From Tricharina praecox (Eukaryota): a stretch of DNA of 64,000 nucleotides. Of this stretch, positions 1-64,000 are shown in pieces. The translations under genes and the position numbers were made by a program. The stretch lies in assembly GCF_024521635.1 (NCBI RefSeq), contig NW_026250405.1:1-64000 (forward strand). Reading direction: 5' to 3'. Position 1 is the first letter of the stretch; each line of letters begins with the position of its first letter. The notes beneath the pieces were generated by a model. That model did no database searches. It saw only the letters and a program-made list of their open reading frames with translations, and was not told the DNA's origin.

Positions 1-1571
1 GGTAGATGGCGATGCATTGTGTATGTGTATGTGTGCGTGTACTTGTCTGTGTATGTGTGTGTTTCCGTGTCTGTGTTGTGTCTGTATCTGTGTATGTGCG
101 TGCTCGGCGAGATGAAATCTGAAATCTGAAATCTGAAGTTGTGCTCGGCGAGATGTACGAGGCAAGATGTGCGAGACGAGACGGTAGGGTAGGAGGTAGG
201 AATGCGCGGACGATAGTCGGGACTCGGTTTGATCGCAAAGCAAAAAATATAAAAAGAGATATGCAAACGGTCTTGGACAATGAAAACGGAAACTGGCAAT
301 CAATCAATCTGAATCAATCTGAACCGATGTGTGAGATGTGCGAGAAGGCTGCGTAATACCTACCGAGCTCCGAGCTTCAAGATGAGGATTCGCGACTGGG
401 ATAGGTGGGTATGGAGATGGAGAACGAGTGAAGTGAAGTGAAGTGAATCCTGTATATCCAGCACAGTGCCAGCCTGTTAATCACGAACACGGTACGGTAC
501 AGTACTCTACGCGCAGGAAGAACAAATAAATATCAAAAACGACGAGAGCTCGCTCGAGTCTCGAGAAGAGGGGATAAAAGGGAGTGGACACCTCCGTACA
601 AGTACAAGTAGTACGTACTCCCAGCACCGCATGCTGTCTGCAACCGAAGGTCCGGAGTTTCAAGGGATGTTGGTGTTGATGATGCATCCCCCTACATACC
701 TGGGAGCGATCCTATTGGCCCGGCAACGTGAAGCTGAAGCTGGAGTTGCCTCACCAGTGACCTTCCTAGGTATTCTCCCGCAAACCGCCTCGCGAGCCGC
801 GACATTTATCCCGGGCCTCCCAGCCGAAGCCACACACCATTGGCCCGACAGTGGACACACAGCCACCCCGTGAAACAATTGTTTTTACAGAGCGGGGGCT
901 CGCATTTGTGGGCACTGGGCGTGGCGGTTTCGCGATAATCACAGCTCAAACACCGAAACCTGAAACGTGTAGGTACTAGGTAGGTAGGTAGGTAGGTGCG
1001 CCTCCTGACCTTGACCTTGAGCTTGGTGCCAGCCGAGGGTTGGCTCCTACTCTACTTACTCTACGGTATTGGGATAACTGTAGGGAGAATAGAGTGGTTA
1101 CATATCAAGAGAGAGAGAGAGGGAGAGAGAGAAAGCATGATCCGCAACCGCGTACCGCGTGCCGAATCGTGGAGAAGACGATGGTGGGTGCGTAGGTACT
1201 TGAGTAGGTATGCATACCTACGTTTCTTTAACCGTAGGGTACTCTAGGTAGGTGCTATGCAGATGTGCATGGCAACAAAAACAAAGGAGTAGATGTGGAT
1301 GCCGTGCATGAGCCAATTGGATCGCAATCGCGGGGAGAAGGAGGGTGCGAGTGACGGTGCATGTCGTTAGATGGGTCGTGATATAGATGCATCAATGGGC
1401 TTCACGTCCAGCGCCGTGTCGCGATCAATCAATCTCTTCCATACTGTGGGTATTTGGTTCATTCGTTCTGCTATGATAGGTACGAATGCAGCATCTTGAA
1501 CATATGAATGCCCATCGCATAGGTATCCTCTAGAGCAGCACGACCCAAAACAAAAAACAAACATCAACCGT

Positions 1572-2123
1572 TTACGCCCTCTGGTCCTTCTCCAAAAACC
1601 ACTTGACGCCCTCGACGAGATAATCATGATCATCGACCTGCTTAAGGCCGCTAACGACAATGACCGCGGCAACGCCATCGACGCCCCTGATCCTGACCGG
1701 GAATCCGCCTCCATGGACCGCGTAGACAGCATCATCAAGCGGGGCCATCTCGCTCAACCTATCGCCGGCGAGTCCCTTCGCGACCATCTTCTCGCGCATG
1801 TACAATGTCGAGCATCCGTAGCGCAGCACGGTCGCCGCCTTGCGCGTGAGCCAGCTCTCGGAGTCTAATGTCGAGCCCCCGACGGTAACCGTCGTGAACA
1901 GGATCTGACCGGTCGGAAGCGTGATGCGGATCGAAACCGGCGTCTCCGGGAACGCGGAGAGAATTCGCGATCGGATGATGCACCCGAGATCGAACGCGTC
2001 CTGCGCGTCGAAGTGCGTGAAGAAGAGCGTTTCGTGCTGCGTGGTCAGCTCGTCGAGCTGGAGCGAGGCACGTCAGTCAGTCGGATTTCGGCTACGGGAT
2101 TTGGAGGGACGTACAGAAGGCAT
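1572..2123 (-). CDS. UPF0303 / yeast YBR137W-like (GlcG/HbpS-like heme-binding fold) protein, 164 aa, 2 exons
   Basis: ATG at 2123 (MPS), intron 2058-2114 (GTACGT..CTGAC..CAG), then LDELTTQHETLFFTHFDAQDAFDLG...WLTRKAATVLRYGCST...YAVHGGGFPVRIRGVDGVAAVIVVSGLKQVDDH. The HGGGFP and VSGL.Q..DH motifs are typical of this family. Spliced length is divisible by 3. Confidence 0.85.
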
Positions 2124-2957
2124 TATTGTACGGTTTTGGTGGGTGGAATGGGTGGTGCGGTAGGCGGGGTGGGGGATGATGGATCCGCGGTAGCGACGAG
2201 ATGATGATGTAGGGGAGGAGATGCTGATTGCTGATTGCTGATTGCTGAAGCGTGAATCAGGGTTTGTCACGAAAACAATGGTTGATACATACCCGGCCCC
2301 GCACACGATGACGTTTTAAAGCAATCACTCTATGTACCGTAGTTAGCAGAGCCGCGCCGACGGGCCGGCGGGGACGTGCATATTTTTCTGGGTGTGGAGA
2401 CAAAGATGCTTCTAGCGGCTCGTCACCCGAAAGGAAAGAATCAAGACCGGCCCGAAGACTCCATAAAGTTCACGGAACTCAATCGGAGGCGTGGATGGAA
2501 ACTGTGACCCGTTCTTTGTTAAGAAAAGTAAAGTTTCCCACGAGGGCTGTGATATGTGACTGTTTACGTGATCAATCCACCTCGCTTGGATCGGTCCGGA
2601 CTAAACAGCAGCAGCAGCCAGCCCTGGCCGGCCGCCCTGGGCCCTGGTACTTAGCAGCCTCACTTTCGAATCGGCCGCCCACAGCCGATCTCCGCCCGCC
2701 AGCCTCCACTTCACGGCCACACTAGTTACACGATCTCCCCAAAAAAATCGACGGGCCCTCCTCAGGACTCGATATCCATCAGACATCCTGTGAGCATGAT
2801 CGAACGGCTGGGTATATATCTACCTATATATGTGTGTCATTCGCGCGTCGATGCCTCCCCTCGGTCGGATCTCGGAACTCCGATGATCGTTCGTGGTTTG
2901 CTGTTCTCCCTCGCATCGATGTGGTGGTCCATTGATGATCCCGGAGACGGAGAGCGT

Positions 2958-3166
2958 CAATCTATTATCGTATTCGTAAGGGTGGAGACAGAGAGCGTCA
3001 AGCTATTGTCGTGTCCGTAATACCGGAGAGAGAGAGAGAATACGGCAATCTATTGTCGTATTTGTGATGGTGGAGACAGAGTCGCAGAGAGCGCCAATCT
3101 ATTGTCGTATTCGTGATGGTGGAGACAGAGTCGCAGAGAGCGCCAATCTATTGTCGTATTCGTGAT
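2958..3166. repeat. Degenerate tandem repeat, about 5 copies of a 40-49 bp unit (caatctattgtcgtattcgtgatggtggagacagagtcgcagagagcgc)
   Basis: Directly visible. The later copies are near-identical and the earlier ones are diverged. Confidence 0.85.
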
Positions 3167-4874
3167 GCTAGATGAGTCAGCAGAGTTCCCTCTCTGCGGA
3201 CGTGAGTCGTAAGTGAGCGATGGCCGCCAGCGATGGCCGCAAGGACAGGCCAGGCCGCTAAGGAAGTTAAAACTTGGAAGTTAGAAGTGGTTGCTGTTGC
3301 TCTTTCCAGCCACAGCTACATGCTGCTTCAGCTGTGTGAGTCGCACCGAAATAAAAACACCGAAAAAGCAAGTTCGGCTGCGTGGGATCAGCGGCTTCAG
3401 CTGCGTGGGCCCGCACGTGTCGTCACTGTCGTGTCCAATCCACGATCTCCCCCTCCCCCGCAAACCCGCTGTCCACTCACTCACGTCGGAATTCGACGAA
3501 CCGGTCGCCGCCGCTCACCTACATACGGTACCGCACTGAGTGAGGATGCCCTTTGCGTTGCCTTGCTTTCTTGCTTGCTTTTGAGAATGGCTTGCAAACG
3601 CACCACGGTTGGAGAGAAAAAAGAAAGAAAGAAAAGAAAAGAGAAGAGAAGAGTTCTTCCTTCTAGCGCCCGACGCATCTCGATTGTCGACGAGCAGAAC
3701 TCCGAAGCTCCGTCAGCCGGATACATATGGAATTCCGAGTTGCAGCCGAGTTTTTCTTTCCTCTCCGTGCCGTTCCTCAGGTACCAGCTGCTAGCATCAC
3801 CGCTTATCCTTCACGGCCGGAAGGAGACAAAGAGCCCTGCGCTTATTCCCGCTCCGTCTCCTACCTCCGTAGTCAGCATCTGCCATCAGCGCGGAGTTCC
3901 GGCGGTTGATGAATGCAAATGCAAATCCCCATGTCAGCCACTCCATCACATCATCTTCGGATCGTATCATGACTCCAATCGATCCATCCGCCAGTTCGTC
4001 CAGCCAGCCAGACGTCAGACGTGCATTACACGACAGCTTACCCCACCCCCTCCCCCACCCCCTCCTTCCCTCTCAGCTGGAAGCTAGAGTAAGCATGTAG
4101 AACATACATACATCCATACATCCATACCAGGGTCCGATCGGCTCAAGATCGTGCCGCTTTCCAACCATGTCCGTCGGACCCCGGGTGATGAAGTCTCCGA
4201 AAACGAACGAAGAGAAAACTCCGCGAGAACGAGAGAAAGACGGAAACAAGCGTTTCTTCCCTTCCTTGGCCTGCCGGATCAATAAGCGAAACGCAGTAAA
4301 AATTCCCTCGCTCGGAACCAAACATGAGTCTCTGTCGTGTGATGGTGGTGGTGGTGGTGGACGGTGGTGGACGGTGGTGGACGGTGGTGTGTACCTACTA
4401 CGGTACCGTACTCTAGTGGCAGTAAGGTTAAAAAGCGCAGCCTTCCCATCCCACCACAGGCAGTCAGCCAGCCAGCCTATCACCACCACGACGTGGCTGC
4501 AAGCACAAGCACAAGCACTCACTTAATATCGTATCCGCATGGAAATCGACTCACCAAGGCCCCCCCGCCTAATCCTACATACCACCCACATCGCCAACGC
4601 AACGAACCACTGCCTGCACGGTCCTGAGTGACACATCACACGTCCCGTGCCGGGGGTTCACTGTGAGTTCAGCTGCACCAAGGATCCGGAGGCTTCTGTA
4701 AGATCCGTCTGGAGACAAAATAATAAGAAGCATCCCCCCCCACAATCGATATCCCAATCCATCCATCCAACTCGAGGTCCGCACGTTACATACACTCCCC
4801 CGCGAACCATCAGCCCTGTACACCGAAACCACTTCGGCCACATACGAATACATCAACATCCGCACACAAATACA

Positions 4875-5311
4875 ATGCGTCCCTCCACCCTCCTCCTCCT
4901 CCCCATCTTCACGTCAGTAGCGTCGGCATCACAAATCGCCGTCCTCCCGCGGGCAGAGAACTACGACCTCCTCGCCCCCGCCGGACAAGTACCAATGCCA
5001 CAACTGTATGCCCCTCTCATTCCCCCCCTCACCCTCACCCATCCCTCATTCCTAACCTCTCTACCAGAAGAAACAACCACACCCCCGCCTCCCTCCCCTC
5101 CTCGGCCGAATCCACGGAGTCCGCAGAGTTCAGCCAGATCCGCACACAGACACAAACACAAACACGCACTCCCGCCCGGCGGCGACGCCGCTCCGGCAAG
5201 ACGAAGTCGGCGGAGAGGGAGAAGGAGAGCGCCGGCGATAGGAACGAGGGTCTCACCGCACGGCAGGTCGTTGGTGCTGTGGCGGTCGCGGTGTTGGTGG
5301 CTGTGTTTTAG
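4875..5311 (+). CDS. Small secreted, probably GPI-anchored or tail-anchored protein, 124 aa, 2 exons
   Basis: Signal-peptide-like MRPSTLLLLPIFTSVASA. Intron 5006-5067 (GTATGC..CTAAC..CAG) shifts the frame to an S/T-rich segment ending in hydrophobic QVVGAVAVAVLVAVF*. Confidence 0.7.
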
Positions 5312-6213
5312 CCGTGCTGGGGTGGCATGGGGGGGAACGGGGAGTCTGTTTTTGGTTTTTTGGTTTTTATACCTGGCGTTTGGGCGGGGGGAACGGAGCT
5401 TTTGTTTATGGCGTCTTATGGGCTTGGGAATGAATGGACGGACATGGGAATGGGAATGGGAATGGATGAACATAGGTATGATCGGGGGAAATGGCGGGGA
5501 GGACGGCGCTGGAGCCTGGATCACTGCGATGCATCATGATCCGGCTGTGGTGTATTATACGCATGTACATTGTGGAGGATTATAGGATGTAAATATTTTC
5601 CGCGGGAATGCGCACAAATGGGCCAATCGATCAAGAAAGAAAGTTGATCATTTAATATTTATTTGGTTCATAAGTGAGAATTCGGGTGTGGGTGATTATG
5701 GTAATTATACCGAGTACGAAATCCCGTTTATAAGGAACTCGGATATCTAGGACTTTGCCATCCCGCTGTTTAATCTTCCGCCCGTCCGGACCTCTAGTGT
5801 GGAGTAAAGTCCAACCGTGATACAACCGCGATCCAACCGTGACCAACTGAAAAGATGGGTGATATCGTATGACGGCTCACGCCCGTCTACTCGTTTATTC
5901 GTATGTGTTCGCCTAGCAGGCAACCCCGGCTACATAGACAAACATGCATCTGCCAACCATCCAGCCAGCCAGGCTCCAAGAGATGCACTTACAAGGCAGC
6001 CACCAGACTGCCCGCCAGGTTGCTAGATTGCCAGCTAACACCGCCCACCGCCCACCGCCCGAACACTACGAGCCCTCCAGATATCCAGCCGGACATTTAG
6101 CCTACAAATCTCCGAACCTACAAACCTCCGAACTTCCGAACCTCCGAGCCGCCTTCACCGCCGGCACCCCCGCCCCCACCATCCGCACGCCCCCGCCCAC
6201 GCCAACCCCCACC

Positions 6214-6873
6214 ATGCCCACCATCCGAACCCGCGGTGCACCCGTAAAACCCGTAGTTCCGTACGTGCATACGTCACGGCTCATCTTGACTCTCGAGCTC
6301 GCACCCAATCAGCACCCAACCGGCAGCTACATAATCGGCACCCAACCGGCAGTTAACCAGCACCCAACTGGTAGCTATCCAGCAGCGGGCACGGAGCACC
6401 CACCAGCGGACCCACCGCTCATTCCGGATCTTCCAGAATTTCCAGAATTTCCGAACCTTCCGCACCTTACGGACCCGAACCCCCACGAGCCCCGTACTTC
6501 CATACATACATACGTCAGGGCCGCTCTCGAGCTCGTATATACCGAGCCCGCAGTTAACCAGCGCACGGTGCACCTAACCAGCGGACCCACTGCCCCTTCC
6601 GGATCTTCCGGATCTTCCAGAACTTTCGGACATTGCGGATCTACCAGATCCACCAGATCTTTGGGATCTTCCATGCCTTCCAAATTTTCCAGAATTTCCA
6701 GAACTTCCGAACCTTCCGTACATACGTCACGGCTCATCTCGTTCGCACCCAACCGGCAGGTAACCAGCAGCGCGCACGGAGCACGCACGGAGCACCTGCT
6801 TGCGGGCCCACCGCCCATTCGGGACCTTTCAGAACTTACGGGCCCTTGGATTCCGGACCCTCGCGAGTCGTAA
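6214..6873 (+). other. Pro-rich ORF (219 aa from ATG 6214) built from about 3 diverged ~200-250 bp modules and 9-bp sub-repeats; coding status uncertain
   Basis: catacgtcacggctcatct recurs at ~6268 and ~6721, with a weaker copy at ~6508. The tccagaatt/tccggatct sub-repeats are visible. No recognisable domain. Confidence 0.3.
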
Positions 6874-8015
6874 GTCCCCGGGTGGGCGGTGGCCAAAGCG
6901 CTGAACGTTGCACCCTGCACCCTGTTTGCGCGCGGAGTACTTTGTTTCCCGCTTTGTTTCCCACACTCCCCACTGCTCTGTGTGGCTACTGGCTGTCGGC
7001 TCCACGGCTTGCGCCCGCTGGCCGCGAGAGCACCCGCGAGAGCTGGATGTGCGTGGAAACTTCAAACCATATGCTACTACCAAGTATGTGGGTATGTGAG
7101 TGATAGCTAATGATGCCCTCACTGCTCGTCACTCGACGGCTCATGAATATCCGTGTCGTTCATTCATCAGTTATCACGCGTCTGCTTACCTATCCTAGAC
7201 TAGCTCCCATCAGCCTTGGCACTGCCGCAGACTTCTCCATATCCCCATCTTGTATGCAGTACCTTTCTCTTCTCTGAGCAATCCATCTATCTACCATTGT
7301 ATATCTCCAACAATCCGCCTATCGGTCATTTAAAACTGAAGATCTCTCTCTCTCACGTCTACATGCCCATTTCGATGTCGCTAGTTCTTTCCCTGTTCCT
7401 TTATCTTTTTGCATCGTCGCATAAGCAGCCTTTGTGGCTTTTGTGGCTTCTCAGAATTGTCCCTATCTTTTCACCAGAATCAGTCTCTTTAGCCCTCAGC
7501 CCTCGGCCTAGGTAGGTAGTCCGGCATTGTCTATCGTTGCATTTTCTATCTAAGGCCTAGCTTCATCTCGTTGTTTCCCTTTAAAAGCAATTTCTTTTCT
7601 AGTTTTGCTCGTATCATCACATCAACCAGGTCAAGTTCTTCCCTCAATTTTAACACCGCCGCACGTAACTACGGGCGTGACTGGGTTTTGTGGATGGTCC
7701 ACCTCTCTCTGTCGTCAATGTTTCCCTCTTTGGGTGCGGGCCGTGCAGTCGAGTATCTTGCTTGCCGGGCAGAGGGCGTATGTATGAGACGGGGTTGCTA
7801 TTACCCAGTACACTGAGCCAGTGATCTGGACTCTGGAGTCTGGGCTGTGGACTGTGGTGGTGAGTGTGGATTCCCAGGGAAAAAAATGTCCGCCACTATA
7901 ATCCACACTCCCTACAGCTTAAATCCGGCGAGAATCAAACAAATCGTACTCCATTGAGTTCCGTGTAAACGCCTCCACAGTCAACCCCGCTGGAACACAG
8001 CAGGGAAGAACCCAG

Positions 8016-8036
8016 AAAAAGTCAAAAAGGTCAAAA
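8016..8036 (-). terminator. RNA Pol III oligo-T terminator of tRNA-Lys
   Basis: T4, T5 and T5 runs lie on the minus strand immediately after the tRNA 3' end. Confidence 0.7.
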
Positions 8037-8041
8037 TTGAA

Positions 8042-8114
8042 AGCCCCACGCGGGGGTCGAACCCGCAGCCTTAAGATTAAGAGTCTTACGCTCTACCGAT
8101 TGAGCTAGCGAGGC
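8042..8114 (-). tRNA. tRNA-Lys (anticodon CTT), intronless
   Basis: Reverse complement is GCCTCGCTAGCTCAATCGGTAGAGCGTAAGACTCTTAATCTTAAGGCTGCGGGTTCGACCCCCGCGTGGGGCT. It is 73 nt, folds as a cloverleaf, and has a TTCGA T-loop and a TAAGA/TCTTA anticodon stem. Confidence 0.97.
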
Positions 8115-9035
8115 TTTGCTATGTTTGCGCTAGTATTATTAATACATACCCATCTCCATAAAGAGAGTAGTACTTCATTCGCTCTGGTCGATTCAGTGAT
8201 TGTAATTTGTAAACAGCCTCCACTCTTGAATCTTCAGCCGAAAGCAACACTGAGCAACACCAAGCAATGAGTAACGAGTAACGAGTATGTAGAGCAGTCA
8301 ATCCGAGCAGTCAAGCCCCACAGTCAAGTGAACACTGAAGTAGAGCAAATAGAGCAAGTAGAATAGGTATGTAGTAGTTATGTACAATCGCTCCTCGCTC
8401 CTCCCGAGCCCCTCATCTGTTTCACTTCGCTCCTCCTGATACTCCTCCTGATACTCCTCCTGATGCTCCTGATGTTCCTCCTCCACTTCCCCCTCCACCC
8501 AACCGTCTCTAGGTGCCCAGCAATGACCCAGCAAAACAAATCTAGGTACTCAATCTCAGTATGTACTCCTCCCCCGTCCCCGCCCCCTTCCCCCCTCATC
8601 CCCGCCCTCTTCCAACATCCATCCTTCCAAAGGCCGGGGCCCAGGGCCGGAGGCAACATTAACCAACCCAACCGTAAACCAAAAAATCTGTATGGAAAAG
8701 AAAAGCAACAACCCCCAAGTTCGAGAGAGAGATAGAGAGAGAAGAAAAGGAAGCGGAAACGCAAGGGAAAGAAAAAATCAACAGTCGTAACTCCTGGACC
8801 CCAATTTTCAAAGAAAGAAAGAAAAACACCGAACAAAACCGCGCACGCCATGGAGAAAGAAGGAGAAAGGAATGAAGGGGGGAAATAAAACAGTTAGGTA
8901 CATACTTGGGTGGATTGGTATCACGCAGAGAAAAACGAAAGTTAATGAAACATTGAAGCAAGAACGACCGTCCCGAAAGGGGAAAAAAGAGGACAAAATG
9001 AATAACCTGTACACCTGGGATCTCACCGAATCGCA

Positions 9036-9082
9036 TGTGTGTGTGTGTATGTGTGTGTGTGTGCGTATGTGTGTGTGTGTGT
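9036..9082. repeat. (GT)n microsatellite
   Basis: Direct; lies just past the stop codon of the 513-aa gene. Confidence 0.9.
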
Positions 9083-9097
9083 GCGCGCGCGCTCCGT

Positions 9098-10639
9098 CTA
9101 TACGACGCCTCTGACTGTGCTATCCAGCACTGGCGTCGCGGCCTCCGACTCCCGGAAGCCATCGGGAAGACTCAATGCGATATCGATTCCCTTTCCGTCG
9201 CAGATTCCAACCGTGCTCCACCGTTCCTGCCCGACCTTCTCCTCCTCGACGCCGTCCAGCGAGAGCAGCTTCGGTGCTAACCTTCCAACGCTCCCCGGTC
9301 CACCCTCCGACGGCTTGACGTCGACGCTCCGGACTCTAACCGGCACCTTGACCGCACCCGCGGCGTCATCCCTGTCCGGGAGTTCCAGACGATACCGCCT
9401 GATGCTGCCGCGATCCTCGTCTCCATCTTCCCAGAACTCCTTCTTCCCACCGCATCCCAGGATTCCCGCGCCGCACAGAACACGCTGCCGGATCCACACC
9501 CACGCCGACCGTTTCCGCTTGTCGGCGGCCGCATACTCTGCTCTGAGCGATTCGAGGTCCTTCCATGCGATCGTAGTGGGCTCCAATGGGGTGGCCGGGG
9601 CGACCATGGTATCCCCTCCGGAAGATGATGTGTGTCTTGGTGGCAGGAACTGAACGGGGGAGAGGGAGTCCGCCGAGTGAGAGAACCCTGTGCTGAACGG
9701 GAGGAATTCGCCGTGCACACGGTCGTTGGGGTATTTATGCGTCAACGACTGCTTGATCTCCAGCCGCTTCTGCCGCCGTGCCTCGGTGATTCCCTGCGCC
9801 GAATCCCAGCTCCACTGCGGCCACGGTGATTTGCTGCTGGAGGCGGGTGGAGTGAGTACCCCTGATCCCGACGACGAAGGCCGCGCATTGAGTGTCGTCG
9901 ACGAAGAGATGATGGAGACCTCTGCCGATGTCGATGGGCGGCGCCCACGAGCGAGCCGATTACTGTTGGCAGCGGCGGTCGATGCGGTCGATGCGGATGT
10001 GCTCTGACGGGAGAGCATTTTTGGATTCGATGCTGTCGATGCGGATGTGCTCTGACGGGATACCATTTTTGGAGTCTTGGAGTCGGTGCGAGTTAACGGT
10101 GGTCGTTCGTTCTCCTTGTTCCTCGAGCTCCGCCTAGATGATCGAGTGGCAGACGCATTGCTATTGCGCCGTGATCGGGGAGGGGGCACAACGCTCTCTC
10201 GTCGCTCCTTAACATCCTCCCACGCGTCAATCTTGATCACCGGTTTCGACTCACTCCTCTCCTTGTTCTCGGTGGGCTCCTCCGGGTCCAGTGGCTCGTT
10301 GGAGACACTTGCGACGGCGCTCCACCAAGTCGAATTCGAGACACACGATACATTGCTCAGTGTTCTCGCCCTGTTGCAGCTGCGCAGCGTACACGTATCC
10401 GGCTTCCTTCCGGTGCCCAAAAATCCACCCCCAGTAGCAGAAACGCATTCGTCGAACGGCAGACCGCCAGGTGAAGACATTCCGATATTCCGTATACGGG
10501 GTGACAGGCTATTCGGATCAGGAGAGGTGGTTGAAGACGGAGTTGATGGGGCTGTCGAAGGCGCAATATTGGGAGTGAACGATAGAAAGGTCGACACCGA
10601 CATAAATGAGCGCGGAGTCTGTGCACGGTCGTCCGCCAT
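9098..10639 (-). CDS. Hypothetical Ser/Arg-rich protein, 513 aa, single exon
   Basis: Long ORF with good start context (gtcATGg). Mostly low-complexity, with an ordered-looking block LRAEYAAADKRKRSAWVW...FWEDGDEDRGSIRRYRLEL. Contains an internal duplication (PKMVSRQSTSASTAS / PKMLSRQSTSASTAS). Confidence 0.75.
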   Translation of the reverse strand: MADDRAQTPRSFMSVSTFLSFTPNIAPSTAPSTPSSTTSPDPNSLSPRIRNIGMSSPGGLPFDECVSATGGGFLGTGRKPDTCTLRSCNRARTLSNVSCVSNSTWWSAVASVSNEPLDPEEPTENKERSESKPVIKIDAWEDVKERRESVVPPPRSRRNSNASATRSSRRSSRNKENERPPLTRTDSKTPKMVSRQSTSASTASNPKMLSRQSTSASTASTAAANSNRLARGRRPSTSAEVSIISSSTTLNARPSSSGSGVLTPPASSSKSPWPQWSWDSAQGITEARRQKRLEIKQSLTHKYPNDRVHGEFLPFSTGFSHSADSLSPVQFLPPRHTSSSGGDTMVAPATPLEPTTIAWKDLESLRAEYAAADKRKRSAWVWIRQRVLCGAGILGCGGKKEFWEDGDEDRGSIRRYRLELPDRDDAAGAVKVPVRVRSVDVKPSEGGPGSVGRLAPKLLSLDGVEEEKVGQERWSTVGICDGKGIDIALSLPDGFRESEAATPVLDSTVRGVV

Positions 10640-10970
10640 GACGGAGAAATTACAGAGGAGAAGTTTGGTCCGGTATTATAAGCTTGGTCCCTCTCCGCGC
10701 CCGCTGTGACTAATTAGATTTCACTAGGACGCTCTATTATGCGAATGTTTCCCGTTTCGAACGGACGAAGCCAGCAACGTCACAGGGTTGCAAGGGGCAG
10801 TGCTGCGGTCGAACGCTGAGCTCGGGTGCGGAAGCAACGTTTTTTTTCTTTCTGATTGTTTGTGAGGAAGTAAGGCCAAGCACATAAAGCTGACGTTGCT
10901 CACGCAGTGGTCGAGGCGCGGGGCAAGCGGCAATTGCGGAAGCTGTCCGGCTTGGAGTGGATCGTGGGTA

Positions 10971-11072
10971 GTGGTGGAGGTGGAGGTGGTGGTGGTGGAG
11001 GTAATTGTGGTGGTGGTGGTGGTGGTGGTGGTGGTGGTGGTGGTTGTGGTGGCGGTGATGATAGTGGTGGTG
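10971..11072. repeat. (GTG)n/(CAC)n microsatellite
   Basis: Direct; accounts for the spurious poly-His, poly-Thr and poly-Val ORFs. Confidence 0.9.
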
Positions 11073-11607
11073 GTTAGGGGTTGATTGGTTGACGATGCCT
11101 GAGCCCGCAGGACTTTGTAGATGAAGCGTTGACAGCAGGAACAGCGGAGTGCGAGGCGGGAGGGGGAGAGCAAACAAAGGTGGGGAAGAAGAAGGGGAGC
11201 CGTCCTTTAGTATCGTCCCCGCTCCCCAGAATTTGGAAATACTAGAGGATGTCAGTCTCGTCCATCCACTCCGTATCTGCCCCCGGGCCGGATCGAGTTG
11301 TCAGGAAGCGGCGTAGCGGCGGGCGAGCGGTTTTACCGAGTGCAGTAGAAGAGCAGCAGAAGCACGCTTGGGTTGGGAGGGGGGGGAGGGGGGTTTGAAC
11401 TTTGGGGGGGTCCCGGTCCAGGGAGGAGCGGTGCTCAATGCTCATGTATCTCTGAGACCTAGAACGCTGTGTCTCGACTCTCCAAACTTCGCTGTGAGCG
11501 CCGTCCGTTTTAGCCCACAGCCACGCCCAACGAAACAAGCGGTTCAACACCATGTGGACGGACTCACGGAACTACATACCAGTACTAACTAGCAGACAAT
11601 ACCCTTC

Positions 11608-11610
<3 letters not shown>

Positions 11611-11639
<29 letters not shown>

Positions 11640-11667
11640 CTTCTTCTTCTTCTTCTTCTTCTTCTTC
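11611..11667. repeat. (TTC)19 microsatellite
   Basis: Direct. Confidence 0.95.
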
Positions 11668-11964
11668 TCCTCTCTATATATCTCCTCTTTGATCTTCAAG
11701 GCTTCTGCACGAGCGAGACGAGATTAAAGACGCAGCGGCGAGGGGTTTTTTTCTCGAAAGCAGTCCCGACATGCACAAGAGCGTAGGTATGTAGGCAGGC
11801 CCGACTGCAAGCAACTGCAACTGCAGTTCAAACCTCACGATGCTGCCCTTTGCGCTCGCTGATCACCGACTCGCGCATGCACACACAAACACACACTAGA
11901 GAACCCAAGCCACTTTCGGTCCGGGTCTGGAAACTCAGAGCACAAGAGGGCGTTAGTTAGCTGC

Positions 11965-11985
11965 GGGGGGGGGGGGGGGGGGGGG
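11965..11985. repeat. G21 homopolymer
   Basis: Direct. Confidence 0.9.
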
Positions 11986-14541
11986 CGGCGGCGAGAGTCC
12001 GCGGTGGTGGTGGTGGGTGGAGTGACCTAGAGCACCCAGAGTACCCAGAGTACCCAGAGTACCCAGAGTACCTGCCTTGCTTGACCGACCGCTTCTCCTC
12101 TGTCTCAACTCGAGCCCTTTTTCGTTCCTTTTGTTTGCTGCTTCTGCTGCTGGGAGAGGGGGATGGGGCCGTACTGGACTGGACTGGATTGGCTTCGATC
12201 CGCGGGACTTGCCTTTGCCTCTCGCGTTTTGCGGCTTGTGCGGATCGAGTTAAACCGGGGGGTGGTTCACGCGTGTAGATAGATAGATAGGCGAGAGGCC
12301 GAAGCCGAAGCCGAAGCCGAAGCCGTGGCCGTGGTCTTGGTCGTGGTCGTTGTTTGGTGGAGAGGAGGAGACGAGATCTGGGTCGACCGCGGGTTGGAAG
12401 GACGAGCTGAGCATGAACGCCGTTGGGTGAGCGGGAGAGGAGGGGCGGAGGAGGAGGAGAAGGGCGAGGGCGGAGATTGCAGAAACGGCAGGACAGTTAT
12501 CTATCAAAGTGCTTTTGCAGCAGCATCAGCAGCAGCTCCTCGTTCTCTTGTTTCTTTTTCTTCGTCCTCCATTCTATTCCCATTTGCTTCACGGGACACT
12601 CCATCTATGCATATCTCGATACATGACCAACCACTTTATCACCTGCCCCCCCTCGTAGGTTCGCACTGCTCTGTGTGCTCTGTGTCACCCGTTTCCGTCG
12701 TCGACCCTCCTCGTGGACCTCTCTCATGCAACACGAACATGCAAGGGCGGACAGGCCGCGTGAACTGAACGGACCAGTGCTGCATCCATCTGCATGTGAA
12801 CCCTTCCCCCTCTGCAGCAGCAAGCAGCAAGCAGCAAGCAGCAAGCAACCAAGCAAGCAACCAAGCAATCAATATCTACACCGTTAGTTTGCAGAGTTAA
12901 CCGACAGCCTGCAGAATTTCAGCAAACTCTTCTCGAGGGGGGGGGTTTCATCTGGCAAGCACTCGCGTCGAGTTGGTGTTTGTTCCCGCCACCGTCGCCG
13001 TCCGCGTCCCTGTCCGCGTCCCTCCCAACTCCCAACAGCAGATCGCCAGGTGTACGCCCGACCAACCGGCAAACAGGCAGGCACAGCAAGAAAGAAAGAA
13101 AAGAAAGAAAACCCCCCCATCGGCTGTGGGCGTCGGCTTACTATTGCTGGAGCCTCCCGCATGATTCCTGGACATCGAACCCACCCCACCCCACCCACCG
13201 CAATCGCTATCCTGGTGGAATCTGGATAAATCCATCCATCGATTCTTCGGATCTATCCGAAGAGAGAGCAGCAGGAAAAAAAACTGCTGTCGTGCACGCA
13301 CGCAATGTTCCGCCAGTTAGAAGTAAGCTTAAAGGTGGACTGCATACTTGTATGTAGAGTAGGTAGAGTACGAGTAGAGGCGAGTGCGAGTGCATACATA
13401 TGGTATGGTGATGAGCACGCCTGCGCCTGCGGACTGCTCACCGCCACTACATACGGCTCCACGAGAACTACGAGAACATCTGAGGCGGGGTATGTACCGG
13501 TGTTGGAGTATCTACATAGAGAATCGCGTTCGCTCGTTGGGTGTCATATGTACTCTGCTCATGTAGATACTCTACGGTACTAGTCGGTTATGTACTCGTT
13601 AGTAACGACTCGGCGTTCACCTCGCGATGTCCATAGTGTGGAGAGGGGAGGGGGGGTGCTTGGCGGTCATGGTCACTGGACCTGGTAAAAGTATCTTCCG
13701 TACGATGTTGCATCTCCATCTCCAGCGTGCAGTGGGGTCGCAGACCCGCAGACTTGCAGACTGCCAGGATGGGCCTCGGCACTTTGAAGGGCGACTGGAC
13801 GTTGGGCGCGACGAAGCAAGGAACCCAGCCGCCCGCCCAACAGCAGCTCACCCTCCGATTATGTAAAGTGCGACCATCAGATTATGTTCTTGAGAGAGAG
13901 AACCGTCCGTCAGCGAAGATTTTCACTTTCACTTTCACATGCTCGCGAGTCATGCTTGCGAGTTGCAAGTCGATCCTGACTGAGGCTGACTTCTCACTCC
14001 TGCTCCCTAGACGTTCGACTCGACTCGAAGGTCGAGAGTCGACGGAGTGTTCAGGTGACATGTGCGATGTATCATGTAACATGATGTATGATGTCGGCGG
14101 CGCCGCGGCGGTGAACGCAAGTTACGCAATCGACGCAACCAATCAACGCAACCAACCAGCGTAACTAACGCAGCCTTGCATTCCACAGCCCCTCCCATCC
14201 CCCCTCCTCCCCCGCGCAGGAGCTCGATCGCCCAGTCAGTGACTCCATAGCCCCTCCGTCATGCCATGACATCCCACCGAGAATCCTAATCACAGCCCGC
14301 CTACCGTATGCCTTCCTTCTCGTCCCATACGGTAGAGTACGTTTCGAATGGCAGGGGACCAGGGAAGGAACCGCCTTATGCATCATGAAACGTGAAACGT
14401 GATGTCGTCGTCGTCGTCGTCGTCGGCCTGCGGCACGAGCTCGGCAGTTCGAAGAATGTGGCACTTGGAGTCTTGGGCTGGCGGGCCACGGCTATGGCTG
14501 CATTGGCTGGTGCGATCATGGTGCAATACATACAATCTAAA

Positions 14542-15000
14542 TAGGGAGGTTCTGCAGATTCCACGCACCACAACTACAACTATCAGGGGGTATCAGAGGG
14601 GTTTAGCTAATTGTTGAAAAGTGGGAGGTTCTGCACCGCGAACTAGAACCACAACTACAACTAGAACTACTGTTGGGACTACAAAACACGCAATAAAACT
14701 ATGGAGTGGTGGCGCGGCCGTGCACAACTGAGCGATACCGCAAGAGACAAGCGTTGGAGACAGCGACATGGTTTGCACCCTGTCTTTGGCGCTTTCATCC
14801 AATCAGCGTGTTTGTTATGATCCAGAATAAATCGAGCTAACTCGCGCTACTGACGAACTTCAGTAGTTGTTGGTAGCGTCGATGACCCCGGCCCACACGA
14901 CAGCTAGCCTGATGACCTTCCTCAATCAAGTAGGACCCATGTCCGTTGCTGTGGTGATAGTTGTAGTTGTAGTTCGCGGAGGGGTTGCAGAACCTCCCTA
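14542..15000. mobile_element. MITE-like non-autonomous DNA transposon (~459 bp)
   Basis: Left end TAGGGAGGTTCTGCA...ACAACTACAACTATCA; right end TGATAGTTGTAGTTGT...TGCAGAACCTCCCTA (inverted). A third, direct copy of the terminus lies at ~14623. The ends read either as TA TSD + GGGAGG or as hAT-like TAGGG termini. Confidence 0.75.
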
Positions 15001-17041
15001 ATAGCACTAGGCGCCGTGGCCTTGCGACGCCTGCGACATCTTCGCCACTTTGTAAAGTATCATACCGGTAGGTAGTCTACAAAGTACCCAGGTACTGGTA
15101 TGTAGACAGACAGGCAGGCAGAGTGGTCTGCGGAGATGGCGATACTCAAAAGTATAGGTACTCTACAACAGATATCACGGCTTTGACGGGCGCAAATCGC
15201 GATGCAATGGCGGGGCGGCGGGATGGCGGGGCGGCGGGATGGCGGCGGCGGCTCCGCCCTCTTCTGAGCCCTCTTCTGAGACTCGACTCGACGGAATGAA
15301 TCCGCGCGCGAGCGAGCGGTGAAGTGTGCGGTCCCAAATTCCAAGTTCCAATCCACATAAGCCACATGAAGCCACAAATAAGCCCACATCTCCACAGCTC
15401 CACATCTCCACATAACTAGAGTATAGTAGAGTATCGATTCACCCGGTACTAGGTAGAACAGCCTGAACACCCGCGAAACTACAAGTCTACTCAGGTATGT
15501 AAAAGAAAGAGAAAGAAAGAGAGAAAAACACCCCCCGATGCTCCCCCCGATTCTCCCTCCAATCCTGTTGGACATTTGGTATTGGGCAACTGTCCACACA
15601 CGTCGTATGTATCGTACTACTCCACAGTAGAAAACGTCTGCGAATTTAAATTTGTGCGGCCCCGGCCCCGGTACGGCAGAGTAGGTGGGTAGAGTATTTG
15701 ATCGCCGGCTTACATACGTACATCATACATAGAGTACTTGGTACAGTGATTACAGTGCTGCACCCGGCACCGCCGCACCGCCGCACCGCCGCACCAGGCG
15801 TTGGGCGGCCCAGCAGCCTAGCATCCTTCCTTCTTCTTTCCTTCCTCCTTGATATACTCTACATATCATATCGCTCATCTCATCCCCAAGCCTCAAGGCT
15901 CACACCCACACTGCGGCGAGCATCGAGCATCAAATTGAAAATTCTAGCAACGCGTGCGCCGGGCGCAGGCATATGTATGATAGAGTACAGAGCAACATGG
16001 TAGTAGAGTGCACACCACCCGCACCCGCCTTCCCCTGCGCAGGGAAAAAACGTTATCACGGCTGATCGGTCGGCAGGGGGAAGGGGCCGGCGGTGTTTGA
16101 TATATACCCAGGTGGGTAGTAGGTACCTAGTAGGGTAGTAGGTGGTACTGGTACATATGAGATCCACATATGGGTTTGATGGGCTTTCTGGGCTTTGTGA
16201 TTGGTGATCGGTGATTGGTGGTGGAAAGTCATACATGTTACCGTACACAGCTCATCCCACCAATAATCCTGCGGACAATTCCATACCTTACTCACCAGCC
16301 ACAAATCTGTCAGCGGGAGTGTTGGATCAGCTGGTAGTACTCGAGCAGTCCACCGCGAGTGAAAGATAATGAGAATGAGAAAGCATGACAAAATAGCACT
16401 TTCTCGACTCAGCGGGACCAGCCCTACATACTCCAGACTCCAGCTCTACTATCCTGGTACATGACAGGTTGCACGTGAGTGGAGGTGGTGGAGTGAGCTA
16501 GGGCTGAGGGTTTGAGCCGGCTGACTACCTGTGCTGGATGAGCGAGTGCGAACTGAACGTACGATCGATGAATTCCCGACACAAACGGGTAGATATGTAA
16601 GCTCTGCCCTGCTAGATTGCAGCGTGGGATTTCGGTGAGATGGCTTAATGTCTATGCCTGCATTGAATTTGCGAACTGGAAGTGGCTTACCTACCGTATC
16701 TATTCCTCGGTGTGTATCAAGTCGGCCACCCAGAGTGACGGTTCGGACTCCGGATTGGTGCCGTTATGGCGTTCGCATTTATCGATTGTGTATTTGCAGA
16801 GTTACGGGTATCTACCTATCCACTCATGGCGCAGCAGGATCATAGAAGTGGCCCAGATAGACAATCCTGGTGCGATGGCACCAAATCATCAACATTGAAT
16901 GGACCCTCGGTCATGCCAAACTCCTATTCCCGCTAGATTCCTTGCCAAAGAGAAATGGTAAGAGCGAAAGTATGTACCATTCGTAAAGAAACCAATCCCG
17001 ACTGCCAACCCGTCGACCTAGGTATATGATATATCCACCAT

Positions 17042-19454
17042 TCATCCCACACACCACTGCAAATCAACCGACTGCCGAACAGTGCCGACCACAGTATTTC
17101 CATTTACAGAAGCCCGATCAAGCGTCGCTTCGACGACGACCCTATTCTCGAACCTAGCCACAGCACTTCCGGCGGCACTTTCGGACCTCAAGGAGACCAA
17201 AACGCCGCGAGTCATAGGATTCGTAGCGGGGGGATTCTCGACGATCAACGCTGGTCTGCGGATCCTGTCTGCACGCGGGCCTAGCACTCGCACTCTAAAC
17301 ACCAGTTCTGAACCCTCCTGTGCCATATCAAAGACTTCGCCGAGATCCTCCCGGTCTTCCGCGATGAAATACGAGATGAACTGGGAGAACGCCAGGCCCT
17401 CGGGCGATATGCGGGCCGTGATGCCGACGGAGAAGAATCTGGACCCGTAGTCCACCTCATTGGTCATGAAAGTTGCTGGCGCCCAGCGGAACCCGTCCTC
17501 CTGGAGCCTGGGCGAATTGGCAAAGATGATGTTCGGCGAGACGGTGGAGAGTGATGCCCAGAACGCCTTCATCCTGACCAGCGGATCGTGGCCTGGGATC
17601 TGGAGTAGCTTCTTGGGGCTTTTTCCGAGCAGTGCCGATACGCAGATCGTCTCGTCCGCCATCTTGCTGCTCATCCGCCCCTTGAGCGAGGCGGCGACTA
17701 GTTCCAGCCCGCGCTCCCCTCGCATGCGCGGCATGGTTAGCCGGATTGGTATAATCTGAGTAGTTGCACTGACGAATATCTGGTTCGCGTAATCATTGTA
17801 CGTTTCCAGTCGTTGCATTAGCATTTCATCGTCGTAGTCGGGGCAATCGGGATATTCCCCGACGGTTTGGAGCGCATATTCCATAGCTTCCACATCATCG
17901 CCGATGAAAACGTCATCAGCGGCCAGGGCACGATGTATCTTCACCGTAAATACGTCGTTCGCACCGAAGTCCGGCGCGCCCACGAGCCGGAGCCGGTTCT
18001 TGGTGACCGAGTTCACCTCCCGGAACTGTGCATCCAATACGCTCACTCGCACCGTGCCATCCCCGACCAGAAAGTACAGTTCATCGGCCAACATTCCTTC
18101 CTGCAGCGTCCAGAGCCGCTGCATCCACGAAGAGCAGCGGATCCTCATCAGCAGCTCCTCGGGAGCGCTGTGCACGCCGGGATCCGTCAGCGAGGAATCG
18201 AGCACCAGGACTTTTCCCGCTCCCTCGTATGTCCTAGCCATGAGCTGGATCGCCATGTTTCTCATGTCGTTGCTGAGGGGCACGCAAATGGTGTCGATCC
18301 AGAATGGAACTGGGTGGTTCTCGGGCTCGTAGAGGCCGTTAACCAGCTTCTGCAGCTTCTGCAACTGGCACAGTGGAAGCGCGTTCTGCCGCGGGTTTCC
18401 CATGCCGTCCGACCACACGTGCGAAATCGCTACGTAAGGCTTTGAGGGGTCTGCTGCGGTGATGCTCACGATTGGAGCGCTCGAATCGGAAGTGATCGCT
18501 GCCACAGATATGACCGGAATGCCTCCGGCTTTAAGGATGGCTGAGACGGGATGACTCGCTGGGCTTTCGACGACAATGTGTTCACATCCGCATCCACTGC
18601 TAGTCACCCGTTCGCCCAGTTTCTGGTGGAAGTATGTACGGTTAGAACCACTGAATATCGAGTTAAGCACAGGGGGGGAATACCGTCAAGTAACTTTCTC
18701 GAGCGTGTCTCGTAACGTACGTATCCTCATCGATCTGATTGGCGACACAAGACACATCCGAGCACTTTGAATGATCTTTCCCGAGTCCCTTCCGGTCAAG
18801 AAAGCTCACAAACACTATGACTGACGGGGTATTAATCCCCAGCATAGCTACCTCTCCCAAGCACCACCCCGCCTCCTGGAGCAGTTTCTTCACGAACCCT
18901 CCAACATCCCAAGTAAACGTTTTGACCTTGTACACCGCGTAAACATGAGGTCTAGCCTTATCCAAGGCCTCCGCCAGGAGAACGATCGACAGCAGCACAA
19001 GATCCAGCTCTGCCGCCTCGACGTAGCCAAGCGAGTGGACCACCTCATTCACCCGTGCAAGACACTCAGTCGTTCTTTCTAGGCGAACTAGATTTTCGTC
19101 CTCGTCGTCGGGGCCCTTTAGCCGCACCTCGCTCGCGATCCAGTACCATATATACCGCTGGAGGTTTTCGGTGGTGATCACCCGCTGTCCATCCTCCTGT
19201 TCGGTGAGAAAATCCTCGCGGGTGAATGGCACGCCCGAGATGTTTTCGAACACCTCTTGGAGCGTCCCGAAGTATAGCCACGCTTGTAGGAACGCTGCGA
19301 GCTCGTCCACAGACGTTGCCCCGGAAATGTCCACACCTGCGCGAGTGGGGTAGCTTGCGAAGCCCAGGTTGTCGTAGGCGTACTTCGAGGTGCAAAGAAA
19401 TGGAACCTTCAGCGGCGCGCGCACGGGAGACGAGGGGAGCGGTATATGGTCCAT
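17042..19454 (-). CDS. HET-domain (heterokaryon incompatibility, TIR-like) protein, 783 aa, 2 exons
   Basis: Intron 18623-18683 (GTATTC..CTAAC..CAG) joins the two track ORFs in frame. HET motifs YVAISHVWSDG, FWIDTICVP, MARTYEGAGKVLVLD and SSWMQRLWTLQEG are present. The N-terminus has FLQAWLYFG and a DHSKC..C..H..CGC cluster. Confidence 0.92.
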
Positions 19455-21206
19455 CTATTCCTCTGGTGTTTGAACTCTTTGGTTGGCTCGTGATAGTCGT
19501 CTGTTGGCCGATGGGGGGAAGCTGATGCAGGGAGAGCTTTCTCTGTTGCAGCGGGGGTACCTATGGTTCTACTCTACTAGGTATATCCATAGCACGTCCC
19601 GGCGCTTATGAGAAAAAGGAGAGAGCTGTCAGCGCACATCTACGGCGATCACTCCGCCTGAAGTGTCGGGGTGCCTAGTCCAGTAGAGCGGCCTATATGA
19701 TCGCCGTGCGGACCATCATGAGTACAAAGGTTCCGATATATGTACGGTCGACGGTCTGTCTGATATTTGGACACCAAGAATAGATCTCGAGCTGTCAAGA
19801 CTCAAGAGAAGAACAGAGAAGGGACAAAAAGCCGGCCTTTTAGGCCAAACGTTCGGAAGAGGGTTCGATTTTGTCAACACAGTGTTCACGGAAGTACAGT
19901 ACAGGCTGCAGGTCGAGTCGTATGAAGTGATGTTCCGGTGTTATTAGTCCTGTATCATAAGAAATCACTGCGAATGCGGCAGGGCTGTCGGATATTCGCG
20001 GTTCTGGTGGCGGCTTTTGGGCCGATTCGTCACCAAACTATGAACTGCCTTCTATCTTCGGGAGATGATATCTCTGTTTGAGGGCCCGCTGCTGTTAAGC
20101 GACCCTTTGCGACTGCCGTTCATGCCGAACTGGGCCGTGCTCTTGCGGTGGTAGCAGTCAACGAGTCGACTTCGGAGATCAGACAGCGATTGGCTGTGAA
20201 AGACACAATCACTCATCTCGAGGGGCACCGATGGATGAGTGGTCATCACTGGCGGGTTGGGGGGTTATTTTCGCCATCGTCTTTTTGACGCTGGACAGGG
20301 GCAGTCAAATCGGAAAAGCCTGTAGACTTCGGTTAGTAAAAGAGAGAGAGAGAGAGAGATCTTTAAAAGCACGAATATGTAGGTGGAAGTCTTCACCGAC
20401 TCTGATGAGGCGGTCTGGGATTTCGCTTATGTCGAAGACAGACGCGCCCGCTCAAGCCCTCCAACAGCACAGTTGAAGCACGAGATCAACGGACAACCCT
20501 CGAGCTTAGGCCTCATGACTGGAATTCCTTCAGCTTTGGTTGCGAAGCTTGGGAATCTAAGCCTTGTCGGAATCCCAAGGCTTCTAGAAGGGTGCGAACT
20601 TTACTCGGGACTGTGGATTATGCGAGTGCGCTAGCCGTGGGTTGAGAAGCCTCTACAGAACTGTTCTTTCTTGATCAACGGACCGCTCAGAGTCCGTGAA
20701 AATACGAAGCCTACTCGGCAGCCGGTCTCGAGAGGTGTGGAACACGAGTCATCGTGCGGAAGAAACTCGTCTTGACAAATTGCATCCGGCAAACGTCAAT
20801 ATGCGTCACATACACCGTTTGTGTGCTCATTATGACTCACTCGCACCCACGCAGGCAAATCGGCATCACGAAATGCAAAAAGATATCCTCCAAGAGCCTC
20901 TGCTACGCTGAAGTCGCTCAACAGCAGTCGAAAACTCCGCATTTTGACCTTTTTGATGTTGCTAAAAGACAAAATAGAAAATCGCACAAAGATTAGGCCA
21001 AGATTTCATTGTGTGCGCTGGGGATAGGGCAAAGCCCTAGCGCGGTCACACCACGCACACGGATTCAGCCGAGCCGCAAGTTGTGTGTCAGGCAAGCGCT
21101 TGGTTTGGTTCTACTTGTCCGTAGTAATCGACAACCCAACCCGTCCCCCCCCATCGACAACCCCGACAAACGACACCCAGCGACAGACCCCGGGACACTA
21201 TTCAAA

Positions 21207-22254
21207 ATGTGAGTTTGATCGCGATAATTCGCTGCTGTTTGTGTTTTATATGGCAAAATATGGTGGATTTGAGGAGGAGGAAGAGGAGGAAATATTCGCC
21301 ACTCATGGTCGCATGACGGAACCTGCCCTCGCATACACGGCGAAGACGACGATTCGAAAGACACGGCTACGATTACTACGCGACAGCTATGGGCGACGAC
21401 TGAGCTTGGGTCGGAGAGCTCTGTTAGAGTTTAGTTATGTGTTCAAAGAGCTTGGGGGTCCGGTGGCGGGGAAGTGGCGAATGGGGCGATGAATTGAACA
21501 TTGAAACAACTTTTTGCACAAGAATATTCGACTGACAATGCTTCTCCGCCATCTAGGGTCAACCTCAGAACCCAGAAGCGTCTCGCTGCGTCCGTCATGG
21601 ACTGTGGAAAGAGAAAGGTCTGGCTGGACCCTAACGAGATGAACGAGATTTCCAACGCCAACTCGCGTGCGTACCCCCTACTCGATGCTCCTCTACCGCC
21701 ACTTCGGAACGATCGACTGACGAAAAATAGGCCAAACTATCCGCAAGCTGGTCTCGGACGGACTCATCATCAAGAAGCCCAACGCTATGCACTCGCGTAG
21801 CCGAACCCGCGACCTCCAGGAGGCTCGTCGTGCTGGTCGTCATACCGGTTACGGTAAGCGCAAGGGTACCGCGAACGCCCGTATGCCGTCTCAGGTCCTC
21901 TGGATGCGCCGCATGCGTGTCCTCCGTCGCTTGCTCGTCAAGTACCGGGCTTCCGGCAAGATTGACAAGCACCTTTACCACGAGCTGTACCACTCCAGCA
22001 AGGGTAACGCTTTCAAGCACAAGCGCGGTCTCGTTGAGCACGTACGTTCCCGGTCTCTTTGCCTGATGCACAGTTAGAAACTCACACATGTACAGATCCA
22101 CAAGGCTAAGGCCGAGAAGGCCCGTGAGCGTGTCCTCAAGGAGGAGATGGACGCGAAGCGTGCCAAGACCAAGGCTGCCCGCGAGAGGAGACAGAACAGG
22201 CTCCAGGAGAAGCGCAATGCTCTCATGGGAGACCTCGCCGAGGAGGAGAAATAA
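21207..22254 (+). CDS. RPL19: 60S ribosomal protein L19 (eL19), 193 aa, 4 exons
   Basis: Exons 21207-21208 (AT), 21557-21666, 21731-22041 and 22096-22254 give [28 protein letters not shown]...[18 protein letters not shown]...KGNAFKHKR. Confidence 0.98.
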
Positions 22255-23290
22255 AAAGGGTTTCGTTCTTGACGGTGTACTTGGGGTTTTCACTTTCGGC
22301 TCTCAATCGGCTTGTTCTTGGAATCATCTTCCTCCAAAATAAATGTCTTTCGGGGTCCTTGGCTCCTGGGCTTCTGGGTGAAATTTGATCTGGTACAATC
22401 CTTTTACCGAATGGGTATCTAGTCCTGCTCTCTCTGTCATGCATTTGTTGTGATGAGAATCGGATTGGCTACTTTCAGTATGTTTGGGAGCATTGGTTTG
22501 GCGTTGGTTCTTTGCTTGGTCTTGTTGGGCGGCATCTGTACTTCTCTCATTCTCTATCTTCGTTCAGACATGATGCAATGAGACAAGATCATGAATTTTT
22601 GTACAGTACCATGCCGTCCAACACGTCTTCAATCGCCATCATTAAACTCCAACGAACCATCGTAGCTTTATTAGCAGCTCACTCCACCATCTGCTATTGA
22701 CATGCAGTAGCTTTTAGCTTATGCGTAAGGTTGGACGCCCGACGATATTGCTGCCACTATGGTGCGAAAGTATGTACATACTGCGGCGGTTGATTTGCCG
22801 CGAGTATCGACGTTTACCTTGCACTCGCAATGCAAAGTATGGTATGAGCTATATGAGATAGAATTCCAGGCTTGCGTTCCCATGTACTACAGCTTCAGTC
22901 ATATATATAGACTCCCACAGTCATGCTTTGAATGAATTTCCTTTCCCTCCTATATACGTTTCTGAATCACTAGCGGCCAACGTTAATTATGGAGGGGTTC
23001 ATACTGCCAAGCTTTCTTGGTGGTCTCTGTGTTACCGTTTCCTCATCGCGAAATCACGACACAAATCAATCGCGTCTCCCGATCAAGAAACCCCAACAAC
23101 CCCGCGATCCTCCTCTTCTTATCCTCCTTTCTCCGTAACAGCAACCAATACATCACATTCTCCTACCTCTCATTCCAACATTCTCTCACCTCTCATTCCA
23201 CATTACCACCGCAACGACTAATTAACGTGACCCACTCCTGTTCGCTCTAATTCGCACGGCAACCTCCAAAACAAATTCACACGTCTGCGC

Positions 23291-25454
23291 ATGAAGTCTA
23301 CAATGGCGGAATCCAGGCAACGCCCGCTATCCTCCAAGTCTGGCCCGCGGTCTCGGTTCGGGACAGCGCCGCCCTCACCACAGACTTCCAGGAAACAAGT
23401 GACACCCACAGTCAAGTCCGAAGGTGACGAAACGCCTGCCGGGATAATCACAGCGCCGCGACTCCCTCATCCTTCCCCGTTGGGTCTTTCTACCGTTGTC
23501 GCAAAGCATGCCCCGCGCCCGAACGGAACCACTCGGACGAAACCCGATTCTGCGTATGCGAACACCAAGGCACCGACGACCTCTCCGCTGCCGTTAGCTA
23601 CTATCATGGACGACGACGATCCCGGATGGACGCGGGCTGGCCAGCAACTGAGGAAGACCACTAAGCACCCCCGGCGCGACTCAGGCAACAACGCTGCCGG
23701 AGCAGCTGCCTCTAGGATGAGGAGTAGTTCTCCTGCCTACGAACAGTCGGTCGCGGACCCGTACATCACTCCTGTCAGGTCGAAGAGTCCTGGGGAGAGA
23801 AACAACATAGTCGGTGTTGAAGTCGATAATACCGGCGATCATAGCACCGCCTCAGATTCTGGCAGCAGGAAGAGGAAGAGAGCAAGTCTCGGTGGTAAGT
23901 GATATCGTGCGTATGTTTAAAGTGTATTGGCTGACATGCAGAATAGCACAAAAGGGCGCCCAGGTCCAGACCACCGATGGCCACGATCACAATCGCCGAA
24001 CCTCACAGTTGCACAAGCCGAGAGATCAATCTACTCAATCTTCGCGCTCGGAACAGAAGTTGCCAACTTCGAATTCCCCACTGGGGCACCACCGTCCTAG
24101 CTCTGTCGGACGGGAGCCTCCGACTTCGCTGCCGCAGCCACGATCTACCCCCACCGTACCCGTCGAGGGTGTCGAAAATGTGCCTAGCGATCGTCTCGTT
24201 GGCAAAGTTCTCCTTGACAGGTACAACATCAAGAACATTAACGGAGTTGGGAACTTCTCAACTTGCTACAACGCCTTCGACACGGTCGAAAAAAAGTGGG
24301 TCGCCATCAAACGGTTCTTCCCACAGTGGGCGGGGATCGGAACTGCCGAATGGCATATTGTCAGCGACTTCAAATTCTCTTCACGCATCGTCAGTGCGAT
24401 AGAGTGCTTCTGGACGGAGGATGATGAAACGGATGTTTTCCATATAGTTATGGAACCGCTGTGCGCCGACAAGCCGATCGAACTGCCGGAATGTGTCTGT
24501 GACGAAAATCACGCGCCGATTGCCTGCCCCCGCCGGCATCGCGCGCTCGCCAAGATTATGGTCCAGATTCTTTCCGGATTGGCCGAAGTTCACGAGTCGG
24601 ATATTATCCACGCCGACCTGACCCCTTCCAACATGCTTTCGACGATGGGTTCGGGTATGGGTGTCAAGTTGATTGACTTTTCCAATGCCATCAGGAAGGA
24701 AGGGTGGGCCGGCTACGAGGAGGATTACGGCGTGCAGACACCGTGCTACCGTGCTCCCGAGATGTTGCTCGGTAGTGGCCCGGTCGGCAAGCACATCGAT
24801 ATCTGGAGCGTGGGCATCATTGCCCTGCAACTCCTCTTTGGAGATGACGTTTTCATTCCTGGCGGCATTGAAGGGGGCGAGATAATGCGGACTCCGCTCG
24901 AGGGACGTGACGCGGCAATTCGACGACTCATTGACGTCTTTGGCTCCGTGAAGTCTTGCGAGGGCGGCAGGTATTGGCTCGGAGACTACGTCGGCCTCAG
25001 CACTCGTTGGGGCTGGGAGAAGGGAAAGGGCAAAGTCCGCTTATCCGACCAGGCCGGTGTTCTCGGCGGATATCTCGCGCGCACCCAAGATGTAGGATTA
25101 GCTGCCTGGCTCACGGGAATGGTCGAGGTGGACTGGAATCAGCGATCGACCGTTGAGGACGCCCTCCGAAACCCGTGGCTGGTCGACACGCTTCTGGGCA
25201 ATTTTGGCCGTGTTCTGATGCGTCCTGGGCCGTCTCGCGCCAGGGTGGATCACGAGGAAGAGGAAGTCCGTCGAAGGGTGAGGAGAAGACTGTCACCAGA
25301 GGTTAGAGACTTCGGCACTCAGGCTTTCTCGTCCTCGCACGGACCCCCGTCACCGAATGCACAACATGACAAGCTTCACCGGGATAACTGGAACAGCTTC
25401 TCCGATGATGCTGAGGATCTCGACGATCAGGTGAATCTCGTGGGCGGTGGGTAG
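23291..25454 (+). CDS. Ser/Thr protein kinase-like protein (CMGC/DYRK-like, atypical motifs), 703 aa, 2 exons
   Basis: Intron 23895-23946 (GTAAGT..CTGAC..TAG). Motifs GVGNFS, VAIK, HADLTPSN, DFS, QTPCYRAPE and DIWSVG. Long disordered N-terminus with the NLS-like RKRKR. Confidence 0.88.
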
Positions 25455-26416
25455 GGATGATCGGCCGAGGGTGCCGTGCGCTTGTAGGATGCGCTTGTGT
25501 GAATGTGAACGTGAATTTGTTGCGGTTGCGGTTGCTTTGGGGATTCGGGCGAAATGGGCGTTATGGTTGGCATGACATGGGATTGTGATTTACTTTGACG
25601 TATAGTTTGTGCTTCTTTCTTTCAATATTCCGATTACATGCGTGCCTTGCTGCTTTGCTGCTTTCCGCTTCTGTCACTGGGAGAGAGGATGCGTACGTTC
25701 TTAGTTACGAGTTACGATGTAGATGTTTAATCGACATTGAATCTGAATTTAAAGTTTGTGGCAATTTTTTTGCCCATGCAGCCCAACGAGTGATGCCGCA
25801 TGATTGCGCACAACGATTAATCCACCATCTCTAGGTCACCGAGCACCGAGCACCACGCGTAAGGCCAAAACGAGAAGGAAGCCAGAAATGTGAAACGTCG
25901 ATCTTGCCGCTCCCGCTCCCGCTCCTTGGCCCCCGCCCCCGCCCCCGCCGCGTGAATACCATGTAACCTGGTTGCCGGTGCGGTTGGTCATGGGTAATGA
26001 CTCACTGACCGCGGGGGCCACTGCGGAAAGGTGCACACGATGTGTGAGCATACCGGTGGCCGGTGTGGGCGTCAGCGGATATACTAGGTATATGTAGCAG
26101 TGGATATGTATATATAACCCTCTAGATATGTAGTGTAGTCGGGCTGTGTTGCGCTTCGTATGTACTGGTAGGTATTCAACAACAACTTCAGGAACCATCG
26201 GCGGTGATTCATGAAGTGAAGTGAAGTGAGAGATATTCCGCGTTCACGATCGCTGTAACTAATACCTGCTATACCTACTATACATGCCTACTATGTATAC
26301 ACCGCTCCAGGGGAAGCCCACGCCGATCCCGATCTCGATTGCCTGCACTGTACTGCGAGATTTCTTCATTCCGCCTCATGCTAAAATAGCCGCCGCCGTA
26401 GCTAGGTATGTTCCTA

Positions 26417-26881
26417 CAGTACTAGGACAAAAAGGATTGGACAGTGCCCGTTTTACACCAAAAATGACCATTTTCAGTCACCGATACAACAACTACAACG
26501 TATCGAAAAAAATCAGAGACCATCGGGAAACCTCTATAACTATACCGTCAACGATATGGGAACTCCTCACGGAGTTCTGAATCGTTGTTGTGGAGCAATA
26601 CCATACGGGGGAAAAGTTAACGGTTGCCAAGTAGCTTTTTGTATGGGAGCCCCATACAAAATGTCATGTCACTTTTCAACTCCTGCACAATACAACGTCA
26701 TAGAGCCCCAATCCGTGATGAAAGTCGTCAAAGTTTTTATTGATGAAGAAGCTCGTGATTCTAACGCTTCTGTGAAAGAGACGATTTTTTTCCACCAGGT
26801 GGAGGGTATGTTTGGGTTGCATGAAAATGGGCATTTTTGGTGTAAAACGGGCTTTGTCCAATCCTTTTTGTCAGGGTACTT
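26417..26881. mobile_element. Tc1/mariner-type non-autonomous element (MITE, 465 bp) with ~60 bp TIRs and TA TSD
   Basis: Left: TA|CAGTACTAGGACAAAAAGGATTGGACAGTGCCCGTTTTACACCAAAAATGACCATTTTCA. Right, reverse-complemented: TA|AAGTACCCTGACAAAAAGGATTGGACAAAGCCCGTTTTACACCAAAAATGCCCATTTTCA. Confidence 0.9.
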
Positions 26882-28439
26882 TATATACCGATATCGGCTG
26901 GAAAATTATTCTGCCGCAGCGTGGGTAATGTTCAAGTTGCCGGCACTCGGTGGATACGGTGTGTATGGGGGGTGTATATACGGGCTCGGGGACGGCCGTA
27001 AAACGTAGGTAGTCTATAGTATAGTAAATGCCGCTCTATGTAGAGTAGAGTAGGTATATCATCGGCCCATATAACTTCCTCTTCTCTTCTTCTGGTGGCC
27101 GTTTTCATTGCCATCTTCATGGATGAATCCATGCCCGGTAGAGCACCGGGAGAGCACTTGGAGAGGAAGAGGAGGGAAATCCGATCTTCTTCTTCTTCTT
27201 TTCTTCTCCTCAACGGCAGCTGTAGACATCTACACAGCGGCCAGGACCAGAACCCGGGCCAGCACCAGGGCCAGGGCTTTCTGAGAACACGGACATGGAC
27301 CAGTACAAGGACAAGGACCAGGACCAGGACCACCAGCCAGCTACTAGCCAGCTACTAGCTAGGTACTCTATTTTCTTCTCATTCCGATTTGTGCGTGATC
27401 ATGATCGTGATGCGATGCTATATATGTGCATATTCTCCGCTGACCGAGGATTGCAACTTGCAACTAACAAGAAGGCCATCATGGGGCTTTCCGCGGCCGT
27501 ATATCTGTATAGTGGTAGGCGGAAGAAGAGATACTTGCTCTACTCCACTTGTAGGAGGTGCTTTCATTCCATATGTAGAGTATGTAGAGTATGTTCGATA
27601 TTGATTATCATGCATACGGGAAACACCCGAGGTGAGTCGTGACATGCTTGGAATGGAAGAGAATGGACGGAAAGAGCAGGAGCAAAATACTATATGTACC
27701 GAACGGGCGATTAATGGCACTGTACTCTACTGGTACTCTACATACATCCAGAGAATAGGGTAGAGCAGATCACTATCGTACGTACTCTATGCATGATGAA
27801 CTATGTAGAACACATGTGGAAGGTTCTCTTCGCACTGTGACGTATGCACTTGCTTTTATGTATGCGCCCGGCTCTCTCTCTTGCTCGGTGATGAGAAAGT
27901 TAAGGAGGCGGCGCGGACGCTCGCTGCCAGCCCTCAGCCAGCCAGCCAGCCGAACGGGAGGCTTACTGATTAGACAGATAAACAAATAAACAAAAACAAA
28001 AAGCCGAACGGGAAGGGAGGCTGATTGTAAGGACCCGCGCAGGCTGCGGCTTACACACACGAGTTGGAACTTGGTGTTGCCGAGACAGACAAGCCTTCAT
28101 CTTCGCCGTGTGTGTGTAGTGCCTACCGTCTCCCGGGATCGGCTTCTGTTCTTCAGTTCTTGCCTTGCCTTGCAGCAGCCCCCGCCCCCGCTCATGCAGT
28201 TGGAAAAGTTGGAACACTTGCAGAAGAAGAAGAATTGAAGGCAAAAGGAGAGAAGACAGAGAAGACGCAGACGGAGCATGGCAACAGAACATGCTTCTTC
28301 TTCTTCTGCAACAACCGTTCCTGATTTCTACATAGGATTGGCTTCCACTCTTGATGGAACAGTTCCCGATATGATATCGTAGCACAGTGAGCAGTGGTCG
28401 ATGATGTGGTGCAACCGCACTCACTCACTGACTGACTGA

Positions 28440-28609
28440 CTGACTGGCTGGATCACTGACTGGCTGGATCACTGACTGGCTGGATCACTGACTGGCTGGA
28501 TCACTGACTGGCTGGATCACTGACTGGCTGGATCACTGACTGGCTGGATCACTGACTGGCTGGATCACTGACTGGCTGGATCACTGACTGGCTGGATCAC
28601 TGACTGGCT
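28440..28609. repeat. Perfect minisatellite (CTGACTGGCTGGATCA) x10
   Basis: Direct; it grades out of flanking (CACT)/(ACTG) tetramers. Confidence 0.95.
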
Positions 28610-31600
28610 CACTGGCTCACACGGCTCGTCTCTCGATCGGTTTCATGTTCTTCCAGAGTGCAAGCCGATGTTTCCACGGCTGTATTTTCGCCATCTCCTG
28701 CTTCTCCTCCTCCTCCACCACCTCCCCTTTCACTTCCTCTCCATATCGTCACCGGAGGATATTGAAAGTTGTGAGACACCTCGAATAGCACCGAATAGTA
28801 CGCGATGTCACCCATCTTCACCCACCACGAAGCGGAAGAAACAAAACATCGAGAGCTCTTCTCTTCTCTCTTCTCTCTCCTCATCCCTGCTGCCTAACCG
28901 AGAATTCTTCTTCGGCAGGGGCAGGCCCACACCACAGTTCACTGGCCCAGCCCTTGACGCCAGCCTCTCCCCGGTTAGTCCGATAGGGTCTCAATCTCCG
29001 TTCCCTGCCTGAAATTCCGCGCCTCGAAGGTCAGAGCATGCAACTCGCGAGAGAGCTCGAGGGGGGGGGGAAAAAGTGCAGCAACGAGATATTTTTTGTG
29101 GGTGGTGAGCCCGTGCAGAGAGATACACACACAGAGAGAGGGAGAGAGAGAAAAAAAAGTTTGCACGATGGACCTGTGAAAGTGACGATAATGACGAGGG
29201 AGTGGGAATGGATATCAGGATGGGCAGAACAACACCCCCAAACCGCCAGCCGTGTCTCTCTCCCTCTCTCTCTCGATCCTTCCGTTCAGTTCAGTTCATC
29301 TCCTCTCCGCTGCTCTCCGCTGCTCCGAACGGCAAATTTCTGTGGCAGGAGTCCGGTACGGTAGGAAGCCTGCCGCCGCTGCACCGCTTGTCATGATCCA
29401 ATTCCAATTTCGCCGGGGTGGTTTTGGTTTGGTTTTGGTTGTTTGTTGGTCGACATGTATGCTAACTACGGTACTCTAAGGAGGGAAATCAAGGGAAACC
29501 AAATGCTCCGCCGCCGGTTGACACCCTACTCTACTGCAGAGACGGAAGGGGTTTAGAGAGAGAGAGAGCGGCTTTGGGAGTTTTGAAAAACGTGGTTCTA
29601 GATATGTGCATACGAGCACCATGACCGCGACCACGGCACGACCACGGCGTCTACTCCGATGTCGATGTCGATTCCGTCACGTCTGAGGTGCCGACTATGT
29701 ATAGCTGCCCGATCCACTCGTCGGGGCCGTGATGAGCATATATAGGTGCTCAGTGCTCACAACCGTCGCGGACATGGTTATTCGTCGTCGCTGGCCGCCC
29801 CATCGCACATCTCCTGTGACTGTGGAAGGCTGCGTTTCATCTTCGCGGGGAACCGTACCGTTGTCTCGTCTGGCTGGAGGTGCATGTGGGGGGGGGGAGG
29901 GGGGGGGGAGGGGGAGGGGGGCGAGGACAGGGACCGATAATTGTGATGCTGCAGGAGCCGGGTACGGCGTAGGAAAAAGGAATAGTAGGGAGAGAGAGAG
30001 AGAGAGCTTGTCGGTGACGAAAGCTTTAAAGGAGTCGAAGAGCTATTGCACCTGCCACTGATATGACGATGGGAGTGCTAGTTAATTTGCCTATCTCCCT
30101 CTCCATCGGGCTCTGTCTGCTGCGGGGAGACCGACCTCCCGGACATGGCCCGCCCCCCTTTCGTGTGTGTTCGGCACAGGATGGGAGCTGTGCTGGCTGG
30201 CCGAGGCCGCCCGAACGGCCTGAAGAAGAAGGCCGACGGGAGTTTCGATTCCCAGCAAGCAGCCGTACCGATGGGTGCACTAGCAATTTGGCAGTGGAGC
30301 AGAGAGCAGGCAGAGTGGAGCACAGCAAAGTGCGGTAGAGTGCGGTGCTCGAAGTGAAGTGGCGTGTCTGCGGCAGCCCTTCCCTTCCGCTGTTGCTTGG
30401 TGGATGATGCTGGATGGAGGAGGCCTGCAGCCAATCACCTAATATCGGCTCCCTGCTGGTCTCGGTCCCCATTGGGCGGCCGTCGGTCTGTGCTCAACTT
30501 GTCAACTCGCCCAGAGACGCGGCTTGCCCCGAACGAGCGAGCACGCACCCAGAAGCTCGTTAGTCGCGGAAAAAGCAGCCCAACCCTCCACTTCGATTCG
30601 CTGCTGCCCTGTTTCGTCTCTCCCCTTCTCGACTCCTTAACGTTCGCGCAAAGCAGAAGTAAGCCCCCCCCCATCCCCAGCAGCAAGCCACACAGGAAAC
30701 GAGAAAGCCAGGCGAACGAGGGGGACCGCGACCGTGACTGCGACTGCACTGCGACTGAGACTGCGACTATGATGTACGACCGCGACCGTCGACATCCAAT
30801 TGCCCGTAGAATGAGGGGATGAACTGCGACGTTACGGTCGGCCCTCAGTGCATCGGTGCATCTCCTCCAGTGGAGAGCAGGCGCCTCAGTCATACTAGTA
30901 GTCTAACCATCATCAATCATCAGCAGCAGCATCATCGCCATCGCTCGCTCTCATCACACCCGCCAACGTCGGGCATGCAGCAGTCTCTATCGCTGCCCCA
31001 TCGGATTGGATATCTCTACTCCTCTACTTAGCCAGGATCCACCCCCCCATATCGTGCCCAGACACGAAAAAATAGAAAAAAGCAATGGCCGCATATTATA
31101 GTATGGCATAGGCGGAGCCGTAGACTGTCCTCGCCTCGCCGCTAACGTGGAAGCAATTCCCAAGCTTCTCTCTTCTCTCCATCGCTGCTTGCTGCTGCTG
31201 GGTCGCATTCGATTCTTTCGCCTCGCCTCGTCTCGTCTTGTTTTTGTCTTGTCTTGTCTTGTCTTTGTCTGTATGAAGCGCGCGTGTCAGTGTCTTCTCA
31301 AAGCCGGCTCATCTGTTCGTTCCGTTCGTTCCGTTCGTTCTGCTCTCAGTTGAGAGCATTCGCCCCGTCCGCGTACCTACCTACCGAGTCCCTCGCCACA
31401 AGCCGGCGGAACCTTGACAGTGCAGTGCAGTGCAGCGGTGGTGGTGGTGGAGGTGGTGGTGGTGGTCGAAAGGCATAGAAAAAGGTATAATTATATACAC
31501 CACCCAGAGTGGCGGATCGATTAGGGGGTGGGGACGGAGGGGGGATGAAGAGAGGACGGAGCATGTCGAACTTGGAATGCGTTTCACAGTCGAGAGGGCA

Positions 31601-32957
31601 GAGGGTAGCTGGCGGAGGGAGGAGAAAGAAGAAGAGAAGAAGAGGAAGAAGAAGATAAAGAAGAAGGGGACGTGTGTGTGTTGACATTGCTAGATTCTTC
31701 CATACATTCGCTCCGTACATTATCCCTACAGCTGTACACTCCACCGGTGCCTCTCCATAGCATCTCGGACTTTCCTCAACTTCACCTGACTGTCTCCACC
31801 TTTAACGACTCTGCGGCGACGCCTGTGGCAATTACTTGTTTACTTCGATAATAACCCTACTTGCAGCTCGGTAGAGACGCGGACCTGCATAAACACCCCC
31901 GACGTGTCCGGCCGGCCATTATACATACCACCAGACCACACCCCCCGTCCCTCCGTCATCACTTTCGCCGTCGACTCTCGCTGAATGTCACCACCACCGC
32001 TACCTATCCTATAATCCCCACCCCTTCCACCCCCGCCAGTCAGAGTCTGTGGTCTTCGCCAGCTTGAAAGGCGGTAGCTGCTTGGATAGACTGACAGGCC
32101 GGACGACCTTTCGACGGGGCCCATATCACGACCGCAGCATCCTGCCAGCTTCTTGACACCACAGGAGTTAGAGCACCCCAGTATAGAGTACCGCGTCTCA
32201 CCCACGCACGGAAGAAGAAGAAGAAGAAGAAGAAGAATACCTGACCTGTCAATCCTCTCTCGTCTGCGGATCTTCCCCCCCTACACAACTTTCTTCGACA
32301 CACCAAGATATCTCTCTGCACTCATCTGCAAGACGGGTGGCTGCGTCCAAGCCGGATCCCTCCCTTTCCCCCCACCCCTCATCATTAGATATCGACTACT
32401 TCTAGCACTGCACGGCCGTTGAGAAAGCATTCATTTGAACGATATTTGTACTAAACAGCGGCCAGCTGGCTTTCGTGTTTGCCGTTTCGTTTTTGCATAG
32501 CTTTCTACCTGGTGTTGTCCATTGCTTTGGCGTTCAATTGATTTGGACAGGTTCGTGAACTACCCGCCTGCTATCCTGTCTTGTTATTCCCATTCCCTTC
32601 ACCGAGCCTGTCCCGGTGACCGTCCCAGTGCTAACTTCAGGGCCCGCCTTGTTAGAGGTTGAACCACCATAGAACTACATATTCCATATCGAATTGCCCT
32701 ACATACCTACTACTACCCGTCGTCTTCGCTACGCACGCCTGACCTCCTGGAAGGTGCACGGCCCCCCCTCCCCCCCCCCAATCGATTGCTCCGCTGCTGC
32801 TGGGACGGCTGTCCGCCCAAAACAAAGTGCTTAGCCAACGCCTGGCCCCATCTCACGGATCGGGATTCACCACCTGTCGGGATTGTACTCCCTACCACAC
32901 AACACCACGGGACTGCGTCGGAAACCCCCTGGCGGATAACAGCCACAGACCGGCATC

Positions 32958-35900
32958 ATGGAGACAGACCTTGACGACTTCACCGACTATGCCTCCGAGG
33001 CTCCCCTCCCCCCTCCGAGGGGCACCCCTTACGACAGATCACCTATGCTCTCCCGCCATCCGAGCCGCGGCCAGTCGCCAAACATGGCCGGCAACCCTAT
33101 ACCTCCTCCGGACCGTCGGCGGATGAGCTCGCAGATCCACGACGGCGCATTCGACGAAACAATATCGATCCTCGACCCCCGTCGATTCACGCCGACCCTA
33201 CACGCCAACCTGGTCGCAGAGATCTTGTCGTTGCGCCGAGAACTCGAGTCGAAGAACGGCCTCGTCGAAACCCTCGAGAACGAGCTCGATGCAACGCGTG
33301 TCGAACATGAGAACGCCAACGAGGCCGTGGCAACCGCCCTGAAAGAGGCGAGGGATGTCAAGCGCCAGCTCGCTAGGGCGGAGAAGGACGACGCCATGGC
33401 GGTGGTGGCTCAGGAACGAGACGAAGCTGTCCAAGCACTCGCGGATTCCAAGAAGCAGATGGAGCGGCTATCTAAGTCGCGGCGAGCGGCTGAGGAGGAT
33501 CTCGAGCAACTAAGGAAAGCCCAGGAACGGGACAGCGAAAGATTCGAGGAGGCGAAGAGAGGATTCGAGCGAAGGGCCCACGTTGCCGAAGGCAGGCTCA
33601 AGGCTGTCCTGGACGAGATCGCGGCGGCTAGAGCGAGTGCTATGTCGCCTCCTCCACCGGCTCCTCCGACGATGGCGCACCATCCTTCACATCAAAGGGT
33701 AATGTCGGAAGATTACGGCGACTTTCATGGAGGTTCCGACACCCGCAGCATCAGATCCTCCACCATGAGCATCGGCGATCGCCCGTCGAGTCTCATGATG
33801 GGAGACGATGAGGCGGAGAGACTCGGTATATCGCTGCACGGGAACGGTGGCGGGCTGAGCTTGGCAGACGAATTGAACTTTGACCAGTCCGAGGACGACG
33901 AAGGCACCGGCACGGAGCGAGAACAGACGGATGCCGAGCCGGAAGATATGGTATCGGACACGGAATCGGTCGAGGATGTCGACGAACTCCCGGAACTTGC
34001 GGACATGGGCATCCAGTGCGAACCCGAGATCAACTTCGAGGAGCGGGCGCTGGAATTGGAGGACCTTCTGGACGAGAGGGCGGTCGAGCTGGAAAGGGCT
34101 TACAACACGATACAGCAGAAGACGGAGGAAATGGACGCTCTCTATTCCGAGCTCGACACCGCTCACAACCGCGCATTCGACCTCGAGGAGAAGTTGGACT
34201 TCTTGAATACCCAGGGCGTAAAGATGGATCAGGAACACGATGCACGAGTAGAGAGGTTCGAGGAAGAGGCTAAGGTCTTCCACGCTATGGAAAAGGAGAA
34301 GGAACAGCTGTTTGCGGCGCGTTCGCTCGAGATCGATGTCCGGTCGTCGGAACTCGATGTTCGCGCGGTGGAGCTCGATGTGCGGTCATCCGAGCTTGAA
34401 ATCAAGTCGGTGGAGCTTGCCAATCGGTCGTCGGAGCTCGATGAGCGGGCGGTGAAGCTTGATGAGCGGTCGGTGGAGCTTGATGGGCGGACAACTGGGC
34501 TGGATGAGCGGAGGGCGGCGCTCGAGTCGATGTATATTGAGTTGGAAGCGCGGGAAACGGAGTTGCGGCAGGAGGCCGATGTCATGAGGGAAATAAATGA
34601 GGAACGCAGCGCTTCACTGGACGACCGGGAAATCGAATTGGAGGACCGGGAGCGCGTTTTGTCCGCCGAGGAGGCCGAGATCAAGGAGCTAAAGGAGTGG
34701 GTGGACCAGGAATTAAACCTAATCAAGGAAGGAAAGGAGGAGGCCATCGCCATGGTCAAGGAAGAAGATCTGGCGCCACGGACGACGGATGCTTACACGG
34801 AACCACCATTCCTTGCTTACATCTCGACCGCCACGGATGCACCGGAGGAACCCATGCCTGTGGTCTTTGTCTCCACGGGTACCGATGCACCAAAGGAGCC
34901 CGAGCCTTTGGTCTATGTTTCCACAGCCGTCGACGCACCGAAGGCAATCGAGTACGTCTCGACGGCTACCGATGCTGAGGTTGTGGTTTATGCCTCCAAG
35001 GCCATCGATGCACCAAAGGAACCCGAGCCTGCTGTTTGTGTGTCCACCGCCTCGGACGCATACGGAGAACCTTATCCTAAGGTTTTCGTTTCCACCGCTT
35101 CGGACGCTTTCACGACCAAAGTTTACACCTCTACTGCTTCGGACGCTTACGAATATGTTCAGCCGAGAGTGTACATTTCCTCCGCTACGGATACGATCAC
35201 AGAGGCCCCCGCGAAGGAGTACACATCCACAGCCACCGATGCTGAGCCTGTGGCCTACATGTCAACTGCCTCGGACGCATACGAAGACCCTTACCCCAAA
35301 CTATTCGTTTCCACGGCTACGGATGCGCCCACAGTACCCCCGCCGCCGGTTTGCGTTTCGACGGAGGTGCAAACTTTGGACGAGCCCATGGTATCTACAG
35401 AGGCGCAAACCTCGGAAGAACCCATGGTATCAACGGAGGTCCAGACCGCGGATCTCATGGTGTCCACAGAATCGCAAACCTTGGAGAAGGTTATGGTTTC
35501 CATCGAATCGCAGACCGCGATCATTTACGCTTCCGCAGAAGTGCAGGCCGTCGAGGAGCCCATTGTTTTTACCTCCGCAGAAATGCAAACAGAAGAGGAG
35601 GAGAAACCCGAACCCATCGTTTATGTTTCCACCGAGGTTCAAGCGGTGGAAGAACCGATGGTTTACATCTCGATGGAATCGCAAACCATGGAAGAGCCAC
35701 AGCCTATCGTTGTTTCCACGGAAATGCAAACTAACGGACTCCCATCTCCGCCCCCCACGCCATTGCTTGAGAAACCCAAGCCATTGATGCAGTCTGCTGG
35801 CATTCAAACGGATGCTGTCAGGCCGCCCAAGCCCACGATCCTCCGAGTGCCGGCGATCATGGTCAGCCCACCAGAGCCAACACCGCCGCTTCCCAAGCCG

Positions 35901-38342
35901 GCCATGAGGAACGCATCGGCACAAACGAGGCCCCAGAGAATGAGAACACGATCGATGCAAACACAGCAGATCGGATTGGACGAACGTCTCCGGAAGTTTG
36001 CCCCGCATCTGTTGCCTTCCGCTTTGCTGCCGAAGGCTCCTGTTCCGGTTCCGGTCGAAGTGGAACCGACACCACCGGAGTCGCCAGCTTTCATCCCGCG
36101 GAGGAGTTCAAAGAGAACTGCGCGGCGCTCCGTCACTGCACCAATCCCCGCTCCCTCCGAGCCCGAACCGGGTATGCACGATATGGGAGTCGGCACTACG
36201 CAGATTTACAGCTCGCCAAAGACGGACGATGAAATTTATCTTACTAGAGCCAGGAGTCGGAAGGAGATGGTACCGAAGAACCTCTTCAACAACATCGACC
36301 TCTCTCCCGATAACGAGGTCGGCTCTTCCGGAGACGACGGGTTCCCAGATGAGGGTGATAGTGGCAGCGAGTACAGGACGGCACTTTCAGCACCGAAGCC
36401 GAGGGGTGCGCGACGAAACACACCGGCGCTCAAGCTCAACATGCCAATGGCAGTCGCAGACGCCGATATACCACGAAGGCAAGCCAGTGTACGGCGGGGT
36501 GCCATGGTTGCGTCCGGCGTTGCTGCACACGGTCGGGTTCGTAGTCCAAGCCTGACGAGTAACCGCACTTCCGAAAGCGGTAACACCTCGGCGGTGGCGA
36601 AGGTTGGACCACCATTCCCGGTTCCTACCAGACACAGCTCGAAGCGTCCGGGTTACCTGAGCGATCGCGACAGAGCCACGCCTAGTCCAACTGGATCTCA
36701 AAAGTTGAAACGAGGTAGCTCTTCGAGGCCAAAGCCGCCAAGGCCGCAGTCGATCCGTAAGGTCAGGTCGGCTACTGTTCTGCCTTCCACTCGCGACGGC
36801 ACAAGGTCGCCTCCGCCGTTGAGTACTTCCTCAATTGCGCCCTCAAGTCCAGGATTACCACCTCCCCTACCTAGGGATGAGATTTCCTCGACTGCGTTTG
36901 ATCGCCGAGGATTTGGACAGTCCAGACACAGGCACCAGGCTAGTAACAATACTCAAAACACCATGAACACCAACAATACCAGCAATACCTTGAATACCAG
37001 CACCACCGTGACTACCAACAACCCAGGCCAAGTTTCTGGGGGAACTGTTCAGCAGACGAGTGTTGTGGATGCCATTGCCCAGACCATGGTCGGAGAGTGG
37101 ATGTGGAAATATGTCCGCCGGAGGAGGTCCTTTGGAGTTTCCGATGCCAATCCCCAGGGTGATGATTCCGCAGGAGGCCAACGACACAAACGCTGGGTAT
37201 GGCTGGCGCCTTACGAAAGGGCTGTCATGTGGTCCAGTCGACAACCCACAAGCGGCAGCGCACTTTTAGGTAAAAGTGGTAGAAAACGTAAGCGATCAAT
37301 CTTACATCCCTTCGGCGGTCCGGACGGATACTCCAATGTTATGGATAAGGTGCTGACCAAGAAAGTCCTGATTCAATCTGTGCTTGATGTGAAGGATGAC
37401 ACTCCATTGCCAAAGGGGGCCGCACAGACAGTTTTCAATAGGAGCATTCTCATTTTGACCCCGGCGAGGGCACTGAAATTTACGGCACCGAGTAGAGAGC
37501 GCCATTACGTTTGGCTGACTGCGTTGAGCTTCCTGAGTCATTCGGCGGAGTCCAATGATGGGTTGCTTGCGCTGCCGCCGCCCATGCCGTTTGAATACGA
37601 CCAGGTGGATCGCCGTCACCCCGCACCGCCGCCAGTTCCCCCAGCAGCCCCGGCGAGGTTGAATGCATTTAGCGCAACGCGAGATTCCGTGCGACTTACC
37701 AAGGGCAAGGGTAGAGTTTCTCCTTCTGCCAACAACAGTGCATACCCGAGTGCCCACGGGTCTGCAGCCGTAAGTCCTGGGTTGTTGAATCCGGGCGCCA
37801 TGGCCAGCACGGAAACTCTGTCGGCCGAACCGCCGACGATCCCCCGGTTCCCCGGGACTTCAAGGCGAAGGAGGAGCAACAGCAACATGCACCGGCCACA
37901 AACCCGAGGAGGATACGAAAAGAGTCTGGAATCGTACAGTACTAGCAATGCTGGCTCGACCAACGGCGATTCGTTCCGGCCGGACTCGTTCTACGGTGTT
38001 GGCGGCATCGGCTTGCCGTCGCCAAGTTCGTCGTTCGCTCGTGGAGACTATGTTGGCAACGCTGGCAGCGCTGGCAATGCCGCCGGCAATGCTGGCGGAG
38101 GTGCGAGCGGCTGGGACGCAGGGCCTGTGGGGACCGTAAGAATGGAGGCGTTCATCGACCGGCAGACCCAGCAGTACGAAGATTACGATGTCGACGACAC
38201 GAGCTCGAGGCCCGACAGCTACCACGTAAAACGAGACCGCAGGGCGAGTAGGCATGAGGCGTACTGGGGCCGGGGGGCGGGCTTCTATGGAGCGCCGGAA
38301 GACTTTTGGCGCGGAGGCGATGACCCATTCCGTGGATTCTAA
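32958..38342 (+). CDS. Large coiled-coil protein with a C-terminal Mcp5/Num1/ApsA-type PH domain (cell-cortex anchor-like), 1768 aa after splicing
   Basis: N-terminal coiled coils; PH-like block DAIAQTMVGEWMWKYVRR...RHKRWVWLAPYERAVMWS...RSILILTPARALKFTAPSRERHYVWLTALSFL. A 78-nt in-frame intron 37288-37365 (GTAAGC..CTGAC..AAG) gives GKSGRKLLIQSVLDVKDD. An in-frame TAA upstream supports the ATG. Orthology to Num1/ApsA is not established. Confidence 0.88.
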   Translation: METDLDDFTDYASEAPLPPPRGTPYDRSPMLSRHPSRGQSPNMAGNPIPPPDRRRMSSQIHDGAFDETISILDPRRFTPTLHANLVAEILSLRRELESKNGLVETLENELDATRVEHENANEAVATALKEARDVKRQLARAEKDDAMAVVAQERDEAVQALADSKKQMERLSKSRRAAEEDLEQLRKAQERDSERFEEAKRGFERRAHVAEGRLKAVLDEIAAARASAMSPPPPAPPTMAHHPSHQRVMSEDYGDFHGGSDTRSIRSSTMSIGDRPSSLMMGDDEAERLGISLHGNGGGLSLADELNFDQSEDDEGTGTEREQTDAEPEDMVSDTESVEDVDELPELADMGIQCEPEINFEERALELEDLLDERAVELERAYNTIQQKTEEMDALYSELDTAHNRAFDLEEKLDFLNTQGVKMDQEHDARVERFEEEAKVFHAMEKEKEQLFAARSLEIDVRSSELDVRAVELDVRSSELEIKSVELANRSSELDERAVKLDERSVELDGRTTGLDERRAALESMYIELEARETELRQEADVMREINEERSASLDDREIELEDRERVLSAEEAEIKELKEWVDQELNLIKEGKEEAIAMVKEEDLAPRTTDAYTEPPFLAYISTATDAPEEPMPVVFVSTGTDAPKEPEPLVYVSTAVDAPKAIEYVSTATDAEVVVYASKAIDAPKEPEPAVCVSTASDAYGEPYPKVFVSTASDAFTTKVYTSTASDAYEYVQPRVYISSATDTITEAPAKEYTSTATDAEPVAYMSTASDAYEDPYPKLFVSTATDAPTVPPPPVCVSTEVQTLDEPMVSTEAQTSEEPMVSTEVQTADLMVSTESQTLEKVMVSIESQTAIIYASAEVQAVEEPIVFTSAEMQTEEEEKPEPIVYVSTEVQAVEEPMVYISMESQTMEEPQPIVVSTEMQTNGLPSPPPTPLLEKPKPLMQSAGIQTDAVRPPKPTILRVPAIMVSPPEPTPPLPKPAMRNASAQTRPQRMRTRSMQTQQIGLDERLRKFAPHLLPSALLPKAPVPVPVEVEPTPPESPAFIPRRSSKRTARRSVTAPIPAPSEPEPGMHDMGVGTTQIYSSPKTDDEIYLTRARSRKEMVPKNLFNNIDLSPDNEVGSSGDDGFPDEGDSGSEYRTALSAPKPRGARRNTPALKLNMPMAVADADIPRRQASVRRGAMVASGVAAHGRVRSPSLTSNRTSESGNTSAVAKVGPPFPVPTRHSSKRPGYLSDRDRATPSPTGSQKLKRGSSSRPKPPRPQSIRKVRSATVLPSTRDGTRSPPPLSTSSIAPSSPGLPPPLPRDEISSTAFDRRGFGQSRHRHQASNNTQNTMNTNNTSNTLNTSTTVTTNNPGQVSGGTVQQTSVVDAIAQTMVGEWMWKYVRRRRSFGVSDANPQGDDSAGGQRHKRWVWLAPYERAVMWSSRQPTSGSALLGKSGRKRKRSILHPFGGPDGYSNVMDKVLTKKVLIQSVLDVKDDTPLPKGAAQTVFNRSILILTPARALKFTAPSRERHYVWLTALSFLSHSAESNDGLLALPPPMPFEYDQVDRRHPAPPPVPPAAPARLNAFSATRDSVRLTKGKGRVSPSANNSAYPSAHGSAAVSPGLLNPGAMASTETLSAEPPTIPRFPGTSRRRRSNSNMHRPQTRGGYEKSLESYSTSNAGSTNGDSFRPDSFYGVGGIGLPSPSSSFARGDYVGNAGSAGNAAGNAGGGASGWDAGPVGTVRMEAFIDRQTQQYEDYDVDDTSSRPDSYHVKRDRRASRHEAYWGRGAGFYGAPEDFWRGGDDPFRGF

Positions 38343-39761
38343 CTAATGGAGGATGGATGTTTTGTGTTTTGTGTTTTGTGTTTTGTGTTTTGTTTCGTTC
38401 GCGCGCGCTTTTCATGTTGATGAATGGGACTGGACTGGACTGGGTTTGCAGTTCCTGGTTTCTGGTTTCTCTGTTACGTTACGGGGAGGCGTCGGTTTGG
38501 TTTTTTTTTCTGGGTTGTACATTAATAGCGTCTGTTCCTTTTTCTTTTTCTTCTCCACCATTTCCCTTTTTCCTTTTCCTTCTTTTTTTTCCTTTTCTTG
38601 CGAGGCATTCATTGGCTTTTTGCGAACGGGTGGTTTTTTTTTCTTCCTTCTCTTTTCTTTCTCTTCCCTTTTCTCTTTCGAGCAACTTTCTGTACTGGCA
38701 TGGCATGCAAATGGGGTTACAAAAGAACATTACATTGACTTTTTAATTCCGGGTTTTCCTAGGCTCCAGCAACATTAGTTTTCTTCTTCTCTTCTCTTCA
38801 TATTTGCTCTTCTCTTCTCTTCTTCTTTGATCTTCTTTGCTCTGTACAGCTTCACATTTTTCTTGGCAGTTTTAGACAGTGGCCGTGGTGGTGGCTGGTG
38901 GCTCGTGGTTGTGATGGTGGTGAAGGGGGTGGCGGGAAATACTCAGGCGATTTCGATATCAGGCATTCGTTGGGAGAAAGAATCGTTTTCCATTTATCAT
39001 TTCGTTTTTAATATTTTTTAACTTTTGCGTCAAGCCTGTGGGCCGTTTCTCTTACTCTCTTTTATTGTTTTCTCTTTTTCTTTACTCTTTTGATTGGGAG
39101 AAGTTGGGACTTGTTTAATGATGATTCGATGTGGATGGATGGTGGAATTGAACTGACAACTGACAAATTAACTGACAAATTATACACTGGAGGGCGCAGG
39201 TTTTTTTTTAAGTGGAAGATGTGGATGTGGATGTGTATGGCAATTGAGTGGTGAGGATTCTACGGAGGATGGCTGGACGGATGGAGGATTTATGGAGGAT
39301 GGGAATTGGGACGGGACTCTTGAGAGCCCTCTTGTGCATACTAGTAGTATTTGCATAGTATGATACAGTATTTGCATAGTATTTTGCGGTCCATTTTTGC
39401 GTGCGTGCGTGTGTACTGTAAGGACTGTGGGCCAAGTGAGGTTTCGTGATCGGATCGAGCGAGAGGGCTTACATAGAGAGGAGTCGGGAGTATGGTAGCT
39501 ACATCATCGGAAGTTAGCCCTGGGAGAGGGACGTGATAATTGATAAGATGGGATGTGCGGGAGCGTTGTGCTATCTATGTCTACAGTACAGTAAGACTGT
39601 AAGTATCAGAGCTGCGGTATGACGAGCGGACCTGTAGGCTGTCTGTCTGTCTGTCTGCCTGTCTCACCACGGTAATATCATACCTATGCTACATAGACTG
39701 CCGTCGATGGGCTATGGCCCATGGGTGAAGAACCCGTGTATGCATCTACATAGCATACTTA

Positions 39762-40103
39762 GGGCCTGTTCGAATGTTAGCTGCATTTTGAATCCACCGC
39801 CCAAAATCGAGATGCAGTTTGAAAGTTGAAACCCTCAGTTTCCGGGCGATGGATGACCTAGGTGAGCGTTCGACACACCAGTGACCACCCCAAGCTCACA
39901 ACTCGAGAAACTGCCTATTATCGACTGAGCCACAACACATAAAAAGTGCGGCGTGCTGTTGAAAATCTAGTTTGCCGAAAGGGTCAACGAGGGAGATGAG
40001 AGTTTGCAGAGAGTTTGCAGCTGCAGCTTTGGTAACCTTCAACTCGTCAGAAACCCCAGGTTCGAAAATACATGCAGCTGGCAGCGGGCAGCCGAACAGG
40101 CCC
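39762..40103. mobile_element. PIF/Harbinger (Tourist-like) MITE, 342 bp
   Basis: TTA|GGGCCTGTTCG ... CGAACAGGCCC|TTA: perfect 11-bp TIR, TTA TSD on both sides, and subterminal inverted AGCTGCAT/ATGCAGCT. Confidence 0.88.
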
Positions 40104-40954
40104 TTAGGTACACACATGTAAACACCGAACGTCGTCAAGCCTCAAGCCTCGAGCCTCAATCCTCAAGGAGGCAGGCCGTTGAGTCGTTGACCGTCTTTCT
40201 ACTTATAAAGATCCGATGATCCGATCCTCGACCCGCACCACCGGCGTCTAGTCCGCATCCGGCCGTGGCGCTTACATACGAACTTGCGCGGATAATACGG
40301 AAGTCGTCCAGACGACGCCAGTACGGTACCTACCCCACTTCTCTTGGAAACTTCTCTTGAAAGTAGTTAGGGAAGCTTGTGTCTCGGGCGAGTGCTTTCT
40401 CCACCTCTCCCCCAGCTTCCTTTTCATCACGGATGAGTAGAAGAGAGGCTGCTGCGAAAGACGAAGAGTGGATACTGACGAAGAGTGGATACTGGACACT
40501 GGAGACTAGAGACCGTTACACAGGCGCGCGAGCAGTGGTTGCTATGCTTTGTAAATGCATACATACGAGTTGATGCTGATGCTGATGCTGATCATTGTCG
40601 CTGTGTGACCGAACGGTCTGGACGGCCTGAAAGGACGGCCTGAACGGCATGACGACCTGCAGGCTAGGGCCAGGGCCATGTAGGCACAATCTATCAATCT
40701 ATAGTCGGCGAGGGGGGAGATCGACGGTTCGACTTCGCGGATAGATGCTTGGGTCAGGTCAGGTCTGAGGTAGGTAGGTAATTGCTGCCTATCTACCGTA
40801 TGTATGTCTAGTGCACAATGCGGGGAAGGGATAGATAAAAAGCCTATGTACTCCGCCAGTCGCTGCCACCATCCCATCCCACCTCAGCATTGTCTACCGG
40901 AAAGTAAGCACTTAGACACTCCCCCCCCACACACGCAAACAACAACACAACACA

Positions 40955-41815
40955 ATGGCCTCCAACCCTCCAGGAAAGTGCTGTGGCGAGGGTCACATCC
41001 ACGATGGCACCCCCAAGGGAAAGATCACCACCTTTGCCGGCGGTAACTAACCATCTCGCCCCTCCCACTGCTGGTGGCTCCGCTGACGCAGTGTCCTCAG
41101 TCGAATCCTACATCAGTCCGTCCCCCTCGGGCTCCACCTCCAAGGTCCTCTACTTCCTCACGGACATCATCGGGCACGGCTTCATCAACGCGCAGCTTTT
41201 GGCGGACGGGTACGCAGCTCACGGCTACCACGTGGTGATGCCGGACCTCTTCCGGGGCGATCCATGGCTGATGGACGCGTCCGCGCGGGTTCCTGCGGAC
41301 CTGACGCTGCCCGGGTGGGTGCAGAACCACATGCTCCCGCAAGTAGAGCCGATCGTCCTCCAAGTCCTGGAGGGAATCAAGAGCGAGCTGAAGCCGCAGA
41401 AGATCGTCGCTGTTGGCTACTGCTTCGGCGCGAAGTATGTCATTAGATTGCTCGCGAATGAGGTGCAGGCGGGATATGTCGCCCACCCGAGCTTTGTCTC
41501 CCTCGAGGAGCTCGCCGAGATTAAGGGCCCGCTTGCGATTGCCGCTGCTGGTTTGTCCCCGCCCCGTCCCCCCACTGGGTAGGTATCACGAGGCTGATGA
41601 CTCTAGAAACCGATTCCATCTTCACGACTGAGCTGCGCCACGAGACGGAGGCGAAACTGAAGGAGATGGGAGCGACGTACCAGATCAACCTTTTCGGCGG
41701 CGTCGAGCACGGCTTTTCCGTCCGCGGCGATATGTCCAAGCGCTGGGAGAAGCGGGCGAAGGAGAAGGCGTTCGAGATGGCGCTCGAGTGGTTCCAGTTC
41801 CACCTGGACGGCTAG
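40955..41815 (+). CDS. Dienelactone hydrolase family protein (AIM2-like), 248 aa, 3 exons
   Basis: MASNPPGKCC start; introns 41043-41100 and 41551-41606; nucleophile motif GYCFG, plus AHPS, ETD and HGF. Confidence 0.93.
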
Positions 41816-42865
41816 GAAGGCGACGGGCTAGGGCTTGTAAAGGCAAGTGCCCGGCTGTAGGAGTGCGCAGCATCAATGGGGGCGGGGAAGGGACGTATAC
41901 ATAGAGCGGCGCATGTATGAGTGAATGAATGAAACAATTGAATCTCACGTTCGATACCCTACATACGTCTGCCGGGAATATGGCCATTGAGCATGCATAG
42001 CCAATCACTCATAACAGCAGCGGCCTCGGCTTACTAAACGTGCGACTGTGCTGACAAATGAGCCAGTCCCTACTTTTCGTGCGAACCCGAAGCCGGGAGG
42101 CGGACGCCGGAGATATCGTTGCAGCGCAACTCCGAAGTGCGGGGGCTCCTACATGTAGATCCCTGCCCGGTGACGCCGTCGTGCAGGACTGCGAAGGAAG
42201 GAACGGAAGAAAGGGTTTCCAAAGTGAAGAGCGAGCAGCTTGTTGCTGATACGATGGAGCTTTTTCTGCCCCTCTTCTTCGAAGTTCGACTGTTCGAGGA
42301 GCCTGTGGTATGTACAGTACGGTACCGTATGTAATCGCATGGCCTGACTTGATTGGCCCGGAGCATTATTGCTGCTGCTGCTGGGTCTGACGTATCGAAA
42401 TCTCTGTCCTCTGTCGGCGGGCAGAACAGTTACCGAGAGGAAAAGATCGAGATGTGTGTTTATCAGCGGGATCCGGAGCGAATTCGGGCTCGGATGAGCG
42501 CGTCTCCGCCCTGCCAGGTGAGGTGAGGGGAGGAAAACAATCTGCAAAAACACCCCCGATACGGAGGAGGGGTGACTGTGCTCGGGAGGGAGGGATCGCG
42601 GATCGATCTGGATTCGATTACATATGGGCCTATAAAACCCGCCCGCGACCGTTTTGCGTCACCAGTTGTAGCTTTGGCAGATTTCACTACGGACATCCAC
42701 ACAAGATTCGTTCGAGACTTCAGCTCCTTCTCGAGTCCTTGTAGGTACATACGGTACTTGATCCTCCAGTTGCAGCACAGAGGAAGCGGGGCACTCCTGG
42801 GCCGGCAGTGCATACGGTACGGTAGCGATTAGTGAGGCTCTTTAGCATTAGCCTGCAGAGTCGCG

Positions 42866-45006
42866 ATGGAGCATTCCGATCCCCCGCCGCCTCGAACCTT
42901 CGACGCGTCCTCACGCACGTCCTCGTCCTCGTCCTCCTCGTCCACGTCCTCGTCCCTGTCCAACGCCAACCTCGTCGGCCACCTCGAGCACGCTTCGATA
43001 TTCCGGCCGATAATCTTCAACGCCACCGCCACCGCAGCCCACGGGGATGACTCCTCCGCCGTCGAGACGCCGCCAGATTCCCGGCCCGAGTCGGACCACG
43101 AATTCGACGACCACCGACTACCCGCGCGCGCGGACCGGCGCAGCAGCTTCCCCGGGCTCGCGGGCAACGACGCGGGCTCGCTGAGCGATCCTCGGCGGAA
43201 GAGTGCGGCCGACGGACTGCTGGTCTCGCTTGAGAGGATCCCCGCCGAGAAGGGAGAGACCGGCCGCCGGTATGTGCTCAAGATTGACGATGAGATACGG
43301 GAGCTCCTGGCGGCTGGGGCGAGGGAACGGGTCTGGGGGAGGAAGGACGAGAAGGATGGGGGAAGGCGAAGGAGGAGGAGGTTTGGAGATCTGGTGTTCG
43401 TGGAACGGTTTACTATGTTTGATTCGATGAATCCCGAGAGCGCGAAAAGTCCGTTTCATGGGTTTTATGTGCTCATATGGTGAGGCGCCCTTTGCGGAGC
43501 GGGGTGGTTTGCAATGGCTAATGGCATGGGCTAGGTTGGGCGTGGCTCTGTTCATGATCAAGACTGCGGCGGAGAATTATAGAATTACTGGCCGGATATT
43601 CGATGTTGACATTCTGTCGATTATGTTCCAGCCGACGCACCTCTTTGACTGCCTGTTCGCCGATGCGATAATGTTCTACGGCAGTACCTTCTGGAACGTG
43701 CCGCTACAGCGTGCCGTGATGAGTGGCGTCATCTCCTGGAATAAGTCGGGGTGGATACTCCAGGCGCTATGGGAAGCCGCGTACCTCTACCTGATCGTCT
43801 CGTACACGCTCTACCGAGAGTGGCCGTGGATCCAAACCGTCTTCCTGGTACTGCACTGCATCGTCATCTTGATGAAGCAGCATTCATACAGTTTCTACAA
43901 CGGCTATCTGAGCGAGGTCTCGAAGCGGCGCAAGGTCCTCGAAGACAAGCTCGCACATCTCGAGGACGCGGGGGCAACCACGACTGGCGCGGATTTCCTG
44001 GGCGTAGACTCGCTCCGGGACCGCCGGCGCTCCTCGGTCGGCCTGCTAGACATCTCGCAGTTCCCCGATGAGCTCGATCCTCGGCAGGCCAGCCGGTTTG
44101 CCTCACTCGTACGTGCCGAGATCGAGGCGTGCGATGCCGAGCTCTCCCTAGAAGCTACAAACTCTCCACGGGTCACCTACCCGGAGAACCTCACTTTCTC
44201 GAACTACCTCGAATATATCCACTTCCCCACACTAGTCTACGAGCTCGCGTACCCACGTACGCGCTCAATCAACTGGTCATATGTCGCCGAGAAGACGGCG
44301 GCTACCTTCGGTGTCCTGGGAATCATGATCGTCGTGTCGCAGCACTTTATGTACCCCGTTGTCATCCATTGCCATTCGCTGCGTTCCCTCCCGCTCTCCG
44401 CAAGGCTTGCGGAGTTTCCGTGGATCCTGCTGAAGTTGGTGTTTCCATTCATGGTGAGTACTTACTTACCCACCCAAGTGGGTAATCCGCAGACACTAAC
44501 CAACGACGACAGGGTGAATACCTCTGTGTCTGGTACCTAATCTGGGAGCTAATCCTCAACCTGCTGGGGGAGCTCACGCGGTTCGCCGACCGCGGCTTCG
44601 CCTCCGACTGGTGGTACGTCTCCTCCTCCCTCTTCCTGCAAACCTCCCTAACCTCCACAGGAACGCCACAACCTGGGACGCCTTCGCGCGGGACTGGAAC
44701 AAGCCGGTGCACAACTTCCTATTACGGCACGTCTACCACAGCAGCATCTCAACGTTCCAGATATCGCGGGAGACGGCGACTTTGATCACGTTCCTGATCT
44801 CGGCGGCCGTGCACGAACTCGTCATGTGGTGCATCTTTGGCAAGCTAAGGGGTTACCTGCTGCTCGCGCAGATGTTCCAGCTGCCGCTGGTGAGTCTGAG
44901 TAGGACCCGGCTCATGAGGGATCGGAAGACGCTGGGAAATGTACTATTCTGGATCGGTATCTGGACTGGCCCGAGTTTTTTGAGCGCGAGTTATTTGATA
45001 CTGTAG
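42866..45006 (+). CDS. Sterol O-acyltransferase (ARE/ACAT, MBOAT family), 659 aa, 4 exons
   Basis: Introns 43480-43534, 44454-44512 and 44614-44660. Motifs SPFHGFY, MKQHSY, FPTLVYELAYPRT, ELTRFADRGFASDWWN, WNKPVHNFLLRHVY and SAAVHE. Confidence 0.95.
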
Positions 45007-45628
45007 GCGCAGGGGATATACTACAATCTATAGTACATGGAATAAAGTTTTGGCGGTGATTGAGAGCGGTCTAGATGACTTGTTTGATTGTACAATATTA
45101 TGCAACGCTGGCAACCGACGAAGGGGTCGGAAGTAGATGGAACTCCGCATACCTACTGAGAGATCGAAATCGTGTGACCGTATGAATAGAGAAGGGAAAA
45201 CGTCCACGGTCGAGATCTTATGAACATGTAACCACACTTCCCCCATCACGCTAAACCTGAACCACAACCCCTCATGGGCTCTCACTCGCGGGCACATGAT
45301 GAATTCCAGTTTCGCCGACAATGGCGGGTGATGCTGCGGCATGGTCGCCTAGAGTTCTGTCTGCACTCTGGTGCTGACAAATATTGGACGATAAGAGTTC
45401 TCGGAATCCCTCACAGACCGAAGATTCGTTGTCCCATAGGATCGGAAGACTAGCTTTGCGGCTAGGTAGAGCCTGTCTAGGCCGCAAAACGGGGGAAATA
45501 TGGTCATGTGTTTATGGCACTGGGTATGTCAGATGGGGTATTACAACGGAAGGCCGTATGTATCACGTTCGGCCAAGTAATGGGAGCAAAACAGTCCAAT
45601 TCCCGCAAGCAAAACACCGTCTACATAG

Positions 45629-48600
45629 CTAGCCTCTAACCCTCAATCCCTCCAACGCGCGGGCTACACTCTCGGCGGCGGCGGCGCCGTCGCTTCTCCC
45701 AGAAACACTGAAGCTGTCCATCCTCCTGGCGGACCCACCAGTGCCGACCCTTCTCAGCGGGACCTTGAGCGAGTCCCTCGGACTCCCGGGCAGCGCCGAC
45801 CCCCGCGACTCCCCAGACCCTGAGGACGCACTGCTAGCACTCCTTGAAAGATCCTCCACTCTGCGCTCGCGGGAGTGCGCGCGTCGGCCGCGACTCTCGT
45901 CGCGGAGATGGGTCCTCCGCTCCACTTGCACGGGTGTGGGAGCCCGGCTCCCCGACCGCTCCTCCCGATCGCTTTCTCTTTCTCTTTCCCTTTCCCTTGC
46001 ACTGGGACGGCCCATGGCGTGCTCGAGGCTCGTGAGATCCACGCGGCTGAGCCGCCGGATCGCCTTGAGGTTCCCGGAGAGGAACGTGCTCACCCGGTTT
46101 ACCGCTTTGCGGTCGAGGTGTTTTTCGTAGCTGCTGGCACCGCGGCCGGTGTCGAAGGCTCGGAGGGTGTGCGAGTCTGCTAGTCTCCTGGGCGCGGATG
46201 GAGAGTGGAGTCGCGGGGAGCGAGATGGAACGTGTGGGCTTTGTTGTTGTTGGACCATGGCGTTGGCTTGGGAGATGACTCGGTCGAATGAAATGCTCTC
46301 TCGCTGTCTCCCGCGTGGGACCTTCTGGATGGAGAGTGGCTTGGTTGGGAACGCATCAAAGTGCTCTGAGTCAAGGGTCAGGTCCTGCGTGTACAAGAAG
46401 AAGCTTCCGTCCTGTATCCTCCGGCGAACCAGACGCCACCGGGCGCGCGCCGGGTTGTGTTCGAGTTCGGGATGGTAGAGCGACTGCGCCGAGAGCTCGA
46501 CGAAGTATGTGTCCAGACGCTCCGCGATGCGTTCGAGGAGGGAGACTAGGAAGGCGGCGAGTTTGAACAGACGCTGTTTCTCGGATGCCGCTCCCCCCTT
46601 CAGAGACATGACCAGATCGAAGCCGTCCATGCCAGTGCAGATTTCCTCACGTACTTGCTCGAGGAAGCGGACGTCGAGTTCGGTGACGGCCTGGGCGTAC
46701 TGTATTATGCCCCGCTCGAAGGACTGCGCCGTGGAGCTGTCGCATACATATTCGCCCACTTGGGCGATCTCTCGTTGGGCAGTGGTGGATGCTGCCGAAG
46801 ACTGGGCACGAGCGACAATGCCCATTACGTCTGGCAGGCGAGAATCGGAGTTGTGCGCGGAGACGAGCGTGAAGGAAAGTTTGACGTAGAGCTCTTGCAG
46901 TCTGGTATTGATCAGTATGGAGAGTTTTGGATCAGCATGGGCGGGACTTACTTCGATCCGAACAGAGTCGTGAAACCGTCTTGCATCAGTCGGGACTGGA
47001 ACTGGTAGAACTTCCGAACACCGCCCATATTCAGCATTCCACCCGAGAACCAGATGTTTGCATCCGCCATAATGGCTTTGACCTCGAAGGAAAGCGTCGT
47101 CAAGCTCTCTACACACGTTCGGAGATAGCCCAGCCAGCCATCATACAGCACACCCAATTCTGGCGAGTGGAAATTTGGTTTCGCAGCGAGGTGACCAACA
47201 AAATATTTCGAAAGCAGACTTGTGACCTCTGGATTGGTGGTGTGGGCTAGATCATCGAAAGTTTTGGATGCATCGAGCCCTGCGCTGCCGGCGACGATCA
47301 TCGAGCCTCCGGGATGGATTGGAAGGAATTCGGTCACGTCGTAGACAGCGCCGTGTACTCCGGTCCACATCCTTGATCCCTCTCTGTGGCCCGTGAAACG
47401 AGAGAGCGTGGAAATCGGGATGATGGGCTCTTTAAACGACATTGCCCTTGGGGCCATGAAGATATCCAGCATGAACCTGCGCTCGGCGAAAGCAGTAGCC
47501 AAGAGTGCCTCGGCCGACTTCTGCGTAACCCCCCTCGTTTGATACATCGCTTTCGTTATCCCACTCATGACCGTTTCGTAGACGGAGACCGAGCCACAGA
47601 TGAAGAGGTAGCCACCTAGCCCGCCCTGCTTCGTCGACATGACAAGATCACAGATGAGATTTCTCTTCTCGATGATGGCGGCGTCCAGGTATCGTGGCTC
47701 CGTCTCTCTCTCAACTAGGTCCTGTGTGCTTTGGTCGTAAACGAGACCTTTCGTGTCCCGAGAGAACGATGTGTGTAGCTCGAGGCCGTCGTATCGCACG
47801 TGTTCACGGAGTTCCTCCTCGTACACGAACTTCTTGCGAGATTGAACAGCGAGAAAGAGGATGTTCCTCCCCACGGCGCCGCTGGCGAATCTTGCCTGCC
47901 AGAATCCCCGGAAAGGAGCGATACCTGAGCCGCCGGCAAACATGGCGACGGGAGCGGCGGGAGAGATAGGAAGCTGGAAGTTGAGGGGACGAGATATTCC
48001 AATCAAGACCTGAAAAGAGTCAGAATGCATCAAACATCGAGAGTGGAAGCGTGCGCTACCGTTTCTGCCTCAATGCCCTTGACGGCCTTGAACCCCCCCT
48101 TGACCTCGTCCTCCTCTTCATCTGGATGTGGATTCAAGAAGCCACTGCTGACACCGGACCGGACTATATCTTTACTTCCATCGAAAGCAAGTAGGGAGCA
48201 CAGCTTGTGCTCCACCCGGGATACTGTTAGGTTGATAAAGCTTGGTAGGAGCTCGGATGAATGGCTAGAGATGCTGTATGTTCTCGGGACTTCTACGTGA
48301 ACCAGTTTGGGGAGCCATGCCAGGTCACTGGGGAAGGCCTGATCCCAAAGGGTGGAAGATACGTCTGATCGTGCAACGAGAAGCAAATCTCCGAGCGAGC
48401 CACTCACAGGCCATGCCTCGGCAGATAGAACTTCTAATAGCGCGTAGGAGGAAGCGCGGAGCATCACATGTATCTGTGCTCCTCTGTTAGCATCTCTATT
48501 TTCTGGTAGGAAAAGTATGACACTCACAGCTAGTACAAGCTCCTTTGTCAATGGAGACAGATGTCCGCGACGCAAGATGTCTCTCAAACTGAACTCCCCG

Positions 48601-50767
48601 GTCTTTGGATCCCGCGTGACATCCGACACATGCGTCGAGAACCGCTTCCAGTCATCCGCCATCTCCAGCGAAATAATCTCATCAAGACGGTCGGTCGCAC
48701 CCAAAACTTGCGCCAACTTTGCAACTTCTCTCCACGGGTTTAGCGGCATGATGGCTAGTCTGTCGCCAGGGCAAAATGTCATGCCGGTATTTCTCAAATC
48801 GATCGTCACTTGTCCAGTCGAACGGTCCGGATCTCTGTCGATGGAGTCGCGGCGGGCAATAGTCGCTCTAAACCGGCACTCTTCAAAGCAGCCCCTCATC
48901 TCATGGGGCTTCAACGATATCGAACTGCGGAATGGGTCCAGCCGCTCGATCATCGATTCCGAAAGAGTTCGGTGGACTTCTTCCCAAGGACGGCCTTCGG
49001 TATCTTGGCCACCGGCATTACCGTTAGTTTCAGTCCTGCCGGTCTTTGCTACCACTTCAAGGAACCCATAAACTTTATCTGAATCAGGTATCAGTTGCTT
49101 TCACTCGCCTGGAACCCCCCATGAGCACATACATCTATGGGTTCCCATGAAACCGCGTTCGCCAGCGTAGGACTCCACGATCCCGTCCATCACACCGATC
49201 AGACGCTTGTCACCTGTAGATGCCACATACTTCGGGACCTGGTAATACTGCTCGAAGGAAGCAATAAAGGCGCGGTGGTTGAGAGGCAACCACGCCCTCA
49301 GATGCAGTGCTTCCAGGCCAAGGAAGGTGTCGTACTTTGTTCGGCCGAGAAACGCATCCATAAGCTGAAAGAGAGGAAGAGCGAGCCCCGAGAGCGCTGG
49401 CACTCTCTTGGATAATGGCGCGCTGAACTTTGCGTATCTACAGCCGTTCGTGAGAATCTCATCAAAACCATGTATGGACTAGGAGTAGGGTTGGAGTCGG
49501 ACCTTTGGCCCCACTCTACGGGATTTGCATATAGCTCTCCACTCCCGGGATTAACACTAATTTTATGGAAGACGTATCCGAGTTGGTCGATGATGCCCTT
49601 CAGTTTCACCAACTCAACCAATAGGCCTTCGTTGTCTCTGTCACCATCATCGTTAGAATACCATCTCAGTTGAAGATTGTGAAGCACAAACCTCTCCATC
49701 ACCATCTCTTGACACCTCGTAACAATCTCCACACCATCGGTGAAGCACCCATGCACTTCCGCCATACACAAGAGGAACATCGCCTCGGCCCGATCCTGGA
49801 AGACTGGCCATCTCAGGTCCATATTTTCCGCTCGGGCGACGTAAGGATATACGCTGGTGTGATCTTTGATTTTGTAGTTGTAAATGGAAACGTCGTATTG
49901 CGTCAGATGCGGTAGAGGCCGTCCCATCCTTGTGCACAGTGTCCGAAAGGGGATCGCTATATTCCTGGGAATTCCTTTCAACTCCTCCTCGCACTCGTCC
50001 TCCTGCATTATGGCACTTTGAGATGCTATTGCGGCACTGCCGATGGTTGCTATTCCCTCATGACCGTCGTTCCTCTCCTCGTATCGATATACCGATGCTA
50101 GAATACCCAAGCAGATCGTCGCGGCCCATAAGGCCTGGTTCGGGATAACGTCTTCCGTTCCCATCACCGTGGGAAGGTCCAGGATAGCCTCTCGAATCTT
50201 TCCTCTTCCAACGAGCCCGGGCATGCGTCCACACAGATCCGACCACATACGCCCCGGGCAAGCAGCAAGAGCGATCGGAGAAGCGCTGGGATCCGGTGGG
50301 CAAAAGCCCCACTTGCTCGTCAGATAGCCGTCACGGTATCCCGTCTTTGGACCGAGAGCGTCCGCCCTCATCAGCACACGCCGAGCAGGTGCCCCCAGGG
50401 CAGCGGCCAGGATGTCGTGGTCTGAGGGGCACAGGCCGTCGGCGTTTCGGAGGCCTTTTACGGCTTCCTTTGTGGGTGCGGTGGGGATCAACATCTCCAC
50501 CATTGTCTTCTGTTCCTGAGCGTGTAGCTGCGCGGCTGCATCGGGTCCTTGGGGTGACTGAAAGAGATTGTTAGTGTGTCTTCATGATAGGGAGCTGAGG
50601 TGACTAACATTATACAGCATGCCCTGTGCCTCCATCTGGAATCCAGAGAACGCACATCCTCTCGGCCCCGTTCTTGTGCGAGCGGAATTTCCAGCGTGTG
50701 AGACGGAACAGGAACCTAAGCCCGTGCGTCCACTCTGCGGACAAGTGAGGGGAGTATCGACTGGCAT
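45629..50767 (-). CDS. Multidomain flavohemoprotein: IDO/PrnB-like heme domain + FAD/NAD(P)H reductase (CPR/NOS-type, no FMN domain) + cytochrome b5 + unknown helical domain; ~1586 aa, 8 exons
   Basis: Introns 50558-50608, 49638-49691, 49438-49502, 49079-49132, 48474-48527, 48010-48059 and 46902-46951 are all GT-AG and give one open frame of 4761 nt. Motifs: LSGLALPLFQLMDAFLG, LRAWLPLNHRAFI and GTHRYKVYGFL (IDO-like); PGDRLAIMPLN, PRTYSISS, GVSSGFL, AGGSGIAPFRGF, FSRD, ICGS and RFMLDIF (reductase); VYDVTEFLPIHPGG...FDDLAH (b5). Confidence 0.9.
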
Positions 50768-51261
50768 AGCGCGGCCGTTATGAGATGGTGATGGTGATTT
50801 AGAAAATAAAGAATACGCGACAGCGGGCTCAAAGAAGATTACTATAGAGCGGAAACGAAGAAAGGTCACCGACCCGTCCGAAGATTATGATGTACGGTAG
50901 GAAAACGGCTTGCTGGTGATCACCGGGAAACACGCAATGCAGAAGCGGACACGAAAAGGTAAGTGATGGAGGTGGGATATAAAGGTCCCCGTGCTCTGCG
51001 GATCAATCTGGGCTGTTCTTCGGAAACCAAGATTCCACATAGACTGCATTGTTGGTTGCCTGATGCACATGGGGTGCTGAAGAAGACTCTTCCCGCGCGA
51101 GTGTTTCAATCCCTGACGGGCAGCAAAACCTATGTATTCCACGGACTCAGCTCACGATGCTGACTGGGATTGCAAAGGCGAACCGGATCCCTCCATTCGT
51201 CTCCGATCGATGAGACACCGAGAGCTGACTTGGCAGGGGCCAATCTCGCGTTTCGGAAGAG

Positions 51262-51337
51262 TCTGGAACTGCTTCGAGCGCATTGGATTCCCAACTTCTG
51301 GAACTGCTTCGAGCGCATTGGATTCCCAACTTCTGGA
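51262..51337. repeat. 35-bp tandem duplication (tctggaactgcttcgagcgcattggattcccaact x2) upstream of the fusion gene
   Basis: Direct. Confidence 0.9.
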
Positions 51338-52169
51338 TGCAGAGACGCACGAAACCCGGTGTTCTGCGTAGTTGGAAGAGTAGTTGGAAGAGTCGTTGGA
51401 AGAGAAATCTATGTGGGCTTGTCTCTGGCGACTGAACCCAGTGGGAATTCTCAGCCTGGAAAGCAACAAGGTCAGTACTCACGGTGATTTGTTCTGCATA
51501 CATACGGCCAGCTCTACTAATGCGCTCACCAGTAAATCTGCCCCAATCTCCACAGCCAAAAGATGTCCCGGTTGACCTACTACGCCTCCAGATTCCACGC
51601 TCAGACTGGAACACGGTGGTCGCCAGCTGGCCGCCGTATGGGTTTGCTTCGGAAGCCGAACGAACGTCGCTACATACCGTAACGTTTCGCATGATGCGAC
51701 GCGAACAATGCATTATCTGACGTGCAAAGGTGTAACAAACTGCACGGCGTCGCGTCGGTTGGAACTTACCGCGCTTAATCTACGGCATATGGGCATATGA
51801 ACCGTCATGGAAGCGGAGTTCGCTACTTCATCGGGAAGGAAGGAGGTCGCGAAACCCTGCCCTAAGCCCAAACTCCGGCCGTCGGCGGTGATGCTTTGAC
51901 AGAGTTCTGCCTATCCGGAGCAGAGCGTGAGTTCAGCCGGTACAACAAGCGCCAAACTGCGCCGAAAAGACGAAACCACCTGCCAGCACTTACCTGATGT
52001 ACCAGTATGTATCGTATGCGACGGACGGCCTTTTCGTTTCAAACACTGGAAAGAGTACGCAATCGCAACTCAGGCCTCGACCATAACCTCGGCTTCGTTC
52101 ACGATCATGGGCTTGAGAGCACATGGCCAATCATGAAAACCCATCCTGCTGGAGCGCGTTGGCCGTGCT

Positions 52170-54045
52170 CTGATCGACACCACGATATTTTGTCTCATCT
52201 GCAGCCGGAGGAAAAGCAAGTCACTGGCAATAAACAGTCACCTACAGAGCAGCGACAGCATAAAGTAGGCATACGCAGGCAGCATTCACGTGGCCGACAC
52301 TACCATTTGGATGATGGTATGATTATTCACAACAATACCGACTGTTTGGTCATACCGCAAGTCAAGGACCTCAAGTACCGTATCCTGCGAGAGGCACATG
52401 CTGCCGCGGTTGGAGGCCACTTCGGAGTCACAAGGACCTACAAAGCTGTTGCAAGAAGGTTTTTCTGGCCACGAATGTATCAGGAAGTCAAACGCTACGT
52501 ACAGGGCTGTGCGACCTGTGCATGCACAAAGTCAACAAATCAAAAGCCATATGGACTCTTGCAGCCCTTGGACGTTCCGGACGAGCGGTGGCGGAGAATC
52601 AATATTGACTTCATTACCAAGCTACCGACGACAAAGGATGGGAGCGATACAATTATCACTATTGTCGACGCTTTGACCAAGCGGGCACATTGGATCGCAG
52701 CCAAAGAAAAAGAATTAACTGCAGTCAAGTTTGCTGAGATATTCCGCGACTGCTATGTACGGTATCATGGGCTCCCGGATGCCATTGTGTCTGATCGTGA
52801 TGTGCGATTCACATTCACATTCTGGCAGACTCTTATGAGTGAATTCGACACCAAGCTCCGTATGTCAACAGCATTTCACCCGCAGACTGATGGACAAGAA
52901 GAAAAGGCAAATTCGATTGTTGAGAGATATCTGAGTGCTTATGCGGGAGAACGCCAGAATGAATGGAATCAACTGCTGGCACTCGCAGAATTCGCATACA
53001 ACGCAACCCGACAGAAGTCAATCGAAATGTCTCCATTTGAAGCTGATCTCTCCTATGTCCTTCGCATGCCACTCGATGCCCTTGCGAGCGTGGGAAAAGA
53101 ACGCAGCCGGAGAGAAGATCTGAGAAGCAGGTCAAAGGTGGAATTTCCTGCGGATGGTCGAACATTTGCAGCGGAAATGGTGACCACGCTTACACTACTG
53201 CGACAGAATCTTCAGCACGCGCAGGAACAGCAAGTAGCGGAGGCCAACAAGCATCGGCAACCACATACTTTTCAGCAAGGGGACAAGGTTCTGCTTTCAA
53301 CAAAGAACCTACCAATAACATACGCTACCGACACTGATAACCACCGCAAGGCCCTACACCAGAAGTACATCGGAGAGTTTGAACTGGGCCGGCAGCAGGG
53401 GGAGAACGCCTTCGAAGTACTGCTGCCAGCACACTGGAAGTTGGCACGTACACAGAATGCTGCCCTGCTTAAACCTTCCATGATTGATCACTCTTGGCCA
53501 CAGGCACCGGCACCTGCATTACGTGTCACACGACGTGGGGTGGATACCCAAGCGGATTATGGAGTGGAAGCTATTCGCTCATGGCGCCGGAACCCTGACC
53601 AGGGAGGTCGAATTGAGTACGAGGTCAAATTTGAGGATGATGATGAGTTGTCATGGGAGCCAGGGGAGATGTTCGATGGCGGAGGAAAGGAGATACTGGA
53701 AGAGTTTCAAGCGGCTGATGAGAAGTTGAAGCGTCAGTTGGCAGTGGAGACGGCGAAGCAGAAGCCGGGGAGGCCTCAGAAGCGACGGAAGAGGCAAGCG
53801 TGGGTGATGGAGGTAGAAGACGGGGCGGATATCACGGTTTTCGAACCGGAGGATTGGGAAGACTGAGATACGGTGTTTCTTTTTTGTCAACCGGGAGGTG
53901 ATGTAGGGTTGTAGATAGGGTAGGGTTGTGGATAGGCCCGAGTGACGACGGATGTACGGAAGTAGATAGACTTCGGGTCCTCGACCCTCTCTTCCCAATC
54001 AACCAACCTTTCCCCACCTACAGTTGGTGTTCGCCGTAGTCTACA
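52170..54045 (+). mobile_element. 5'-truncated Ty3/gypsy chromovirus LTR retrotransposon (integrase + chromodomain + PPT + 3' LTR)
   Basis: The open frame to 53866 has HHCC (EAH..GHFG..CATC), D-D-E (NIDF, VSDRD, GQEE), GPY/F-like KYIGEF and a chromodomain (YGVEAIR..EYEVKF..SWEP). No gag, protease or RT is seen upstream. The 5' junction is approximate. Confidence 0.93.
53902..54022 (+). repeat. Putative 3' LTR (TGTAGG...CCTACA; alternative end at 54045)
   Basis: Follows the purine-rich gggaggtga and has inverted TG..CA termini. No second copy is present in the window to confirm it. Confidence 0.6.
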
Positions 54046-54738
54046 AAGGCTCATAGATGCGAAATAAAATTGATGACCCCCCCATGGGTATGTCTCCTTC
54101 ATTTACTAGAGAATGTTGGGAATAACGAATCCATGGTGGCACCTGCTATCACCCAAGCTGCTACATACTTACATTCCAGGACGTCATACCTATTACCCTC
54201 ATGCACCACGGGACCGTTTCCAGACCACTTCCTCTTTGGCTATTTTAGCACCACCGGCCCGCAAATCGATCTCGACACCTACTTCCCTAGATGATGAGGC
54301 TTCGATCTCCAGATCTCTACTGGATTTGGCCGATGTAAGTGCGCAAGGAATACCTCAGATTTATTTTTAGGTAACGCCTTGTTGCCGTATGTACCTCGTG
54401 GACCGTGGACCGTGGACTGTGTGTATTCTGGACGTGCTCCACATTCCACCGGCGTCGTAGGTCTACGAACGATCGGTCATCATCAGATCTAGAGTGTACT
54501 TTATGGATTGTAATAGGGGATGGACTTACGGGATATGTTGAGGGATACCGTATTACTTTAAGGAATATCACACATGCTGGATTTCTTCAGCCCATGTTGT
54601 TGGGGCCACATGATTTATAGAAAGTAGAGTACCAACCGGTATGATGGGCAACCCCAAATTCAATAGGTGGACTTTCTCCGGCCGTATTGGCACTAGCTTG
54701 TGAGGCGGTGGCGTCCTCCGTTGGGAGCGAGAGACCGC

Positions 54739-54995
54739 TTTTGCAAGGGCTCTTTGCCAATGCCTCTCGGGGCCGATAGGCGCTCGGGTGATGATGGGAG
54801 CACACAGAGGAGAGTGCGGAGATGAGGAGTTGGCCGCCTATTCGATAGATGATCAAGAAAGAAGAAGAAGAAGAAGAAGAAAAGAAGAAGCCCCGCCATG
54901 CGTACCAACGTTGATGCGCACCACTAACCACATTCGTTTTCTCTCGCCGACAGGAGTCCTCCTTCACTTCGTCCTCTCGCCGACAGCTCCTCCAT
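54739..54995 (+). repeat. Diverged repeat, copy A (inverted relative to 59315-59617)
   Basis: Anchors agggctctttgccaatgcctct, taaccacattcg, cgccgacaggagtcctcc and cagctcctccat match the reverse complement of copy B in colinear order. Confidence 0.85.
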
Positions 54996-56650
54996 CGTTT
55001 GCTAAACCGCCACGGTGTTGGGCCTCGGCCGTGTGCACGCCCAATCGCGATAGGAACAAAATCCATGGGAACTTAAGTAGAGATCATGATTCAGCGCTGT
55101 CTTCGTTCGTTTCGATCTAATATTGCCATGATCTTGATAGGTCGTATGCAATCAATGATTAAACAAAAAAAACAAAGTCCTTCTCGACCTCCGTTTCTCC
55201 CCCCTATCCGTTGTTTTCTCCGTTTTTTTGCTTGTTTGTCCCATCCCTCAATGCTGGACCAAAAGGTGTTGCCGCGCCGTACCACTATCTTGGCCATCCG
55301 GCCGCATCGATGTCTCGGAGATGGCTGTGCGGCCGAGCCCCAACCTGTTTGCCGCGCCTCCAGGGCTGTCCACCAGTCACATGTGCGATATGGGGGCTTC
55401 AAGTCCGGGGTAGCACACGAAAATTCGTCAGGATCCAATCCGGAGATTCGGTTGATCTGGGTAACCATCTCCGTGGGGTGAGTCTCGAGAATCGAATGTT
55501 CAGCTCGGACACAGCACGGAATCACTGACTTCTGCAGCTCTGTCGTCCGATGCCAGAATTGACGGTGTAGATAGTTATCTGTCACGCCGGCTTCGATCTC
55601 GAAAGCAATTGCTTACCCGCGCTCACTGCGCCGCGCCGCGCCGCGCCGCTCCGTCGGGAGGTTTCATCCGATCTGGATCTGCAGAGAATCGACGCTGACA
55701 GCTCGCTAAGCTGCGGAAGGGCAGCTTGCTGTGCCTCAACCAGGGTCAGCCCCTAACTATTCACTAGTAGGCCTTGCGGACTCGGTGCAGACTCTCACGT
55801 GCGTGTCGGTCCGGCTACACCTCGGTTCGAAAACGCGCCTTTGCCGAGCAGAATTCTTTCGGAGGCAAGGTATTGATGTGCACAGTTTGATTTGCTTTTT
55901 GTCGCTGCCCAACGCGAGTCTTGGCCACTTGTGGATCTCGCCCAAGGTCTTGGGAGCTGCATCGTGAATCGATGTTTAATATGGCGACATTTTGAATAAC
56001 TATCAGCGCACGTTCCCCGTAAAAAAAAGCCTTGGGAGAGCCAGGAGACAGCCTGCCAAGTACTCTACCCGACGAGTCATATTGTGAAGACAGAGTGCTA
56101 TGCCGAAGTGGGGGCGGAACATTGGTCGACGAGATGGAGGGCGGTCCAAACGACGAGGGGGAGGGGGGGAGGGCGGGAGCAGTGTCCTTGCAGATGACTG
56201 GGCATCCCGAGAAACCTTCTTTCAGTGCTCGGTATCAGTAACTTCCGGGTATCGTAGGCTACCGGAGCATGTAACTTTTGGCTCATGGAATGAATTTAGC
56301 CATTCGACGGGCGTGTATTACGTTTTCGGACCATACCGAAATACGTCATGGGTTGGGACAGGCACACGACCCTGATCAGTAATGATGTCCGAAACTCCGA
56401 ACTCCCAGAGAAAATCAGATGTCGACTACTACTACAGTCCCTACATAAACCTCGCCCCCCCTCAAGCATCGACATTATTCGGCCCGTCTTTGTCGATTTC
56501 CTTCCATACGCCCCCCGACACCTACTCCGCTCACTGTACTGTTGCATCCGTTGCTCCATTCCCGCGTGCAGACACAGAGACTCTCCCACCGTGCCTCGAC
56601 CGTTTTTCCGCCCTCCGCAAGCGATTCGTGGTTCTAGAACGACAGCTTCG

Positions 56651-58541
56651 ATGGCGTCGCTACTGTCTCGCTTCAGTGTCGTTCCCCAATTCCCAGCTTA
56701 TAAGGGCCCATACACGGTAGCCTCGTTCGAACTTGAAATCCCAGTGTCGTCGTTGCCCGCATCCCAGAGACCTCCGAACTACGCCGAGTCGATATCGACG
56801 GTGCAGTTCCGCGTATTTTATCCGACGGCGCAGAAGTTCAAGCCCCAGGCGCCCGAAAGTGCCCCGGCTGCCCGGGAAGCGGAAAAGCCGAAGGATGTAA
56901 CGAATGGGGATAAAGCAAAAGCAGGATGGTCGCACGGGTGGTTTCACCGACATTGCCACCATGAACCCCAACCCTCGAAATCCGTATATTGGCTGCCCGA
57001 ACCCCATCAGCGGGAATATCTCAGTGGCTATGCGCGGTTCATGGGTGCCGGCTCCGGGCTTGCCGAGCTGATATCGTAAGGCCCGGAAATCTTGTCTCCT
57101 GCCGAGGATATTCCGTTAACCTCCCGTCAGATATATTCCGCGGATTCTCCACCATATCGCTCTCCCCGCCATCTCTTTGGCTCCATTGATGCCGTCGAGT
57201 GCGGAATTTAGATTTCCGACCATGATATTTTCTCACGGTCTGGGCGGAACCCGATTGGCATACTCACACCTCTGTGGTTCTCTGGCGTCTCACGGCATGG
57301 TCGTGATCGCGCCAGAGCATCGCGACGGTAGTGCGCCAGTGACTTTCGTCAAGTCGGGATTGCAACCCAGCAGTGAAACCGAGTTGACGGGCACGCAGCC
57401 GAATACCGGGGAACCCGGGGTCAGCTCTGCTTCCGCGGCTAGTTCCGCCTCTCCATCTCGGGCCCAGGTCGACTTCGTCAACTATCCCCATAAGATCTCG
57501 GAGGAAACCGCAAATGGACGGAATAGGCAGCTCGAGATCCGCCTCTGGGAGCTCTCCATCGTCTATGCTGCGATCGCACAACTCGATCTCGGAAAGATAC
57601 CGTGTGGAACGGCCATGTTCGATGCGGATAATGTAACCCGCGACTCTACCCTCGCCGCGTTCAAGGATAAGCTAGATATCCGAAAGCCAGGCCGGCTGGT
57701 GTGGGCTGGCCACTCTTTCGGGTCATCGACGATGATCCAGATGATGAAGTCCGTCTACTACAGCAACAAGATCGACTTCGAAGACAAACCCCTCTTTGTA
57801 CCCGACGCTTCAGTTCCCCACAACGAACCCAGCGCCTTACCGCTCAGCGAGCAGATCACGGGCTCATCGCCGCTCATGCTGCTAGACATCTGGTGTCTCC
57901 CTCTCCTCAGCAAACGCACGAGATCCCTGTGGAAGCAGCCGCTGCCGCAGATCGGCTCCGGCAACCCTGGCAAGGTTCTCGTAGTGATGTCGGAGGAGTT
58001 CTTCATCTGGCGCGAGAATCTGCGCGGCGTACGCCGCATCCTCTCACTCGATCCTGGACGCCGCCGCGAAGGCAAGGAACACGAAGTGTTCGAACAGTTC
58101 TCGTCGCGGGTAGCCACCGAAAACGCAAAGCACGGAGAGACGGGATTCTATCCGGACAACGACCCTGCCACTCCCGCTGCCACCGAAACGTTGACTGTTG
58201 CTCCCACCAGCTCGAAGGAAAAGAGCGTGCGACTGTGCTACGTCAAGGAATCGGCGCACCTGAGTCAGAGCGACTTCGGAATACTGTTTCCAAGAGCAAT
58301 CAAGAAGGCGGTTGAGCCGGCCGCCATCCTGGATCTCAATGTCCGCGCGGCGTGTCAGTGGCTGCGCGAGAACGGGTTCGAGGGACAGATTGCGGGGTAC
58401 ACCGCTGCTGATGCTGCGGATGTGGATGGGACCGCGGAGAAGCTCGAGGAGATGCAGAGCAGTGCTCAAGGTGCTGGAGACCGGGAGATTGTTGGTGGCG
58501 ATTTTGGTCGCTGGGCTGCTATTCCCCTCGAGGATGATTGA
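56651..58541 (+). CDS. Platelet-activating factor acetylhydrolase-like alpha/beta hydrolase (PAF-AH II family), 611 aa, 2 exons
   Basis: FPAYKGPYTVASFELEIP, VQFRVFYP, FSHGLGG, HRDGSA, GHSFG nucleophile elbow, LDIW and HLSQSDF. Intron 57076-57130. Confidence 0.93.
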
Positions 58542-59314
58542 TGCGTAAGTATGTACGTGTGTGGGGCGTGTAGATTATGGTATGTATCGATGGGATCAGA
58601 CATTGCATTGCGGCGGAGTTTGTTGGGGCATATATTGGAAGTTTGTTTTCAGGTTTTGGATGTGTTAATACTTGAGATTTCTTTTTGGTGGTTTGGTTTG
58701 GATTGTTGATATTGTGTATTACATTACATTGGTCCTTGTAGTTTACACCTGTTTTTTGGTTTGTTGGTATTGTATTTGTATTTTACACTACATTTCTCCT
58801 CGTGGTTTACATACACCTGTTGGATAAGTTGATAGATGGGCGCATTTCCTTCTATGGGCGTGGAGTTTTGTACAGCCCGAGCCTAAACGATGTAATAAAT
58901 GGTTGTGAATGGGAAGGTGAGAGCTTAATAGGCTCGCCGTTTGGCTTGCCTCCGTGATGCCTGGGGGGGTCATTGGTCGTGCCCGGGTCCCGGTCCAGTC
59001 TTAGAACAGTCCGAAGTCGTACGTCGTGGAGTTCTGTGGAATATCATGATTCATCAATCAAAACTCGGGATTCTCGTGCGAGATTGTTTGTTTCCCATAA
59101 TGCATACGAGCTATCTAGGTCATGGCGAATTCTCGTGCGAGATGCATGTTGGAGAGAGAGAGATCATCACACATCAATCATCAATCTATTTCGCATACAG
59201 CCTTTCCAGACTACCGATATGGCGAACGCACTGCCCACAGACACAGAGCCCAGGTGGGCACTCTTGTTCGGCTTCGCTCCCCTCCTCCTCCTCCTCCTCC
59301 TCTGTAGCGGGGCA

Positions 59315-59617
59315 ATGGAGGAGCTGCCGGGGATGGAGAAGCCGTTGGAAAGAGGAGGAAGTGAGGGAGGACTCCTGTCGGCGGGAGCAACCGAATGTGG
59401 TTAGTAGCGGTGGGCATCAATGTTGGTGGGAGTCAACGTTGGTGGCCATGGCGGGGTTGAGCGGGGTCTTCTTCCTCTTCCTCTTCCTCTTCTCCCATGA
59501 TCACCATCTACAGAATAGACGGCCAACCACCGTCTCCTCTTTATCCTTGTGTCTTCTTCTTCTCTCGACCCGCCGTTTTCCGGCCTGAAGAGGCATTGGC
59601 AAAGAGCCCTCGCAAAA
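59315..59617 (-). repeat. Diverged repeat, copy B (inverted relative to 54739-54995)
   Basis: Anchors atggaggagctg, ggaggactcctgtcggcg, cgaatgtggtta and agaggcattggcaaagagccct. Confidence 0.85.
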
Positions 59618-59794
59618 CCTCCTCCTTAACCACGTCATTCGCGGGGACAATTCCGCCCAGTCTGTTGTCCTTACGTATTCCAGTGCGAAAAGATCCACCA
59701 TGCTACATCTCCGCTAGCATATTCTCGCCTTATTTCCTTCCCTCACTCGTGCCCCACAAGTGCTGATTGGTGTGCTTTACAATTACACCGCTGA

Positions 59795-60060
59795 CCTGGC
59801 GCAGTGCTTGCAGAGGTGCTCCCAAGTTCAGCTTTGTTCGAGAACGGTTGCACTGCACTGCTACCACCGGTCGTCGTCCCGTTGCTTAATGCACTTGAGG
59901 TGGGCACCGCCGGATTTCAGCTGGTAGCACCGGGACGCAATGTGTGCGTGGGGCCTTCGCTGGGGGACGGGGGACTTCTTCTTCGGCGGGCGCTTTGGTG
60001 ACGTACCAGTGGGCTTGGACCCTGGAAGCGGCCTCTTTCCGCTTATCGTCTGCACGTTTG
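59795..60060 (-). mobile_element. Degenerate non-LTR retrotransposon (LINE, Tad1-like) ORF2 C-terminal relic
   Basis: Minus strand reads HIASRCYQLKSG.AHLKCIKQRDDDRW*QC...S*TWEHLCKHC. This resembles the QL.SGH...C..C...T.EHL..C zinc-knuckle end of fungal LINE ORF2, with stops and deletions. Confidence 0.65.
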
Positions 60061-63000
60061 GCGCGATAAAACCTTTTTTTCTTCTCTTTTATTTTCTCGC
60101 GTGATGAGTGATGGTGTATGATGTTAACTGTGGCTCCAGGCATATCATGGCTACGTCTACAACGCAATCAACCATGGGTGTTTGGGTCCTCTCCGACGAA
60201 TATTTTATACCCATACGAGTTCGCGAAGCGTAAAAAAGCATCGGTTTACTGGGATACGTTTATTGCTGAACAGATCCCAGCCCCCCACCCACCTTGCGAC
60301 ACAGCCACACGGTCCACTGTGCCGACACGCCAGCAAGACGTATGGCTAGCGGTGTCGAGCGTTCTGATTGATCGACGGAAACGAGCTAGAATGGACGACA
60401 CACTATGAAGACCACCGGTACCCTCTTTGGACTGAGGATCGATCCAGATCTTAATCGTCTGCCCGTTGCGATTCTAGCCGGGGGGGCGGAGTCGTTTGTA
60501 CCTACTTCCTCGACGACTTTGCCCTTCATATTTGCAGCTCGTCCGAAGTACGGTACCCAATCGACCCACTTTGCGCACTCGGAAAACATCGTGGATAACA
60601 TGCAGCCAAAAATGAATGAGCACTGTCAGTGACCGGTCTCGATCCAAAGCACGATCTAGCACTCGTGCCATAATTCCTTCGCCGCTCCGCGCACTATTAT
60701 TGTTCCAGGACACTGCGAGTCTGCGACCAACCAAGTGCCAACACGGCCCCTGCGTATCCACTCATTCAAAGAACCATTTACGGTTGCCGGAGCGGCTGGG
60801 GGGTGGGTGCCTGGTGGCCGGGGAGAGTCGAGAAGCACAAGACGCCTTGTGACATTTCTGCAGCCAGGCGATCCGGGGTGCCAGCGGGATTTGGAATGCC
60901 GGGCGAGCGTGTGCAGGTTGGCCACGATACTCTATCGATGAACATCGAGCACGTGAAATGTTCACGGGCATGGCAGGGGGGTCGGAGTCACGGTCGAACA
61001 GTGATGGCACTCCCACGATCTTGCGGGGAAGTATGTCCGAGTTGAACGAGTGGGTGAGTGGTTTCTTCGACTTTGTGGCGGACAGTGCTGATTTTTTTGT
61101 GTCTTAGATGTAACTCGTCACGAAAAAGTCGTCCCAACATCGTGTTTTCGCCGTTCGAGATTGGCCCGTCCGAAGTCCCCTGCGCCAGGTAGACAGCGAT
61201 TGCAGCGGGGGACTGGACCAGGATCGATTCGCATATGATACAGTACTCGGGTATGACCCCCTCACTCGAAAGACGAGAGCTGATTGGAGCCTGGAATTCC
61301 CCGTTCAGCCCTCGGTCGGGCATTTATGTAGGAGCGCTCGCAGAAGAAGGCTGCACCTGCACTTGTGGAACCCGGGTGAGGGTAATGAATGGGAGTGGAA
61401 GGAATGGGACAGCACGCACGCTAACGGTAGGCAGACCAGTGATTGTTCGGTCGACGAGCTGCGCGGAGTACTTACTTATGGAATCACGATCTTCCACGCC
61501 CGCGCACCTATCCCCCCGTTATCAATACAGCATGCAAGTGAGAGGCTGAATAGTGCACACCGGGAAGGCCAGCAGTAACTCTGCCGTACATACTTCAGAC
61601 TCACTCGGTCACCGCCAGGCACGCAGGCAGCAGACTGCGGTGTCGCGTGCGCACCCTCATCGAGCTCATCCAACCATCCTGATTCCTTTCTTCCAACAAC
61701 GACAACAACTCACCTAGTGCATTGGCAAGACGTCTCAACCCGGCGGATGATCCTCGCATCTTATTGTCAGGGCTGTTCGCTGATGCGTCATAGGTAGCAA
61801 TCACAACCGTCACATGCTAGGTTAGGTTGGGTTTCGACGATATGAGCAATAACGAACTTGAGGATTTCAATTTTAATGCACTGTTGATCTCCCAGCCTTA
61901 GCTGTAGTACATCAGATGAACGGTCTGTGATTTCCTGGAATCGAGATTCGAGACAGCCGAAGCTGAGGATACTGATGCCTGGGCTGGGAAACCTGGGTAG
62001 GCTAGTCTTTGTAGGTAGGTACATACGGTATCAGCTGAAGTCCAGGGAGTCCAGGGGGGATATGACTGATTGCCCGCAATCATGCCTAGAGCACCCCTTT
62101 AACCCAGAAACCAACGATGTATACTACGAGCACAATCTCCGCGGCCCATGGTCAGTCCACGCGCTTATCCGCACCGAAAGTTCCAGAAGGGGCGGCAAAG
62201 CCGAGTGACATGTAATGATTTCGCAGGGCGCCAATCACAACCGCGCCGCGTACCAGGTAGAGTAGAGACCGTACCCCAGCGGAGTATCGACAATATTGCG
62301 TACATCGGCTACGCCACAAAACGGTTCCGCTCCGCCTCGCCTCACGTCGTGCCACTTCATGCGCAGCAACTTCAATCCATTGGTCCAGCGTCCCCCTCCT
62401 TGATTCCCCTCCCCACCCCCCCGCACCTGCACCGATTTTGAGGCTGTAGAATAATTTTCGTTCTCGAAGGAACTGAACTGTGCTGCGATCGACGGCCACC
62501 TACCAAGTTATGTACTAGCCCCCCCGCCCCCCCGGTCCCGCAAGACGCACTGGACGGTGAACGCCGTCCGCCCGTCACTTCCCGCGTCTTTGACGTGCAC
62601 GGAAGGAAGTCATGGAAGCAGCTCCGCAGCCTCCGCTGCTGCTCCCTGATCGCCGTGGACGATTCAAACCCCTCCACCCCTCCCCCCTCGAGGTACATAC
62701 ATCATACACAGCCCCCCACCGGCCCTCCTAAAAAAAGGATTGCGCACTCGCAAACGTATGTACGGGTTACGACGCATGCAACTCCGCCAACTCGACCAAG
62801 TCTTGGCCTGGATGCTGGAAGCTGGTACCGTGGAAGACCGACCTATAGTTGTGAATACCGATCGTGCTTGCCTCCTTCCCATGTATGATGTATGCACGGA
62901 GAGTAGTACCTACGAAAGCTAAAGCTAGTAGTATGCAGGTCCTCACCCAACGCCCTACCGTCCGTTCGGACGGACGCCGGGGCAACTGTTGAATGTTGAA

Positions 63001-64000
63001 ACCCTCCCTCCCTCCTAAAAAGAAACAAAAATAATTCTCCATTCGACGCCTACTTACTTCGGTATTGCGAATCGCAGTGAAGTGTGGACAAGTGAGATGT
63101 GACCGCCCCAGCGGATACGTGTAGAGTTCAGAGATGCCATACTTACCTACATATTCAGTGGCATAGACTGGGCATACCTACGGCAAACCTATGGGGCAGA
63201 CTATCGTGAAGAATATATCCACCCCTCCACCGCGAGGCTCGCCAATCAAGTACCGCCCCTCCACCCATCGACCTCAACTCCCCCTGCATCAGTCTGCATC
63301 AGTACCGTATGCAGCATGCAGCACCCTGGAGCTGTGGTGTGTATGTAAGTCGAGGCGTCCTATCCCAACCCAACGTAACCCATCCCAACCCATCCCATGG
63401 CCAAGGCCAACCCGGAGGTTATTTATGCACATTCACATGCTGCACGGAGGTATAAAACCGCCCCTGCACAGTAACGGGACAGGTTGTGGTGACGACACCT
63501 CGTACTGAATAGGATAGAATGGCCCGAGTGGAGTGGACTGGAGTGGAGTGCAGTGGATAGGATCGCTGGGCTTAAACGTGAAACGCGGCGGGGGGCGGGG
63601 CGGGGCGGGGCGGGGCGGGCGGTGCTGGAGCAGCAGTCGGAGCTTCAGGCAGCAGCTTCAAGCAGCAGCAGCGGCATAAGAGGAGGACGTCCGGTACTGG
63701 TATACAAGTCCCGTGAATCGATGACGAAGGGCTGAGGTTTCAGCACAGAATCACGGGCATGCACACCCACGCACACAGTAAGACACCAGTGACCACGACA
63801 CAACGACGACACAACGACACCACAGGTCCATAGGCAAAAAATCTAGATGAAGAACCGAAGATACCTGAAAATCGTATAGGTAGGAAGTAGGTAGAGTAGG
63901 TAGAGTAGGTATCATGAGTAGGGCGGACCAGCAAGGCCCAGTAAAACAAAAAAAAAAAACACAGAACACACAACCAAACCACGAACGCCAGACCTGAGAC

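What the first reader, a model, noticed from the sequence alone, without database searches (positions are those of the whole stretch)
45629..50767. Putative self-sufficient heme enzyme: IDO/PrnB-like domain fused to a diflavin-reductase FAD/NADPH module and cytochrome b5
Seen: six track ORF fragments splice through seven canonical introns into one ~1586-aa frame. The N-terminal part (~50350-49030) carries segments resembling human IDO1. LSGLALPLFQLMDAFLG matches GSAGQSSVFQCFDVLLG, LRAWLPLNHRAFIASFE matches MRRYMPPAHRNFLCSLE, and GTHRYKV places a His (codon 49137-49139) at the proximal heme-ligand position. Next come a CPR/NOS-type FAD and NADPH module (~48880-47460) and a b5 domain with both axial His residues (~47420-47190). 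Established: IDO/TDO/PrnB-superfamily enzymes need ferrous heme, and cytochrome b5 with a reductase is a proposed physiological reductant of IDO. Inference: the whole NAD(P)H -> FAD -> b5 heme -> catalytic heme chain is wired into one polypeptide. The changed GSAGQ loop (SGLAL) suggests chemistry or a substrate other than classical Trp dioxygenation. Automated pipelines could mislabel it as NOS or P450 reductase. I know of no biochemical characterisation, but could not search.
Basis: partly seen in the sequence, partly recalled or inferred. Interest (0 to 1): 0.9.

Follow-up and report, generated by a model that had tools for sequence, protein, structure and literature searches.

The report
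IDO-like haem enzyme with built-in reductase
This is one real, spliced fungal gene for a large enzyme that joins a haem domain shaped like indoleamine dioxygenase to its own NADPH/FAD and cytochrome b5 electron supply; the same design occurs widely in fungi and bacteria, and I found no study of what it does.

Summary
On the minus strand, 50767-45629, eight exons and seven GT-AG introns give a 1586-aa frame. Contigs of two public runs join across all seven introns. One 3660-nt contig links the second half of the IDO part to the C-terminus.

Domains:
- IDO-fold haem domain. Pfam IDO scores above cut-off. An AF2 model of a 65%-identical homologue matches IDO2 at Z 35.3 and IDO1 at Z 34.3.
- CPR/SiR-type FAD+NADPH module with no FMN domain.
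- Cytochrome b5 with both axial His.

The design is not rare. Of 120 listed fungal homologues, 107 carry all four Pfam families. Bacteria have full-length homologues (hhalign E 1e-137), often downstream of a CBS-pair gene (40 of 73 loci).

The substrate is unknown, and Trp dioxygenation is not supported. Ten literature searches found no characterisation. Fungal "NOS-like" knockouts probably concern this family.

Caveat: the RNA-type contigs use an intron-4 acceptor 6 nt downstream. That removes two residues next to the presumed proximal His.

The parts
45629..50767 (-). Whole coding region: 8 exons, 7 introns, 1586 aa by the homology-guided model, stop codon at 45629-45631
   Evidence: Splicing script. 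tblastn of P0001. Joined contigs.
50609..50767 (-). Exon 1 (aa 1-53). Holds the fungal N-terminal Cys motif: CP at aa 9-10 and GPRGCAF at aa 34-40.
   Evidence: Motif counts: CP present in 67 of 115 sequences, G[PA]RGC.F in 64 of 115. Thirty of the 115 gene models lack the N-terminus.
50558..50608 (-). Intron 1 (51 nt, GT..AG)
   Evidence: Joint 50557/50609 in runs X1 and X2.
49692..50557 (-). Exon 2 (aa 54-341): first half of the IDO-like domain
   Evidence: Pfam IDO 1.3e-9, profile positions 9-210 of 412.
49638..49691 (-). Intron 2 (54 nt)
   Evidence: Joint 49637/49692 in X2 only; the X1 contig ends before it.
49503..49637 (-). Exon 3 (aa 342-386)
49438..49502 (-). Intron 3 (65 nt)
   Evidence: Joint in X1 and X2.
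49133..49437 (-). Exon 4 (aa 387-488). Carries the SGLALPLFQLMD loop, LRAWLPLNHRAF and GTHR.
   Evidence: The only PDB sequence hits are IDO1/IDO2, 25 of 25.
49137..49139 (-). Codon of His487, the presumed proximal haem ligand
   Evidence: Conserved in 114 of 115 fungal sequences. The column is invariant in 85 of 85 bacterial sequences as H367. The two are aligned to each other by hhalign.
49079..49132 (-). Intron 4 as modelled by homology (54 nt). The contigs skip 49073-49132 (60 nt) instead.
   Evidence: The longer skip turns HRYKVYGF into HRFYGF.
48528..49078 (-). Exon 5 (aa 489-672): end of the IDO-like domain and start of the FAD domain. In the contigs it begins at 49072.
   Evidence: FAD_binding_1 4.1e-12.
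48474..48527 (-). Intron 5 (54 nt)
   Evidence: Joint in X1 and X2.
48060..48473 (-). Exon 6 (aa 673-810): FAD domain with the RTYSISS motif
   Evidence: R.YS[IV]S found in 112 of 114 homologues.
48010..48059 (-). Intron 6 (50 nt)
   Evidence: Joint 48007/48058, 'cut +2', in X1 and X2.
46952..48009 (-). Exon 7 (aa 811-1162): NADPH domain, cytochrome b5, and the start of the C-terminal helical domain
   Evidence: NAD_binding_1 6.5e-8 and Cyt-b5 1.6e-13.
47455..48956 (-). CPR/SiR-type FAD + NADPH module (about aa 530-995), with no FMN domain
   Evidence: Model of homologue P0032: SiR-FP60 1ddg_A Z 34.5, rmsd 3.3 A, 365 aligned; BM3 FAD domain Z 33.3. No flavodoxin family found at E <= 1 in 4 full-length homologues.
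47185..47418 (-). Cytochrome b5 domain (about aa 1008-1085). Axial His codons at 47314-47316 (H1042, HPGG) and 47242-47244 (H1066).
   Evidence: Pfam. H1042 conserved in 111 of 115 and H1066 in 114 of 115. b5 1f03_A Z 14.1, rmsd 1.5 A, 81 aligned.
46902..46951 (-). Intron 7 (50 nt)
   Evidence: Joint in X1 and X2.
46385..47172 (-). Conserved all-helical C-terminal domain (about aa 1090-1335; intron 7 lies inside it). No Pfam family.
   Evidence: Conservation. hhalign fungal vs bacterial runs to column 1140 of 1190. Long helices with pLDDT >90 in the bacterial model. No Pfam hit.
45632..46384 (-). Poorly conserved Arg/Ser/Glu-rich tail (aa 1336-1586), probably disordered
   Evidence: Conservation profile. 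Sequence.

Best explanation
WHAT IT IS. The locus is one expressed gene for a soluble, multi-domain flavocytochrome of about 1585 aa.

SHOWN (by sequence, profile and fold comparison), the domain order:
1. A short Cys-motif N-terminus, specific to fungi.
2. An IDO-fold haem domain.
3. A CPR/sulfite-reductase-type FAD + NADPH module that lacks the FMN domain.
4. A cytochrome b5 domain with both axial His.
5. A roughly 250-aa helical domain that is also present in bacterial homologues.
6. A disordered tail.

INFERRED, the mechanism:
- NADPH reduces the FAD.
- The FAD passes single electrons to the b5 haem, which takes the place of the missing FMN domain.
- b5 reduces the IDO-fold haem, ligated by His487, to Fe(II).
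- That haem binds O2 and oxidises a substrate.

So the redox partners that IDO-type enzymes normally borrow are built in.

The substrate is not known. The evidence leans away from plain tryptophan-to-formylkynurenine catabolism. It leans towards either an electron-consuming oxygenation or a regulated, signalling-type reaction.
For: ONE GENE.
- Open 1586-codon frame after removing 7 GT-AG introns.
- Collinear with P0001.
- A 3660-nt contig spans 45681-49619, linking the C-terminal domain, b5, NADPH, FAD and half of the IDO part.

IDO FOLD.
- Pfam IDO above cut-off.
- AF2 model of P0032 (65% identical, equals aa 64-1171 of the gene product): pLDDT 82.9, pTM 0.84.
- That model matches IDO2 21ok_A at Z 35.3, rmsd 2.6 A, 355 aligned; IDO1 5wmu_A at Z 34.3, rmsd 2.4 A, 350 of 381; PrnB at Z 25.7.
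- Bacterial homologue model: pLDDT 90.7; IDO2 Z 40.0; IDO1 Z 38.6, rmsd 2.2 A, 354 aligned.
- A profile of the bacterial IDO-like domain hits only IDO1/IDO2 in the PDB, 25 of 25, best E 1.3e-30.

HAEM LIGAND.
- His487 is kept in 114 of 115 fungal sequences, and its column is invariant in 85 of 85 bacterial sequences.
- The other invariant His of the fungal domain's last helices, H524, aligns with bacterial columns that are not invariant.
- The motif H[RK]YKV[YF]G occurs in 109 of 114 fungal homologues, and H[RK].K.[YF]G in 78 of 85 bacterial ones.

REDUCTASE AND b5.
- RTYSISS-type FAD motif in 112 of 114 homologues, GGSGIAPF in 109 of 114, HPGG in 110 of 114.
- Invariant Cys948.
- Fold matches to SiR-FP60, the BM3 and nNOS FAD domains, and b5.

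SELECTION ON THE WHOLE CHAIN.
- 107 of the 120 listed fungal homologues carry all four Pfam families.
- Fungal and bacterial families align over 1093 columns, probability 100, E 1e-137.
Against: - No cofactor, electron transfer or activity has been measured for any member that I could find.
- No sequence alignment reaches the presumed proximal His. HMMER alignments to IDO1 stop 4-7 residues before it. Pfam IDO matches end at profile position 341 of 412 or earlier. The assignment therefore rests on invariance and on fold alignments that span the region. I could not see those alignments residue by residue.
- Contigs of both runs use an intron-4 acceptor 6 nt downstream. This gives HRFYGF in place of HRYKVYGF. 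That spacing occurs in 0 of 114 fungal and 0 of 85 bacterial homologues. The main message of this organism may therefore encode a shifted helix next to the His.
- A dioxygenase needs electrons only for reactivation. The fused chain alone does not say which chemistry is done.
Confidence: 0.7

Rival explanations
1. It is an ordinary tryptophan 2,3-dioxygenating IDO of the kynurenine pathway. The fused reductase and b5 only keep the haem ferrous after autoxidation.
For: - Closest solved folds are IDO2 and IDO1, which score higher than PrnB.
- The loop and helix around IDO1 VFQCFDVLLG and MRRYMPPAHRNF are recognisably kept.
- Recalled, not from a call: cytochrome b5 with a reductase is a proposed physiological reductant of IDO1.
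Against: - Pfam IDO matches only about the first half to four fifths of the profile.
- HMMER leaves IDO1 chain positions 221-259 unaligned. From recall, that stretch carries the substrate contacts F226, F227 and R231.
- The GGSAGQ loop reads ALSGLA here.
- In 73 bacterial loci, no neighbour cluster found in 3 or more loci was identified as a kynurenine-pathway gene. The recurrent neighbour is a CBS-pair protein. Only the larger clusters were put through Pfam.
- A 1:1 fused NADPH chain kept from bacteria to fungi is more typical of enzymes that use electrons at every turnover. This last point is inference.
Confidence: 0.15
2. It is an NO-related enzyme: either the long-sought fungal 'NOS-like' NO source, or an NO dioxygenase that works like flavohaemoglobin (ferrous-oxy haem re-reduced by its own reductase).
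For: - Sources name members 'related to nitric-oxide synthase'.
- The layout, a haem domain plus an NADPH/FAD reductase, parallels NOS and flavohaemoglobin. The nNOS FAD domain matches at Z 30.2.
- Relatives carry regulatory modules: an N-terminal FHA domain in many bacterial forms, EF-hands in Rhodelphis, and a CBS-pair gene just upstream in 39 of 73 bacterial loci.
- The review PMC10889981 (passages read) reports that cloned 'iNOS-like' proteins of Inonotus and Shiraia showed activity. In PMC4948021 Table 1 the Inonotus sequence KP052853 hits the same two Neurospora genes as NOL2 and NOL3.
Against: - No NOS oxygenase family was found in any Pfam scan at E <= 1. There is no FMN domain.
- Neurospora knockouts of NCU05185 and NCU05006 kept normal NO staining (PMC4948021 and PMC10607626, passages read).
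- Magnaporthe NOL2/NOL3 mutants still made NO, as reported in PMC4778047 and PMC4929157. The original paper was not held.
- That these genes belong to this family is my inference. It rests on their paired E = 0 hits and much weaker hits to CPR. I could not show it directly.
Confidence: 0.12
3. The IDO-fold domain is a gas or redox sensor rather than a catalyst. It gates the reductase/b5 output towards another acceptor, or towards the C-terminal domain.
For: - The conserved C-terminal helical domain has no assigned function.
- The regulatory company: CBS, FHA, EF-hand, and histidine kinases in 17 of 73 loci.
- Recalled: IDO-fold proteins serve as oxygen-binding myoglobins in some molluscs.
Against: - The distal-side stretches aligned to IDO1 (SYIDL..YNW, and the SG loop) are strongly conserved, as expected of an active site.
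- No downstream output domain is recognisable.
Confidence: 0.08

Closest known systems
Indoleamine 2,3-dioxygenase 1/2 (Pfam PF01231) with its separate reductants
   Same: Same fold (Z 34-40, rmsd 2.2-2.9 A over 350-368 residues). Recognisable sequence blocks. A conserved His lies in the helix that follows the same blocks.
   Different: Here the reductant chain is covalently attached. The last ~70 positions of the Pfam profile do not match. IDO1 positions 221-259 do not align. The GGSAGQ loop is changed. Activity is unknown.
Self-sufficient haem enzymes with a CPR-type reductase (P450 BM3/CYP102, nitric-oxide synthase)
   Same: A haem catalytic domain and an NADPH/FAD module in one chain. The FAD/NADPH module matches the BM3 and nNOS modules at Z 30-35.
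   Different: There is no FMN/flavodoxin domain; a b5 haem sits where a one-electron shuttle is needed. The catalytic haem is presumably His-ligated in an IDO fold, not Cys-ligated. There is no NOS oxygenase or P450 family.
FAD-b5 fusions: Ncb5or, assimilatory nitrate reductase, fungal b5/b5-reductase fusion (CBBR, abstract of PMC12462446 seen in listing)
   Same: The NAD(P)H -> FAD -> b5 haem segment is in one polypeptide.
   Different: Those use the small FNR/b5-reductase-type FAD domain and a different terminal centre or a separate acceptor. Here the FAD domain is the CPR/SiR type (best match SiR-FP60) and the acceptor is an IDO-fold haem.
PrnB and SO4414-type bacterial IDO-superfamily proteins
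   Same: Same superfamily fold (PrnB Z 24-26, SO4414 1zee Z 23).
   Different: These match clearly less well than IDO1/2. They are stand-alone proteins without redox domains.
Fungal 'NOS-like' genes (Magnaporthe NOL2/NOL3, Neurospora NCU05185/NCU05006, Inonotus/Shiraia iNOSL)
   Same: Probably the same family. NOL2 and NOL3 each hit two large Neurospora proteins at E = 0 but CPR only at 1e-19 to 1e-27 (PMC4948021 Table 1). NCU05185 is labelled 'NADPH-P450 reductase' (PMC6468284). A 1611-aa Pyricularia oryzae 70-15 member is labelled 'NADPH-ferrihemoprotein reductase'.
   Different: Identity with this family was not shown here. In the passages I read, those papers treat the genes as NOS relatives through the reductase part and do not mention an IDO domain.

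Membership tests
IDO family (Pfam PF01231) / IDO-TDO-PrnB superfamily | Significant match to the family profile | tested here: met
   Window exon 2 alone scores 37.8 bits against a cut-off of 26. Homologues score 44-63 bits. The match covers only profile positions ~8-211 of 412.
IDO family (Pfam PF01231) / IDO-TDO-PrnB superfamily | IDO fold (small plus large helical domain) | tested here: met
   Tested on models of a 65%-identical fungal homologue and a bacterial homologue, not on the window's own spliced protein. IDO2 Z 35.3 and 40.0; IDO1 Z 34.3 and 38.6.
IDO family (Pfam PF01231) / IDO-TDO-PrnB superfamily | Proximal His ligand to the haem iron (His346 in human IDO1, number recalled) | tested here: inconclusive
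   His487 is conserved in 114 of 115 fungal and 85 of 85 bacterial sequences. It starts the helix after the aligned blocks. No sequence alignment reaches it, and the fold alignments were not shown residue by residue.
IDO family (Pfam PF01231) / IDO-TDO-PrnB superfamily | Tryptophan-binding residues and Trp dioxygenase activity | tested here: inconclusive
   IDO1 positions 221-259 are left unaligned by HMMER. That these hold F226, F227 and R231 is recalled. Activity is not testable with these tools.
Diflavin reductases (CPR, NOS reductase, SiR flavoprotein, MSR) | FAD_binding_1 + NAD_binding_1 module with FAD and NADPH motifs | tested here: met
   Pfam. Motifs. SiR-FP60 Z 34.5 and 37.1.
Diflavin reductases (CPR, NOS reductase, SiR flavoprotein, MSR) | FMN-binding flavodoxin domain | tested here: not met
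   No flavodoxin family at E <= 1 in 4 of 4 full-length homologues, and none in the window ORFs. Between the IDO and FAD domains the chain has no room for one.
Cytochrome b5 (PF00173) | Profile match, HPGG motif and second axial His | tested here: met
   50.9 bits against a cut-off of 23.7. H1042 in 111 of 115 and H1066 in 114 of 115. b5 1f03_A Z 14.1, rmsd 1.5 A.
Nitric-oxide synthase | NOS oxygenase domain (Cys-ligated haem, pterin site) | tested here: not met
   No such Pfam family at E <= 1 in 4 homologues or in the window ORFs. The N-terminal domain has the IDO fold.
Nitric-oxide synthase | Arginine-dependent NO formation | not testable with these tools
   Only indirect literature is available. 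Knockouts of probable family members kept NO (PMC4948021, passages and Table 1 read).

The most novel reading that the evidence does not exclude
The gene belongs to an ancient family, reaching from bacteria to fungi, of regulated and electron-consuming IDO-fold flavocytochromes. They would make or remove a small signalling molecule: NO, a reactive oxygen species, or an indole-derived signal. That would be a further class of self-sufficient haem 'synthase' beside NOS, NOX and flavohaemoglobin. CBS-pair partners, FHA domains or EF-hands would control it in different lineages, and in fungi it could account for the unexplained 'NOS-like' activity.
Probability: 0.2. Interest if true: 0.9.

Novelty: new variant of a known kind. 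Interest (0 to 1): 0.62.

Why it matters
- Which system keeps IDO-type haem ferrous in cells has long been debated. A natural fusion of an IDO-fold domain to NADPH/FAD and b5 modules, kept intact from Chloroflexota and Streptomyces to chytrids and truffles, is a 'Rosetta stone' in favour of the b5 route. It also offers a one-protein system in which to test that route.
- The family is large, and every source I saw names it after its reductase part. Hundreds of genomes therefore carry a mis-described haem enzyme of unknown chemistry.
- If the fungal 'NOS-like' genes are indeed this family, the negative NO results from their knockouts need re-reading. The catalytic domain is IDO-like, not NOS-like.
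- The bacterial two-gene unit with a CBS-pair protein gives a tractable route to the function.

Tried and rejected
STRUCTURE AND FAMILY SEARCHES
- Foldseek against the PDB with the whole 1166-aa model. The listed rows were all reductase matches, so the IDO part could not be judged there. I used the all-against-representatives aligner instead.
- P0038 as an IDO-only query. It is a chimeric gene model carrying an Ada2/SWIRM part.
- P0122, a 479-aa Pyricularia fragment. It ends one residue before the His, so I did not fold it.
- ESM Atlas for the C-terminal domain, fungal and bacterial: no usable hit.
- Pfam and NCBIfam give no family for the C-terminal domain, and no NCBIfam model reaches its cut-off for the whole protein.
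Its fold therefore remains unassigned, not 'new'.

GENOME AND EARLIER NOTES
- No whole genome is held for the window.
- Earlier notes of the scan hold nothing relevant.

RNA
- No RNA holder is listed. The two runs that hold the stretch have no recorded kind. Three soil metatranscriptome runs hold next to none of its words.
- Only contigs could be laid, so the share of the two intron-4 acceptors cannot be measured.

LITERATURE
- Searches for the fusion found nothing on it. One search was swamped by 'cytochrome b558'.
- Samalova et al. 2013 and the Inonotus iNOSL paper are not held. I did not ask for any supplements.
- My attempt to tie NCU05185 to the family found no Neurospora crassa row among the 120 listed.

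ALIGNMENT TO THE IDO1 HIS
- No tool gave a residue-level alignment of the His to IDO1 His346.

ARTEFACT READINGS REJECTED
- Pseudogene or annotation artefact: rejected by the open frame, the conservation and the joined contigs.
- Separate neighbouring genes: rejected by the 3660-nt contig.

Full report
1. THE OBSERVATION

The minus strand between 50767 and 45629 holds five long ORF fragments in changing frames. I located seven GT..AG introns of 51, 54, 65, 54, 54, 50 and 50 nt from the sequence and from a tblastn alignment of the best homologue. That homologue is P0001, a 1659-aa hypothetical protein of Kalaharituber pfeilii. It gave four HSPs at 74, 74, 77 and 67% identity.

Joining the eight exons gives an uninterrupted 1586-codon frame from ATG 50767 to the stop at 45629-45631. 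The first in-frame ATG is the one at 50767; the upstream in-frame stretch has none before a stop.

2. TRANSCRIPT-TYPE EVIDENCE

No run on record as RNA holds the stretch. Two runs of unrecorded kind, from two studies, hold 0.84 and 0.79 of its sampled words. Laid on 45300-51000, their contigs are 99+% identical and carry joints with CT..AC ends on the plus strand at all seven introns.

- Six joints equal my introns. Intron 2 is seen in X2 only. Intron 6 matches after the tool's 'cut +2'.
- One X1 contig of 3660 nt runs from 45681 to 49619. It links the C-terminal domain, b5, the NADPH and FAD domains and the second half of the IDO-like domain in one molecule.
- Another contig runs from 49851 past the ATG to at least 51000.

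The exception is intron 4. Both runs skip 49073-49132 (60 nt) rather than 49079-49132. This changes ...GTHR-YKV-YGFLE... to ...GTHR-F-YGFLE..., for a total of 1584 aa. The longer form is the one kept elsewhere:

- H[RK]YKV[YF]G occurs in 109 of 114 fungal homologues, and H[RK].K.[YF]G in 78 of 85 bacterial ones.
- The shortened spacing occurs in 0 of 114 fungal and 0 of 85 bacterial homologues.

Contigs drop minor variants, so I cannot tell whether both acceptors are used. This remains unexplained, and it lies right next to the presumed haem ligand.

3. THE DOMAINS

Pfam on the raw exon ORFs finds IDO, FAD_binding_1, NAD_binding_1 and Cyt-b5, all above their curated cut-offs. It finds nothing in the last 500 aa. 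Full-length homologues give the same four families and no flavodoxin or NOS-oxygenase family at E <= 1.

The spliced protein itself could not be handed to the folding tool. I therefore folded P0032, which is 1166 aa, 65% identical and equal to residues 64-1171, using a 90-sequence alignment. The result was mean pLDDT 82.9 and pTM 0.84.

Aligned against 48,161 PDB representatives:

| Part | Best matches |
|---|---|
| N-terminal domain | IDO2 21ok_A: Z 35.3, rmsd 2.6 A, 355 residues. IDO1 5wmu_A: Z 34.3, rmsd 2.4 A, 350 of 381. PrnB: Z 25.7. |
| Middle | SiR-FP60: Z 34.5. BM3 FAD domain: Z 33.3. nNOS FAD/NADP domain: Z 30.2. |
| b5 region | Bovine b5: Z 14.1, rmsd 1.5 A, 81 residues. |

Exon 4 alone hits only IDO1/IDO2 in the PDB, 25 of 25 hits, and aligns LFQLMDAFLG and LRAWLPLNHRAFIASFE to the IDO1 stretches named.

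4. COFACTOR RESIDUES

In an alignment of 115 sequences, made of the model plus 114 homologues of 1350 aa or more:

- His487 is kept in 114.
- The b5 ligands His1042 and His1066 are kept in 111 and 114.
- Cys948 is kept in all 115.

The FAD motif R.YS[IV]S, the NADPH motif GGSGIAPF and HPGG are present in 112, 109 and 110 of 114 homologues.

His487 is aligned by hhalign to the invariant His367 of the bacterial family. The only other invariant His in the last helices of the fungal domain, H524, falls on bacterial columns that are not invariant.

No sequence method aligns His487 with IDO1 directly. The HMMER alignments stop 4-7 residues earlier, and Pfam matches end by profile position 341 of 412. 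The fold alignments span IDO1 to residue 400-403, and the His begins the helix that follows the aligned blocks. I therefore rate the proximal-ligand assignment as probable, not shown.

After b5 comes a conserved region of about 250 aa (about aa 1090-1335; for example YQFQSRL and NPARARW). It is all-helical in both models and has pLDDT above 90 in the bacterial one. It has no Pfam, NCBIfam or Atlas match. A poorly conserved Arg/Ser/Glu-rich tail follows.

At the N-terminus, fungal members share a motif CP...CP...GPRGC(A/S)FSG. CP occurs in 67 of 115 sequences and G[PA]RGC.F in 64 of 115; 30 gene models lack the N-terminus. The window's protein keeps the first CP and GPRGCAF.

6. HOW COMMON IT IS

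The first-exon query found 168 longer homologues. Of the 120 listed, 107 carry all four Pfam families and most are 1400-1700 aa. They span Pezizomycetes, Leotio-, Dothideo-, Eurotio- and Sordariomycetes, Agaricomycetes and two chytrids. In a FastTree of 115 sequences the window's protein groups with Kalaharituber, Trichophaea and Ascobolus, and a long-branched second clade holds 63 sequences.

A search of 1.84 billion representatives found 243 proteins at E <= 0.001. Of 26 sampled, 11 carry all four families. Some have extra modules: FHA, EF-hand, GGACT or a 6PGDH-like reductase. The EF-hand forms are from Rhodelphis marinus. Forms of 2367-2600 aa are from Cyphellophora.

One of the ~1100-aa forms retrieved 753 proteins at E <= 1e-10. 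The named rows among them are Chloroflexota, Vicinamibacterales and Streptomyces. In one genome per prokaryote species, 225 of 256 pattern matches encode a relative. The 73 loci kept include Streptomyces, Pseudonocardia, Cryptosporangium, Ktedonospora, Oligoflexus, Polyangiaceae, Poribacteria and others.

Fungal and bacterial families align over 1093 columns with probability 100 and E 1e-137, including the C-terminal domain. The bacterial protein P0366 folds with pLDDT 90.7 and pTM 0.90. Its first domain matches IDO2 at Z 40.0 and IDO1 at Z 38.6. A profile of the bacterial IDO-like domain hits only IDO1/IDO2 in the PDB, 25 of 25, best E 1.3e-30.

7. CONTEXT

In the window, the neighbours are a convergent MBOAT gene and a Ty3-type integrase remnant. 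No biosynthetic cluster is evident.

In bacteria, clustering all ORFs of 100 aa or more from the 73 loci gave one neighbour that recurs across phyla: a CBS-pair protein of about 141-185 aa (Pfam CBS twice) in 40 of 73 loci. In 39 of these it lies directly upstream on the same strand, mostly within -22 to +358 nt. Six of the 33 loci without it have under 400 nt of upstream flank.

Other recurrent neighbours are PAS/MEDS histidine kinases (17 loci), cNMP-binding proteins and FHA-ABC transporters. Several of these sit in related Chloroflexota and may reflect synteny. No kynurenine-pathway neighbour was recognised among the clusters I put through Pfam.

8. MECHANISM

The domain content and order, and the conservation of the cofactor motifs, are shown. 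The rest is inferred:

- NADPH reduces FAD in the CPR/SiR-type module.
- There is no FMN domain, so the b5 haem serves as the one-electron carrier, as it does in nitrate reductase or Ncb5or.
- b5 then reduces the IDO-fold haem, which binds O2.

Which reaction follows is open.

Points against plain Trp catabolism:
- The partial profile match.
- The unaligned IDO1 stretch 221-259, which from recall holds F226, F227 and R231.
- The changed GGSAGQ loop.
- The regulatory rather than catabolic company in bacteria.

Points against a true NOS: the absence of a NOS oxygenase domain and of an FMN domain.

9. LITERATURE

Ten full-text searches found no paper on an IDO-reductase-b5 fusion.

Fungal 'NOS-like' genes are probably this family. 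In PMC4948021 (passages and Table 1 read), Magnaporthe NOL2 and NOL3 each hit Neurospora NCU05185 and NCU05006 at E = 0, but hit the true CPR NCU09741 only at 1e-19 to 1e-27. The Inonotus sequence KP052853 hits the same two genes at E = 0. Knockouts of NCU05185 and NCU05006 kept normal NO staining, growth and conidiation (also PMC10607626, passage read).

PMC4778047 and PMC4929157 (passages read) report that NOL2/NOL3 mutants still make NO. PMC10889981 (passages read) cites activity of cloned 'iNOS-like' proteins from Inonotus and Shiraia.

I could not confirm membership by sequence. The original Magnaporthe and Inonotus papers are not held, and no N. crassa row appeared. A 1611-aa Pyricularia oryzae 70-15 member does exist, labelled 'NADPH-ferrihemoprotein reductase'.

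10. VERDICT

- The gene is one ordinary member of a large, ancient family that every source I saw names after its reductase part, and for which I found no biochemical study.
- The design is a new variant of known kinds (self-sufficient haem enzymes, and IDO with b5-type reductants), not a categorically new system.
- Its value lies in the natural IDO-b5-reductase fusion, the unknown chemistry, the bacterial CBS partnership and the likely link to the fungal 'NOS-like' puzzle.
- The intron-4 acceptor seen in the contigs is an open problem for this particular gene.

Noticed in passing
window 49072-49133: Contigs of two runs use an intron-4 acceptor 6 nt downstream of the homology-supported one (tandem ..TTCAG ATAAAG..). 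This deletes two residues, including a Lys invariant from bacteria to fungi, right after the presumed proximal His.
   Followed up: partly
window 50633-50767 (aa 1-45): Fungal-specific N-terminal motif CP...CP...GPRGC(A/S)FSG. CP dipeptides recall haem-regulatory motifs (recalled). This protein keeps the first CP and GPRGCAF, but has SCS in place of the second CP.
   Followed up: partly
L005:7250-7675, L008:6793-7257, L011:7459-7893 and 37 further bacterial loci: A small CBS-pair protein is encoded directly upstream of the bacterial homologue, on the same strand, in 39 of 73 loci from at least eight phyla. The two genes are likely an operon.
   Followed up: partly
proteins P0163, P0170, P0181, P0185 (2367-2600 aa); P0168, P0178: Giant versions occur in Cyphellophora, with about 1400 extra C-terminal residues carrying no Pfam family. 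EF-hand-bearing versions occur in Rhodelphis marinus. Bacterial versions carry an N-terminal FHA domain, GGACT or a 6PGDH-like reductase.
   Followed up: partly
window 51998-53866 (+): A long ORF with a Ty3/gypsy-type integrase (Integrase_H2C2, zf-H2C2, Tf2-1 SH3) lies just upstream of the gene's 5' end. It is a retrotransposon remnant or copy.
   Followed up: no
window 43431-45006 (+): An MBOAT-family O-acyltransferase gene in at least two exon fragments, convergent with the 3' end of the gene.
   Followed up: no
window 50768-51000: A contig of run X1 continues at least 233 nt upstream of the ATG without a joint. This suggests a long 5' leader; its true start was not seen.
   Followed up: no
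window 1572-2072 (-), 17042-18685 (-), 23811-25454 (+), 32940-38342 (+), 40908-41582 (+), 57120-58541 (+): Other ORFs with Pfam families, in the order of the coordinates: HbpS-like haem-degrading protein, HET domain, protein kinase, an 1800-aa ORF with Mcp5_PH, dienelactone hydrolase, PAF acetylhydrolase.
   Followed up: no
window 26001-28000 and 38001-40000: Two 2-kb bins with G+C near 0.48 against about 0.55 elsewhere. The second also has strong skews (GC skew 0.17, AT skew -0.23).
   Followed up: no
L010:7152-11843, L019:7155-11870: In Oligoflexus and a Polyangiaceae genome, the open frame of the homologue extends about 280 aa upstream of the matched part (1563-1571 aa). This may be a further N-terminal domain.
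   Followed up: no
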